A stretch of 64,000 bases of DNA from Chrysemys picta bellii. Lineage: Eukaryota. How positions within the stretch are numbered: the first letter of the stretch is position 1; every line of letters begins with the position of its first letter. Below are positions 1 through 64,000 of the stretch, in pieces. The stretch lies in NCBI RefSeq assembly GCF_011386835.1, contig NC_088810.1, positions 248,001 to 312,000 of the forward strand, given 5' to 3'. The position numbers and the translations under genes were made by a program. The notes beneath the pieces were generated by a model, which was given only the letters and a program-made list of their open reading frames with translations, made no database searches and was not told the origin of the DNA.

Positions 1-410
1 GTGGGGGAGTTAGGGCCCTGCACCCCTCTTCCCGAGATTCACTGCGACTCTCAGCCAACCAGTAAAGCAGAAGGTTTATTTAAGGACAGGAACACAGTCT
101 CAAGCAGAGCGTGTAGGTACGACCAGACCCCCTCAATTAGGTCCCTCTGGGAGGTTCAGGGAGCTTAGACCCCAGCTTGGGGTTCCCTGAGTTGTACCAC
201 CCAGCCCCAACCGAAACTAAACTCCCAACTCCTCCCGCTGCTCCTCTCCTTTGTTCAGTCTCCCGGGCAGAAGGTGTTAATTCTCCCCACCCCCGTTCCT
301 GGCTCAGGTTACAGCTCAGGTAGCTTCCTTCAAGGGAAGTCCCACATCCCCACTGCAACCCCCCTGCAACATTCCCAGGTCAAATCTGCCCTGCTCCCTG
401 CTCCGTCACA
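1..410 (-). mobile_element. Gypsy-type LTR (window starts about 11 bp inside it; solo LTR or 5' LTR of an off-window element)
   Basis: Ends ...CGTCACA at 410. Colinear without indels with 61708-62117 (about 9 substitutions in 410 bp). Shares its first about 100 bp and its terminus with the LTRs of the 56678-60727 element, which gives the orientation. Confidence 0.85.
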
Positions 411-1430
411 GTACCACAGGACATTCTGATTACAAATCTAGAAAGATAGAAAATGAACATAGCGCGCATTAGCTGGATTAAAAACTGGCTAACTGATGGA
501 TCACAAAACGTAACTAAATGGGGAATTGTCCTCGAGCTGGTGGGTTTCCAGTGAGGCCTGCAGAGGTCTGTTCTTGGCTCTGCGCTATTTCACATTTTTA
601 TCAGTGACCTGGAAGAAAACAAAATCCTGCCAGATAAAGTTTGCGGATGACACAAAAACTGGGGGAGTGGTAAATACTGAAGAGGACGGGTCAGTGAGTC
701 AGAGAAATCCGGCTCACTCGGTAAGCTGGGCGCCAGCAAACAATATGCATTTAACTATGGCGAAATGTCAGTGCACACATCTGGGAATCTCGGCCATCCT
801 TATGGGAGGGTGCTGGGAAGCAACGACTCTGAAAAAGATTTTGGGGGTGGATAAGCAGCTGAACGCGAGCTCCCGGTGCGAAGCTGTGGCCAAAAGAGCT
901 CCTGCAATCCTGGGAGGTGTAAACAGGAAACCGCCAGTAGGAGTAGAGAGGTTATTTTCTCTCTAACCACTGCTGGGATCCTGGGTCCAGGAAGATGTTG
1001 GTGGATTGGAGGGAGTCCGAGAAGAGCCAGAGAACGATGAAAGGGTCAGAAAACCTGCCTTGTAGTGATTGCCTCAGAACTCACAGAGAGAAGGCAAAGG
1101 GGTGACGTGATCCCAGTCTAAGTCTCTACCTGGGGAACAAATATTTGCTAGCGGGCTCTTCAGTTGGGCAGGGGAAGGTCTGACACACCTCAGCGGCTGG
1201 AAGCTGCAGCTAGACAAATTCAGACAGAAATGTGCAGAGTTCAGGATTGAACAACCTACCAGGGGCTGTGGTGGATTCTCTGTCACGGCTGATTTTTAAA
1301 CCAAGACAGGCTGTTTCCTGGGAACTCAGCCACAGGAACAATTTGGGGGCAGGTCTCTGGCCCGCACTATGCCGGGGGTCAGACCAGATGGTCACAGGGG
1401 CCCCTTCTGGCCTCGGGGTCTGTGAAAGAG
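411..1430 (+). mobile_element. CR1 LINE 3' fragment (degenerate reverse transcriptase C-terminal part and 3' UTR)
   Basis: Frame 526-966 contains IKFADDTKTGGVVNTEED, the CR1 RT FADD motif, followed by CR1-like K-L-N-x-S-x-x-C-x-x-V-A-K-R-A; frameshifted elsewhere. Confidence 0.85.
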
Positions 1431-1569
1431 GCTATTGCATGTGCAGAAACGCTTCCTTGCTTGTACTCAGTCACACACTCGCACTCCTGCTGCTGCCCCG
1501 TAACCCCCCACTCCCCCACTGGGGGTAGGGGTGTTAACTCATGACCTTTGACCCCCCCCTTGTCCCAAG

Positions 1570-4500
1570 ATTTCACGGAGAACGTGGAGTTCCTGCTGGA
1601 GTCTCCCCTGGTGATCAAGGAGGGGGACGACGTGCGGCTGCGGTGCCGGGGGGATGGGCAACCCGAGCCGGAGTACATCTTCTACCGGGTGCAGGTACTG
1701 GTGGTGCCCAGCCACGGATGGGGGATACCGGGCTGCCCAGGCCCCAGGGGTGGGAGATACCAGGTTTCCCCGGGCAGCTGAGCCCTGTGGGAGTGGAGGG
1801 GGTGCCCGGGCCCCATGGGGCTGAGCCCAGGGAGGGATACCGGACTGCCCTGAACACCTCCCCATCCCCCCAGGCCTCCGAGGCCGTGGAACTGGCCACC
1901 AAGCAGGACGGGGTCCTGACCCTGCCCAGCGTTTCCAGGGCCAACAGCGGGACCTACCGGTGCCAGGTGCTGGACTTCGACAGCCCCCCCGAGGTGCAGC
2001 TGGAGAAGGAGGTGATCATCCACGTCAACTGTGAGTGCCCCAGGGGCTGCTGGGAGATACGCCCTCCCCTCCTCTACCCCCCCCCCCCACTGGGAGTGCC
2101 CCAGGGGCTCCTGGGAGATACGCCATCTCCCCTCCACCCCCACCCCCACTGGGAGTGCCCCAGGGGCTGCTGGGAGATACGCCATCTCCCCTCCACACCC
2201 ACCCCGACTGTGAGTGCCCCAGGGGCTCCTGGGAGATACGCCATCTCCTCCCCACCCACGTCAACTGTGAGTGCCCCAGGGGCTGCTGGGAGATACACCA
2301 TCCCCTCCTGTCCCCCCCCACCACTGGAAGTGCCCCAGGGGCTGCTGGGAGATACGCCATCTCCCCTCCACCCCCACCCCGACTGTGAGTGCCCCAGGGG
2401 CTGCTGGGAGATACACCATCCCCTCCTGTCCCCCACCCCCACTGGGAGTGCCCCAGGGGCTCCTGGGAGATACGCCATCTCCCCTCCACCCCCACCCCCA
2501 CTGGGAGTGCCCCAGGGGCTGCTGGGAGATACGCCATCTCCCCTCCACACCCACCCCGACTGTGAGTGCCCCAGGGGCTGCTGGGAGATACGCCCTCCCC
2601 TCCTCTACCCCCCCCCCCACTGGGAGTGCCCCAGGGGCTCCTGGGAGATACGCCATCTCCCCTCCACACCCACACCCACTGGGAGTGCCCCAGGGGCTGC
2701 TGGGAGATACAGTTGACATGGGGGGTTGCTGTGAGTGCCCCAGAGAGTGAGAGGGAAGGGGTGGCATGAATGCCCCAGGGAGCCGGCTTGGGATGCTCAC
2801 ACAGGGAAGGGAGGGGGTATGCTTTGAGGAGCTTTCTGCAATACAGCTTAGTGCATCCCTGCCCCTCTCTCCCCCCAACAGACCTGGACCCCCTGACTCT
2901 GCACCCAGGCAGACGAGTGACAGTGCCCCTGGGTGGAGACGTCACACTCACCTGCTCCGGACAGGGCTCCCAGCCCCCCAAACTGGTGTGGAGGAAGGTG
3001 AGATCCACCAGGGCTCGACTAGGAATCGACAGGCCCTACAGGGGGGCCTGTTTATACAAGGACCCTCCCCCCAGCACTGAGATGCAGCCACCTCTGGGGT
3101 GGGGTGCGAGGCTGTTTGTACAGGGATCCCTCGCCTGGCACTGAGATGCAGCCGCCTCTGGGGTGGGGTGCGAGGCTGTTTGTACAGGGATCCCTCGCCT
3201 GGCACTGAGATGCAGCCACCTCTGGGGTGGGGTGCGAGGCTGTTTGTACAGGGATCCCTCGCCTGGCACTGAGATGCAGCCGCCTCTGGGGTAAAATGAG
3301 GCAGAAATCTCACCAACTGGTTTTTCTGGATAAGAGCTGATGTTGGGGAACCTGCTCGTACTGAGCCCCCCCCCCCCCTCCCACGCCCTGCCGCATAGCG
3401 CCCCTAGTACCACAGGGGGGCATTGGAGCCAGCACTGACTGCCAGGGCAGAGCGCCCCCTACTGAGCTCCCACCCTGCTCTGTGCAGCACAGCGCCCCCT
3501 AGTGTCCTCTCTCATTGCAGGGCAAGGAGCGAGTGGCTCACAGTGGCACCCACACCCTGCACTCGGCCTCGTACCACATGGCCGGCACTTACACCTGCGA
3601 GGCCTCCGTGCCCAGCGTGCCGGGGCTGCAGCGGGACCAGACCATCCAGGTTACCGTGGAAGGTATGGAGCTCCCCCCCGGTGCACAGATATGGGGCATG
3701 CCCCCCAGCTGGGACAGGGCATGGGATGGCAGTACAGGGGCTAGGGTGGCAGATCTGTAGGGTCTACGCAGCACGGCTCATTCAAATCAACGTTGAATTC
3801 CCAAAGCCTCGTCGCTCTCTGGGCAGAGCCCCCAGTGTGGACGCAGCGTAAGGCTAACGGCAGAGCCGCACCACCTCCTGCAAGGACGTTAGCGATGCCG
3901 GCAGCAGCGCGGCCGCATCTACCCCGGGGGATGGGGGCGTTTGCCGGCAAAGCCGTGCGCTGAGGAGGTGGATTTTTCACGCCCCTGACAGACGGGATGG
4001 GGCCCAGGGGGTGAGAGCATCAGGGAACACACGGAGGGTCGCCTGGTACCATCGAGCATTGGCAGAGCCTGTGTGGGCAGGAGCGTCAGACCAAGAATCC
4101 ACCATCCAGACATGTGCTCCGGCGTCTCCGCCGCCTCCGTGTAGACTCCTGATCCTCCATGTCTGGCCATGGAGCATTGTGGGCGCAGACTTGTCCATTC
4201 AGACTTATCAGTTCTAGTCTCTCCTCGCCCCCCGCCTGCCCTGCTGTGCCGGACGAAGCTGGTTGTCCTCTATCCCCCCATGGGGTGACAGGGACAGGCC
4301 CCGGCTCAGAACCATACAGGGGCTGTGCCTGGGGAGCCCTGGAGTGTCTGAGTGCTGGCGGGGGGGGGGGGGGGGGTGTATTCCAGGCTGGGGGGCGCAG
4401 GGCCCTGGGATGTCCCCTTATGGGACAGGGGACAGTGATGCCCAGGGAGAGGGGCAGGGTTGGGGGTGTCCAGGAACCTGGGGATGCATGGTGGGGCTCC

Positions 4501-7391
4501 CTGAGGTCAGAAACTGGAGTGGGGGGGATGCCAGGTGGCAGCATGGGAGGGGTCCGTGCCAGGGCAGCTGGGGGCTGGTACCTGGGGAGGAGCAGTGGCA
4601 AGGGAGCAGGGGACATGTCTCTGGGGCCAGCTGGGGGTCCCTGGGTGCAGGGAGCTGGGGGGGCAGAGTTGACACGGGGCCCAGGGGATGTCCCCTTCTC
4701 TGACTTTGCCCCTTCTCCAGGGAAGCCGGAGATGGAGGAGCGCCTGACCCAGCACCAGCTCCTGGCCGAGGGGCAGCACATCCAGCTGACCTGCTCCGCT
4801 GTGGGGCACCCCGAGCCGGAGCTCAGCTGGAGCCTGCCGGGGGTGAAGGTGAGGGGGCAGGGGGAGGGGACCAGGTGCAGCGGGGGGTTCAGGGGGCTGG
4901 TACCTAGGGAGGGCAGAGTTGGATGCTGCAGGGGTGTGTCTCGGAGCATGGCCCGGGGTGGTGGGGAGGGTATGGGGGCACAGAATGGGGACGTCCCTGT
5001 AGAGCAGCCCCCTCCTGCGTGCCCCCACTGCACACCCCACCCCCAGCCTGGGCTGCTCCCCGCCCTGGCAGCGAGCTCCCCTCCCCCCCCCCGGGCCCAG
5101 CTGCTCCAGGGACAGCTGCACGGTCGGCAGCTTCAGAGGAGTCAAGCATTCGTGACCGAGCTGGGCCTGGGAACTGGGGGCGGGGGGAGGGGGGGCAGCA
5201 CTGGGTGGCCGGAGGGGGGGCAGCACTGGGTGGCCACACGGGGGTCATGACCTTCCCCCTCACCTCCAGGACCCAGGTCTCACTGCTGCAGCCCAGCACC
5301 CCCACCCCCCGCTGCCTCTCTGCAGAGCCCTTGTGAAGTGGGTCTCGGCCTGGCGGGGGGGGTGTTTGCAGAGGGCGCATGTGGGGGTGAAACCCCCTGT
5401 GCTGCACACAGAGCCGTGTGAGGCAGCACAATTCGAGCCCCCCCGACCATATGTGCTGGAGGGCACTTGATTTACTGCTCCGTCCCGGGGTGATTGCCAG
5501 TGACACCCACCCCCCCGCCCCCGAGCCCTCAACAGCCAGACAGGGTGGCAGGCCAGGAAGAGCCCCAAAGGGGAGCAGCACTTGGGGGGCAGAGGAGTTA
5601 GGGGAGGTACATAGAGCTGGGGGACAGCAGGGAGGATCTGGGCCCCCTGGTGCTGGGATGTGTACCTACCCCCAAAGGTGTGTCCACACGGCCCAAGCCC
5701 CTGCTTCTGTCCACACACAAACTGGTCTGACTCGGGTCAGCGAGTGCTCGGGACCCAGGTCCTAGGGCCCTGGTGGGGGTGGGGGAGAGCCCCCGTCGCA
5801 GGCTGTGTGGGTCCAAACCCCGCAGCGTGGACGCAGGTTACACTGCGGCCCTGAGGCAGAAGGGCTGCGCGGCTGTGACGCTCGGGGCTTGGAAACAGCG
5901 AGTCCACAGGCCCGGTGCCAGCGAGCAGCGCAGACACCCCCAGAGGGGCAGGGTCCCCACAGGGCCGTGTCCAGAGCTGGGAGAGGGTCCCTCACTGCCC
6001 CTGTCTCCCTTCAGCCAGTGGTGAGTGGCACGGGGAACCGGGTGACGAGCGAGGTGATGGTGGAGGTGACGGTGGCACTGGCCAAGTCCGGGATCTGGTG
6101 CCAAGCCAGGAACCGGTTCGGGGAGGCCACGCAGAACTTCACCCTGAAGATCGGTGAGTGGGGGGTGGAATTGGGGCAGCAGGGGGGAGATCTGGGGAGA
6201 TGAGTGGGGGCAGGTAGCTGCGGGGACAGGGGTGGTCAGGGTGGGGCAGCAGGGTGGGGGTCAGGAAGGGGTAGCAGGGAAACAGAGCAGGAGGTAATTG
6301 GGAGGTGAGGGGGCATCTCTCCATCTGGGCACTGACCTGTCTGTCTGTCTTTCCCTCCCGTGGCAGAACCCCCAGCAGCTACCCCCTCCTCTTCCCCCCC
6401 GGCAGGTGAGTGCCCCTTTCCCATGGGGCTGGTTGGGGGCTGATGCCTGAAGGAGCTGTGCCCCCCAGGCAGTGTCTGGCACCATGGGTGGAGTCCCAGT
6501 GCTGGAGCCCCAGGGGGTTCTGGGGGTCCTGCCCCCACTAACCCCCTTCTCCCTCTCGTTCATGCTGCCCAGGGGACCCAGTGCTCCGGACAGGTGGGTG
6601 TTTAACCCTATTGGGTGCCAAGCCCAGAACTGCCCAGGTGGGCGTGGGGCAAAGACGGGACCCCTTTGTCTCCCTGCAGTGGGGATCTCTGATCCCTGGG
6701 GGGGGAGAGGGCATGTGTAGGGGACTCTAGACGGTTTAGTCACTGGTATGCACCTGGGCATCCCCTTCTGTCTCCATCACCCCCCGTCCAGCCGGGGCAC
6801 TCGGCGCCTTGCTCCTTCCCCAGGAACAGAGTCCAAACGAAACCCCAAAGTTGTGGGGCCCGAGGGCCAGGCCTGTGACCCCGATCTGGGCCCACCAGCC
6901 ACTGTCCTCACGCGCATGGTCAGGGAGCCCCAGGTCCTCTTGGCGCTTGTGTTCCAGCCACAGCCTGTCAGATCCCCCTGCGACTCCTACCTTGGCCTGG
7001 TCCCAGCGTCCGTCACAGGCTGCGCTCGCCTGGCCTCTCTTGGGGATCGGCCATGCATGGGGCTGCATAGACCCTTCGGCCCCCTGCTCATCGCCCTCAG
7101 GCCTTCCTGCTATAGGAACCTCCTTGGCCTGCTTCTCCCCAGCTGGGTCTGATCCGTAATCACGTCTCCCTCCTGGCGTCAGCGTGGGCTAATTGGGCTC
7201 CCCTAGCATTGTGGCCTGGGTTAGACACCCCATCACAGGGACCCAGGCGTCCGGGCTCACCCCCTTTCCAACAGTGGGAGGTTCTGAGCCCCAGGGGGCA
7301 GCAATGCTGGGGGGGAGAGCGTAGGGGACCCAGGCATCCGGGCTCACCACCCCCTCTCTCCCCACAGTGGGGGGCTCTGAGCCCCGGGGCA

Positions 7392-7445
<54 letters not shown>

Positions 7446-8719
7446 CGCGGGGGAGCATAGGGGACCCAGGCATCTGGGCTCACCGCCCCCTCTCTCCCCA
7501 CAGTGGGGGGCTCTGAGCCCCAGGGGGCAGCAATGCTGGGGGGGGAGAACGTAGGGGACCCAGGCATCCGGGCTCACCACCCTCTCTCTCCCCACAGTGG
7601 GGGGCTCTGAGCCCCAGGGGCAGCAGTGTGTGTGTGGGGGGGCATAGGGGACCCAGGCATCTGGGCTCACCGCCCCCTCTCTCCCCACAGTGGGGGGTTC
7701 TGAGCCCCAGGGGGCAGCAGTGTGTGTGTAGGGGAATCGTAGGGGACCCAGGCATCCGGGCTCACTGGCCCCTCTCTCCCCGCAGTGGGGGGCTCTGAGC
7801 CCCAGGGGGCAGCAGTGCTGGGGGGGGGGAGCGTAGGGGACCCAGGCGTCCGGGCTCACCGCTCCCTCTCTCCCCGCAGTGGGGGGCTCTGAGCCCCAGG
7901 GTGGCAGCGGCGCTGCGGTTGTGGCTGTCGTGGTCTGTGTCCTGCTGCTCCTGCTCATCGTCGGCTTCTTCTACTGCATGCAGCGCCGGGGACACCTGCA
8001 CTGTGGGGCGGGGGAGAAGAGATCACTGTGAGTGACACCCCCCAACTCCCACAGCCCCCCCCACCAGAACACCCCTCCCCCCTCGACTACATACAGCGCG
8101 GGAACACCTGTCCTGGGGTGGGGGGAGATTGTTGAGAACCTTCCTCCCCCTGGCAGGGGGGGCAGATATCCCTGTATGAGCCCCCCCATGCCCACCCCCT
8201 CTGTTTCCCTTGTCCCCCGTCGGTCTGCCCCCCACGGGGCTCACCCTCCATCCATCCCGCAGGACACCCAAGGAAGGCGGCGCGGAGGACCCGGCTGTGG
8301 AGATGAAGACAGACAAACGGAACGAGCAGACGGGGCTGCTGAGCCCGAGCGGGGGCGGTGGGGGGGGCGATGGGGGTCACGAGGTGAGCCGGGGGGCGCT
8401 GCTGGGGGCAGCATGAGGTGAGATGGGTGGAGGGCCCTGGGTGGGCAGCGGGAGGGAACGGGAGGCCTGAGGTGGGGGGGCTGCGGCTTTGGAGATAGAG
8501 GGGAGGATGGGGGAAACCCTCCCTTGGGGGGCTGGGGCGGAGACCCTGGCGGAGGTGGGGGGACACTGTCCTCTAAGCCAGGGAGTCATGGGGGGACGGG
8601 GGAGAAGGAGAGATTGGACCCAGGTTGTCACTGGCTGGGGTGGGGTGGAAGCTGCTGGTGTGGGATGGGTTTGGGACATGGGGTCAGTGTGTGATTCTCC
8701 CCTCCCCCCCCAGTGCTAA
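1570..8719 (+). CDS. BCAM: Basal cell adhesion molecule (Lutheran glycoprotein), 3' part: Ig domains 3-5, stalk, TM, cytoplasmic tail; 5' exons lie outside the window
   Basis: Phase-consistent GT-AG exons 1570-1694, 1874-2030, 2882-2997, 3521-3662, 4721-4848, 6015-6153, 6367-6405, 7880-8027, 8263-8383, 8714-8719. Peptides EGDDVRLRCRGDGQPEPEY, SGTYRCQVLDFD, YLDPLTL, TYTCEASVPSVPGL, LTCSAVGHPEPELSWS, a TM segment and C-terminal ...EQTGLL...GGHEC* match the human BCAM pattern (ends GDEC). Next to CBLC as in human. Confidence 0.9.
2031..2750 (+). repeat. About 58-bp minisatellite starting at a BCAM splice donor
   Basis: About 13 units of G(T/G)GAGTGCCCCAGGGGCT(G/C)CTGGGAGATACGCC... Confidence 0.95.
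3060..3290. repeat. About 62-bp tandem repeat, about 4 units
   Basis: GAGATGCAGCCRCCTCTGGGGTGGGGTGCGAGGCTGTTTGTACAGGGATCCCTCGCCTGGCACT repeated. Confidence 0.9.
6714..7237 (-). mobile_element. Probable degenerate solo LTR in a BCAM intron
   Basis: About 520 bp of unique sequence bounded by TGTG... and ...CATCACA; flanks GGCA/GGGA are only a 3/4 TSD match. Resemblance to turtle LTR ends is from memory. Confidence 0.35.
7240..7900 (+). repeat. About 93-bp minisatellite ending at the BCAM TM-exon acceptor; includes a (TG)n microsatellite at 7396-7441
   Basis: Units TAGGGGACCCAGGCATCYGGGCTCACC...CTCTCTCCCCRCAGTGGGGGGCTCTGAGCCCCAGGG. Confidence 0.95.
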
Positions 8720-10284
8720 GCGCTGCCCCCAGAGGTCGGCTGTACCGGGAACCCCCCCAGAGGAAGAGGAGGCTGGGATGGCGGCTGGCCAGGAGAGACG
8801 GACTTTGACCTCCCTATTTCCCCCCAGGGGGTTGGGGGGGCATTTACTCCATCCCCCCAGTTGTTTTTGTTTCAATGCCTGGTTTATAGCAAGAGACTTT
8901 TTCGGATGCCCAGGGGGGCTCCCTCCTGTCCCCCATGGACTCCCCTACCCCCCAGCACATTGTCCCCCTATGGGCTCTACCCCCATGGATTCCCTGCTCC
9001 CCACAGCATCTGGAGACAGGGGAGACCCCCACCTGTCCCCAGTTATGGGGGTCAGAGCCAGGTGGGCATGTTCCATCCAACCCTTCCACAGCACCCGCTG
9101 ACCCACATCCACTGCCCCCCCAGCACTGGCACCCTCAGGATCTACCCGCCCTAGCACCAGGGCCCCCCTTACCCACAGCACATGCCCCCCTGGGTCCAAC
9201 CGCTCATGGCAGCAGCCCCCCCATTGCCTTCCCTCCCCCACCTCCAGCATTGGTACCCCCAGAACACACACCCCTCCCCCCATCTCTGCCCTTCCCTGTG
9301 TCCCCCAGCACCTACAGTCGTCCCCCCCCCCCCCCCCCCCCCGCCTGGTATTGTATTTGACTCTGGTTGTGAATGTTTTTTTACGAGACCTGTTTGTTTG
9401 CCAGTGTTTTGGGGGTGGTTCTATTGCCCCCCAAGGGGTCTGTTCCTATCTGTGCCCCTCCCCTCCCCGGGGCCTTCTCTAGTCGTGACACTGGTGTTTA
9501 TTTTACTGCAATGTCTGTTGGGGGCACTGGAGCTGGGGGGGTGGAACTGGGGCAGCCTTGAGAAGGGGTGGGCCTCCTGCAGGAGCCCAGCTCTACGAAC
9601 CCCTCCATGGGATCCCCTAGACCTCCACTTTCCTGCTCCCATGGTGCCCAGAGCCTGGGGCCCTCCCCAATGAAAGCCCTGGGCCCCTGCCCCATCCCCC
9701 CACCCTGAGGAGCTGCAGTCCTTTGGCAAGTGCTGACCCCCACCCCACTGAGCCCAACTGGGGGCTATTTATGGCTCTCTCCTGCCCCCAGCCCTAGGGG
9801 CCACCATGGGGGGGGGGCACAGGCCCTCCCCCCCAGCAGGATTATCCAGCCCCCCCCATCATTCCAGGCTTGACGAAGCCCCATCCCAGCACCCTTGTCC
9901 CCCTGCCTCATGGGCATCCCCGCAGCCCCACCAGAAGGGGATGGGGCTAGGAGTCTAGGCCCCCCTTTTCCCAGCCCACCAGCAGGGGGCAGCATCCTCT
10001 GAGCACCCCTCCCCCGGCACGGGCCACCCCCAGGAAGAGCCTTAGGGGAGGGGACTCCAGCCGGGGTGAATTTTACCCCCCCATCCCCTGTGGCTGGTCT
10101 GTCTAGTCCATGAGCCCCCCACTTAGGGTGACCAGCGAGCAAGGGGGGAGGGGGTCATAGGCAGCTATGTAAGAGCCCCAAATAGCAGGATATCTGGTCA
10201 CCCAACGCCCCTGCAGCTCCAGTGCCCCCCATTGTTCTGCCTGTTGCCTGCTGCCCCCCCCCCCACTTTACACTGAGGCTAGGT

Positions 10285-10290
10285 ATTAAA
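10285..10290 (+). terminator. Candidate BCAM poly(A) signal ATTAAA
   Basis: First A(A/T)TAAA hexamer I found downstream of the BCAM stop; U-rich UTR-like patches at 8860-9510. Confidence 0.35.
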
Positions 10291-10619
10291 GATTGTAATA
10301 CCTCCCCCCCACACACCTGGCTCCTGTCTGTACGCGCTTCCTCTCCTGCTCTGAGAGGCATTTCCTGGCCCCCCCCCCCCCCCCGCCCGGCCCTGGGCCC
10401 CTTTGAACTCCTGTGCTGGGGGGGTTGTGTAAACAGAGGATACCTCTGCCCCCACCCCCTTGGCCCAGCTCCTGCTGGGAAGTGACTTCTGGGCGGGGTG
10501 AGTCCCTCGGGGATTTCCCAAGGAGGGGGGATGTGGTGGGGGATTTTAGGCTCTGGGCCTCATTGGCGCTGGGGGTTTGTTTGCAGTTGCAGAACCGCTG
10601 AAAAGCAGTCATTTAAACC

Positions 10620-11460
10620 AGCGTGAGGGGAGTGGGAACGGTGTGAGGCCGGCGACACGGGCGCGAGGGGAATGGGAACGGTGCGAGGCCGGCGACATGG
10701 GCATGAGGGGAGCGAGAATGGTGCGAGGGGGGGGCGCCACGGGAGCGGGAACAGCACGAGGGGGTGCCAGGGGCAGGGGAATGGTATGAGGCAGCCGAAG
10801 CGGGCATGAGGAGCGGGAATAGGGTGACGCGGGTGCGAGGGGAGCAGTAACAGCATGAGGCAGCCGAAGCGGACGTCAGGGGAGTGGGAACGGTGCGAGG
10901 GGGTGCCAGGGGCGTGGGAATGGTATGAGGCAGCCGAAGCGGGCATGAGGAGTGGGAATAGGGTGAGGCGGGCGCGAGGGGAGCTGGAATGGTGCGATGC
11001 GGGCATGAGGGGAGCAGGAACGGTGCAAGACAGCTGAAGCGGGCGCCAGGGGAGTGGGAACGTTGTGAGGGGGGCGCCAGGGGAGCGGGAATGGTGTGAG
11101 GCGAGTGCGAGGGGAGCGGGAATGGTGCGAGGCGGGTGACGCGGGTGCGAGGGGAACGGTGCGAGGGGAGCAGGAACGGTGTGAGGGGGGCGCCAGGGGA
11201 GTGGGAACGGTGCGAGGCGGGTGACACGGGTGCGAGGGGAACGGGAACGGTGCGAGGGGAGCGGGAACGGTGTGAGGGGGGCGCCAGGGGAGTGGGAACG
11301 GTGCAAGGCGGGTTACGCGGGTGCGAGGGGAGCGGGAATGGTGCGAGGTGGGTGACGCGGGTGCGAGGGGAGCGGGAATGGTGCGAGGCGGGTGACGCGG
11401 GTGCGAGGGGAGCAGTAACAGCGTGAGGCAGCCGAAGCGGACATCAGGGGAGTGGGAACT
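10620..11460. repeat. Degenerate about 19/38-bp minisatellite
   Basis: Repeated GGGGAGYGGGAA(C/T)GGTGCGAGG variants. Confidence 0.9.
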
Positions 11461-13029
11461 GCGCAAGGCAGGTGTGAGGAAAGGCCAATACACATACCAC
11501 TACAAACCCTGTGCTACCCTCTACACGGGTGCAGGGTGCGTGTAAACTTTCTGCCATCGTTTATACCCAGGGCGGGTGCAAGGATGTTTCGCGTCCCCCC
11601 CCCCCTGTTTATACCAGTGCCAGCCAGCATGAGCCTCTGTGGGGGGTGTCGATGGCTTTAGGCAGAGGGGATGTGGCCCCTTCTTGTAGCCCTGCTGGGC
11701 AGGTTTGCAGTCCCCCCACCCCACCCTGGTACATTGGGGCCCCTGAGAGATGCCGATAGGGCCAGGAGGACACAAGGCTGCAATTTGAGCTGTGGCCAAA
11801 GCCAAGGAGATGTCAGCTAATCTGTCCGGGGAGTGGCGTGGGACGGGGCTTTCCACTTTGCGGGCGGGCGGGCGGGTGGGCGGGCATGCTGGAAGGAGGT
11901 TGGCTAAAGGGCGCCTGTGAGATTTTGTCCTGTACAAGTCCCCATTTTCCTGGCAGAGGGGCTGGAAAAGGCATTTCCTCCCCACCCCTGTCCCCGGGGA
12001 GCCCATGCTATGGAAACCTCAGCAGCTACAGGCAGGGCCCAGATCACTTGCCAGCCAGCCAGTGCCATCTGGGCTGGGCTTTCTCCCCACTGGTACAGCC
12101 AGGGAGAGAACCCAGGAGTCCTGGCTCCCAGCCCCCCTGTGCTCTAACCCCCTAGACTCCACTCCCCTCCTAGAACCCAGGAGTCCTGGCTCCCAGCCCC
12201 CCTGTGCTCTAACCCCCCAGACTCCACTCCCCTCCTAGAACCCAGGAGTCCTGGCTCCCAACCGCCCCCGCTCTAACCACTAGGCCCAGCCCCCCATGAC
12301 ACGTGTGTGATCTGCGCTGCAGCCCCTGGGCCTGTCCCCCATGCTGACCATTCTGTGCCCAGCTCCCCCTCCCCACGGGCAGTTGTCCTCCTGCTGCGGC
12401 CAGCACAAAGCTGTCAGTGAGGCAGGGCTGGCCGCTGCACACCCAGCTTCACCTGTCCTGGGGGGCCCAGGGAACTGGGGGGGGGGGTTGCCAACTGCAG
12501 AGGGGGTAGCTGGGCCACTCTAGTTCCTGTCCCACCCGCCTGTCCCCTGGCTCTGTGCAAGGCGCTGGCCCTGGGCTGTGCAGCTCCCGGCGCGACAGGG
12601 GCCCCGATCTTGGCCCCGGGCGGGGGGAGGAGGGTCTGTGTAGCCGATCTCGGGCTGTGGATACAGAAGCTGCTGATCAGTCGGCGAAGTGCATGGGGCA
12701 GGGTGCCAGGCATCCCGCTGCAGCCAGCCACCTGGGAGCCGGGGTTCAGTGCCCCCCACTCAGCTGCTGCCCAGCCTGGGAGCCTGGCCCCCTCGGGGCA
12801 CCAATTTCATGGGTTAGCTGGGGAGCTCGTGAACCCAGGGGGGGGGGGGGCGTGGGGAATGCAGAAGAGGCTTCATCCAGCCGCATCCTCCCACGGCAGA
12901 GAAGGAAATTAAAGCATTAGCTGCCGGTTAGTGTCGCATCAGCACAACCAGCTTGGAGCAGCGGGCGCAGCTGGAAAAAGAGCATCAGGACTCCTGGGTT
13001 CTGTTTTACCTGCCCATCTTCAAGAGGGG

Positions 13030-13580
13030 AGTGGGGGCTAGTGGTTAGAATAGGGGGCTGGGAGCCAGGACTCCTGGGTTCTCTCCCTGGCTCTGGGGGG
13101 GGGGGGGGACTGGAGGTTAGAGCGGGGGGGCTGGGAGCCAGGACTCCTGGGTTCTCTCCCCGGCTCTGGGAGGGGGGGGCTGGTGGTTAGAGCGGGGGGC
13201 CTGGGCGCCAGGACCCCTGGGTTCTCTCCCCGGCTCGGGGGGGGGGGCGGGGGCTGGTGGTTACAACGGGGGGGGCTGGGAGCCAGGACTCCTGGGTTCT
13301 CTCCCCGGCTCTGGGAGGGGGGGCTGGTGGTTAGAGCGGGGGGGCTGGGAGCCAGGACTCCTGGGTTCTCTCCCCGGCTCTGGGAGGGCCGTGGGGGCTG
13401 GTGGTTAGAGCGGGGGGGCTGGGAGCCAGGACTCCTGGGTTCTCTCCCCGGCTCTGGGAGGGGGGGCTGGTGGTTAGAGCGGGGGGGGGCTGGGAGCCAG
13501 GACTCCTGGGTTCTCTCCCCGGCTCTGGGAGGGGGGGGCTGGTGGTTAGAGCGGGGGGGCTGGGAGCCAGGACTCCTGGG
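13030..13580. repeat. About 60-bp GAGAACCCAGGAGTCCTGGCTCCCAGCC family array (other arrays at 12090-12290, 38290-38510, 40420-40730, 46480-46660)
   Basis: About 9 units of GGGGGCTGGGAGCCAGGACTCCTGGGTTCTCTCCCCGGCTCTGGGAGGGGGGGCTGGTGGTTAGAGC. Confidence 0.95.
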
Positions 13581-14732
13581 TTTAACGCCCCCTCCCACGA
13601 GGGGGTGGGGCTGAAGTTGTTTAGGGGGCGGAAGGAGGGGGGACAGGCTGCTCATTTCCTTGCGCTGGCTCAGTGATTTGCCCTTTGACCCCATGTGCGG
13701 CTCCGGATGCAGCCTCTGTGCCAGCCAGTCTCCGGTGGAGGGAACAGGGGCCAGGACAGTCCCTGTGCTTCGGAAGGGGGGCCCTGGGGAGGAGGCAGGA
13801 ACAGGCCCCCCCCAAAGCCCACAGTGGGCGGGAATCTGTAACCTCCTGCCCGTGGAGTTGGCAGTGACAGGGGCTGGTCAGTAACTAGGGCTCCTCTTAC
13901 CCATCCAGCACGGACCTGGCTCGAGCCCCCAGCCAGTGACCTCGGACACGTACGCACCCCCTGGTGCCACCGCGGCCGCACGTTTCCTCGCACGCGTAAC
14001 AAAGAACTTCCATTCAAAGGCGCCGGGACCCCAGCGTTGGGGAAATCTCCGCAGCCACAGTGAAAAACAGGCGTCACTACACAAACCCAGCCCCGCAGTG
14101 AGTTGGGCAGGGTCCTGTGCCTCAGTTTCCCACCTTGTGGTGGGCAAGGCCAATGAACGATTGCCCCTTTAACACATCACTCCCCCCCACACACTCACCT
14201 TTGCTGTCCTTGGCTAGCAGAGAAACCCAGAGGTCAGGGGGGTGTTCACAGGGGTGCGTCTGCAACCCCAGAAAGCGGGGGGCATCACGCAGTGACTGGT
14301 CGCTGTGCACCTCCACACCCAGCTGTTTGCGACTCCCTCTGCTGCATTTCCCTGCCGCCAGGGTGCTCATGGCCTCTGCGATGCCACGTTCGGAGGGTGT
14401 ACTGCTGAACCCAGGTATGCAGGGATTTCAGCTCCGTGCCCGCACCGGCTGGCGGGAACCTCACTGCCAGCCCAGCCTGGGCGTCAGCCTTCGTGTCAGC
14501 GCTGGCCCCACACCAGGGCTAAGCCCTGCCTGTCCGACCCCTAGGCCTGGTCAGCGTCAGCGACTCACCTCTAGCAATCGCCAGCCAGAAACAACAGCTC
14601 ACCATGGCCTCCACCCAGCTCTGGCCTTGGGACACCAGCGAGGAGAAACTCAAACAGCACCTAGACAGCTCTAGGCAGTCCACTATCCCCCACCCCCCCT
14701 CCCCTGGTTAGCAAGTGGGGCTCAGGCTAGGG

Positions 14733-14965
14733 CCGTGGTCCCCAAACTTTTATGTCACCCGCCCCTTACCTGTAACGTAATCTGCCTGCGCTCCCCCAGG
14801 AGCCAGGGCTGGGGGCTGAGGCCTCGGTTGGGGGTGGGGCCTGAGCAGAGCTGGGTGGCTCCCCCTCCCTGCACCCCTGTGGGGGCTGACCCTGGCCCTG
14901 CTGCACCCCCTGAATGTTCCTCCGCACCCCCTAGGTGGGTGTGCCCCACAGTTTGGGGACCATTG
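14733..14965. mobile_element. hAT-type MITE
   Basis: Imperfect TIRs CCGTGGTCCCCAAACT / AGTTTGGGGACCATTG; 8-bp flanks GGCTAGGG / ATTTAGGG share TAGGG. Confidence 0.6.
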
Positions 14966-15080
14966 ATTTAGGGTGACCCCCCCCCCCCCGGTCAGGCTAA
15001 GCACAGCTCTGCTGCCCTGTGTTGTACAATCAGGATAACATCACGCCATGACCCTGGCACGGCCTCCTAGCGCGACTTTT

Positions 15081-15368
15081 CCCCTCTGTCGATACTCACA
15101 CCTTCTTGTCAACTGTTGGGAATGGGCCACATCCAGCCTGACTGAATTGGCCTCGTTAGCACTGACCCCTCCCCCACTCGGTGAGGCAACTCCCATCTTT
15201 TAATGTGCTGTATATTTATAGCTGCTACTGAATTTTCACTCCATGCATCGGATGAAGTGGGTTCTAGCCCACGAAAGCTGATGCCCATTTAAATGTGTTA
15301 GTCTCTAAGGTGCCACAAGGGCTCCTCGTTTTTGCTGATACGGACTAACACGATGACGCCTTGGAAAC
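15081..15368 (+). mobile_element. Penelope-like element terminal remnant with a degenerate hammerhead motif
   Basis: CGGATGA-A-GTGGG-TTCTAG-CCCAC-GAAA-GCTGATGCCC at 15249-15286 (hammerhead layout), followed by TGTGTTAGTCTCTAAGGTGCCACAAG, which I recall as the reptile Penelope-like 3' end. Confidence 0.65.
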
Positions 15369-15879
15369 ATAGCGCGACTTGTAACCTGCGAGATCCTTTG
15401 CCCAACGTGTGGGCTCACCAGGCAGAGCCAGCGTCAGTGCAAACATGGGTGGGTCCAGACCCTGCTCCCCCAGCTAGGGGTGAGCTCATCCAGACCCTGC
15501 TGACAAATCCACGGACCACCCAGCATCCCCTCCCCACCCCCAGTTATGGCTCCCTGCCCCCACAGGGCACCCACCTAGTATTGCCCCCCCAATCCCAGCA
15601 CAGGACACATGCCCCCCCAGTAAAGTACACCCAGCCCCACCAGCTGGCATGGCCCCCTCACCAATATATGGCACAGACACCCCCAACACTGCAGCCCCCT
15701 GGCCTAGAGCCAAAGCAACCCGTGGGAAGGGGGGGGGGGAGATGGGCGCGTGGGCGCGTGGGCTGGCTAATGAGCCAGGCAGATTTAATGGGCTGCCAGG
15801 AGGCTGCCTTCAACAACAAACAGAGCAAAGTCATTAACAGGCTCATAAACCCAGTCAGGCACCAGCCCCACAAACAGGA

Positions 15880-16160
15880 GTGAGGGGCACCGGCAGAGCT
15901 GGGCTGCGGGTTGGGAGTGAGGGGCACCGGCAGAGCTGGGGGGGGCAGGGGCTGCGGGTTGGGAGTGAGGGGCACCGGCAGAGCTCTGGGAGGAGTCCAG
16001 GGCTGGGCTAGCAGGGGGCTGCGGGTCGGGAGTGAGGGGCACCGGCAGAGCTGGGGGGGGCAGGGGCTGCGGGTTGGGAGTGAGGGGCACCGGCAGAGCT
16101 CTGGGAGGAGTCCAGGGCTGGGCTAGCAGGGGGCTGCGGGTCGGGAGTGAGGGGCACTGG
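15880..16160. repeat. GGAGTGAGGGGCACCGGCAGAGCT family minisatellite (also 22570-23060, 23200-23520, 24235-24600, 41130-41870, 48870-49510, 55310-55380)
   Basis: Tandem 55-65 bp units sharing GGGAGTGAGGGGCACYRGCAGAGCTG. Confidence 0.95.
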
Positions 16161-17075
16161 CTGAGCTGCGGGGGTGGGGGGGAGCTCAGGCCATGCCTCT
16201 GTCACTCCCCATCACTTCCCCCCCCAAGCAATGTTGCCTCCCCCACAATCAATGGGTTGGCCCAGTCGCTTCCTGCCAACCCCAAGGAAACAGCCTCCTG
16301 CTGCCCCGGGACCCCCAACCCCTGTTATAGCAATGGGGGGGGGGCTTGCTCTGGATGAGCCATCCGGGCTCCCTGCATAAACCTCCCCCTTCCCCCTGAG
16401 GCTCCCTCACAGCCCCTGAGGGGGGCGCAAGGGGGTGGGCTCTCTCTCCCCAGCCAGGTGGGGGAAGGGGAATGGAGAGCGGCTGCAGCTCTAAATGCTG
16501 ATGAAATCGGGGGCTCCCAGTGGGGGAGATGCTGCGGGGGGAAGAGAGGAATATACTGGGGAACAGGGTTGGGGGAACAGCAGTGGTTCCTCCCATCTGC
16601 TCTGAGTAGGATGGGGGGACCCAGCTGAGGCTGCCCTGGGGGAGCTGGGGAGGGGGCTGACTGATAAATGGGGTTTGCGGGGTACCGCCAGGACTGCTGT
16701 GGGAAAGGGAGGTGGGGCAGAGCATGGACCAGTCCCTCCAAGCAAGTCAGAGAGGGGCTGAGCCTGGGTGGGGGGTGGATCCTACAAAGTCTACACATGG
16801 GGAAGGGGAAAGAAAAGTGAGGGACTTAGCCCCATAGCTCTGGCCCTAGGGTCCCATGCCACCCCCGCCACCACCCCCACCCTGCAGGGACCTATCCTCC
16901 AGCTCTTGGGTTCTCCCCACTTCTGCCTCTCCAAATCTCCCACCTGCACCCCAGAATCCTCCATATGTGCCCCACAGGGATCCCCCGCCCCTCCCCCACG
17001 CCAGCTCCATTGATCGAGCTGTTCCTGGAAGAGAGATGAGCTCATATCCCGGGGGGGGGGGGGGGGGGGGGGAAG

Positions 17076-17106
<31 letters not shown>

Positions 17107-17686
17107 GAGAATTGATCCCTGCTGGGGGGCAGGGCTGGGAGCTCTCCCCAGGGTGGGGGAGCCTGGAGCTCCCCATGGGCCCAGCTGCACCCACCTTCAC
17201 CCCTCCTCAGCTGCTCAACGCCCCCACCTTGCACAGCGATACCCCTACCACCAGCTGCTGTGCACAGCCCCCGCTCCCCCCAAAGGAGGGGGTGTCACCT
17301 GTCTCCCCTTCCCCTGGTCTAGGGCCACCCCCAGATGTGAAGCCCCAAGGTTAACCCCCTCCTGCAGGGGTGCAGTAGCAGGGGGCCACGTGGGGGTCTG
17401 GGGGCAGAGGTTGGTGTGGGGGAGCCATGGGGGAAGGAGGGGGAGGGTTGAAAGGGCAGAGAGGGGTCGGAGGTCAGCAGGGTCTGTCTATCTGTCCCTC
17501 ACCCCACAGCTGGTCTACCATGGGGTGCTGGTGACACCTGGTGGCCGCAGCTGGCATCGCACCCCTCAGAGGTTTCCCCTCATACTCCTGGGGAGGGGTG
17601 TGGAGCAGACAGGGGGTTTGTGGGGGGGCAGACAGACCCAGACCCAGAGCGGACAGATGGATGGACCAACCCGTCGTTTCACCTGT

Positions 17687-17692
17687 TTTATT
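17687..17692 (-). terminator. CBLC poly(A) signal AATAAA
   Basis: TTTATT on the + strand, about 280 nt downstream of the last CBLC acceptor (17971). Confidence 0.7.
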
Positions 17693-18335
17693 GAGTCCAG
17701 ACACCCCCAGTTAAACAACTCCCCATGCCCCCCCCCGGATCCCCCCAGCCTCGGATCCCACAAGTGTCGCGTCTTTCTGGGGTCTGGCTGGTCTCTGGGT
17801 CATCGGTCAGGGGGTCTCTGTGCAGTACTGACTGGGGGCCTGGGACTCAGCCGTCCATAGGGGGCCATGGGTCGAGGCCCCAGGGTCAGTACAGGGTCAG
17901 CCCCTCCCCTTCGCTGGCCGCGGATCCTGGGGGTGTCTGTAAGAGTCTGGCTGGGAGTCCTGGGGGGTGACCTAGAATGAGAGAGAGACACACACGTCAG
18001 GAACAGACAGACGGCCAGTGAGGGGGTCGGTGTGGGAACCAGGGGGCTGGAGCGAGTGGGGGCTGCGGGGCAGTAGGACAGACTCACCCTGGCTGTGCTG
18101 TGGGGGAGCTGAGCTGCAGCCACCCGGACTCCTGGGTTCTCTGGTCACCTGGGTCGGTGGGGTTGAAGGTAGAGCTGTGGTTGGAGGAAGGGAGAAAGGA
18201 GGCCGTGAGCTAGTGGTCAAGGCCTGTCTGTCCCCCCCACTCTTCCCCTTCCCCATCCATCTGCCTCCCACGTCGGTCTGTCCCCCCATGACTCACTGTG
18301 TCTCCAGCGCTGTCAACCCCTCATCTGCCCCCCCA

Positions 18336-21300
18336 TCAGCTGGGCTCCTCAGGCCCCTGGGACAGGGGCGGGGCATGGGGCCTCCGGGGCCTGGGACGCG
18401 GGGGCAGCGGCCGATGCCAGATCCAGTCACTGGGGTTCTGGCTGGGGTGGCCCAAGGGGGGCAGTGGGAGGTCCTGGAGAGAGAGAGAGGGACATGGTTA
18501 CACTAGAGGGGAGACATCTTGCACACTTGCTTGCACACTCACCCACATTCCCTTGCACACATGCCCACTGTTGCACTGGCTTGCCCATGCCCCTTGTGTG
18601 CTCACCTGGGTGTGGGGGTCTGGATCCCTGGGCTGGAGCAGGTCCAGCCGGGGGAGGTACGGGGGGACCAGGCAGCTCAGGGTCCGGGCAAGGGGGGAAC
18701 GCAGGATGCCCTGCCTGTGGGGGGGAGACAGAGGTGAGGGTCGCTCCAGCTCTTCCTCCACCCCCTACATCCCCCTTCTGTCTTCCTGCCCCCTCCCCAC
18801 CCCTGCTCCATGCCTCCCCATCTCCTTGCCCCCCATCCTCCTTCCCCCCATCCCCTGCCTCCTGCTGCCCCCCTTGCCCCTCCGCTGTCCCCAGCCCCCA
18901 CCTTTCCTCCTGTCTCCTCATCTCCCCATCCCCTGCCTCCCGCTGCCCCCCTCGTCCCTCTGGTGCCCCCAGCCTCCCACCTTCCTCCTATCTCCTCATC
19001 CCCCCATCCCCTGCCCCTCACTGCCCCCTTTGCCCCCCCAGCATCCCATCTCCTCATCCCCCCCATCCCCTGCCCCCCACTGCCCCCCTCACCACCCTGG
19101 CATCCTCAGCCCCCCCACCTTCCTCCTCTCTTCTCATCCCCCCATCCCCTGCCTCCCGCTGCCCCCCTCGCCCCTCTGGTGTCCCCAACCCCCCACCTTC
19201 CTCCTGTCTCCTCATCCCCCCCCATCCCCTGCCCCCCCACTGCCCCCCTCACCCCCCGGCATCCTCAGCCCCCCACCTTCCTCAGAGCCGCCAGCTCCCG
19301 CAGCACCGACTCCACGTCCTCCAGGTCGTCGTCATCCTCGTCCGGAGCCGCCCCGGCCCCCTGCCCGCCGATGGGGTCGATGCAAATCACCTCGTGCCCC
19401 CGGATCTCCCGGCGGCAGAAGGGGCAGGTCGGGGCCTGCACTTGCTGGGAGGAGAGGGGGGTGTCAGGGGGCAGAGGGTTGGGGGGCTGGGGTCAGGGGT
19501 CACGGGCCTGGCTGGCTCTCAGGCACCCCACAATGGGGCTGGGGTCCCAGTGACCTGCCGGGGGCTCAGGCAGCTTCTGCACAGCAGGGTCAGAGGTCAG
19601 GGGTCATACAGTGGGGGTAGGGGCCAGAGGTCAGGCTGACCTTCCTGGTTCTCGTGCAGTCCCTGCACAGCAGGGGTCAGGGGTCAGAGGTCAGACTCAC
19701 CTGCCAGGTGTTCAGGCAGTCCCTGCACAACAGGTGCCCGCATGGCTGGAGCCGAACGTCCTTGTCGTTCTCGGCGCAGATTTTACAGAGCTGGAAAGTG
19801 GATCCCATCTGGGAGTAGAGCTGGGCTTGGTCCTGGGGGAGAAGGAGGGTGAGACTGGGCTTGGCTTGGCCCAGGGGGCTGGGAGGGCACCAGGACAGGG
19901 GGCTCAGGGTGGGGGCATGGCTGGGGTGGAGCAGCCCCGGTACTGACCGGTGAGACCTCGATCCGGTTCTGAGGCGTCGGTTCTGTCAGCTCTGTCAGGT
20001 CCGGATTCACGTTCTTCCCATCCGGATACAGGTAACTGGGGGGGCGCGGAAACTGTCAGAACCAGCCTGGTCCGACCAGAACCCCCCACAGATCCACACC
20101 AGGACCCAGCGGGTCGGCATCAGTGCTCCCAAAATCTGAGTAACCTGCGCCCGAACTGACCCAGAATTAAACCCACACGGCCCTGACCAGAACCGACTCG
20201 AACCAGCCCAACTCAGCCCGGCAGAACTGACCCACCAAATCCAGACCCACAATCACCCGGGCCCAAGTTCCAGACCACACCAGGCTCCGGGCACATAACC
20301 GGATTCTGCCCCCCAGGCCTCTGCCCCAATCTGCCCAGCAGGGCCCCCAGCTTGCCCAACTCCGTCACACCCTCGGCCGCCCCACTCCCTGCCAGACCCC
20401 CACTCACAAGCCCTCCTTGTGCCCCTCGATCAGCGCCTGGAAGAGGGGTCTGTCCTGGGGGATGGTCTGCAGGATGCTGCCGTCCCGGCTCACGTAGCCG
20501 ATGGCCCACTGCCCCAGCCGCGTGCAACTGAGCCGAAACACGTAGCTGGGGGGGAAACGGGGTCAGAGGCAGGGGGTGACCCCAAAGCCTGAGGGGGGCG
20601 CAAGGGGGTAGAGGCTGCAGGGAGCGGGGTGGGGGGCTCAGCGGGGGGCGCTCTCCCCTGGCAGTCAGTGCTGGCCCCATTGACCTGGGGACCTGGGCTG
20701 CAGGGAGTGGGGCAGGGGGCCGGGGGCACTCTCCCCTGGCAGTCAGTGCTGGCCCCATTGACCTGGGGGCCTGGGCTGCAGGGAGTGGGGCAGGGGGCGC
20801 TCTCCCCTGGCAGTCAGTGCTGGCCCCAATGGGCACTAGGGGGCCTGTGCTGCAGGGAGCGGGGTGGGGGGGGCTCAGCGAGGGGCGCTCTCCCCTGGCA
20901 GTCAGTGCTGGCCCCATTGACCTGGGGGCCTGGGCTGCAGGGAGTGGGGCAGGGGGCCGGGGGCGCTCTCCCCTGGCAGTCAGTGCTGGCCCCAATGGGC
21001 ACTAGGGGGCCTGTGCTGCAGGGAGGAGGGCTGGGGGCCAGCAGGGGGCGCTCCCCACTCTCCCCCACCGGGGTCCCTACCTGCCCGGCTTGTTGGAATA
21101 GGTTTGCAGCCGCGCCCTCACTTCGTCGTAGGTCAGGAAGGCCACGTAGCCCGGGTGCGTCACTGCCAGGTGCGTCCAGTTCTTCAGCAGCGTGGGCCAG
21201 GGCTGCAGGGGCACAAGGGTCGCGCTGGACGCCGAGGTCTTGCCCCCCCGCCCCCGAGACCCCCATTGCCTTTCTGTGCTGCCAGGGGGTGACCCCCCCA

Positions 21301-23906
21301 GTCCCATCTGCCCTGCGTCTCTCCCCCACCCCCACCCTGCTGCAGCGCTGCTGCTGAGCCGGAAACCCTCAGGCCTCCCGCCCGCCCGCCCCTGGCAGTG
21401 CTCTCCCCCCCCCCCGCCCACGGGTCAGCGCAGCTTGAGCGGGGACAGACACGCCACATCCTGCTGGGGATCAAGTGGCAGCACCTGGCCCTGCTCGAAA
21501 GTGGGGGTGGGGGTGGTGCAGAGACTAGAGCGAAGCCGGTGGAGGGGCATTGACGGGGATGGGCCACAGCAGCAGCCCCCGCCCCTGCCCCCACCCCCTG
21601 CAATCTGGGCCCATGGAGCCAGGTGGGGGAATGGAGGACGGGCTGGGGAGGGGAAGGATGGAGGAAGCAGGTGTGCAGGGGAGGCTGCCCTCTTAGCCCT
21701 CATCTCCCCCGCTTGGCCCCCCGTGTCCAGCCCCGCCTCCCCCGCCCGTACCTGGAAGAGGCGGGTGAAGATGTCGAACTCGAAGATGGACACGTGGTCG
21801 CTGCAGGTCAGGTCCATGGTGGCTCTCAGGGCCGCGGCCATGGGGCCGGGCGCCACGGGGTGAACCCGCTGCAGCCCCACCTGGAACTCGCTCCATGACA
21901 CCAGGCTCCTGTGGGGGCAGGGGGCAGTGAGAGGGGATGGGCCCATGGGGGGGTTGGAAGTAGCAGGTTGGGAGACCCTGGGGAAGAAGGGGGGTATCTG
22001 GGTGGGAGAGGGGAAGGGGATACCTGGGGGGCAAGCAGGGGGAGGAGGGCAGTGGGGCAGGGATACCAGGGAGTCCATGTCTCAGCAGGGGGCTGGGAGG
22101 GGAATAGCGGGGGGTAGCTGGGGAATGGAGGTATCAGGGATCTCACCGTGCCCCCCATGTCCCTCTCCAGAAGGCCTCGGCGGGCGGCTGGCTGGGCCGG
22201 TACTGGTGCCCCTGGTCCTGCCCGTCGGGGATCAGGGCTCGGAGCTCCCCCAGCACGTGGCTGAAGATCAGCGACAGCTTGGTCAGCTTCCTCCTGGGGG
22301 AGAGATGGGAGCAGGGGTGAGAATGGGGTCCACTCTCCCCTCCCCCACCACAGTCAACAGGAAACACTTGGGGGGCGGACGGACGGGAAGGGGAGGGGGG
22401 CAGTTTCTCTGCAGCATCAAAGAGGCCCAGAGACGCTGCTGGTGGAGCCGGACAACCCCAGGCTGGGGGGAAGACGGACTGTCACCTGCCCCACCCCACA
22501 ATCTCCACTCCAGGCACCCAGAAACAGACACTGGGAAGGAAAGAAGATGGTTTGTATGTTGGGGAGAGGTCGGGAGGGAGAGGCACCAGCAGAGCTGGGG
22601 GGAAACCCAGGCTGGGATGGGGGGGCTGCGGGTCGGGAGTGAGGGGCATCAGCAGGGCTGGGATGGGGGGGGGGCCGCGGGTCGGGAGTGAGGGACACCA
22701 GCAGAGCTGGGGGGGAACCCAGGCTGGGATGTGGGGGCTGCGGGTTGGGAGTGAGGGGCACCAGCAGAGCTGGGGGGGAACCCAGGCTGGGATGGGGGGC
22801 CTGCGGGTTGGGAGTGAGGGGCACCAGCAGAGCTGGGGGGGAACCCAGGCTGGGATGTGGGGGCTGCGGGTTGGGAGTGAGGGGCACCAGCAGAGCTGGG
22901 GGGGAACCCAGGCCTGGATGGGGGGCCTGCGGGTCGGGAGTGAGGGGCACCAGCAGAGCTGGGGGGGAACCCAGGCCTGGATGGGGGGCCTGCGGGTCGG
23001 GAGTGAGGGGCACCAGCAGAGCTAGGGGGGAACCCAGGCTGGGATGCGGGGGGGCGTTGAGAGTGCGGGGAGCCAGGGTCCCTGGATCTGGGCGTTTTCT
23101 GTTGTTGGTTCTTTTTCTGCTTCCGCTGCGATAGGAGCTGGTTACTCAGTAACTCGGGGCCACACCCTTTCACCAGAGTCCAACAGGCGCGGCCAGCCTC
23201 TCCCTACGGGCAGGTGCCCCTCACTCCCGACCCGCAGCCCCCCGACTATCCCAGCCCTGGGGTCTCTCCCTCAGCTCTGCCGGTTCCCCTCACTCTGCTA
23301 TCCCAGCCCTGGGCTCTCCCCACCTAGCTCGGCCAGTGCCCCTCACTCCCGACCTGCAGCCCCCCCGCTAGCCCAGCTCTGGGCTCCCCACATCCCCACA
23401 TCTCTGCCAGTGCCCCTCACTCCCGACTCGCACACCCCTGCTAACTCAGCTCTGCCTCCCCCTCAGCTCTGCTGGTGCCCCTCACTCCCGACCTGCAGCC
23501 CTCTGCTAGCCCAGCTCTCCCTGCCTCCTTGCCCCACGGTGCCCCCTTGGGGCCAGTACCTGGAGACCGACCCCTCCTGGAAAATGCCATCCGGGTCTCC
23601 CTTGAAGAGCTTGGTGGCCTGCTTGACCTTGCGCTGCAGGTTGTTGATGTAGACAGGGAAGTAGCCGGCCTCCCAGAGGCGGCTCAGGCTGGCCCCGGGC
23701 TGGCCCCGAATCAGCAGCAGGTGCTGGCGCATCTGGGGCAGGAGCTGGAGCAGGCTGGGGGGGCTGTTCCTCAGCCCCAGGCCCGGCTGCTCCACCAGCC
23801 GCTGCAACTTCTCCAGCCCCTGCAGGGCCTTGTCCAGCGAGCGCCGAGCGGCTGCGCCCAGGGCAAAAGGGCCCCGCCGGGCACCTGGTCCCCCTGCAGC
23901 AGCCAT
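18336..23906 (-). CDS. CBLC: E3 ubiquitin-protein ligase CBL-C (TKB 4H/EF/SH2 domains, RING finger, Pro-rich tail); about 513 aa in the simplest model
   Basis: Exons (top-bottom) 23906-23560, 22293-22147, 21908-21752, 21202-21081, 20545-20408, 20035-19948, 19832-19701, 19444-19277, 18710-18606, 18473-18336 (stop; exon runs to 18297). Two further spliceable exons at 18174-18088 and 17971-about 17670. Peptides [77 protein letters not shown]. Short tail with no UBA domain and position beside BCL3/BCAM indicate CBLC. The C-terminus is uncertain (see findings). Confidence 0.95.
18790..19276. repeat. About 80-bp C-rich minisatellite in CBLC intron 8, starting at the donor
   Basis: Repeated CCCCATCCCCTGCC...CCCCACCTTCCTCCT. 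Confidence 0.9.
20560..21060. repeat. Minisatellite filling CBLC intron 4
   Basis: About 6 units of GGGGGCGCTCTCCCCTGGCAGTCAGTGCTGGCCCCA...; a related single unit lies at 3390-3505. Confidence 0.9.
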
Positions 23907-24780
23907 AGCAGCTGGCGAAAGGCCGGAGGGGAGAGACTGTGCTTCCTGCACCCAGGGTTGGGCAGGGCGGGTCTGACCGAGGGGGAGGGAAGGAGGGAAC
24001 GAAGAAAAGAACAAGACAGAGCGAGCGAGAGAGAAAAGCGTAGAGGAAGCGACACAAACAAGCAGCTTCACAAGAGGGCCACAGGCAAGGCCTTGAGCCC
24101 CCCCTCCTGTCACATCCGGACAGGTCACTCCCCTCCCCCCCACTGAGGAGATGGGAGGGAGTGTGGGGGCGTTTTTACACACTGCGCACCTGTCAGAGCA
24201 AGTGTGAACCTGCAGCTCTGGGGCCTTTGGATCCAGGAGTGAGGGGCACTGGCAGAGCTGGGGGGTGGGGAGCCCAGTGCTGGGCTGGCAGGGGGCTGCG
24301 GGTCGGGGGTCAGGGGCACCGGCAGAGCTAGGGAGGGAGGAAGAGAGGAGCCCTGGGTGGCCAGGGGGCTGCAGGTCAGGGGTGAGGGGCACTGGCAGAG
24401 CTGGGGGGTGGGGAGACCAGTGCTGGGCTGGCAGGGGGCTGCGGGTCGGGGGTCAGGGGCACCGGCAGAGCTAGGGAGGGAGGAAGAGAGGAGCCCTGGG
24501 TGGCCAGGGGGCTGCAGGTCAGGGGTGAGGGGCACTGGCAGAGCTGGGGAGCCCAGGGCTGGGCTGGCAGGGGGCTGCGGGTCAGGAGTGAGGGGCACCG
24601 CCTGTCAGTTCTGTCACACCCTGTGCAGCTCTCTGGGTGATTTCCGCCGGGGGGGGCGGGAGCAGCCGGGAACCCGCCCCGGGCCTGAACCTACCTGTAA
24701 ATCCAGGTGCCGCTGACTCACCTGTGGCCTCGCCTGCCCCTGCCCCTGCCCCTGCCCCGGGGGCGCGCCTGGAACCCGCC

Positions 24781-24811
24781 TGCAATTCTCCCTTCGGCCA
24801 CCAGGTGGCGC
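24781..24811 (+). promoter_or_regulatory. CTCF site: core plus upstream motif
   Basis: CCACCAGGTGGCGC at 24798-24811 is an exact CTCF core consensus; TGCAATTC at 24781-24788 resembles the ZF9-11 upstream motif. Confidence 0.7.
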
Positions 24812-24849
24812 CGCTGCCTGGACGATCCCCGGAGAACAATTGTACCAGC

Positions 24850-26540
24850 ATCGGGGGCCCGTCCAGCCCCATAGCGCCCCCCATCAGCCCCAGGGGCCCA
24901 TCCAGCCCCATAGCGCCCCCATCAGCCCCAGGGGCCAGTCCAGCCCCATAGCGCCCCCCATCAACCCCACAAGCCTATCCAGCCCCATAGCGCCCCCCAT
25001 CAGCCCCAGGGGCCCGTCCAGCCCCATAGCGCCCCCCATCAACCCCACAAGCCCATCCAGCCCCATAGCGCCCCCCATCAACCCCACAAGCCTATCCAGC
25101 CCCATAGCGCCCCCCATCAGCCCCAGGGGCCCGTCCAGCCCCATAGCGCCCCCCATCAGCCCCACAAGCCTATCCAGCCCCATAGCGCCCATCAGCCCCA
25201 AGGGCCCATCCAGCCCCATAGCGCCCCCATCAGCCCCACAAGCCTATCCAGCCCCATAGCGCCCCCCATCAGCCCCAGGGGCCCGTCCAGCCCCATAGCA
25301 CCCCCCATCAGCCCCACAAGCCTATCCAGCCCCATAGCACCCCCCATCGGCCCCAGGGGCCCATCCAGCCCCATAGCACCCCCATCAGCCCCAGGGGCCC
25401 GTCCAGCCCCATAGCACCCCCATCAGCCCCAGGGGCCCGTCCAGCCCCATAGGCGCCCCCATCAGCCCCACAGGCCCACCATCAGCCCCAGGGGCCCATC
25501 CAGCCCCATAGCGCCCCCCCATCAGCTCCACAAGCCTATCCAGCCCCATAGCGCCCCCCATCAGCCCCACAGGCCCATCCAGTCCCATAGGGCCCCCATC
25601 AGCCCCACAGGCCCATCAAGCCCCGGGGCCCCGTCAAGCCCCATAGCACCTCCCCATCAGCCCCACGGGCCCATCCAGCCCCATAGCACCTCCCCATTAG
25701 CCCCACAGCCCCATCCAGCCCCATAGCGCCCCCCATCAGCCCCACAGGCCCATCCAGTCCCATAGGGCCCCCATCAGCCCCACAGGCCCATCAAGCCCCG
25801 GGGCCCCGTCAAGCCCCATAGCACCTCCCCATCAGCCCCATGGGCCCATCCAGCCCCATAGCACCTCCCCATTAGCCCCACAGCCCCATCCAGCCACATA
25901 GCACCCCACATCAGCCCCACAAGTCCATCCAGCCCCAGGGCCCCGTCAAGCCCCATAACGCCCCCATCAGCTCCAGGGCCCCGTCCAGCCCTATAGCCCC
26001 CCCATCAGCCCCACAGGCCCACCTAGCCCCATAGCACCCCCCATCAGCCCCACGGGCCCATCCAGCCCCATAGCACCCCCCTTCAGCCCCACAGGCCCAT
26101 CCAGCCCCATAGCACCCCACACCAGCCGCAGGGCTCCGTCCAGCCCCATAGCCCCCCCATCAGCCCCACAGGCCCGTCCAACCCCATAACCCCCCCTCAC
26201 ATCAACCCCAGGGGCCCATCGAGCCCCACAGTGCCCCCCATCAGCCCCAGGGCCCCGTCCAGCCCCACAGCACCTCCGTGTTAGCCTCATGGGCCCATGC
26301 AGCCCCATCGTGTCCCCCATCAGCCCGACAGCCCCACAACCCCCCCCCATCAGCCTCACAGCCCCATAGCACCCCCCATCAGCCCCACAGGTCCATCCAG
26401 CCCCATAGCCCCTCACCATCGGCCCCCGTGCCCCATCCAGCCCCACAGCACCTCCCCGTTAGTCTCATGGGCCCATCCAGCCCCATAGCACCCCCACCCC
26501 CATCAGCCCCACGGGCCCCTCCAGCCGCATAGCGCCCCCT
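24850..26540. repeat. About 31-bp minisatellite (about 1.7 kb) between the CBLC promoter and the BCL3 3' end
   Basis: About 50 units of CAGCCCCATAGCRCCCCCCATCAGCCCCA(G/C)(G/A)GGCCC(A/G)TC. Confidence 0.95.
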
Positions 26541-26580
26541 AAATCTCTTTCAGTCTTAGGATAAAAAATACAAAAAATAT

Positions 26581-26587
26581 TTTATTA
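26581..26587 (-). terminator. BCL3 poly(A) signal AATAAA
   Basis: TTTATT in an A/T-rich patch about 850 nt downstream of the BCL3 stop. Confidence 0.65.
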
Positions 26588-27431
26588 GCGGCTTAGAAAA
26601 GACCCTCATAAGTTACCCCCAAACCACAACCCCCCCAGGAGATTCAAGTATCAGTGACTGGCGGCAACTCTGAGGTGGGGGGATAGGATCCCCCCACCCC
26701 CCTGGTTCTGCATCCCGCAGAGCACCGAGGGGGCAGAAGGGTTAATGCTAGCGAATGGGGGGTGGGGGCTGGGCTTGGCTCCCAGCAGCCTTTGTGGGGG
26801 GCATAGAGGGCCCCTGCGAGTCCAGTCTCAGTGCAGCCAATTCCCACTCCCCCTCAGTGTGCCCCCCAGCCGAGTTCCGCCGACTCCATGCCGGGCTTTA
26901 GCTGCGACCTCCCCAGGGGCTGCTTGTGGTTTCACTCAGGCTCTGGCCCCATTTGGGGCAGGGGTCCTGGCAGGGCCACTCTGCTGTCTCCTGGGGGAGG
27001 GGAGGGCAGAAAGAGGACACACTGCCCCCCCACCCCCGAGGCGGGGGAAGGCGAATGCAAGGGGGCCTGTCGGACAGTCCTCTCTTCAGGGCTTCACCCA
27101 GGCTGGGACCTGGGCACGGAGCTGGCCGGGCACCTAGGCCCCATAGGAGCATATGGGTTCCCCCTCCATGGAGACAGCCAGACACCTGGGTCCCCCAGGA
27201 ACACATGGAGACGCCCGGACTCCTGGGTCCTGTAGGGGAGTAGGCAGCTGTCGCTGGCAGTGAGGGTCCCCCAGGAGGCCCGGATGCCTGGGTCCCACAG
27301 CAACAGGCGGGGTCCTGCGCATGCAGACGCAGGGTCCTCTAGGAGCCGGTCACCCCAGTGCTACATCCCCAGGGCGAGAGTCCCCTGGGGTCCCTGGACT
27401 GGGAGGGGCGGCTGCCCCCAGGACTCCGCTG

Positions 27432-30400
27432 TCAGCTGCCCCCGCTGTCCCTGTGGCGAAGCCACTGTGCCTCCGCCTCCGTGGGTGGGCTCCCTGCCCC
27501 ACGCGGAGTCCGTGATTGGTCCAGCCCAGCACCTCTCAGGTGAATCCGACTGGGTGGCAGCCCCTGGACAATGGGCGGGTGAAAGGCACCAGGCAGCAGC
27601 GAGAGGTGATTAGTTGAGGTGTCCTGGCCGGGAGACGCAATTGGGTAGATGGCACCATGGAGTGCAGGCTCCAGCAGGCTTTCGGCCAATTGCAGAAAGG
27701 GCTTTGGGGCAGTGGCAGAGCCCATTGGCTGCCCCAGGGTGGGCGGGGGCATGTTTCCCTCCAGCTTCACCCCGTGGAGGGAGCCAGGCGTTGATGCCCC
27801 ATTGGCTGGCTCAGCAGTTTCTGGTCTCTGATTGGTTGGGGCAGTTCTGCAGGCTCCTGGGGTGTGGGGAGGGCTCGGGGCAGAAGACGGGGAGCCAGGG
27901 GAGGCGCTGGGCAGACCTGGGGGGAGAGAAAGGGGACATCAGGAATCAGCCCCAGAACCCCACCCCCCCAAAGGGGAACCGGGAACCCCCCCGACATCCC
28001 AACCCCCCCCCCCCGAACCCCTGGACCCTCCCACTAGGGAGCCCGCAGCCGTGAGGGGGTTGGTGTGTCTCTCCATGGGGCTGGCTCCAGGGGTCATGGG
28101 CAGGCGGACCAAAGCATGACCTTCAGATGGGGCATTCCCCAGGGGGCTCCGGGGGATGGGCACATGGGCTAAGGGGGCCAGTGGGGTGTTTCTGCTGGGG
28201 GTCAGGCAGGCGCCAGGGGCATTGGGGGGGCAGCACTCACCATTGGGGGTCAGGCGGGCGCCAGGGGAGCTGGCTGAACTGGGTGCCGGGGAGGCCCCAT
28301 CCCGGGTGCTTTCGGAAGCTGGGGGAGGCCGGGAGGCCTTTCCCCTCAGGATGTCGATCACCTGGGAACGGGGGATGGAGGGAGTTACCCTGTCCCGCTG
28401 GGAGCCCCCTCAGACCCACCCCAAGGCCCCCTAATCCCCACCCCATTTCCACATGGCAGCAGTGGCCCCTCCCCTCCCTGCTTCCCTTCATCCCAATGGC
28501 CCCCACTCTCCCTCCCTCCAAGCCTCTATACCCCCAGGGGCCTCTTAGTGCAGCCTCTCTTTGTCCTCCTGCCGACCCTCCCCAGGCCCCTGCTCCCCCT
28601 CTGTGGATCACCCCACGTCCTGCCAACCCTCCCCAGGCCCCTGCTTACCCCCCCAGCGTCCTCCCCACGTCCTGCCAACCCTCCCCAGGCCCCTGCTCCC
28701 TGTCCCCAGCGTCCTCCCCACGTCCTGCCGACCCTCCCCAGCCCCCGCTCACCCCCCCAGCATCTCCCCCATGTCCTGCTGACCCTCCCCAGCCCTCTGC
28801 TCACCCCCCCAGGGTCTCCCCCACTCACCCGCCGGTTCTTGGCCACCATGAGCGCCGTGTCATTGTGATAGTTCTTGATCCCGCAGTCGGCCCCGTTCCG
28901 CACCAGCAGCCGCAGGGCATCCAGCAGCCCCCGTCCACTGGCCACGTGCAGCGCCGTGCACCCCGCATACGACTGCGCGTTCACATTTGCCCCATTCTGC
29001 CGGGGCGGGGGAGAGAAGAGACGGGCGGTGAGACGGGACAGACAACGCCCCCCGCCCAAAGCGTCATGTCCAGGGGCGGTAGCTGGGCGGGGGCAGGGTT
29101 TTGGGGGGGCAGTGACAGAAACCTGATTGGGGCAAGGGGACATTTGGGGGAGCTGAAGGGAGGGAGAGGGGCCAGGTGTGGGGGAGAGGCCAGGTGGGAG
29201 GGGGGAGGGGGCCTGGCCCTCACCTGTATTAGCAGCTCCACCATGTCCAGGCTGTTGTTCTCCACGGCATGGAGCAAGGGGGAGCGGCCACTCTTGATGT
29301 CCTGTGTGGGGTGCACAGCAGGGTCAGACCCCTCAGGTACAGACAGGCTCCCCCCACTCAGTTCACACATACACCCCCCCCGGAAATCCCCTCTCAGTTC
29401 ACACAGTTCTCTCCCAGCTCTGCTCCCCTTCCCCACCGCTGTACCCAGCCCCCCTTGTGTGTGTGTGTGGGGGGGGGTTGGAGGGGATGGGCTCCCCCGT
29501 ACCCAGCCCCCCGTGCGCCATGTCTGTGGGGTGGGAGTAGGCGCCCCCCCATGCTCACCACAGCGTCGATGTCCGCCCCGTGCTCCAGCAGCAGCAGCAC
29601 TGTGTCCCGGTTCGAGGTGGCCACAGACACATGCAGGGGGGTGAGACCTGGGGGGAGAGAACGGGGGGGGGGTGAGAGAGGCACAAGGGGGGGGGACGGG
29701 GGGGCTGGCCTGGCTTGGGGGCGGGGGCCTTTGGGCTTTTCCAGAGATTCTGGTCCCAGTTCTCAGCTGTTTGGAAAAATTCTCAAAACCACAAGCTCCC
29801 CCCCTGCCCCCTCCCGACCCCAGTCCCCTCCATCCCCTGCCGCCCTGCTCACCCTCGTAGTTCCGGGCCTCCAGCTCAGGTCGGTTGCTGCCCCACTCCA
29901 GCAGCTCTCGCAGGCACCGGGGGCTGCCGTGCTCGCAGGCCAGGTGCACCGACGTTTGTCCGTGCCGGTCCAGTGCCATCGGGGAAGCCCCGTGCGAGAG
30001 CAGCAGCTTCACCAGGGACGGCTGGGTGGTGATCACCGCCAGGTGCAAGGGGGTCTGAGGGGGGAGAGGCACAAGGCACTGCTGCAGGAAAGCTCACAAC
30101 GCCTGGCAGTGGGTCCCAGCTGGGGGCACACACAAGGAAGCTCGCAGCACCAGGGGGTTTCCCAGCTGGGGACACAGGCAGGGCATTGCCACGGCAAAGC
30201 TCACGGCACCGAGACATGCAAGCTGTGAGCTGCTGGTGCACACCCTGTAACCAGAGGAAGCTGCCCAGTCCCGACGGTGCTAACCGCAGCCCCCGGCGCC
30301 AGCCGCGTTGACGCAGACGCTTCTGAGAAGGGGCTGGAGCTGGCTCAGGTGGTGGTTTACGGGAAATGGGGCACACAACACGGGACTGGGGGAAGCTGCC

Positions 30401-33400
30401 CCAGCTTAGAGACCCCTCGGGACCCAAGCAGAGCTGGGGGGAGCCCAAGGCTGGGGTAACTGGGGGCTGTGGGTCGGGAGTGAGCAGCACCTGTCCATAG
30501 GGTGGGGCTGGCAGATCCTTCTGGGCTCTGGGGATGGGGGGGGCTGAGCGTGTAAGAGTGTGCACAGGTGCCATGGTGTGTGTGAGTGGGCACGTCCCAG
30601 TAAGCCGTGTCTCTGTGAGAGCGTGTGTGTGTGACTGGCGCATGGGGCCATCGAAGTAGGAATGTGCGATTCCCGTAGAAGTCCGTGAACACGCTTGTTG
30701 CAGGGAGCGAGTGTGTCTGAGTGCGTGTCACACCAGTGCATGGTGAGTGTGGAATGCAGCATGCCCGGGTGCATGAGCGTGCAGTGCTCTGGGAACACAG
30801 GTATTGCAGGGAGTGGGAGTGTCCAAGCGTGTCTCTCTCAGCCGTGCACGGTGAGTGTGCAATGCAGCGTGCCCCAGTGCTCTGGGAATGGTGCAAGGAG
30901 CCAGAGGGAGAGGGGAGAGTGCTGCAGGGTTTGCCCTTGACCTGCTTTGTGTCCCATCACGCAGGGCGACCTGCAAGTGCTCCAGGTGCCAGGTCTGCCT
31001 GCGTCCCCGCCCCCGTGACTCAGGCTCTGACCCTGGGGCGTCGCCCAGGCAACGGGGGGGGGGGGGGGGGAGGAAGTTGTCGGGGAAAGTCCCGTCTGTG
31101 CTGGGGCTGGGCGGGGCTGGGCACGTGGGTTCTGGGAACGTCGTGCCCGGGTTCCCCCCCCCCCGTTCAGCCTGGTGCCACCTGACAGGGGCAGGTTGGC
31201 ATCACACCCCTCCCCCGATACCCCGGTCCCCCCTCCCCACATCTGCCAGGGACCAGTCTGGTATCAAAGCCCACAGACCAGGCCCCCCATCCTGCCCCGG
31301 GACCCCCAGCCCTCCCCCGGACTGACCTGCCGCATGTTGTTGTAGATGTCCAGGTCCCGCTGACCCTGTAGGAAGAGGCTGACCAGGCGCTGGGCAACGG
31401 GCAGGTTCCCCTGGGCCACAGCGATGTGCAGAGCCCTGTGGGCGGGGGGAGGAGAGACCGTCACTGGGGAGGGGCGGTGTGGGGAGAAGAACCTCCTCAG
31501 GGTCCCCGCACTCCACAGAAAGTTCCTCTCCCCTCCCCCAGCCACAGAAATTCCCAGGTAGGTTCTGGCTAGAACAGCCGTTGCAACAGTGTCAGGGGAC
31601 TCCCCAGCCTCATCCCAGCTCGGAGCTCACCGCAGTGGGCAGTGCCCTCTTTAAACCCCACGCGAGCACCTCTTCACCAACAGTCCCTAATAACCCCTGG
31701 GCAGATGCCAGCTAGAACAGCAGGTGCAACAATGTTACTGGAGTCCCCAGCCCCTCCCCGCCACTCCACAACCCCCCTGCAGAGAGGCTGGCCCTTTCAG
31801 ATCTATTAGCAACACTGGTGCTGCTTAGAACAAGCGTTGCAATGTTAGCAAGGTCCCCGTCCTGCCCCACATCATCCCCACTGGGTCTGAGCTCCCCCCA
31901 TCTTCCATCACACCCTCCCCACTGCCCCTTGGCTCCCTTAGCCCATCTCCTTGGGTACATCCAGCTCTCCCCCTCCCTCCCATGTCCTGCCCCCAGAGCC
32001 CTGTCACCCCAGCTCACTCTCCCTCTGCTCCCTGCTCTGGTCCCCGGCTCTGCTGCCCCCCAGCCCTGGCCCCCTCTCTGCCGCCCCCCCTCCCCAAGGA
32101 CGCAGGTGATTTCAGAGAATCGCTCCAGCAGCGAATTACGATAAAAGGAAACCTCTTATCAGCGCAGCCCGAGCAAAGGGGGGGGGGGGGTCCTCGACTC
32201 CGGGCTTCCAGTAAGAGCTCCCAGCCGCCCGCTGACCTCCACTTCCTGTCTCAAACAGGCCACTTTCGATATCCACTGGCAGCTCAGGCTTGGGAGGCTG
32301 CAGCGCTGCAAGCTGCCCCAGGAACAGTGCCCTGTCACTGCCAAGCAGGAAACCCAGTGCTGCGAGCTTCCCCCCATGACAGTGCCCTGTCACTGCCCAG
32401 CTGGGAACCCAGCGCTGTGAGCTTCCCCCCATGACAGTGCCCTGTCACTGCTGAACCCGGAACCCAGCACTGCAAGCTTCCCCAGGAACAGTGCCCTGTC
32501 ACTGCCAAGCGGGAAACCCAGTGCTGCAAGCTTCCCCCATGACAGTGCCCTGTCACTGCCCAGCTGGGAACCCAGCGCTGCGAGCTTCCCCCCATGACAG
32601 TGCCCTGTCACTGCTGAACCCGGAACCCAGCACTGCAAGCTTCCCCAGGAACAGTGCCCTGTCACTGCCAAGCGGGAAACCCAGTGCTGCGAGCTTCCCT
32701 CCATGACAGTGCCCTGTCACTGCCCAGCCGGGCACAGTGATGCGAGCTTTCCCCCATGACAGTGCCCTGTCACTGCCCAGCTGGGAACCCAGCGCTGCGA
32801 GCTTCCCCCCATGACAGTGCCCTGTCACTGCTGAACCCGGAACCCAGCACTGCAAGCTTCCCCAGGAACAGTGCCCTGTCACTGCCAAGCGGGAAACCCA
32901 GTGCTGCGAGCTTCCCCCATGACAGTGCCCTGTCACTGCCCAGCCGGGCACCCAGTGCTGCGAGCTTTCCCCCATGACAGTGCCCTGTCACTGCCCAGCT
33001 GGGAACCCAGCCCTGTGAGCTTCCCCCCATGACAGTGCCCTGTCACTGCCCACCTGGGAACCCAGTGCTGCGAGCTTCCCCCCATGACAGTGCCCTGTCA
33101 CTGCCCAGCCACCCACCCAGTGCTGCGAGCTTCCCCCCATGATAGTGCCCTGTCACTGCCCAGCTGGGAACCCAGTGCTGTGAGCTTCCCTAGAAACAGT
33201 GCCCTGTCACTGCCCAGCTGGGAACCTAGTGCTGCGAGCTTCCCCCCATGACAGTGCCCTGTCACTGCCTAGCCAGGAACCCAGTGCTGCGAGCTTCCCC
33301 CACCACAGTGCCCTGTCTGGAACCCAGCACTGCAAGCTTCCCCAGGAACAGTGCCCTGTCATTGCCCAGCTGGGAACTCGGTGCTGCAAGCTTCCCCCTA

Positions 33401-35160
33401 TGACAGTGCCCTGTCACTGCCCAGCTGGGAACCCAGTGCTGCGAGCTTCCCCCTATGACAGTGCCCTGTCACTGCCCACCTGGGAACCCAGTGCTGCGAG
33501 CTTCCCCCATGACAGTGCCCTGTCACTGCCCAGTCAGGAACCCAGCACTGTGAGCTTCCCCCACCACAGTGCCCTGTCACTGCCCAGCTGGGAACCCAAC
33601 GCTGTGAGCTTCCCTGCAGCAGTGCCCAGTCAGGCGCAGGGAGGGGCCGTGGGGGGTGGAGGAAGAGGAAGCCGGGGAGGAAATCTATCCCCCTCCCCTT
33701 CCAGTAAGAAGTTTGAACCACGGGACCATTACGCAGGAAGAAAACGTCGGCAGGGGGTGGGACCGGGATGGGGGAGGGCTACCCAGACGGGCCGGGGATT
33801 CCCCTTCCCAGCCGGGCTGGCTCGCTCTGTCTAGGCTCGCAGATGGGCCCCTTGCCCCCATGTCCGTGCTGGGGGCCCAGGGCTATTTAAACTCACCCCC
33901 CAACCCCCACTTACGTGTCTCCATCCTCGTCCTGCTTGGTCGCCGTAGCGATGTCAGCAGCCATCTGTGTCTGCAGGGGGCAGAGAAGGGGGTAGGGAGT
34001 GGCGGGGCGCCCCAGCAGGGGGGCCGGCAGCAGGGGGTGTGGGGCCACGGGGTGGAAGAAGGGGGCCCGCTCCGGGACCAGGAAAGGTCCGGTCAGACCT
34101 GGTGGGGGGAGAAGAACGGGGGTGCGTGAGCGAAAGAAGGGATCCCCCTTATACATCGCAAGGGACCCAGGAGTCCGGGCCCTGCACCTCCTGGATCTCC
34201 CCAATAACCCGTCCCTAGGGACCCAGGAGTCCGGGCCCTGCATCTCCTGGGGTCTCCCTCATAACCCGTCCCTAGGGACCCAGGAGTCCGGGGCCAGCAC
34301 CTCCTGGGGTCTCCCTCATAACCCGTCCCTAGGGACCCAGGAGTCTGGGCCCAGCACCTCCTGGGGCTCCCCCCCTAACCTCTCCCCCAAGAGACCCAGG
34401 AGTCCGGGGCCAGCACCCCCTGGGGCTCCCCCCCCATAACCCCTCCCCCAAGGGACCCAGGAGTCCGGGGCCAGTGCTACGTTTGACCAATCGCTTTACT
34501 GAAATCCTCACCCGGCCCCTGAGGCCAAGGGCACGGACTCGCCTCCGCCGCCCCCACCCCATTTCCCGGGCCCCCGGCGTCCGGGCGTGGGGGGCGGTCT
34601 CCAGCCCGTGGGATCTGTCCTGGCCACCCGCCAGCATCTGGGGAGGCGCCGGGTGTCTGCGGGGAAAGGAAGGAACCGGGGGTCCCCCGCGGGGGCGATG
34701 GGGGATCGGGGGGTCACCCACCTATGAGGTAGGGAGCTGGCAGGCGGCTGTACTCCACAGCCACGTAGGGGGGGCAGTAGCCGTTGCAGAAGGGGGGATG
34801 CTGCTCCCCGGAGGCGCCCTCCTGCCCCCCGTCGCTCTCCGTCTTGGGCACCTTCCCGGCGGGGGGTCCCGGCCGCTCCCAGCCCGGCCCCCGCACCACG
34901 TAGCGGCGTTTGCGCAGGGGCAGGGAGGTCTCCGCTTTCCTGCCCCCCTCGTCGGGGGGCCCCGGGCTCGGCGCCCCGAGGCGGGGGGGAGGAGTCCTTG
35001 GGCCCCCCGGGGCGCCGTGCCAGGGTGCAGGGAATGCCCCGCTGCCCTGAGGAGCCCGCTGCCCCCCGGAGTCTTTGGGACGGGGAACCCCGCTCCCATG
35101 GCACTCGGGGGTGTCCCCCTTCCGCCACGTCCTCAGGTCCACGGGCATCTCCTCCGCCAT
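27432..35160 (-). CDS. BCL3: B-cell lymphoma 3 protein (atypical IkB, ankyrin repeats); 624 aa predicted
   Basis: Nine phase-consistent exons 35160-34722, 34098-33915, 31435-31327, 30054-29853, 29647-29559, 29301-29224, 28996-28829, 28361-28241, 27916-27432 (1875 nt). Motifs PVDLRT, LPLRKR, ADIATATKQDEDGDT, LDIYNNMRQTPLHLAVIT, DIKSGRSPLLHAVENNSL, VIDILRGKA and terminal GGS* match human BCL3. Confidence 0.97.
28560..28820. repeat. Short C-rich minisatellite in BCL3 intron 7
   Basis: Repeated CGTCCTGCCRACCCTCCCCAGGCCCCTGCT. Confidence 0.85.
32320..33620. repeat. About 52-bp minisatellite (about 1.3 kb) in BCL3 intron 2
   Basis: About 25 units of GACAGTGCCCTGTCACTGCCCAGCTGGGAACCCAGYGCTGCGAGCTTCCCCCCAT. 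Confidence 0.95.
33794..33804. promoter_or_regulatory. Palindromic NF-kB (p50-type) site in BCL3 intron 2
   Basis: GGGGATTCCCC about 110 bp into intron 2; STAT-like TTCCAGTAA at 33699-33707 nearby. Confidence 0.55.
34160..34475. repeat. About 60-bp minisatellite in BCL3 intron 1
   Basis: About 5 units of GGGACCCAGGAGTCCGGGCC...CTCCTGGGG...ATAACCCGTCCCTA. Confidence 0.9.
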
Positions 35161-35514
35161 TCCTCAGGCTCCGGGGTCCCTTGCCCCCAGAGTGGGGGAG
35201 GGGTCGCCAGCCAAACCCGGCTCGATCTCCTGGGTCCTTTGCCCCCGGGGTGGGGGTGAGGGGGGGTCACCAGCCAAACGCCGCTCGGTCTCCTAGGTCC
35301 TTTGCCCCCAGGGTGGGGGAGGGGTCACCAGCCAAACCCCGTTCTGCCCTTTTGCAATCTCATCGCCTCAGCAGGTGCCCCCTGCAGCCCCGGGCACCTC
35401 CAGGGAGCGGGCGCGCAGGGAGGGGGCGGCCTGGCTGCCCCGTGGGTGCCCACAGCCCCCGACTGAAGCCAGGGAGGCTGCAGCAGGCTGCAGCGGGGTA
35501 GAGGAAGGGCCACC

Positions 35515-35555
35515 GGGACTTCCCCGGCCGCTCAGCTGAACGCTAGGGACTTTCA
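35515..35555. promoter_or_regulatory. Two kB-like sites in the BCL3 promoter/5' UTR region
   Basis: GGGACTTCCC (35515-35524, full consensus) and GGGACTTTCA (35546-35555, one mismatch) in a CpG-rich region 350-400 bp upstream of the ATG. BCL3 is an established NF-kB target. Confidence 0.55.
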
Positions 35556-37079
35556 GAGCCGCCTCTTACCCCGGGCTTGGGGTGGAGAATGACGGCCCCC
35601 GCCCCGCCCCTCGCCCGCCCCCAGGAGCGGCAGCGGCAGCGGCAGCAGGGGAGCCCCGGTGCGCCCAGGGCGCACGCTTGGCACGGGGCCCTGGGCGCAC
35701 CGCCCGCTTCCCGGACTCTCCCCTCCCCTCCCCACCGGAAACGCCCAGGAACGGGGGGGGGCGGCAGGGAACGCCCCGGGCTCGGCGGAGGAGGGAGGGA
35801 GGGAGGGAGGAGCGGGGAGGGCGCGTTCCAGACACGGTTAACCCCTTCCACCCCCCCGCCCCTGGCACGGAGAGACGGGGGCTGTCAGTGAAGGGGGCTG
35901 CGGGGCGGGCCAGGCCGCCCCATGCTCCTCTGGTGCCCTCCGTGCAGGGCACCCTGGCACCCTGCAGAGCGCGCCCGTCTGCCCCCGGCCCTGGCCCCGC
36001 AGGGCACGGGGCGGGAACGGGGGACCGGCTCGGGGCAGCAGGGACCGGGAGCCAGGGCCGTGCCAGGCACAAGCAGATTAAACAATTGATTAGGGCCCAG
36101 CCGCTCAAAGCGGCCCCATTGATTAGTTTGTGGGGGGGCCCCAATGGGCCGGGAGCCGGGGCCGGGACCATGGCAAGGGGGTAGCAGCAGGGCCGGGAAC
36201 ACGCTCCCAGGGCAGATGCCGGGGGCAGGGGCAGGTCTGAGTCACCCGGGGTGAATCCAGAATCACTGTGAACCCCCAGGGAGCTGTGGGTGGATGTGTC
36301 TCAGTCTGCCCCCCCCACCTTCCTCCCCACTTCTCCTTCCATCCCTCCCCCTGTCTGTCCATCCCTCCCCATCTCCGCTTAACCTCCTCCATCTCCCCCA
36401 CACCCTATCCCTCCCCCCACCCCTCTGTCCATCCCTCCCCATGTCCACTCAACCTCATCCAGCTCCCCCCACCCCCCATCCCTCCCCCCACCCCTCTGTC
36501 TGTCCACCCCTCCCCATCTCCACTCAACCCCCTCCAGCTCCCCCCATCTCTTCCTCATTCACCCTCCCTCCCCCACACTCTTCCAGCCCCCTCTATGTAT
36601 CCATCCCTCCCTCCCCCCACAGCACCTGAGAAATGCCCAGGGTGTGAGGGACCGTGTCCTGGGCCCAGACAGACCGCCAGCCCCTGGCTCAGGGCTGTGA
36701 CCCCAAATACAGCTGGGGAAACCGAGGGTGACTCAGCTACAACTCACAGCGAGTCACCAGCACAGCTGAGAATGGAACCCAGGAGTCCTGGCTCCCACCC
36801 CTCCCCCAAGGACTCTGTCACATCCGTGTTGCTCCTGCCCAGGTGGCAGGGATGGGTCCCGAGCCCACTGCAAAGGGCTGAGTTACTGAGGCCGGGGGGA
36901 GGGGGGAGAACAGAGACATGGGGACCCCATAGCTGGAGGGATGCGGGAGCAGGGGGTTCTAGGAGCAGTGGTTGGGTACACAGAGTGGGGGGGGGGGGTG
37001 GAAGACTTTGCCCTGTTGATCCAGTAGGGAATTTCCTGGGGTGGGGAGGTAGATAATTTACCTGCCTCCCCGGCTCCAC

Positions 37080-37540
37080 CACTCCCCCCTGCAGTGACCC
37101 CTCCCTGCTCCCCCTGCAGTGACCCCTACACTGCATTTCCACTGCTCCCCAGTGCAGTGACCTGCCCCACCCCCACTGCTACCCCTGCAGTGATCTTGCC
37201 CCACCCCACTGCTACCCCTGCAGTGACCCCTCCCTGCATCCTCACTGCACCCCTGCAGTGACCTCTGCCCCCACTTCCACTGCTCCCCACTGGAGTGACC
37301 CCTCCCTGCATCCCCACTGCACCCCTGCAGTGACCCCTGCCTCCACTCCCATGGCACCCCTGCAATGACAGCTGCCCTGCATCTCCACTGCTCCCCCTGC
37401 GGTGATCACTGCCCCCACTCCCCCACTGCACCCCTGCAGTGACCCCTCCCTGCATCCCCAGTGCAGTGACACCTCCCTGCATCCCCACTACCCCCCTGCA
37501 GTGACTCTTGCCCCCACTCCCACTGCACCCTTGCAGTGAC
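37080..37540. repeat. Degenerate minisatellite
   Basis: Repeated CCCACTGC(A/T)CCCCTGCAGTGACCCC. Confidence 0.85.
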
Positions 37541-38899
37541 ACTGTTGTCCCCCCCAGCCAGGTCTCTGTCCCACGGGTGCATGGGAGTGAGAAGTGCCAG
37601 GCTGTGGGGGTGCAGAACACACAAAGCCCTGCAATCAGAGAGAACAGCCGACTGTCCCTGGCCCAGCACCGAGGCACAGGGCCCAACCACCAATCTCTCA
37701 GCTCTCTGTGCACCTCTGCCCTGCTTCCCCCTGACCATGCACCCCCCCGTAACTCCTTCAAACAGCCCCCCCTTCTCCACGGCTCCGCCCCTGGAAGCAG
37801 GATCCGATTTACCAGAAGCGATGGGTTTGGAAAGTCCCTGCTCGCATCCTGCATCCCCCACTGGGTGGGGGGGGGAAGGAGCTGGGAGGGGGGGAGGTTG
37901 GGCCAGCAGTGACCCCTCATCCCCTGGGAGGCTGTGTTCTGCAGGGGAGCACAAGGATGAGTGTGTGAGCAGGCACCAGTGTGAAAGGGGGGGTGACAGC
38001 GCACACAGCTGTGCAGTGAGTGCACCACTGTGGGTACGTGTGCAAGGAGTGGGTGGTGGATGTGTCAGGATATGTAAGAGTGCAAGAAGGGTCAGAGAGT
38101 GCATCCTTGCATGAGTGTGCAAAGATCAGTGGTGAGGGTACAAGGGTGTGTGTGTGTGCAAGGACAGACAGCTGACAGAAATTGGTGGTGAGTGCTGGCG
38201 GGTGAGCGTGATCACGGGAGAATGGCGGTGAGTGTGCAAAGACCTGTTCGGTGAGAATGCAAAAAGGCAGCTGGGAGTGCCCTGATTCCCAGCCCCCCCC
38301 CCCCGAATCTCTAAACCCCCAGTCCCCTCCTAGAGTCAGGGAGAGAACCCAGGAGTCCTGGCTCCCAGCCCCCTGGTCTAACCCACCAGCCCCCACTCCC
38401 CTCCCAGAGCCAGAGAGAGAACCCAGGAGTTCTGGCTCCCAGCCCCCTGGTCTAACCCACCAGCCCCCACTCCCCTCCCAGAGCCAGGGAGAGAACCCAG
38501 GAGTCCTGACTGCTTGGGCCTTCACGCCCCCTCTTCTCCGGCCGGCCCCTCCCTCGAGGGATGCAGACGAGCATGGGGGGGGGGGGAGTTCCTCCATGGA
38601 CCCCTGAGGACCCCTGGTGGTGAAATGCGGAAATGCGCCTTTGTCCGGGTCTGTGGAGGGCCCGAGTGGGAGCGGGCGGGGCGGGGCGGCTGGTTGGATG
38701 GAGGCGGGACAAGACGCAGACTGACCCCCCCCCACTGCAGGGAGGGGGGGTGCCCACGGGGGGGCTCCTGTCAGTCTCTCCGGGGGAGCCAGGCTGCAGC
38801 AGTGTCTCCGGGGGGGTGCTCAGGAGGGGGGGTGCTCAGGAGAGGGGGGCAGGGAGCAGGGCAAAGGGGTCTCGGCGGGCGCTTCTGTGCCGCTGGGAG

Positions 38900-39960
38900 C
38901 GGGTCTAGGGCTGCGCTGTGGAGGCTCAGCAGGGGGCGCTGTGCTGTGGCGTGGGGGGCTCCGCAGGGGGCGGAGGGCTCGGCGGGGGGCTCTGTGGGGA
39001 GGGGGTTGGAGGCTTGGCGGGGGGCGCTGTGCTATGGGGAGGGGGCTCAGCAGGGCGCTGCGGGGAGCGGGTGGGTAGGGGGCGCTGCGGGCAGGGGGTG
39101 GGGGGCTCGGCGAGGGGCTCTGTGGGGACGGGGTTGGGGGCTCGGTAGGGGGCGCTGTGAAGAGGGGGTTGGGGGCTCGGTAGGGGGCGCTGTGGGGAGG
39201 GGGTTGTGGGCTCGGTAGGGGGCGCTGTGCTATGGGGAGGGGGCGCTGTGGGGAGGGGGTTGGGGGCTCGGTAGGGGGCGCTGTGCTATGGGGAGGGGGC
39301 GCTGCGGGGAGGGGGTTGGGGGCTCGGTAGGGGGCGCTGTGGGAAGGGTGTTGGGAGCTCGGTAGGGGGCGCTGTGCCATGGGGTGGGGGGCTCAGCAGG
39401 GGGCGCTGTGGGGAAGAGGGGGGCCAGGGGGTGGGGGGCTCGGCGAGGGGCGCTGTGGGGAATGGGTGGGGGGCTCGGTAGGGGGCGCTGTGCTATGGGG
39501 AGGGGGCGTTATAGGGAGGGGGTTGGGGGCTCAGCAGGGGGCGCTGCGGGCAGGGGGTGGGGGCTCGGCGAGGGGCTTTGTGGGGACGGGGTTGGGGACT
39601 CGGTAGGGGGCGCTGTGGGGAGGGTGTTGGGGGCTCGGTAGGCGGCGCTGTGCCATGGGGTGGGGGGCTCAGCAGGGGGCGCTGCGGGCAGGGGGTGGGG
39701 GCTCGGCGAGGGGCTCTGTGGGGACGGGTTTGGGGACTCGGTAGGGGGCGCTGTGGGGAAGGGGTTGGGGGCTCAGCAGGGGGCGCTATGGGGAGGGTGT
39801 TGGGGGCTCGGTAGGGGGCGCTGTGCCATGGGGTGGGGGCTCAGCAGGGGGCGCTGTGGGGAAGAGGGGGCAGGGGGTGGGGGCTCAGCAGCGGGCGCTA
39901 TGGGGAAGAGGGGGCAGGGGGTGGGGGACTCGGCGAAGGGCGCTGTGCTGTGGGGAGGGG
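38900..39960. repeat. G-rich about 35-bp minisatellite with an AGGGGGCGCT core
   Basis: About 19 exact AGGGGGCGCT copies, six of them as TCAGCAGGGGGCGC. Confidence 0.95.
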
Positions 39961-41066
39961 CTTGACCCAGTAGGATGGAGTGGGGGCAGGGGAGGGCCCC
40001 CCAGTTTCCCATGTGTCCGGAGGGGCCAGGATTCCCCAGCGGGGTTGGGGGTGGGGCCCCGGAGTGTGACTGGAGCCCGCCCCCCACCCCCGAGATCTCC
40101 GCTCCCTGCTCCCCAGTGAACCGCCATAGACTGAACCCAGCGGGGGGAGGGGGGGTTGGACCGGACGCTGGGGGCGGGGCGGTGTCCGTGTTATGCGGGC
40201 GGGGGGCGCGGGGGGGCTGTGTGTCTGACAGCACCGACCCCCCCCCCAGCAGCGCAGAGCCACCGCGAACAGGCGACGGGTGCAGGTCCCGCCTCGGCCC
40301 CGCGGGGGAGGGAGTCAGAGCCGGGAGGAGGCTGCCGTGAAGGAGACGGACAGACAGACAGACCGCCAGCCCCACCGGCCTCCCGAGGGGGCGGGCCCAG
40401 CACTTGGTAAGACACAGACACCTACAGCTGGGGGCCAGGACTCCTGGGTTCCGTCCCCGGCTCTGGGAAAGGAAGGGGGGCTGGTGGTGGGGGCTGGGGG
40501 CCAGGACTCCTGGGTTCCGTCCCTGGCTCTGGGAAAGGAAGGGGGTCTGGTGGTGGGGGCTGGGGGCCAGGACTCCTGGGTTCTGGCTCTGGGAGGGGAG
40601 TAGAATGGATAGACCCAGGGCCTAGGACTCCTGGGTTCTCTCTCAGCTCTGGGAGGGGAGTGGGGTCTAGTGGTTAGAGCGGGGGGGGGGGGGGGAGAGG
40701 CTGGGAGCCAGGACTCCTGGGTTCTCTCCCCTTATTTTTGATGTGCAGGGCACTCTCCCCCCCCCCCCCCCCGTCTGTTTCCCGGGCACCCGCCTCTCCA
40801 GCCCACGTTCCAGGCGCTGGGTGACTCAGGGCCAGACGGGTTGAGCAGCTCTTGAGTGCTGCCGCCCCCGCCCCTGCAGCCCTGCGCCCCGGTGGGAGGC
40901 CAGCGGAGATCCCGCATCCAAAGCCCATCGGAGGAGCTGAGCCTGGGACCTTTGGCAAAGGCACTTCAGCAAAGGGACCCAGGCATCCGACTGGGATCCT
41001 CTCTCAGGTGTCTTCTCCTCTCTCCACAGACTGTGACCCTCCCCTCTGCTCCTGCCTCCGGGGAGG

Positions 41067-44000
41067 ATGGAAGGGCCTTGTTTCTGGGACACCCCATATA
41101 AGGGGGTTCTGCTTGCAGGTGAGACAGAGCAGTGTGTTGGGGGAGCCCTGGGCTGGGCTAGGAGGGGTCTGTGGTTCGGGAGTGAGGGGCACCGGCAGAG
41201 CTGTGGGGGGAGCTCAGGGCTGGGCTAGCAGGGGTCTGTGGTTCGGGAGTGAGGGGCACCAGCAGAGCTGTGGGGGGAGCTCAGGGCTGGGCTAGCAGGG
41301 GTCTGCGGTTCGGGAGTGAGGGGCACCAGCAGAGCTGTGGGGGGAGCTCAGGGCTGGGCTAGCAGGGGTCTGTGGTTCGGGAGTGAGGGGCACCGGCAGA
41401 GCTGTGGAGTGAGGAGCCCAGGGCTGGGCTGGCAGGGGCTGCGGGTTGGGAGTGAGGGGCACCAGCAGAGCTGTGGGGGAGCTCAGGGCTGGGCTAGGAG
41501 GGGTCTGTGGTTCGGGAGTGAGGGGCACCGGCAGAGCTGTGGAGCGAGGAGCCCAGGGCTGGGCTGGCAGGAGGCTGCGGGTCGGGAGTGAGGGGCACCG
41601 GCAGAGCTGTGGAGCGAGGAGCCCAGGGCTGGGCTGGCAGGGGCTGCGGGTTGGGAGTGAGGGGCACCGGCAGAGCTGTGGAGCGAGGAGCCCAGGGCTG
41701 GGCTGGCAGGGGCTGCGGGTTGGGAGTGAGGGGCACCGGCAGAGCTGTGGGGGGAGCTCAGGGCTGGGCTGGCAGGGGCTGCGGGTTGGGAGTGAGGGGC
41801 ACCGGCAGAGCTGTGGGGGGAGCCCAGGGTTGGGCTGGCAGGGGTCTGCGGTTCGGGAGTGAGGGGCACCTTTCACCATCTCTCTTCCTCTCCCCTGTCC
41901 CGCCAGGCTGTCTCCTGTTGTGCTGGGGTCCCCGCGCTGTGGTTTGTACTGTTGTGGTGCACGTGATCCCGGAGGCTCCGTCCGTGGGGCAGAACATCAC
42001 TCTGTCCGTGGAAGTCGGCCTGGAGCTCCTGCGTCACTTCGACTGGTACCGTGGGCGGCTGACTGATGGCAGCACCCGCATCTTCAGCTACTTCCCGGGG
42101 CAGGACCGCCCCCAGCGCAACGGGGTGCAGTTCACGGGCCGCGAGGTTGGCTTTCCCAACGGGTCTCTGCTCCTCCGGGGCGCCCAGGCCAATGACAGCG
42201 GCATCTACCAGGTCGCCCTGCAGCTGGTGCCGCAGGGCAGCGAGAAGGGCACCGTGGAGCTGCGGGTGAGCGGTGAGTGGCCCCCCAGGGCCTGCCCCTT
42301 CCCCCAGACACCCCCAATCTCCCACGGCCCCCCTGACATGTCCACCCCCACCAGGGTGTGAGAGGAACAGCGTGGGGCTGCAGGTGGGTGGTAAATCACA
42401 TCCCAGAGACACCCCACCCTCTGGGACCCTCCGCAGGGATCCACCCGTCCCCCAGGGATCCCAGCACCATGGCCCCTCCACCACCCTGTGGGCAGGCGAG
42501 GTTGTAAAACTCACATGGGCTAAAGAATGAGCCGGTTACCTCAGCTAGTTGTCCTGCTGGTCTTTGGCTCTGTGTCCTTCGGCCAGAAAATTACTAGAAT
42601 CGGACGAGTTTAGTAGCAAAATAACATGGAAAGCAAATGAGAGCTGACAGCAAGCGTTCCGGACGGGCTGTATCGGGCCCCAGCAGAGGTGTTACAATGA
42701 CCAAGGGACAATCAATCCCAGCTGCTCTCCCACTACACGGGTCTGGGCTGGCGACCTAGCCCCTGAGCCAAAGCAGCTTGTGTGCCAGGGGATCACGGGG
42801 CTGCTTGTGGCAAGTCAACCAGCCAATGCTCCGGTGGGATTTGGAAATGGAGCCACGTCACTGCATGGCCTTGTCGGCTGTTGCCAGAGCCAGGGGGCCG
42901 GTTGTGCACGTGCAGGGCTATTGCGCACGAAACAGGCAGGGAGGGAGGCCGCAGGCCCCCAGGGCTGGTGCACTTGGTGGTGCAACCCGCAGCTCACAAA
43001 CCGATTCGGACCCTTTTCGTCTGGAGCCGCAGGGTCTGTGTGCGTGTGGCAGGCTCGGTTCTGTTAAACGCTGGGGTTCTTGCAGCGGCTTTCCCTGTCG
43101 GACTCAGCACTCTCGGGTACTTACTGACGCAGAATCGCGTCTACACCACTACGACCAAACTCGCTGACGCGATGCCAAGAGGCCGCGCGGAGCTCAGTCC
43201 CCTCAGGCGGGCCCGGCTGGAGACGTGAAACCCAGGCAGCCCTCGCGGGAGATTGTACCAGAGTAAACGTCGCACGATCACTGGAGCGAGGAGCGGGGAC
43301 ACGTTCCAGATCTGAGCCTGTGCCGCGGATCAGCTGGAGCTGGCATGGGTGGGTTCTGCCCTCGCTCCTGCAATGACCGGAGAGAGCCGGGCGTTCACTA
43401 GGTGACTCGCGCAGGGCGCTGGGTATAGAGCAGCTGTCTCTGGATTTCGCTGCTGTCTCTCCCCAGGGCCCTGCCCAGCGGAGCGAACCGGTGCTGTCAG
43501 TGAGGAGGCGCTAGCTGTGACCCCGTGGGGGGTGTTCTCATGGGCCAGAGATGCTTGGTCGCGGGGGAGTGAGGCACAGGGTGTTTGATACGATCGAGCG
43601 CTGCTCCGCACGGCAGCCTGGCCTGCTCCCTGCCCAGCACAGTGGCTGTGGCCAGCTGGAAAGCCAGGTTGGAAGCGTCCAGCCAGGATGTGAGCTGTGC
43701 CTTCTCCTCAGCCAGACAGGAAACAAGTTGTCTCCTCTGGGGCATCTTGCAATAGTGGGAAACTCCAGAGTTTCGGTGCAAAACCTCCTGGCTGGGGTGA
43801 GCCACGATGAGCCACCGCGTTTTGTGTGGGGCATGAGGGACCAGGCACCACTGGCTCTGTTCCAGGCTGCAGCCAGTTGGGGCAGTGACTTCCCATGGCC
43901 CAGTTGGGGCAGTGACTTCCCATGGCCCAGTCTGTGCTTGCCCCACCAGCAGGCCGTTGCAGAGTGTCTCCAGCACGTCCCTTCCCCTCGCGCAGGGCTC

Positions 44001-47000
44001 CGGCCTCGGTTAGTGGCTCGTCCGCACTGCCGTGATATAAACCCGTTCGACTCGCTCGCTTGGTCTGTCGCCAGCCCGAGACAGCGACGAAGGAACTCAG
44101 CGGCCCGTGGCTCCGTCCCCAGGCTGGGTTATCCCCGCAGCGCTGCGAGACGTCCCGTAGGAACTTCGTACGTGAGGGTCTCCGCGTGCTGCTGCCACTC
44201 ATGCCGCACGGCTGGGTCTCCAAGCACCAGTAGCTATCTCAGTGCGCCTGTCCCCAGGAGTGGGATTGGCTTAATTCTGGGGTGTGACTTCGTCGGGCTC
44301 CGGACCAGCCCGCTGGGTCGCCCTGGGGGTGACGTGCACAGCAGAGCTACTCATCCCGATGGCTTTGTAAGGCACCACTGAACGTGTCGGCTCCTGTGGC
44401 CCCGAACGCGCTGGTCGTACGCAGCCTTCGTTAAGAGCCCGTTCCCCAGCTCGTCGGGCATTGTCCGGCTGGGACGTGTAACCGTTTATCTGGGATGTTT
44501 CCGTGGCCAGCAGCATAAAGCTGAGAAAAGCGCAGCGTGCGGGTGGTCTGCGCATACGGGTCACACCAGGATCGGGTGAGCCTTGAACACTGGTTCCTTG
44601 GCAGGTCCGTGCCCCAGCTCACGGCTAGGCCCTGCAGTGTGTAGCAGAGACGCTCCTGTCAGCCTGGTCCGTCCAGCCCCCGGAGCGGCAGCCGTGAAGT
44701 CGGGGGAAGAATTCTTCCATGGCCTTAGCCGCATTCACACCGGGGCCCCTTGTCCTGGCTCGGGGTGTGAAATTCACGGAGCTGGGGCGGGCTGGTTTGT
44801 AGGTGTAGACCAGGCGTCGGACTCTCCGAGATCCTCACAGGAGCGAGTCCCTGTCTAGAGAACCCCCGGCCAGCCGAGAGCCCCGGGGGCCCCGCGCAGA
44901 TCACACTGCGGCTGCATGCAGGCGGCGCGCTCGGAGCTGTCCACAGGCCCTTACGGGCAGGCGCCCCGGGCAGCGACAGAGCCTCAAGCTGAGGGGGCTG
45001 TTGGCAAAGGCTGGGAACAGGTCCCGGTTCCGGATCCTGCACCGGCTCGGTCGCCGTTACCCAGTGGCAGCACCGGAGCTTGGGGGCAGCATCAGCCACT
45101 GGGTCTGCTTCGCATCCAGGCCCAAAGCACAGACACCGAAGGGGAAGGGACTCGGGTGTCGGGCTGGCCACTGGCAGTGGGGCCTGGGCCGGCCACTGGT
45201 CATTCCCCAGCATCGTGCTCCGGAGAGCAGCCGAGAGGCCTGGCCTGCCCATGGGGGATGTTGACTGCAGGCTGGTTAGAGACCCCCCCCCCGGGACTCC
45301 TCAGAGCCCCCCCATCCCCTCTCCATACCCCCCATGGCTTCCATCCCTCCAGGGACTCTCCATAGGTCTCCCCCACCTCCCAGGGACTGCCTCAGAGCCC
45401 CTCCATCGCCCCCATCTCCCCATGGCCTCTATCCCTCCAGGGACTCCCCCACCTCCCAGGGACTGCCTCAGAGCCCCTCCATCGCCCCCATCCCCCCATG
45501 GCCTCTATCCCTCCAGGGACTTCCCCCACCTCCCAGGGACTGCCTCAGAGCCCCCCCATCGCCCCCATCCCCCTCTTCCATACCCCGCAGGGCTTCCATC
45601 CCTCCAGGGATTCCCCATAGACTCCCCCACCTCCCAGGGACTGCCTCAGAGCCCCTCCATCGCCCCCATCCCCCCATGGCCTCTATCCCTCCAGGGACTC
45701 CCCCACCTCCCAGGGACTGCCTCAGAGCCCCTCCATCGCCCCCATCCCCCCATGGCCTCTATCCCTCCAGGGATTCCCCCACCTCCCAGGGACTGCCTCA
45801 GAGCCCCCCCATCCCCCTCTCCATACCCCCCATGGCTTCCATCCCTCCAGGGATTCCCCATAGACTCCCCCACCTCCCAGGGACTGCCTCAGAGCCCCTC
45901 CATCGCCCCCATCCCCCCATGGCCTCTATCCCTCCAGGGACTTCCCCCACCTCCCAGGGACTGCCTCAGAGCCCCTCCATCGCCCCCATCCCCCCATGGC
46001 CTCTATCCCTCCAGGGACTTCCCCCACCTCCCAGGGACAGTCTTGGAGAACCCCCATGGACTGCCCCGGGGACCCCCAACCCGTCAGCCCCCAGGGGGAG
46101 CCAGAGGGTGATCCCTCCCCAAACCCCATAGCCCCCCTCATTTCCCAGCCCAGGACTACTGCTCTGTCCACAGGGACCTCCTGGGGTCCCCCCAAGCCCC
46201 AGCTCCCCCCAACACTAACCTCTCCTCAACTCTCTTCCTTGCAGCCCCGGCGACCACCCTGGGCCCAAGGACCGCTGCCCCCCCCCGGGCTCAGGCACAG
46301 GGCCTCCCCCAGCCACAGCGGCGCCCAGCACCCCACAGGTCCTGGGCTGGGTGGTGGCGGGGGTCGTGGTTGGGATTTTGCTGACCGGAGCTCTGGGAGC
46401 CGTGGTCATCTACCACCTCGTCCTGCGCAGGTCGGACCTGGCCGGAGGGTAAGCGGGGGGGTGGGGGGGTAGGATGCTTGGGTTCTCTTTGGCTCTGGAA
46501 GGGGAGCGGGGTCTAGTGGTTAGAGTTGGGGGGGGGGGGAGGCGAGGCTGGGAACCAGGATGCCTGGGTTCTCTCCCTGGCTCTGGGAGGGGAGTGGGGT
46601 GTAGTGGGTTAGAGCGGGAGGGAGGAGGGGGGCTGGGAGCCAGGACACCTGGGTTCTTTTCTCCTGGTGAGGTGGGGTGGGGATTCCCTTGGGATTATCA
46701 TGTTAGCTCCCGGCTCTGTTTAGCTCCACAGGAAAACTGGATCCCAAAGGGAAGAAACCACCAAGATCTGCCAGGGGTGAGTCACAGTCCTGATGTGGGG
46801 CTTGGGGGTGGGGCTGAGAACCCGGACGCCTGGGTTCTATCTCCCATTCTCTCTCCAGATGACACGGAGCCGATTTACGAGGTGATGGAGTCTCCGTTGG
46901 AGTTGCCCCAGCCAGAGGGGAGAAACCCCGAAACTGACCCCCAACCCCCCCCGGTGAGTGAGACTGGGCTAGGCACTGCCCCCCTGGGGACCCCATGGGC

Positions 47001-47443
47001 ACTGCCCCCCTTGAACTCCTGGCATGCTGCCCCCCGGTCACTGCCAGGTACCGCCCTCCCCATCCCCCCCCCCCCGCCCACAGAGCCTGCCCCCCTTCCC
47101 CACAAGCTCCTGGGTCAGAGCCTCTCCCTGGGGTCTGTTCCCGGCCAGTGGGCTGGGGGGCAGGAGGTATCCTGGAGGGGGCTGGGGTCAAGGGCAGGTT
47201 ATAACGACTCTCTCTCCCCTCCCCCATGTCTTGCAGGCCGTGCCCTTGCCTCCCCAGCCAGACCCCAACTACACGGTGAGTCCCCCAAGTTCAGCTTCCT
47301 GGGGGAGGGGGGGGGAACGAGGGGCTGGGCGGGTCCATGCGTCCGGGATCCTCCCCCACGTCTGTCTGTCCCTAATGGCCCCTCTCCCCTGGCAGGAGCT
47401 GCTGCAGCGAGCCGAGTCCGTGTACGCCCAGATCCAGAGGTGA
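41067..47443 (+). CDS. CEACAM19: CEA-related cell adhesion molecule 19 (leader, one N domain, stalk, TM, Tyr-motif tail); about 285 aa after correcting an apparent 1-base frameshift
   Basis: Exons 41067-41118, 41907-42272, 46245-46448, 46724-46776 (53 nt), 46859-46953, 47237-47275, 47396-47443; probable non-coding exon ending at donor 40406/7. N domain FDWYRG...TRIFSYFPGQDRPQRNG...VGFPNGSLLLRGAQANDSGIYQVA and tail IYEVMESP ... YTELLQRAESVYAQI closely match human CEACAM19. ATTAAA at 48012-48017. Confidence 0.85.
42520..44950 (-). mobile_element. Probable heavily decayed hAT-family transposase remnant in a CEACAM19 intron
   Basis: Minus-strand fragments across frameshifts, in the expected order: LGLATDQAS (DDE-like), PHKTRWL/SWLTPARRF (TRW motif), IPPEHW, WES..D, IQPVRNACCQLSF (resembles the hAT dimerization P-x-S-x-A-x-x-E-R-S-F). 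No TIRs identified. Includes a 27-bp tandem duplication at 43873-43926. Confidence 0.4.
45290..46040. repeat. About 60-bp minisatellite in a CEACAM19 intron
   Basis: About 12 units of CCCACCTCCCAGGGACTGCCTCAGAGCCCCTCCATCGCCCCCATCCCCCCATGGCCTCTATCCCTCCAGGGA. Confidence 0.95.
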
Positions 47444-48199
47444 CGCCAGCCGCAGAGTCCACTGGGGGGAACCCCCCAACAGGGAACCGCCCAGGGATGC
47501 CCCCTGCCGTGGGGAACCCCCCCAACGAGGAGCCACCCAGGGACACCCCCCTGCCATGGGGAACCCTCTGAGGGTCCCTGCAATTGGGATCCCTGACCAC
47601 AAGGACCCCACCCATGGGGAACACACACAGAAAAACTGGGGTACTGTCCCAGGCAGCTCCACCCACACAGAGCCTGAGCACCCCCCAGTGGGGTACCCCT
47701 CAGCAAACCTGGGAACCCTCCACAGCACCCTTGACCCTCCCAAAGGGACCCGCTCCCGGCATCCATGGAAACCCCTAGAGACACCCCCCTCATTATCCAT
47801 GGGGAACCCCCCAGGAGAACTCCCACCCTCAGCCTGCAGGCCAGACCTCACACCCTGGGGATCCCCCCATCAGCATTTCCAGGGAACCCCCTCACCCCCA
47901 AACCCAGCCTCCCGGGGCCCTCCAACGCCGGAGCCTGGATCAAACCGCTGGAGGAAGAGCTGAGCTGCAGGCCGGTGCTGGGAGCAGATGGGGGGCACCC
48001 CCAGCCCCACTATTAAACCTTGTTCCTCTGCCATAGTCTCCCTTCTACTCTGCTCTGGCTTGGGGGGCGCAGGGGGAGATGGGGGGTGGGATGGAGACTT
48101 AGGGGGCTGCCATTACACAGAGACCCCTCCCTGCCCCCCTGTGCCTGACTCTTTCCCCCCCCCACCCCAGTGCCAGGCTGAGATCAGCTGCCAAAGACT

Positions 48200-48205
48200 T
48201 TTATT
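48200..48205 (-). terminator. Poly(A) signal of CEACAM-like gene A
   Basis: AACCTCAATAAAAG on the minus strand; the same 14-mer occurs at 54378-54391 for gene B. Confidence 0.75.
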
Positions 48206-48317
48206 GAGGTTCAGTGGGGGTGGGGAAGGGGGGGGCTGGGATGGGAGGGGGAGAGACTGGTCACTCTCTCCCCAATTCTTGCTGGCCCAGTTGGGGGTGA
48301 ATCCTGGCTCCATCCGG

Positions 48318-49595
48318 TCAACCTGGAAAAGACGAGACTTCATCAGGGGGAAGGGTCACAACCCCCCCGAATCCCCTACCGAGCCTCCCTGCCCCATGGT
48401 GCCCCCTGCTGAGACCCCTGCCCCGTCCTTGCCTCCATGGCGCCCCCGTTGCTCTTACCAGAGACCTGCAGGCGCCCGAAGGCCTCGGAGTAGCGCCCGC
48501 CGGCCTGGAAGACGAGGGTATAGTCCCCACTGTCCTGGGGGGTCACCCCTGTGATGCGCAGGGAGCAGTCGTTGGCAGGCGTTTCCCGCCCAGTGAAGGC
48601 CGGACCCCGGTGCAGCTCCCACGGGGGCACAAAGATCAGGATCTGCTGGGACTGTGCTGTGGTGAGTCCTCGGTACCAGGCGCAGAGCTGGGCAGGTCCC
48701 TGCATCCCCTGCACGGCCAGGGTCACGGCCTGCCCCACACGGGGCTGGGGGGGCACTGGCATCAGGGTGACACTGGCCCCGGCAGGCAGGAGGCTGGAGA
48801 ACAGGACACAGACTGGGGGCGGGGGGGAGGGTGGAGAGTACATCAGAAGTGGGATGCGCCCAGCTCTGCCGTGCCCCTCAAGCCTGACCCGCAGCCCCCT
48901 GCTAGCCCAGCCCTGCCCCCCCAGCCCTGCCGGTGCCCCTCACTCCCGACCCGCAGCCCCCTGCTAGCCCAGCCCTGCCCCCCCAGCCCTGCCGGTGCCC
49001 CTCACTCCCGACCCGCAGCCCCCTGCTAGCCCAGCCCTGCCCCCCTCCCCCAGCTCTGCTGGTGCCCCTCACTCCTGACTCGCAGCCCCTGCCAGCCCAG
49101 CCCTGGCTCCCCCCCAGCTCTGCCGGTGCCCCTCACTCTGGACCCGCAGCCCCCTGCCAGCCCAGCCCTGCCCCCCTCCAGCTCTGCCAGTGCCCCTCAC
49201 TCCTGACCCGCAGCCCCCTGCTAGCCCAGCCCAGCCCTGCCCCCCTCCGCCAGCTCTCCTGGTGCCCCTCAACCCTGACCCACAGCCCCTGCCAGCCCAG
49301 CCCTGCCCCCCTCCAGCTCTGCCAGTGCCCCTCACTCCTGACCCGCAGCCCCCTGCTAGCCCAGCCCAGCCCTGCCCCCCTCCGCCAGCTCTCCCGGTGC
49401 CCCTCAACCCTGACCCACAGCCCCTGCCAGCCCAGTCCTGCCCCACCCCCCCAGCTCTGATGGTGCCCCTCACTCCCCACCTGCAGCCCCTGCCAGCCCA
49501 ACCCTGGGCTCCCTCCTGCCCTCACCTGCCAGGATTCGGCCCATCCAGGCGGTGCCCCACGGGGGGCAGGGGTTGGTGCCGGAGAGTCCCCCCAT
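48318..49595 (-). CDS. CEACAM-like gene A: leader + single IgV/N domain, predicted secreted, 142 aa
   Basis: Leader exon 49595-49526 (MGGLSGTNPCPPWGTAWMGRILA); N exon 48812-48459 (VCVLFSSLLPAGASVTL...LCAWYRG...GPAFTGRETPANDCSLRITGVTPQDSGDYTL...RLQVS); last exon acceptor at 48322 gives G-stop (48320-48318). All introns phase 1 and GT-AG. Confidence 0.8.
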
Positions 49596-49952
49596 GGTCC
49601 TGTGTGTTGTGCGAATGTTGCTGGTGCTGCGTGAGGCAGCCAGGCTGGGTGGGATGGGGTCTGAGGGGAGTGGGGGGGCGGGGCGGTTGCCTAAGAGGCC
49701 TGAACAGGGAGAGGATGTTGGGTAAGAAACCCACAGAGCAACGGAGCCCTGCCCCCTCCCCCTCCCATCCCTGAACTGCCCCGGTGCTCCCCAAGCTCCC
49801 TGGCCTCTCCCCTCAGCACTGGGGGGGCAATATCAGGCATATGAATGCACCCGTCTGGGCCACAGAGGGGCAAGTAGCCAGGCCTCCCCGTGGCTTCCCC
49901 CCCTGAAAAAGTGAGAATTTTCTGTAATAGTTTTATGAATCCTGCCCGTGCC

Positions 49953-50075
49953 CAGGGTGACCAGACAGCAAGTGTGAAAAATCGGGACGGGGGTGGGGGG
50001 TAATAGGAGCCTATATAAGAAAAAGACCCAAAAATTGGGACTATCCCTATAAAATCGGGACATCTGGTCACTCTA
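49953..50075. mobile_element. hAT-type MITE, 123 bp
   Basis: TIRs CAGGGTGACCAGA / TCTGGTCACTCTA; perfect 8-bp TSD CCCGTGCC (49945-49952, 50076-50083). Confidence 0.85.
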
Positions 50076-50687
50076 CCCGTGCCTCAGTTTCCCTCTGGAC
50101 TGGAAAAAGGGCTCAGTCCCCTGCTAGAGCCGCGCAGGCGGCGGGAGTCTGTGGCGAATGGGCTGGTCCAGGCAGACAAAGTGCCACCCTGAGGATTGAC
50201 CCCCCCCCCCGGCAGCAGGACACCCCCGAGAGAGGGGCCGGGGAGCCAGCCATGGACGTGATCACGGCTGGGCTGGCTCATCACAGCGCCGGCCTGGCTG
50301 GGCCATGGCTAACGGCTGCCTCTCTGGGCCGGCCCCAGGCCCCGGGCCTGCAGCCGGGGGCTGAGTGGGGCCCCAGGCTCTGCACAGGGGCTGGGGTCAC
50401 TGCCACTGCCCCAGGGGCCTTGCGCCTGCAGGGTCTGGCTGGGCCGGACTCCGGCAGGGACCCTCAGGGGAAGGGGGGGGGGCTGTTGCTGGCGGTCCAG
50501 TCCTGGAGCCCACGGCCCTCTGCCCAGCCCTGGGGGTCCCTGGGGCCTGGCCCAGTCAGGGGTCGCGCCCAAGAGGCTGGTTGCAAGCTGGGGCATAGGC
50601 CAGACCCTGTGACTCCCCCCCCCCGGCCCTTCCCCCTCTGCCCCCCTTCTCCCCCTCCACCCCCTGCCCACTCTTCTCTCCCCCACT

Positions 50688-50902
50688 CAGGGCCGGCTCC
50701 AGGGTTTTGGCCGCCCCAAGCAGCCAAAAAAATAAAGCCGCGAGCGCGATCTGCGGCGGCAATTCGACGGGAGGTCCTCCGCGCCGAGCGGGAGTGAGGG
50801 ACCGTCCGCCGAATTGCCGCCGAATAGCTGGACGTGCCGCCCCTCTCCGGAGGGGCCGCCCCAAGCACCTGCTTGCCCGGCTGGTGCCTGGAGCCGGCCC
50901 TG
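50688..50902. mobile_element. hAT-type MITE, 215 bp (same family as 63471-63719)
   Basis: Perfect 16-bp TIRs CAGGGCCGGCTCCAGG / CCTGGAGCCGGCCCTG; TSD CCCCCACT / CCCCCACC (7/8). Confidence 0.85.
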
Positions 50903-53900
50903 CCCCCACCCCAGAGGTCCTGTGCCCTTCCCCCCTGCTGCCCCCCACCCCGGGCGGCCTGCCCCCCACCCCTGCAGCACTGCCTGCCCCTCCTCCCCCA
51001 TGCCCCCCCCCGGGAATCCCTCAATCTGTGGGTTCCTTACTTAACCCTCTCCCCCATATGCTGCCCCCAGGAAATGGGGCAGAACGGGGCAGCTCGAAGA
51101 AGGGGCGGGGACTGGCAGGTGAGCTGGGGGGGGCAATGGGTTCAGCTCTCGCTCCCAATTCCCTACTTTGGGTGAACTGAGCATGCCCAGTAACCTTCGC
51201 TGTCGCCACTGCCCTCTCTCTGCCCTCACTTCTGCTGACGATTTGCTGCCTCCTCTTTGGGGGGGTTAAAGGGATTCAGGGGGCAAATCGCCGCGGGGGC
51301 TGTCCGGGTCTGAGCAGGGGGCAGAAATTTACTGGCCAGGGGGGCTCAAGCTACTGTAGCTAGCGGCAGAAGAGGGGCCGAAGGGGAAAACTCGGGGGTG
51401 GGGGGTGGGGTTAAGCCGTGGGGGGGGAGGAGACACTGCCAGACCCCGTGCGGGTACAAAACCCCCGTTTAGGGAGGGGGGAACAGTGACCCCGTGGGAT
51501 GGGGCACCCGCTGTGCTCGCTAATCTGGGGGGGGGGGCAGAGGCGGTTTTCGCTGCAGGTCAGCCCCCCCCCCCCAGCAGGGGGCGGGTCCCTGGGACTG
51601 GGGTCTTAAAGGCACAGGCCAATTCCTAGCCTGTCAAAGCTTAATCCCCGCAGCTCCTCTCTATCCTATACAAGTGTTGCAGGGCTGCCCGGGGGGGCAA
51701 GTGGGGCAATTTTCCACAGGGGCCCCCACGAGTATGTCGGAGGCTGCCCCCACCCCCGTCTTCCCCCAAGCCCCTGTGTCTCAGCGTGCCGCGTCCGGGA
51801 GCGGCCCTGGCGCGCTGCAGCGCCATGGCTCCAACGCTGTCCGAGGCTGCTCCTGGACGCTGAATCCTCTGGGCAGCCCTGTGTAGGGCTATGTTACTGC
51901 TCCAGCCAGGAGACTGAATGCGGTGAAATATTGTACAGACCCTCCCTCCCTCCAACTCTGCCTCTCACATTTTGAATATGTAAAAGTGTCTTCTATCAGT
52001 TTCTATGTCTATATGAAATCGCTGCAGCTCCTTTCTCTTATATAACGTGCTGAGTTGCTAACTCCCTCCCAGAGCCCACATATCCGCACCCCCTCCTGTA
52101 CCCCAATCCCATGCCCCAGGTCAGAGCCTGCACCCCTCACTCAAACTCCCCATAGCCTGCAACCCTCCTGCACCCCAACTCCATCCCAGAGCCTGCACCC
52201 CAAAAAGGGCTGGATTAACCTTTTGTGGGCCTGGAGCTAAACATATTTGTGAGCCCCCATGGGGGAAATGGGGACATGGGGCAGGGGGGCAGAGTCCTCA
52301 GAGCGACGGGCTGGCCGGGGGCAATGGGAGATGAGATGGGTCATGGCACGGCAGGGACAGCCCCGTTCCACCCAGCGCAGTACAAGGGCACTGTTTACAA
52401 ACCGGGAGCTGCCAGACGCACACTGGCCAGCCCGACCCTGCGCTCCCATCGTGCTTCTTCCACTTCGGGGCAGTCCCATGCTGCACCATGCTACCCCGTG
52501 CCCAGCACCCCTCTGACTCCCTACGCCCAGTGCCACACCACCCAGAGACCCCCACAAACCTCCATGCCCAGTGCCCTCCCACAGACCACTCCCCCACCCA
52601 CTCAGAACCCCCCCACAGGTCCTCTCACTGCCCAGTGCCCCCTAGCTGGAGACCCCCCACAGCCCTCCCACAACTGCACAGTGCCCTGCACCTCCCCGCT
52701 CAGAGCCCCCCACAGATTCCCTCACTGCCCAGTGCCCCCCACCACCCCACTGCCACAACTGCACAGTGCCCCGCACAGACCCCCCCACACACTTCCCAGC
52801 ACCCCGTCACACACAGATCTCCCCACTGCACAGCGCCCCCAACACACACAGATCTCCCCACCCCCCACTGCACAGCACCCCCCCAGACCCACTAGAGACC
52901 TACTCTCCCACACCCTAACCCCCAGCCACAATACCCGGCCCTGATGGGAGGTGACTGTGTCTGCCAGGCTGAGCCGGCAGCGCAGCCAGAGCTGGTCCTG
53001 GGGCAGGATAACTCCGGCCCTTGGGGGTGCAATCAGCCAGGCTGGAGCAGGAGCAGGGCCTACCCGGGCCAGGCTCCCTCAGGACCCACATGCCTGGCAG
53101 GACCCAGCTGAGCCGCCGTCCCCTGTGACTGGCTGAGACTGGCCCAGCCTCTGCACCAGTCCCGGGTGGCTCTTTCCCTGGGGGGGCAGGTGGGGCCCCA
53201 CAGGTCCCAGGCAGTGGAGACAGCTCAGAGCTGGAGCAGTGCTGGGGAGTGGGGCAGATCCCTGGGACGTGACTCCCGAGATCCCCCCCACACCCGTTGG
53301 CCCCGTGGCCAGCAGCCCTGCCGAGCCCACATGGTGGCCCCCAGCTGCTGGGTGATGAGCCCCCTACAGCAGCGGCATAGCCAGGTTCTCACATCAGGGA
53401 TTTCGTGTATAGTGAGTGTATTATATACAAAACAGGTAGTAGGGTTTACAATGTTATAACAAGAGGTTATGCTATTACCATTCTCCAGTCAACTTGCACA
53501 CCACTCTTTTGAATTAGTGATAACTGAGAGAGAGAGAAAGAAAAAAGCTGAATTTAGAGAATAATTATTAACCAGATTCTTGGTTATTCACTAGCCACTT
53601 TGCTCCAGTCCACAGCACACAGCACCATAAACCCAGTAGAATCTGGCCAAGAGAATATTCACCTCCAATTGGCATCTGCTACACCCCCCCCCATATCCCA
53701 GTCCCCACTATTCAGGAGATAGCAATCGCCAATAGATCAGTTTGGCACATTAGCCAGGAGGAAGCAGATCGTGAGTGTTTTTGATCACAAACCCCATCCC
53801 TCCTGATTCGCAGCCCCATGGACCAGGCGGTAGCAAGTAGCCCAGATGGGCACGTTGCTGGCGGAAACCGCACCCAGTTGCAAAACGGGAAGGTTTCTAT

Positions 53901-54379
53901 ACGTGTCGTCACACCTGGGACGCAGAATGAGCCCCCTCCCCCCGCCCGCCACGGGTCTATGTGTAGCCAGGCGGGTGCCTGCCGGGGGGGGGGGAGAGCG
54001 TGTTCTAGGGGTTAACGCTGCCCCCCCCAGGCTGGAGTTTGTGCAGAGGTGCGAGGCTGGGACCTGGGGCCTCTACGATCTGCTCCCCCCAACCTTGTCT
54101 GCGGGTGGGAGGGGGCGATAGGGGAGGTTCCCCTTTGGGAATCTCCAGCCCCCCTGGTTCCGCGGCGCCCCTGGAGCAGGGGGGGTCACCTGCTCCCTGC
54201 TGGGGGCCAAGAGCAACCTGGCGACGGCGGGGGGGAGAGAGACCCGGGACCGCCCATCACACAGCCCCCCCCCCCGCCTCCCCCATGCACCTGGCCCCTC
54301 TACAGGTGGGGCCTGTCCCCGGCCCCCCATTTACCTGCCCCCCGACACAAACTCCAGGCTGCGGCTCAGTTCCGAGGCT

Positions 54380-54385
54380 TTTATT
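54380..54385 (-). terminator. Poly(A) signal of CEACAM-like gene B
   Basis: AATAAA on the minus strand about 210 nt after the stop. Confidence 0.75.
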
Positions 54386-54591
54386 GAGGTTATTGGGGGG
54401 GAGGGAGATTTGGGAGGGGTCTGGGGGAGGGACGTTGGGGGGAGTGGGGGAGGGGCCTGGGGAAGGGGGGAGGGAAGAAAGGGGTTGGGGTGGGGGAAGG
54501 GCGGTGAGGGGGATTTGGAGGGAAGGGGCTGGGATCCGGTAACAGCTCCAGGACCTCCGGGTCGGGGGCAGCAAATCCGGACATCGCCCGG

Positions 54592-55459
54592 TCACCCTGC
54601 GAACAAAGAGAGCATAAGTGGGAGACAGCCCCCCCCCATGGAGCAACTTGCTGCCCAACCCCCTTCCCCCACGGCGCCCCCCTACCAAGCACCCCCACCC
54701 CACTCCCTGCCCCATGGCGCCCCCTGCTGAACCCCCACCCTGACCCACAGTGCTCTCTGCTGAGCCCCCCACCCCGTCCTATGGAGCCCCCTGCTGAAAC
54801 CCCCACCCCACCCCACGGTGCCCTCTGCTGAGCCCCCCGTCCCACAGTGCCCCCTCTGAGTCCCCCGCCCCACAGTGCCCCCTCTGAGCCCCCCACCGTG
54901 CCCCTTCTTGCTCTTACCGGCGAGCTGCAGGCGCACGAAGAGCGCTTGGGACCGACCCCTGGCGCGGATGACGAGGGTGAAGCTCCCGTTGTCCTGGGGG
55001 GTTAACCCCACAATGCGCAGGGAGCAGTCGCCCCCCAGGGTTTCGCGCCCCGTGGACGCCGGCCCCTGGCTCTGCGTGTCCGGGGAGGTGAAGGTCAGGA
55101 TCCGATCGGTCTCGGATGTGGAGCTTCTGCGGTACCAGGTGCAGCTCTGGGCGACTCCCCGGGCCCCCCCCACCAGCAGGGTCACCGTCTGCCCCACAGT
55201 CGGGTGGGGGGGCACCACTGCCACCCCAAAATCAACAGCGCCGGCCAGTGGGAGGCAGGAGAACAGGACACAGACTGCGGGGGGGGAAGGGCGGGAGGAC
55301 GTCAGAAATGGGAACCCCCCAGCTCTGCTGGTGCCCCTCACTCCCGACTCGCAGCTCCTTCCTATCCCAGTCCTGCCCCCCTCACTCACCTGCCAGGATT
55401 GGGCCTGTCCAGGAGCTGGCCCAGGTGTGGGCGTGGGGGGCACCTGGGAGATGCCCCAT
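54592..55459 (-). CDS. CEACAM-like gene B: leader + single IgV/N domain, predicted secreted, 143 aa
   Basis: Leader exon 55459-55390 (MGHLPGAPHAHTWASSWTGPILA; 70 nt as in gene A); N exon 55274-54918 (VCVLFSCLPLAGA...SCTWYRR...GPASTGRETLGGDCSLRIVGLTPQDNGSFTL...RLQLA); last exon acceptor at 54596 gives G-stop (54594-54592). Confidence 0.8.
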
Positions 55460-55619
55460 GTCCAGTCTGTGCTGGGGTTGAACAGGCTGAGGGGGGAGGG
55501 TGCCCGGCGGGTGAATCCTGGTGCGGCGGAAGGGCAGGGATGGGTGCGGGGGGGGGGAGTTGCCCAACAGGCCCCAGGGGAGGGGATGTTGGGTAAGAAA
55601 GAAACCGACAGAGCAACGG

Positions 55620-56677
55620 AGTCCTGCCCCCCCGTCCTCTCTGCCCCCCCATCCTCTCTGAACCCCGCCCCAGGCCACAGGCCCCACTACAACACACCCG
55701 AGTCCCTGCCCCCCCACACTCTGTACCCCCCCGTCCTCTCTGCCCCCCTGCACTCTGTATCCTGCCCCCGTCCCCACTGCCCCCCCGCACTCTGTACCCC
55801 ACCCCGTCCTCTCTGCCCCCCCGCACTCTGTATCCTGCCCCTGTGCCCACTGCCCCCCTGCACTCTGTACCCCACCCTGTTCTCTCTGCCCCCCTGCACT
55901 CTGTACCCCCCATCCTCTCTGAACCCCGCCCCAGGCCACAGGCCCCACTACAACACACCCGAGTCCCTGCCCCCCCACACTCTGTACCCCCCTCCCCGTC
56001 CTCTCTGCCCCCCTGCACTCTGTATCCTGCCCCCGTCCCCACTGCCCCCCCGCACTCTGTACCCCACCCCGTCCCCACTGCCCCCCTGCACTCTGTACCC
56101 CGCCCCGTCCTCTCTGCCCCCCCGCACTCTTTACCCCCCTCCCCGTCCTCTCTGCCCCCCCGCACTCTGTACCCCCACTCCCCGTCCTCTCTGCCCCCCT
56201 GCACTCTGTACCCCCCGTCCTCTCTGCCCCCCCATCCTCTCTGAACCCCGCCCCCGTTCCCACTGCCCCCACTACAACACGCCCAACTCCTGCCCCTCCC
56301 CCCACACTCTGTACCCCCGTCCTCTCTGTACCCCGCCCCAGGCCACAGCCCCCACTGCAACACACCCGACTCCTGCCCCCCCACACTCTGTACCCCACCC
56401 CGTCCTCTCTGCCCCCCCGCACTCTGTACCCCACCCCGTCCTCTCTGCCCCCCCGCACTCTGTACCCCGCCCCCGTCCCCACTGCCCCCCCGCACTCTGA
56501 ACCCCGCCCCCGTCCCCACTGCCCCCACTGCAACACGCCCAACTCCTGCCCCTCCCCCGCACTCTGTACCCCCCGACCTCTCTGAACCCTGCCCCAGGCC
56601 ACAGCCCCCACTGCAACATGCCCGACTCCTCACTGCCCCCCTGCACTCTGTACCCCCCGTCCTCTCTGCCCCCCCAT
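55620..56677. repeat. C-rich about 33-bp minisatellite, left part (continues at 60728-61190 beyond the LTR element)
   Basis: CCCCGTCCTCTCTGCCCCCCCGCACTCTGTA units on both sides of the insertion. Confidence 0.95.
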
Positions 56678-57256
56678 TGTTGCGGATTGTGGGGGAGTTA
56701 GGGCCCTGCACCCCCGGCTTCCTGCGATTCACCATGACTCTCAGCCAGCCAGTAAAGCAGAAGGTTTATTTGGATGACAGGAATACAGTCCAAGACAGGT
56801 CTTGCAGGCACAGACAACAGGGCCCCCCTCAGTTAGGTCCAGCTTGGGGTCCCAGGGCATGCCGGCCCACCCCCCTTGGGGGGTCAGAGCCATCTCTGCC
56901 TCCCAGCCATCTCTCCAGCCTGCTTCCAGCACTCTGCCCTCAGCGACCCCTCCCACAGCCTTTGTTCAGTTTCCCGGGCCCCGGAGTCATCTGACCTCCA
57001 ACCCCCTCCTGGGTTCTCATGTTACAAGCTCAGGTATGTTCCCTTGGGCCGGCTCCCATCCCCCGATGCAGACCATCCTAGTCACACTCCCCTGTCAGCA
57101 TTCACACACCCCAGCAAGAACAGTCCCAGTTCGTCACATCTCTCCCCCCTTCGAGACCGAACTGAGCAGGGTCACTTTAGCCAGTGACCCGGGGAAGTTC
57201 GAACCTACCCCCGTTCCCATGGATGCCCCCGCATCCCTCCAGTTCCTTGGTGGGAG

Positions 57257-59941
57257 TTACACCAGGCCCCTTCCGTTCCACGCCCCCCCCTTAGGTCGGG
57301 GGTGCTTGATGGCACTCGCAGTTCGCATGTGGGAAGGTTTATGCGGCCTGTGCCCTTTTCCCACCCCCATACCTCTGGGGTTCCAACTGGGCTGTGGTCT
57401 TCTCCCAGCGCTCCAGTCTGGAGGTCTGTGCTTTGGGCTCTCTTGGTTTAGAGCCGCCCTTTTAACCTTGGCCACCCTCTGGAAAGGATCCTTTATGCTG
57501 GGCAAGGGTCCTAAAGCTGTTTTCCCCTTGTCCCAGGCCTTCCTCCCCCTCTGACAGGGGTCACAGGATCCGCAGTACTGTCGGACAGTAACAAAGACCC
57601 CAGGCCAGTAAAAGCTCCGTAGCAGCCTCTGCTGGGTACGCCAGGTTCCCTGGTGCCCTGAGAGGGGAATGTCATGGGCCCGGCACAGCAGCTGGCGGCG
57701 ATACTTCTGGGGTACCACCAGCTGCCTCCTGATCCCCCCTGACTCCATTTTCCCTGGGGGAGCCCATTCTCGGTACAGGAACCCCTTCTCCCACAGGAAC
57801 CTTTTCCGGCCACCTCGTTCCATGGTCTGTACCGCATTGAGGTCGGCCAGGTCCCTTATTTTCCGCAAGGAGGGGTCTCTCTGTAGCTCGGCCTGGAACT
57901 CAGCAGCTGGGACAGGGATGGCCACCTGCTCTTTCTCGCCCGCTGGGTCCGAAGCTGCAGCCTCCCTGAGCCGCGTCCCTGGGCGTTCCCTCCCCACCAG
58001 GTTAGGGTCCTGCGCCTCAGGCAAGGCACCCCCCCCAAGGCCAGGGCGCAGGGCCCCTCGCCGGCTCTGACTGCGGGTCACAACCAGTGCCTTTTGGGGG
58101 TTGCTTGGCCAGTTCTCCAGGTCCCCCCCCATCAATACCTCAGTGGGCAAATACGGGTGTACCCCCACATCCTTGGGGCCCTCCTTGGCCCCCCACTTCA
58201 GGTGTACCCTTGCCACGGGCACTTTGACTGGTGTTCCGCCCACCCCCGTCAGGGTCAGGTAGGAGTTGGGCACCACCTGATCTGGGGCCACCACCTCGGG
58301 CCGGGCCAGCGTCACCTCTGCGCCCGTATCCCAGTATCCATTGACCTTCCTCCCATCCACCTCCAGGGGAACAAGGTACTCTCTCCGGAGGGACAGCCCC
58401 GCGCCCACCGTATAAACCAAAAACCCTGAGTCTGGGGCATCCAGCCCCCTAGAGGAGCTGGCCTGGGGCCCTTCTCTCTCTTGAGCAGTTGATAAGCTGC
58501 CAGCCCCTCTTGCGTGAGAAGCCTGCCCCTCGTCCGTCTGGGCCTCTACCAAGTTAACCCTATGCGGGTTCGGTCTGCTCAGTCTGTCCTTGAGCTTGGG
58601 GCACTGGGCCCGAACGTGGCCTCTTCGGCCGCAGTAATAGCAGCTCATGTCCCGTGGGTCCCCTCGAGCCGGTCGGTTGTCCCTGACGCTGGGCATTCCC
58701 CGTGGGAGGGGATTCCCCATATTCCCTCTTTGGGAGGTCCCAGGGTGACTCTCTCTCTGCATCGCGGCGGGCCTGTTCCTTTGGGGCTCCTCCCTGCCAC
58801 CCCCTGACCGGCTCTTTACAAACTCATCAGCCAGCTGCCCGGCGTGTCGCGGGTTCTCTGGCTTTCTGTCCACCAACCACAGCCTCAGGTCGGATGGGCA
58901 CCGCTTATACAGTTGCTCCAGTACCAGCAGTTTAATCAGGTCCTCCTTCGTCTGGGCCCCACCAGCCCACTTGCTGGCGTATCTTTCCATGCGGACGGCT
59001 AGTTGCAGATATGAGATCTCAGGGGTTTTATCTTGACTCCGGAACCTTCCCCGGTACATCTCAGGAGTCAGCCCAAACTCTCGTAGCAGGGCCCTTTTGA
59101 ATAGTTCGTAGTCCCCTTTCTCTGCCTCTCCCAGTTGGCGGTACAATGCCACGGATTTGGGGTCCAGTAAGGGGGTAAGGACCCGGAGTCTGTCCGCGGG
59201 ATCCACCCGGTGCAGCTCGCAGGCCGTCTCAAAGGCCTCCAGGAAGTCATCCATGTCCTCCCCCTCCTTGTATGGGGCCATGATGCACTTATCAAAGCTC
59301 CGTGCAGTCCCGGGTCCCCCCTCACTCACCGCAGCCGGGGGTTCGCTGCCCTTCAATCTCGCCAGTTCCAGGTCATGCTGACGCTGTCGCTCTTCATGCT
59401 GTCTCTGTCTCTCATTCTCCTCCCGTTCATGCTGTCTCTGTCTCTCTTCACGCTGATGCTGTCTCTCTTTCTCCTCCCGTTCATGCTGTCTCTGTCGTTC
59501 ACGATCCTCCAGCTCTCTCAGTTTTAGCTCTTTCTCCCATTCCAGCCAATTCCGCTCCCCGGATGCCGAACGTCGCCGGGAGGATCCTCTGCTGGCCGGC
59601 GAGCTTCGCCGGGGGGACCCCCTGCTGGCCGGGGGGGTCACGGCGCCTTCGGTATTTGCTGGGCTCCTCCCCACCCTTCCCCTAGGCATAGGAAGGAGGG
59701 GTCTCGGGAAGCCCTCAGCAGCCGGCTGACCACTCCCAGCTGGGACAGACACTGGTGCCTGCGCTGCATTTGCCAGGCTGCTTCCCTGAGACACAGGGAT
59801 CAGTTCATTCGCACGATCTTCCGCCTCCAGCTGGGCAATGAGCTGTTCTTTGGTGAGCCTCCCAATGCGCAGCTGCCTCTGCTTGCACAGCTCCACCAGG
59901 TCGCTCTTAAGCCGCTTGGCATACATCTTCCTGCTGGCCAC
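57257..59941 (-). CDS. Retrotransposon Gag-protease-truncated integrase polyprotein, 894 aa
   Basis: N-terminal SAP/HeH-like segment, E/R/Q coiled coil, SCAN-like capsid (LLREFGLTPEMYR...LLVLEQL), zinc knuckle CYYCGRRGHVRAQC, aspartic protease WDTGA, integrase zinc finger HDIPLSGHQG...FYWPG...CGSCDPC, then PFQRVA and unrelated sequence; no DDE core and no YxDD. Confidence 0.9.
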   Translation of the reverse strand: MASRKMYAKRLKSDLVELCKQRQLRIGRLTKEQLIAQLEAEDRANELIPVSQGSSLANAAQAPVSVPAGSGQPAAEGFPRPLLPMPRGRVGRSPANTEGAVTPPASRGSPRRSSPASRGSSRRRSASGERNWLEWEKELKLRELEDRERQRQHEREEKERQHQREERQRQHEREENERQRQHEERQRQHDLELARLKGSEPPAAVSEGGPGTARSFDKCIMAPYKEGEDMDDFLEAFETACELHRVDPADRLRVLTPLLDPKSVALYRQLGEAEKGDYELFKRALLREFGLTPEMYRGRFRSQDKTPEISYLQLAVRMERYASKWAGGAQTKEDLIKLLVLEQLYKRCPSDLRLWLVDRKPENPRHAGQLADEFVKSRSGGGREEPQRNRPAAMQRESHPGTSQRGNMGNPLPRGMPSVRDNRPARGDPRDMSCYYCGRRGHVRAQCPKLKDRLSRPNPHRVNLVEAQTDEGQASHARGAGSLSTAQEREGPQASSSRGLDAPDSGFLVYTVGAGLSLRREYLVPLEVDGRKVNGYWDTGAEVTLARPEVVAPDQVVPNSYLTLTGVGGTPVKVPVARVHLKWGAKEGPKDVGVHPYLPTEVLMGGDLENWPSNPQKALVVTRSQSRRGALRPGLGGGALPEAQDPNLVGRERPGTRLREAAASDPAGEKEQVAIPVPAAEFQAELQRDPSLRKIRDLADLNAVQTMERGGRKRFLWEKGFLYREWAPPGKMESGGIRRQLVVPQKYRRQLLCRAHDIPLSGHQGTWRTQQRLLRSFYWPGVFVTVRQYCGSCDPCQRGRKAWDKGKTALGPLPSIKDPFQRVAKVKRAALNQESPKHRPPDWSAGRRPQPSWNPRGMGVGKGHRPHKPSHMRTASAIKHPRPKGGAWNGRGLV

Positions 59942-60246
59942 TCACCGGCCTGTGTGCTCACAGCTCCCCACAGTTCCCAGGGGGACCCCTAGTGTGCCAG
60001 CCCTTCTCGAGGTCACCACCTCTCTGCCAGGGTTGAGCTGCAGACTCCTCCGCCCCTGGGACCACTCGCTGCGATCCCCCCGGGGGACCCTGTTACTGCA
60101 AAAGTCCTTCTCGCTGGTCACACACTCCCAGGGGTAATAACCGTCTCTCTCCCACTCTTCAGCGTGCCTGGTCCCCGTCAATCCCCCTTCGTTTTACTGC
60201 TCCCCAGTCACTTACTGCAGGAAGCGCCGTCCACGGGGTGCAGTAG

Positions 60247-60264
60247 ATCCCACCGCTGCCACCA
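60247..60264 (-). other. Primer-binding site complementary to the tRNA-Leu 3' end
   Basis: + strand ATCCCACCGCTGCCACCA equals the 18 3'-terminal nt (including CCA) of vertebrate tRNA-Leu(AAG) as I recall it, 2 nt from the 5' LTR. Confidence 0.85.
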
Positions 60265-61525
60265 GTTGTTGCGGATTGTGGGGGAGTTAGGGCCCTGCAC
60301 CCCCGGCTTCCTGCGATTCACCATGACTCTCAGCCAGCCAGTAAAGCAGAAGGTTTATTTGGATGACAGGAATACAGTCCAAGACAGGTCTTGCAGGCAC
60401 AGACAACAGGGCCCCCCTCAGTTAGGTCCAGCTTGGGGTCCCAGGGCATGCCGGCCCACCCCCCTTGGGGGGTCAGAGCCATCTCTGCCTCCCAGCCATC
60501 TCTCCAGCCTGCTTCCAGCACTCTGCCCTCAGCGACCCCTCCCACAGCCTTTGTTCAGTTTCCCGGGCCCCGGAGTCATCTGACCTCCAACCCCCTCCTG
60601 GGTTCTCATGTTACAAGCTCAGGTATGTTCCCTTGGGCCGGCTCCCATCCCCCGATGCAGACCATCCTAGTCACACTCCCCTGTCAGCATTCACACACCC
60701 CAGCAAGAACAGTCCCAGTTCGTCACACCCATCCTCTCTGTACCCCGCCCCCGGCCACAGGCCCCACTGCAACACACCCGACTCCTGCCCCCCCGCACTC
60801 TGTACCCCCCTCCCCGTCCTCTCTGCCCCCCCGCACTCTGTACCCCGCCCCGTCCTCTCTGCCCCCCCGCACTCTGTACCCCGCCCCCGTCCTCTCTGAC
60901 CCCCCGCACTCTGTACCCCCCTCCCCGTCCTCTCTGCCCCCCCGCACTCTGTACCCCGCCCCGTCCTCTCTGTACCCCCCTGCACTCTGTACCCCGCCCC
61001 GTCCTCTCTGTACCCCCCCTGCACTCTGTACCCCACCCCGTCCCCACTGCCCCCCTGCACTCTGTATCCCCCTCCCCGTCCTCTCTGCCCCCCCGCACTC
61101 TATACCCCACCCCATCCTCTCTGCCCCCCTGCACTCTGTACCCCCCATCCTCTCTGAACCCCGCCCCTGTCCCCACTGCCCCCACTGCAACACACCCAGG
61201 CTCCTCGCTGCTCCTGCCCCCCAGGCCCCGCACCCAGCGGGGGAGGGGGGTTAAGAGGAATGTAATGGCAAAAGGGACGGGGGGGGGAGCCAGGAGATGG
61301 AAACAGCCCCCCCCCCCCCGACCGCCCCTGGGTTCAGGGCTCCACGATTCACTCACTCACCCCCCCCCACCTCCCCCCACCCCCCCCCCCGTGGCTGGGC
61401 CCTGCCCAGGGAGCTGGGGGTGGGGGAGGAGCTGGGGCCTTGTGACACCTCCAGGAGCCGAGGTCCCCACAGCCCCAGCCCCAGATAGTGCCCCACCCCC
61501 GGGGGCCTGGGGCTCAGGGAGGGGG

Positions 61526-61612
61526 TCATAGAATCACAGGACGGGCCGGGACCTCGAGAGGTCATCTAGTCCCGTCCCCTGCACTCCAGGCAGGACTAAG
61601 TATTGTCTAGAC
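61526..61612 (-). mobile_element. CR1 LINE extreme 3' end (continues at 63720-64000)
   Basis: TCATAGAATC...GGGACCTCGAGAGGTCATCTAGTCC...GGACTAAGTATTGTCTAGAC joins seamlessly to ATCTAGACCATCCCTGACAGG at 63721. Confidence 0.8.
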
Positions 61613-61696
61613 CCGGGCGGCTCCGGAGCCACCTGCGGCTCTTCAGGGGTTAACATGCGGCTCCTCGTCTGGGCACCGACTCCGGGGCTGGAGCGA

Positions 61697-62117
61697 TGTC
61701 GTGGATTGTGGGGGAGTTAGGGCCCTGCACCCCTCTTCCCGAGATTCACTGCGACTCTCAACCAGCCAGTAAAGCAGAAGGTTTATTTAAGGACAGGAAC
61801 ACAGTCTCAAGCAGAGCGTGTAGGTACGACCAGACCCCCTCAATTAGGTCCCTCTGGGAGGTTCAGGGAGCTTAGACCCCAGCTTGGGGTTCCCTGCGTT
61901 GCACCACCCAGCCCCAACCGAAACTAAACTCCAAGCCCCTCCCGCTGCTCCTCTCCTTTGTTCAGTCTCCCGGGCAGAAGGTGTTAATTCTCCCCACCCC
62001 CGTTCCTGGCTCAGGTTACAGCTCAGGTAGCTTCCTTCAAGGGAAGTCCCACATCCCCACTGCAGCCCCCCTGCAACATTCCCAGGTCAAATCTGCCCTG
62101 CTCCCCGCTCCGTCACA
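61697..62117 (-). mobile_element. Solo LTR, 421 bp
   Basis: TGTCG...CGTCACA with perfect 5-bp TSD AGCGA (61692-61696, 62118-62122); about 98% identical to 1-410. Confidence 0.92.
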
Positions 62118-62140
62118 AGCGACAGGCACCAACTTCCCAA

Positions 62141-63247
62141 TGTGCGGGGGGGTTCTGGCGGGACCCAACTGAGAGTATCAATTCAGGACAAACTGCTTAA
62201 AGCAGGGCACAGCCCAAGGCTGGGGTCTTTCCGCCTCTTAAGGCACCAAACCAGCCAGCCAGACCGAGGAGAACTAACACGGCTCCTACTCTGAAACCAG
62301 CCAGCCAGAGAGGATTTCGGTCTCACCCACTGGCTAACCACAAGTCACACAAGCAATTCCCCCAGACACTCCAGTGTCCCAGTATCACCACCAGTGCCAC
62401 TCGTTATGGGGACAAATGGCTATGAAAACCAATACCCCAGTAAAAGAAAAAGGGTTCTCCCAATCCCCAAAGGACCAAGCCCCAGACCCAAGTCAACATA
62501 CAAATCAGATCTTACCCACAAATCACGCTGTTGCCAATCCTTTAGAATCTAAAATCTAAAGGTTTATTCATAAAAGGAAAAAGATCTGGATGAGAGCTAG
62601 AATTGGTTACATGGAATCAATGACATCCAGTAATGGCCAAGTTCTTGGTTCAGGCTTGTAGCAGCGATAGAACAAACTGCAGGTTCAAATCAAGTCTCTG
62701 GAACATCCCCAGCTGGGATGGGTCCTTCAGTCCTTTGTTCGAAGTTTCCGTTTGCAGCAAAGTTCCTCCAGAGGTAAGAAGCAGGATTGAAGACAAGATG
62801 GAGATCAGGCATCAGCCTTTTATAGTCTTTTCCAGGTGTAAGAACACCTCTTTGTCCTTACTGTGGAAAATTACAGCAAAATGGAGTCTGGAGTCACATG
62901 GGCCAGTCCCTGCATACTTTGCTGAGGTACAAGGCGTAGCTGCCTTCTCTCAATGGGTCCATTGTATAGCTGATGGTCCTTAATGGGCCATCAAGCAGGC
63001 TAGGCAGAGCTGACACCAACTTGTCTGGGATGTCACCCAGAAGCACAGCATAAGTTTGAAATACAGACAGTACAGAGCCAATATTCATAACTTCAACTAC
63101 AAAATTGATACACACATATAGACAGCTTAACCATAACCTTGTCTTAGACACCTAATTTGACCCCGTTTGTACAAGTTTTGGTGCGACTACAGGACTTTGG
63201 TTGCAGCCATGTTCTATACGGTTCCAGATTATATCAATAACGTCACA
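62141..63247. mobile_element. About 1.1-kb LTR of a different Gypsy-type family (left end uncertain)
   Basis: AT-richer block ending ...ATATCAATAACGTCACA; no ORF; no matching TSD found, so the left end may be deleted. Confidence 0.5.
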
Positions 63248-63470
63248 CCCCCCCAGAGCCTCCTGCACCCCACAAAACAGCTGATCAGGAGGTGTGGGGA
63301 GGGAGGGGGAGGCAGTGATCAACAGGGCTGCGGGTGGGCGGGAGGCACTGGCAGTGGTGGTGGTGGGGAGCTGACGGGGGGCTGCTGACGTGTTACTGTG
63401 GCTCTTTGGCAACGTACATTGGTAAATTCTGGCTCCTTCTCAGGCTCAGGTTGGCCCCCCCTGAACTAGA

Positions 63471-63719
63471 CAGGGCTGGCTCCAGGGTTTTTGCCACCCC
63501 AAGCGGCGGAAAAAAACAAACCAAAAAAAAAAAAAAAGCCGCGATCGCAATTGCGATCGGCGGCACTCCGGCAGCAGCTCCACCGCGCTGCTTTCTTCTT
63601 CGGCGGGAATTCGGCGGCAGGTGCTTCCCTCCAAGAGGGACCCACCACCGAATTGCCGCCCCCTTCCCCTGGGCCGCCCCAAGCACCTGCTTGCTGGCTG
63701 GTGCCTGGAGCTGGTCCTG
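63471..63719. mobile_element. hAT-type MITE
   Basis: TIRs CAGGGCTGGCTCCAGG / CCTGGAGCTGGTCCTG; TSD GAACTAGA / GATCTAGA (7/8). Confidence 0.8.
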
Positions 63720-64000
63720 GATCTAGACCATCCCTGACAGGGGTTTGTCCAACCTGCTTTTAAACACCTCCAGTGACGGAGATTCCACAGCCTCCCTGGG
63801 CAATTTGTTCCAGTGTTTAACCACCTGATAATTAGGAAGTTTTTCCTAATGTCCAACCTAAACTGGCCTGGTGCTGCAATTTAAGCCCATTGCTTCTTGT
63901 CCTGTCCTCAGAGGTTAAGAAGAACAATTTACTTGAAAACTGTTATCATGTCCCCTCTCAGGCTTCTCTTCTCCAGACTAAACAAACCCAATTTTTTCAA
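63720..64000 (-). mobile_element. CR1 LINE 3' region
   Basis: GGAGATTCCACAGCCTCCCTGGGCAATTTGTTCCAGTG...TTAGGAAGTTTTTCCTAATGTCCAACCTAAA, typical reverse-complement CR1 3' sequence. Confidence 0.85.

Follow-up and report, generated by a model that had tools for sequence, protein, structure and literature searches.

Squamate genes for putatively secreted single-N-domain CEACAMs, named CEACAM1L1-3 in snakes in a preprint and "CEACAM16-like" (Hemicordylus, Sceloporus and Rhineura) or "CEACAM8-like" (Crotalus) in RefSeq, have the same leader-N-stop plan as the two turtle genes analysed here, genes A and B. The squamate and turtle proteins have in common a cysteine pair (one cysteine two residues before the C-strand W, the other in DC[SA]L) and the ending ...LQVS plus one residue. 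However, the squamate proteins are 37-43% identical to gene A, their genes lie in the BCL3-CEACAM19 interval in tandem and not beyond CEACAM19 as in turtles, and snakes additionally have two-N forms, unlike turtle A and B. RGD-like motifs are reported for snake CEACAMs in the preprint (PMC13278318). The horse PSG-like CEACAMs with a single N domain are secreted and, like the reptile proteins, consist of a leader and one N domain (PMC2832619, PMC10440875). The reptile single-N family is old and selection on it is purifying; the horse genes, in contrast, are lineage-specific and of recent origin, having been derived from CEACAM1 through nonsense mutations in the exon for the A domain, and they are expressed in the placenta (PMC2832619, PMC10440875). 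Mammalian CEACAM16 is a conserved secreted protein encoded in the neighbourhood of BCL3 and CEACAM19, which it has in common with the reptile genes and their predicted products; its name has been applied by NCBI to some reptile members, but it is approximately 425 aa long and its N1 domain is without both family cysteines.

The window, a 64-kb stretch of DNA, was 100% identical to CM062337.1 (Chrysemys picta bellii). When checked exon by exon with piecewise translations, the exons of gene A and gene B were found to be identical to RefSeq XP_023968873.2 (142 aa, "PSG5-like") and XP_023968874.2 (143 aa, "CEACAM10"), respectively. These names are automatic best-hit labels and not statements of orthology; human PSG5 and mouse CEACAM10 are, like the predicted products of A and B, secreted members of the CEA family, but the former carries IgC domains in addition to its N domain and the latter has two N domains. 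In a June 2026 preprint by Zimmermann & Kammerer, painted-turtle CEACAM1L1 and CEACAM1L2 are listed as possible secreted CEACAMs (PMC13278318), and genes A and B are probably these Cpi CEACAM1L1 and CEACAM1L2. Since the RefSeq models are exact and the preprint names possible secreted members, the finding was already known, and the arrangement, of which the preliminary description knew no account, has been described. The family is old and reptile-wide, and is not a new turtle invention. What is added here are the turtle orthologues with their dN/dS values, the squamate clade, the amphisbaenian last exon and the BCL3-CEACAM19 slot. Logan was not among the listed sources for either C. picta protein, so that Logan assemblies encoding the two are not known, and one further sequence record (L005) was unspliced or genomic.

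The best explanation of the locus, to which we assign a probability of approximately 0.8, is that genes A and B are tandem paralogues, both intact, from an old reptile family encoding secreted CEACAM proteins with one IgV (N) domain. There would be three exons per gene. The N domain would be encoded by the first two, together with a signal peptide that is of CEACAM type and split between them, and a phase 1 splice would join the N exon to the last exon, which supplies two nucleotides and the stop. The features of the window were as follows.

41963..42292, plus strand: CEACAM19 N-domain exon (in-frame part), Pfam V-set 3.7e-10
46339..47443, plus strand: CEACAM19 transmembrane (TM) exon (from 46339) and cytoplasmic exons that carry the ITAM in two parts (Y at 46876-46878; 47396-47443 is the last coding exon)
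48012..48017, plus strand: ATTAAA, candidate CEACAM19 poly(A) signal, approximately 190 bp from the AATAAA of gene A
48180..48322, minus strand: gene A last exon, with 2 coding nt, TGA, 3'UTR and AATAAA at 48205-48200; the 3' end at approximately 48180 is placed from the signal
48459..48812, minus strand: gene A N exon, encoding the end of the signal peptide and a CEACAM-type IgV domain (XP_023968873.2 residues 25-141; Pfam V-set 7e-11)
49526..49595, minus strand: gene A leader exon, coding part (translation identical to XP_023968873.2 residues 1-23)
49712..49750, minus strand: gene A upstream conserved block, a putative core promoter or 5'UTR element
54360..54596, minus strand: gene B last exon, with 2 coding nt, TGA, 3'UTR and AATAAA at 54385-54380; presumptive 3' end
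54918..55274, minus strand: gene B N exon, encoding a CEACAM-type IgV domain (XP_023968874.2 residues 25-142; Pfam V-set 9e-8)
55390..55459, minus strand: gene B leader exon, coding part (XP_023968874.2 residues 1-23)
55585..55625, minus strand: gene B upstream conserved block, matching the block upstream of gene A

The coding part of the leader exon was 70 nt in both gene A (ATG at 49595, phase 1 donor GT) and gene B (ATG at 55459), and the N exons were 354 nt and 357 nt, respectively. In the last exon of gene A the acceptor AG (48324-48323) was followed by the second part of the split codon G/GT and by TGA at 48320-48318, and in gene B the split codon was G/GG and the stop TGA was at 54594-54592 (the slash marks the junction). 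All four introns of the two genes were GT...AG. The 70-nt leader exon, the split codon G/TC (Val) and an N exon ending in phase 1 form the exon and phase pattern stated as a rule of the CEA family in the preprint (PMC13278318). The poly(A) context AACCTCAATAAAAG occurred in exactly two copies on the minus strand, at 48211-48198 and 54391-54378, and the upstream block CTCCGTTGCTCTGT...TTCTTACCCAACATCC was found at 49746 for gene A and 55621 for gene B. The two blocks were approximately 90% identical over approximately 60 nt, well above the flanks, and were kept in Platysternon. Thus, the common plan that had been proposed for the two genes, with a stop just past the last acceptor, was present to the base, and the common poly(A) context and upstream block were borne out at both loci.

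Both N exons end in phase 1 and have the same orientation, so that a 54918>48812 splice would be in frame. It is improbable, however, that A and B are mainly one transcription unit in which the leader and N exon of B are joined to the N exon of A, giving a secreted two-N protein like mouse CEACAM10 or the two-N proteins of snakes. Such snake relatives exist, and an older automatic model (261 aa) and an Ensembl model do join the B and A N exons, but the current RefSeq release has A and B as two genes. Moreover, A and B each come with a separate ATG leader exon, a conserved upstream block, a conserved last exon and a poly(A) signal, which Platysternon has retained throughout, and in Carettochelys gene B occurs alone with the same last exon.

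Both N exons encoded V-set domains, and the best PDB sequence matches were the N domains of CEACAM1/8/5/6/3 (2e-9 to 1e-5). The AF2 model of the gene A N domain had pLDDT values >93 across the domain. Its fold compared with single-N-domain chains of CEACAM1/3/5/6/7/8 with TM-scores of 0.76-0.91 (normalised to the target), and the first 36 ranks among PDB structures were all CEACAM N domains (CEACAM1/3/5/6/7/8 and CEACAM15). Cysteine was absent at the B- and F-strand positions (VTLAV and YTLVF, respectively), so that the canonical B-F disulfide is missing, a trait of CEACAM N domains. The definition of a CEACAM N domain as an IgV-like domain without this disulfide and with the motifs WY[KR]G, TGRE and D.G.Y.L applies to both genes. 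By the type of N domain, the exon phases and a locus containing BCL3 and CEACAM19, genes A and B belong to the CEA gene family. The stop falls one residue past the G strand in both proteins; the protein ends right after this strand because the phase 1 splice leads to a last exon giving two nucleotides and the stop. Across the 64-kb window there were no matches to the IgC, TM and cytoplasmic exons of turtle CEACAM1-like proteins, in agreement with the earlier claim that gene A has no room for constant-domain or TM exons; in both genes a single N domain follows the leader, and IgC, TM and GPI exons are absent. The leaders were CEACAM-like, with a hydrophobic core and a putative cleavage site, judged by eye, at AGA/S or AGA/V. 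From these sequence features the products of both genes are predicted to be secreted, as mature proteins of approximately 106-107 aa and 11.3-11.4 kDa.

The gene order in the window was BCAM, a CBLC-like RING gene, an ankyrin gene (BCL3-like), CEACAM19, A and B. The neighbour facing gene A had been called an ITAM-type CEACAM19, and its N exon, a TM segment consisting of a hydrophobic 19-mer, and the ITAM were all present. The ITAM was split across the last two exons as PIYE and ELLQRAESVYAQI; the PIYE exon has a GT donor, and in the last exon the acceptor is followed by ELLQRAESVYAQIQR and a stop at 47443, where the coding sequence of the annotated gene on CM062337.1 also ends. Read over this one predicted junction, the motif was YEEL-x7-YAQI. 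The short distance between the convergent poly(A) signals (AATAAA of gene A and ATTAAA of CEACAM19) was likewise confirmed. The N domain of CEACAM19 was 84-92% identical in amino acids to that of the neighbouring genes in Carettochelys and Platysternon, and 56-57% identical to that of the squamate gene adjoining the N-only genes. Together with a snake model's CEACAM19-like N domain it formed a group supported at 99/97, in a clade separate from A and B.

Orthologues of gene A were found in Emys, Terrapene and Platysternon, and those of gene B in Malaclemys, Terrapene, Platysternon and Carettochelys. The gene A N exon was 94.5% identical to that of Platysternon at the nucleotide level, and the acceptor, stop and poly(A) context of Platysternon gene A were identical to those of Chrysemys. 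The last-exon junction of gene B read G/GA TGA in Platysternon and A/GG TGA in Carettochelys. The N-exon dN/dS against Platysternon was 0.28 for A and 0.30 for B, and that of gene B against Carettochelys was 0.45. Selection on the A and B N domains is thus purifying and not diversifying, and with no disrupted ORF among the turtles sampled, the earlier proposal that the intact ORFs are held by selection was upheld. It would be very surprising if one or both genes were unexpressed relics with ORFs open by chance. Gene A is not present between gene B and CEACAM19 in Carettochelys, as might be expected of a relic, but no turtle sampled has a broken ORF and nonsynonymous changes are significantly fewer than the neutral expectation (pooled binomial p = 2e-4, A and B against Platysternon). 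The turtle orthologues (in Platysternon, and for the last exon of B also in Carettochelys) have also conserved the splice sites, the stop and the poly(A) signal, and the family has been kept since the turtle-squamate split.

This persistence follows from the IQ-TREE analysis, in which turtle A and B formed a clade with squamate single-N genes (from lizards, one snake and one amphisbaenian; support 98/98), and the turtle CEACAM1-like sequences (a clade at 99/100) and CEACAM19 fell outside it. The last exon of the amphisbaenian Rhineura reads cag/AC TGA, the same design of two nucleotides plus TGA. The squamate gene lies in the BCL3-CEACAM19 interval in Rhineura, Hemicordylus, Sceloporus and Crotalus, and in these four squamates it is in tandem with CEACAM19, on the BCL3 side, and does not face it. 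The convergent A/B-CEACAM19 adjacency was also found in Platysternon and Carettochelys, and is turtle-specific.

The squamate position corresponds to the slot of mammalian CEACAM16 (PMC2832619). It may be proposed, tentatively, that the single-N genes of turtles and squamates form one orthologous lineage, which goes back at least to the common ancestor of the two groups, and that they are the counterpart, in sauropsids, of the CEACAM16 locus. In that case CEACAM16, taken to be "mammal-specific", would have come from a one-domain secreted precursor by added exons, or the reptile genes would be a reduction, and the reptile proteins could serve a conserved extracellular-matrix or sensory role and not an immune one. 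A little more doubtful is the alternative that the reptile genes, as orthologues or co-orthologues of CEACAM16 by position, act in the extracellular matrix (e.g., the tectorial membrane). NCBI labels the Carettochelys and Rhineura genes CEACAM16, both CEACAM16 and the reptile genes are under purifying selection and encode proteins that are secreted or, in reptiles, predicted to be so, and the CEACAM16 N2 domain retains the second of the two family cysteines; the cysteine pair, however, also occurs in reptile CEACAM1-like N domains. AU tests did not reject a grouping of the family with N2 (p 0.23) or with N1 (p 0.47) of CEACAM16, but the backbone placing the family relative to these domains was poorly supported, the tree gave the CEACAM16 grouping no positive support, and a grouping with turtle CEACAM1-like domains fitted at least equally (AU p 0.61). 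Furthermore, CEACAM16 has the plan N1-A-B-N2 against one N domain in the turtle and squamate genes, turtle A and B lie on the far side of CEACAM19, outside the CEACAM16 slot, and the preprint did not find CEACAM16 in reptiles (PMC13278318).

The preliminary description had also read the two genes as a soluble ligand or decoy module paired with the facing CEACAM19, which would either absorb the adhesins by which pathogens target a membrane CEACAM or feed CEACAM19. The convergent position next to CEACAM19, which bears an ITAM, is real, and Platysternon and Carettochelys have it too; acting as a decoy is established for CEACAM3 and has been proposed for the CEACAM1-like genes of reptiles in the preprint (PMC13278318). 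There, the N domains of reported paired or decoy CEACAMs are approximately 86-99% identical and the turtle CEACAM1 N domain has a dN/dS of approximately 1.5 (PMC13278318). In contrast, identity to the CEACAM19 N domain was 35% for A and 30% for B, that to turtle CEACAM1-like N domains was approximately 40-47%, and dN/dS was 0.28-0.45. Neither a near-identical N domain nor diversifying selection, as expected of a paired or decoy CEACAM receptor, was thus found. Because of the low identity, the purifying selection and the facing order restricted to turtles, with the family in tandem with CEACAM19 in the four squamates, the pairing is unsupported and we consider it unlikely. As secreted single-N proteins, A and B may instead be soluble ligands or modulators whose N domain binds a conserved partner of the host, by analogy with PSGs and soluble CEACAM8.

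The two proteins were 53% identical in amino acids, and the comparison of the paralogues gave a dS of 0.45 and a dN/dS of 0.87-0.97. A and B may have gained different specificities after a duplication older than the split from Carettochelys. One N-glycosylation sequon (NGS) was present in gene B and none in gene A.

When the minus strand was read directly and the exon coordinates were then checked piecewise, genes A and B, the two single-N CEACAM-like paralogues, were found to consist of a leader exon, an N exon encoding the CEACAM-type IgV domain and a last exon in which a split codon is directly followed by a stop. GT...AG borders were present at every intron of both genes, which lie beyond CEACAM19.

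Features of the window (window coordinates, strand, feature)
~1.5 kb (about 1545-1778), plus: BCAM-like Ig exon
~19.3 kb (19268-19492), minus: CBL-type RING piece
~28.5-35.2 kb (28529-35163), minus: ankyrin-repeat gene with BCL3-like repeats
~42-48 kb, plus: CEACAM19
from 48322, minus: gene A last exon, split codon G|GT, then directly TGA
48812-48459, minus: gene A N exon, 354 nt
49595-49526, minus: gene A leader exon, 70 nt, beginning at the ATG
from 54596, minus: gene B last exon, split codon G|GG, then directly TGA
55274-54918, minus: gene B N exon, 357 nt
55459-55390, minus: gene B leader exon, 70 nt
57263-59941, minus: transposon-like ORF of 893 uninterrupted codons, after A and B in window order and just upstream of gene B

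Every exon coordinate given for A and B in the preliminary description was borne out, and its models of both genes are correct. The same holds for the two elements it had described as shared by the genes. The 14-mer AACCTCAATAAAAG of the poly(A) context occurs exactly twice on the minus strand, once in each 3'UTR, and the block CTCCGTTGCTCTGT...TTCTTACCCAACATCC, 5' of each ATG, is approximately 90% identical between A and B. This upstream block is kept in another turtle, and its flanks are not. By eye, the block (49746-49712 and 55621-55590, minus strand) includes CCGTTG, which on the opposite strand reads as a MYB-type CAACGG core. Intron 1 of gene A (48860-49520) is filled by a minisatellite with a unit of ~65-70 nt (GGGCTGGGCTGGCAGGGGCTGCGGGTCAGGAGTGAGGGGCACC...), which recurs 5' of the CEACAM19 N exon (41139-41870) as well as at 22568-24600 and 15877-16190, and which cross-matches the same repeat in Platysternon. 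Directly upstream of the conserved block of gene B, a putative promoter, a long G-rich tandem array (55640-56640, minus strand, units like GGTACAGAGTGCGGGGGGGCAGAGAGGACGGGG) is the source of very long but spurious ORFs in both orientations.

The ORFs of both genes are intact, and the encoded protein stops right after the CEACAM N domain; no match to the IgC, TM or cytoplasmic exons of turtle CEACAM1-like proteins was found anywhere in the window. Both N exons encode V-set domains, whose closest solved relatives by sequence were all CEACAM N domains. For the product of gene A, AlphaFold2 modelling gave a pLDDT of >93 across residues 38-142. The best 36 matches of this model in the PDB were all CEACAM N domains, and those to single-N-domain CEACAM1/3/5/6/7/8 chains had TM-scores of 0.76-0.91 (normalised to the target). 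The leaders are of the CEACAM type and contain AGA|S or AGA|V, and the mature A and B products are predicted to have 106 and 107 aa, masses of 11.4 and 11.3 kDa and pI values of 7.8 and 9.7, respectively; the gene B product carries one NGS sequon. Judged from these sequence features, both products are probably secreted. By analogy with other soluble CEACAMs, they would most likely act as soluble ligands or modulators whose N domain binds a conserved host partner, and the A/B family is a lead on the role of a minimal one-domain soluble CEACAM.

Word searching with the A and B N exons led to turtle proteins, and cluster look-up led to C. picta bellii XP_023968873.2 ('pregnancy-specific beta-1-glycoprotein 5-like', 142 aa) for gene A and XP_023968874.2 ('CEACAM10', 143 aa) for gene B. 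The RefSeq comparison was done exon piece by exon piece, and the spliced models were searched exon by exon. The leader and N-exon translations together with both split codons equal the two proteins exactly, indicating that the gene models of the preliminary description are the current RefSeq models. The C. picta locus L004 (GCA_011386835.2, CM062337.1) is 100% identical to window positions 38318-59595. A preprint survey of reptile CEACAMs (Zimmermann and Kammerer, June 2026; PMC13278318) flags two painted-turtle CEACAM genes as possibly secreted, and genes A and B are very probably these same two (Cpi_CEACAM1L1 and L2). The arrangement had been thought to be without a known description, which does not stand: A and B are already annotated and already in the specialist literature, and as a discovery they carry little weight. 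The added value beyond the annotated gene pair lies in the family-level picture. Automatic names within this one family are inconsistent (PSG5-like, CEACAM10, CEACAM16 and CEACAM8-like).

The Platysternon contig QXTE01000519 (L001) was found to be collinear with the window and to carry B, A and CEACAM19. Gene A retains its N exon, donor, acceptor, GGT TGA and poly(A) context there; gene B retains its leader, N exon and acceptor and ends in GGA TGA. The dN/dS of the N exons (Nei-Gojobori) against Platysternon was 0.28 for A and 0.30 for B, and the pooled 18 nonsynonymous and 22 synonymous differences gave a binomial p = 2e-4 against neutrality. For gene B against Carettochelys, dN/dS was 0.45 at a dS of 0.31. 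The selection earlier suspected from the intact ORFs is thus real, and it is purifying. Between A and B, dS was 0.45, dN/dS 0.87-0.97 and amino-acid identity 53%, a pattern that fits rapid divergence after duplication and later constraint. The A/B differences were not clearly concentrated on the CFG face: 58% of positions differed in C-C'-C'' and 50% in F-G, but also 52% in A-B, with 27% in D-E. In Carettochelys, only a B-type gene adjoins CEACAM19. This gene falls inside the B clade in the IQ-TREE phylogeny, indicating that the A/B duplication is older than the Carettochelys split and that A was lost there or is located elsewhere.

These values also bear on the proposal that A and B form a decoy or a module functionally paired with CEACAM19, which failed two tests and is not supported. 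Proposed reptile decoy pairs have an N-domain identity of 86-99% (PMC13278318), whereas the A and B N domains are 30-35% identical to that of CEACAM19 and about 40-47% identical to turtle CEACAM1-like N domains. Selection on A and B is purifying, in contrast to a dN/dS of about 1.5 for turtle CEACAM1 (PMC13278318).

It is conceivable that the two N exons also belong to one transcription unit, giving a read-through two-N isoform that would likewise be secreted. Older or alternative automatic C. picta models, P0162 (261 aa) and P0156 (252 aa), spanning window positions 48460-55459, join the B N exon to the A N exon, and a 54918>48812 splice would keep the frame. The Logan contig L005 (P0074) was considered as a cDNA of an N-only mRNA and rejected. 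Its ORF is contiguous but reads through an intact GTAAGT donor and has no CEACAM leader, and the contig is genomic or unspliced.

Members of the family in squamates were found by exhaustive profile-free search and name look-ups. Hemicordylus, Rhineura, Sceloporus and Crotalus have such RefSeq proteins, 123-141 aa in length, with isoforms extended to 140 and 175 aa. These proteins follow the leader-N-stop plan, end in ...LQVS plus one residue and carry the same two cysteines, one in DC[SA]L and the other two residues ahead of the C-strand Trp. A disulfide of non-canonical type, linking Cys67 and Cys106, is predicted. The cysteine pair was ruled out as a family signature, reptile CEACAM1-like N domains having the same pair. 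The Rhineura gene repeats the turtle design, with an N exon that ends in phase 1 and a last exon reading cag|AC TGA. When 61 N domains were analysed with IQ-TREE, the squamate proteins joined turtle A and B in a single clade (98/98), to which neither the turtle CEACAM1-like clade (99/100) nor the CEACAM19 group belonged; the sister relationship of A and B had weaker support (84/76). A and B belong to a conserved family that extends across reptiles and has a fixed exon plan; they are not fast-evolving CEACAM1-derived decoys. In the BCL3-CEACAM19 interval of Sceloporus undulatus, two single-N genes (L007, 6266-8565 and 10001-14103; products of 131 aa and 141/175 aa) lie in tandem, a duplication parallel to that of turtle A and B, whether independent or shared.

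The order in four squamates was an ankyrin-repeat gene (minus), the N-only gene or genes (plus) and CEACAM19 (plus). The first exons of the squamate ankyrin-repeat gene match that of the window, and the N exon downstream of the N-only genes shares 56-57% identity with the CEACAM19 N domain of the window. The facing arrangement noted for the turtle pair therefore holds for the turtle, where A and CEACAM19 are convergent, but is not a feature of the family.

In all four squamates the N-only genes occupy the position of mammalian CEACAM16, 'directly downstream' of which 'the BCL3 is found' (PMC2832619). The family is ancient and conserved, has a fixed exon design and, in squamates, sits in the CEACAM16 slot, a concrete and testable starting point for tracing how CEACAM16 arose. 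A link between the family and CEACAM16 itself is nevertheless doubtful, squamate synteny speaking for it and architecture against it. The genes of Carettochelys and Rhineura carry the NCBI name CEACAM16; no CEACAM16 has been reported in reptiles (PMC13278318), and Kammerer et al. 2012, as cited in PMC6582249, call the gene mammal-specific in their title. The phylogeny with CEACAM16 suggested in the preliminary description was run and singled out no sister group: in AU tests, a clade with CEACAM16 N2 (p 0.23), CEACAM16 N1 (p 0.47) or turtle CEACAM1-like (p 0.61) was in no case rejected, the three being indistinguishable. In the Ensembl model P0103 of the snake Pseudonaja textilis (413 aa), two IgC domains stand between a CEACAM19-like N domain and a Cys-bearing N domain at the C-terminus. 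This N-A-B-N order is CEACAM16-like, and P0103 could represent a true four-domain protein or a model that fuses neighbouring genes.

For CEACAM19, the N exon, the TM exon (from 46339) and the last two exons were read, with the stop at 47443, ATTAAA at 48012 and YEEL-x7-YAQI read across the last intron. The recorded CEACAM19 product (L004 12153-17530, about 42066-47443 in the window, plus strand) has 212 aa and no Pfam match, despite an intact V-set N exon at 41963-42292; the recorded model may be missing or misframing this exon. The orientations of the BCAM-like (plus), CBL-type RING (minus) and BCL3-like ankyrin (minus) genes differ from the human order, CEACAM19-CEACAM16-BCL3-CBLC-BCAM, all on the same strand. 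The 893-codon ORF contains SCAN, CCHC zinc knuckle and integrase H2C2 zinc-binding domains (Pfam 4e-11, 3e-4 and 1e-17, respectively) and resembles either a retroelement of the Gypsy/Gmr30 type or a domesticated gene derived from one.
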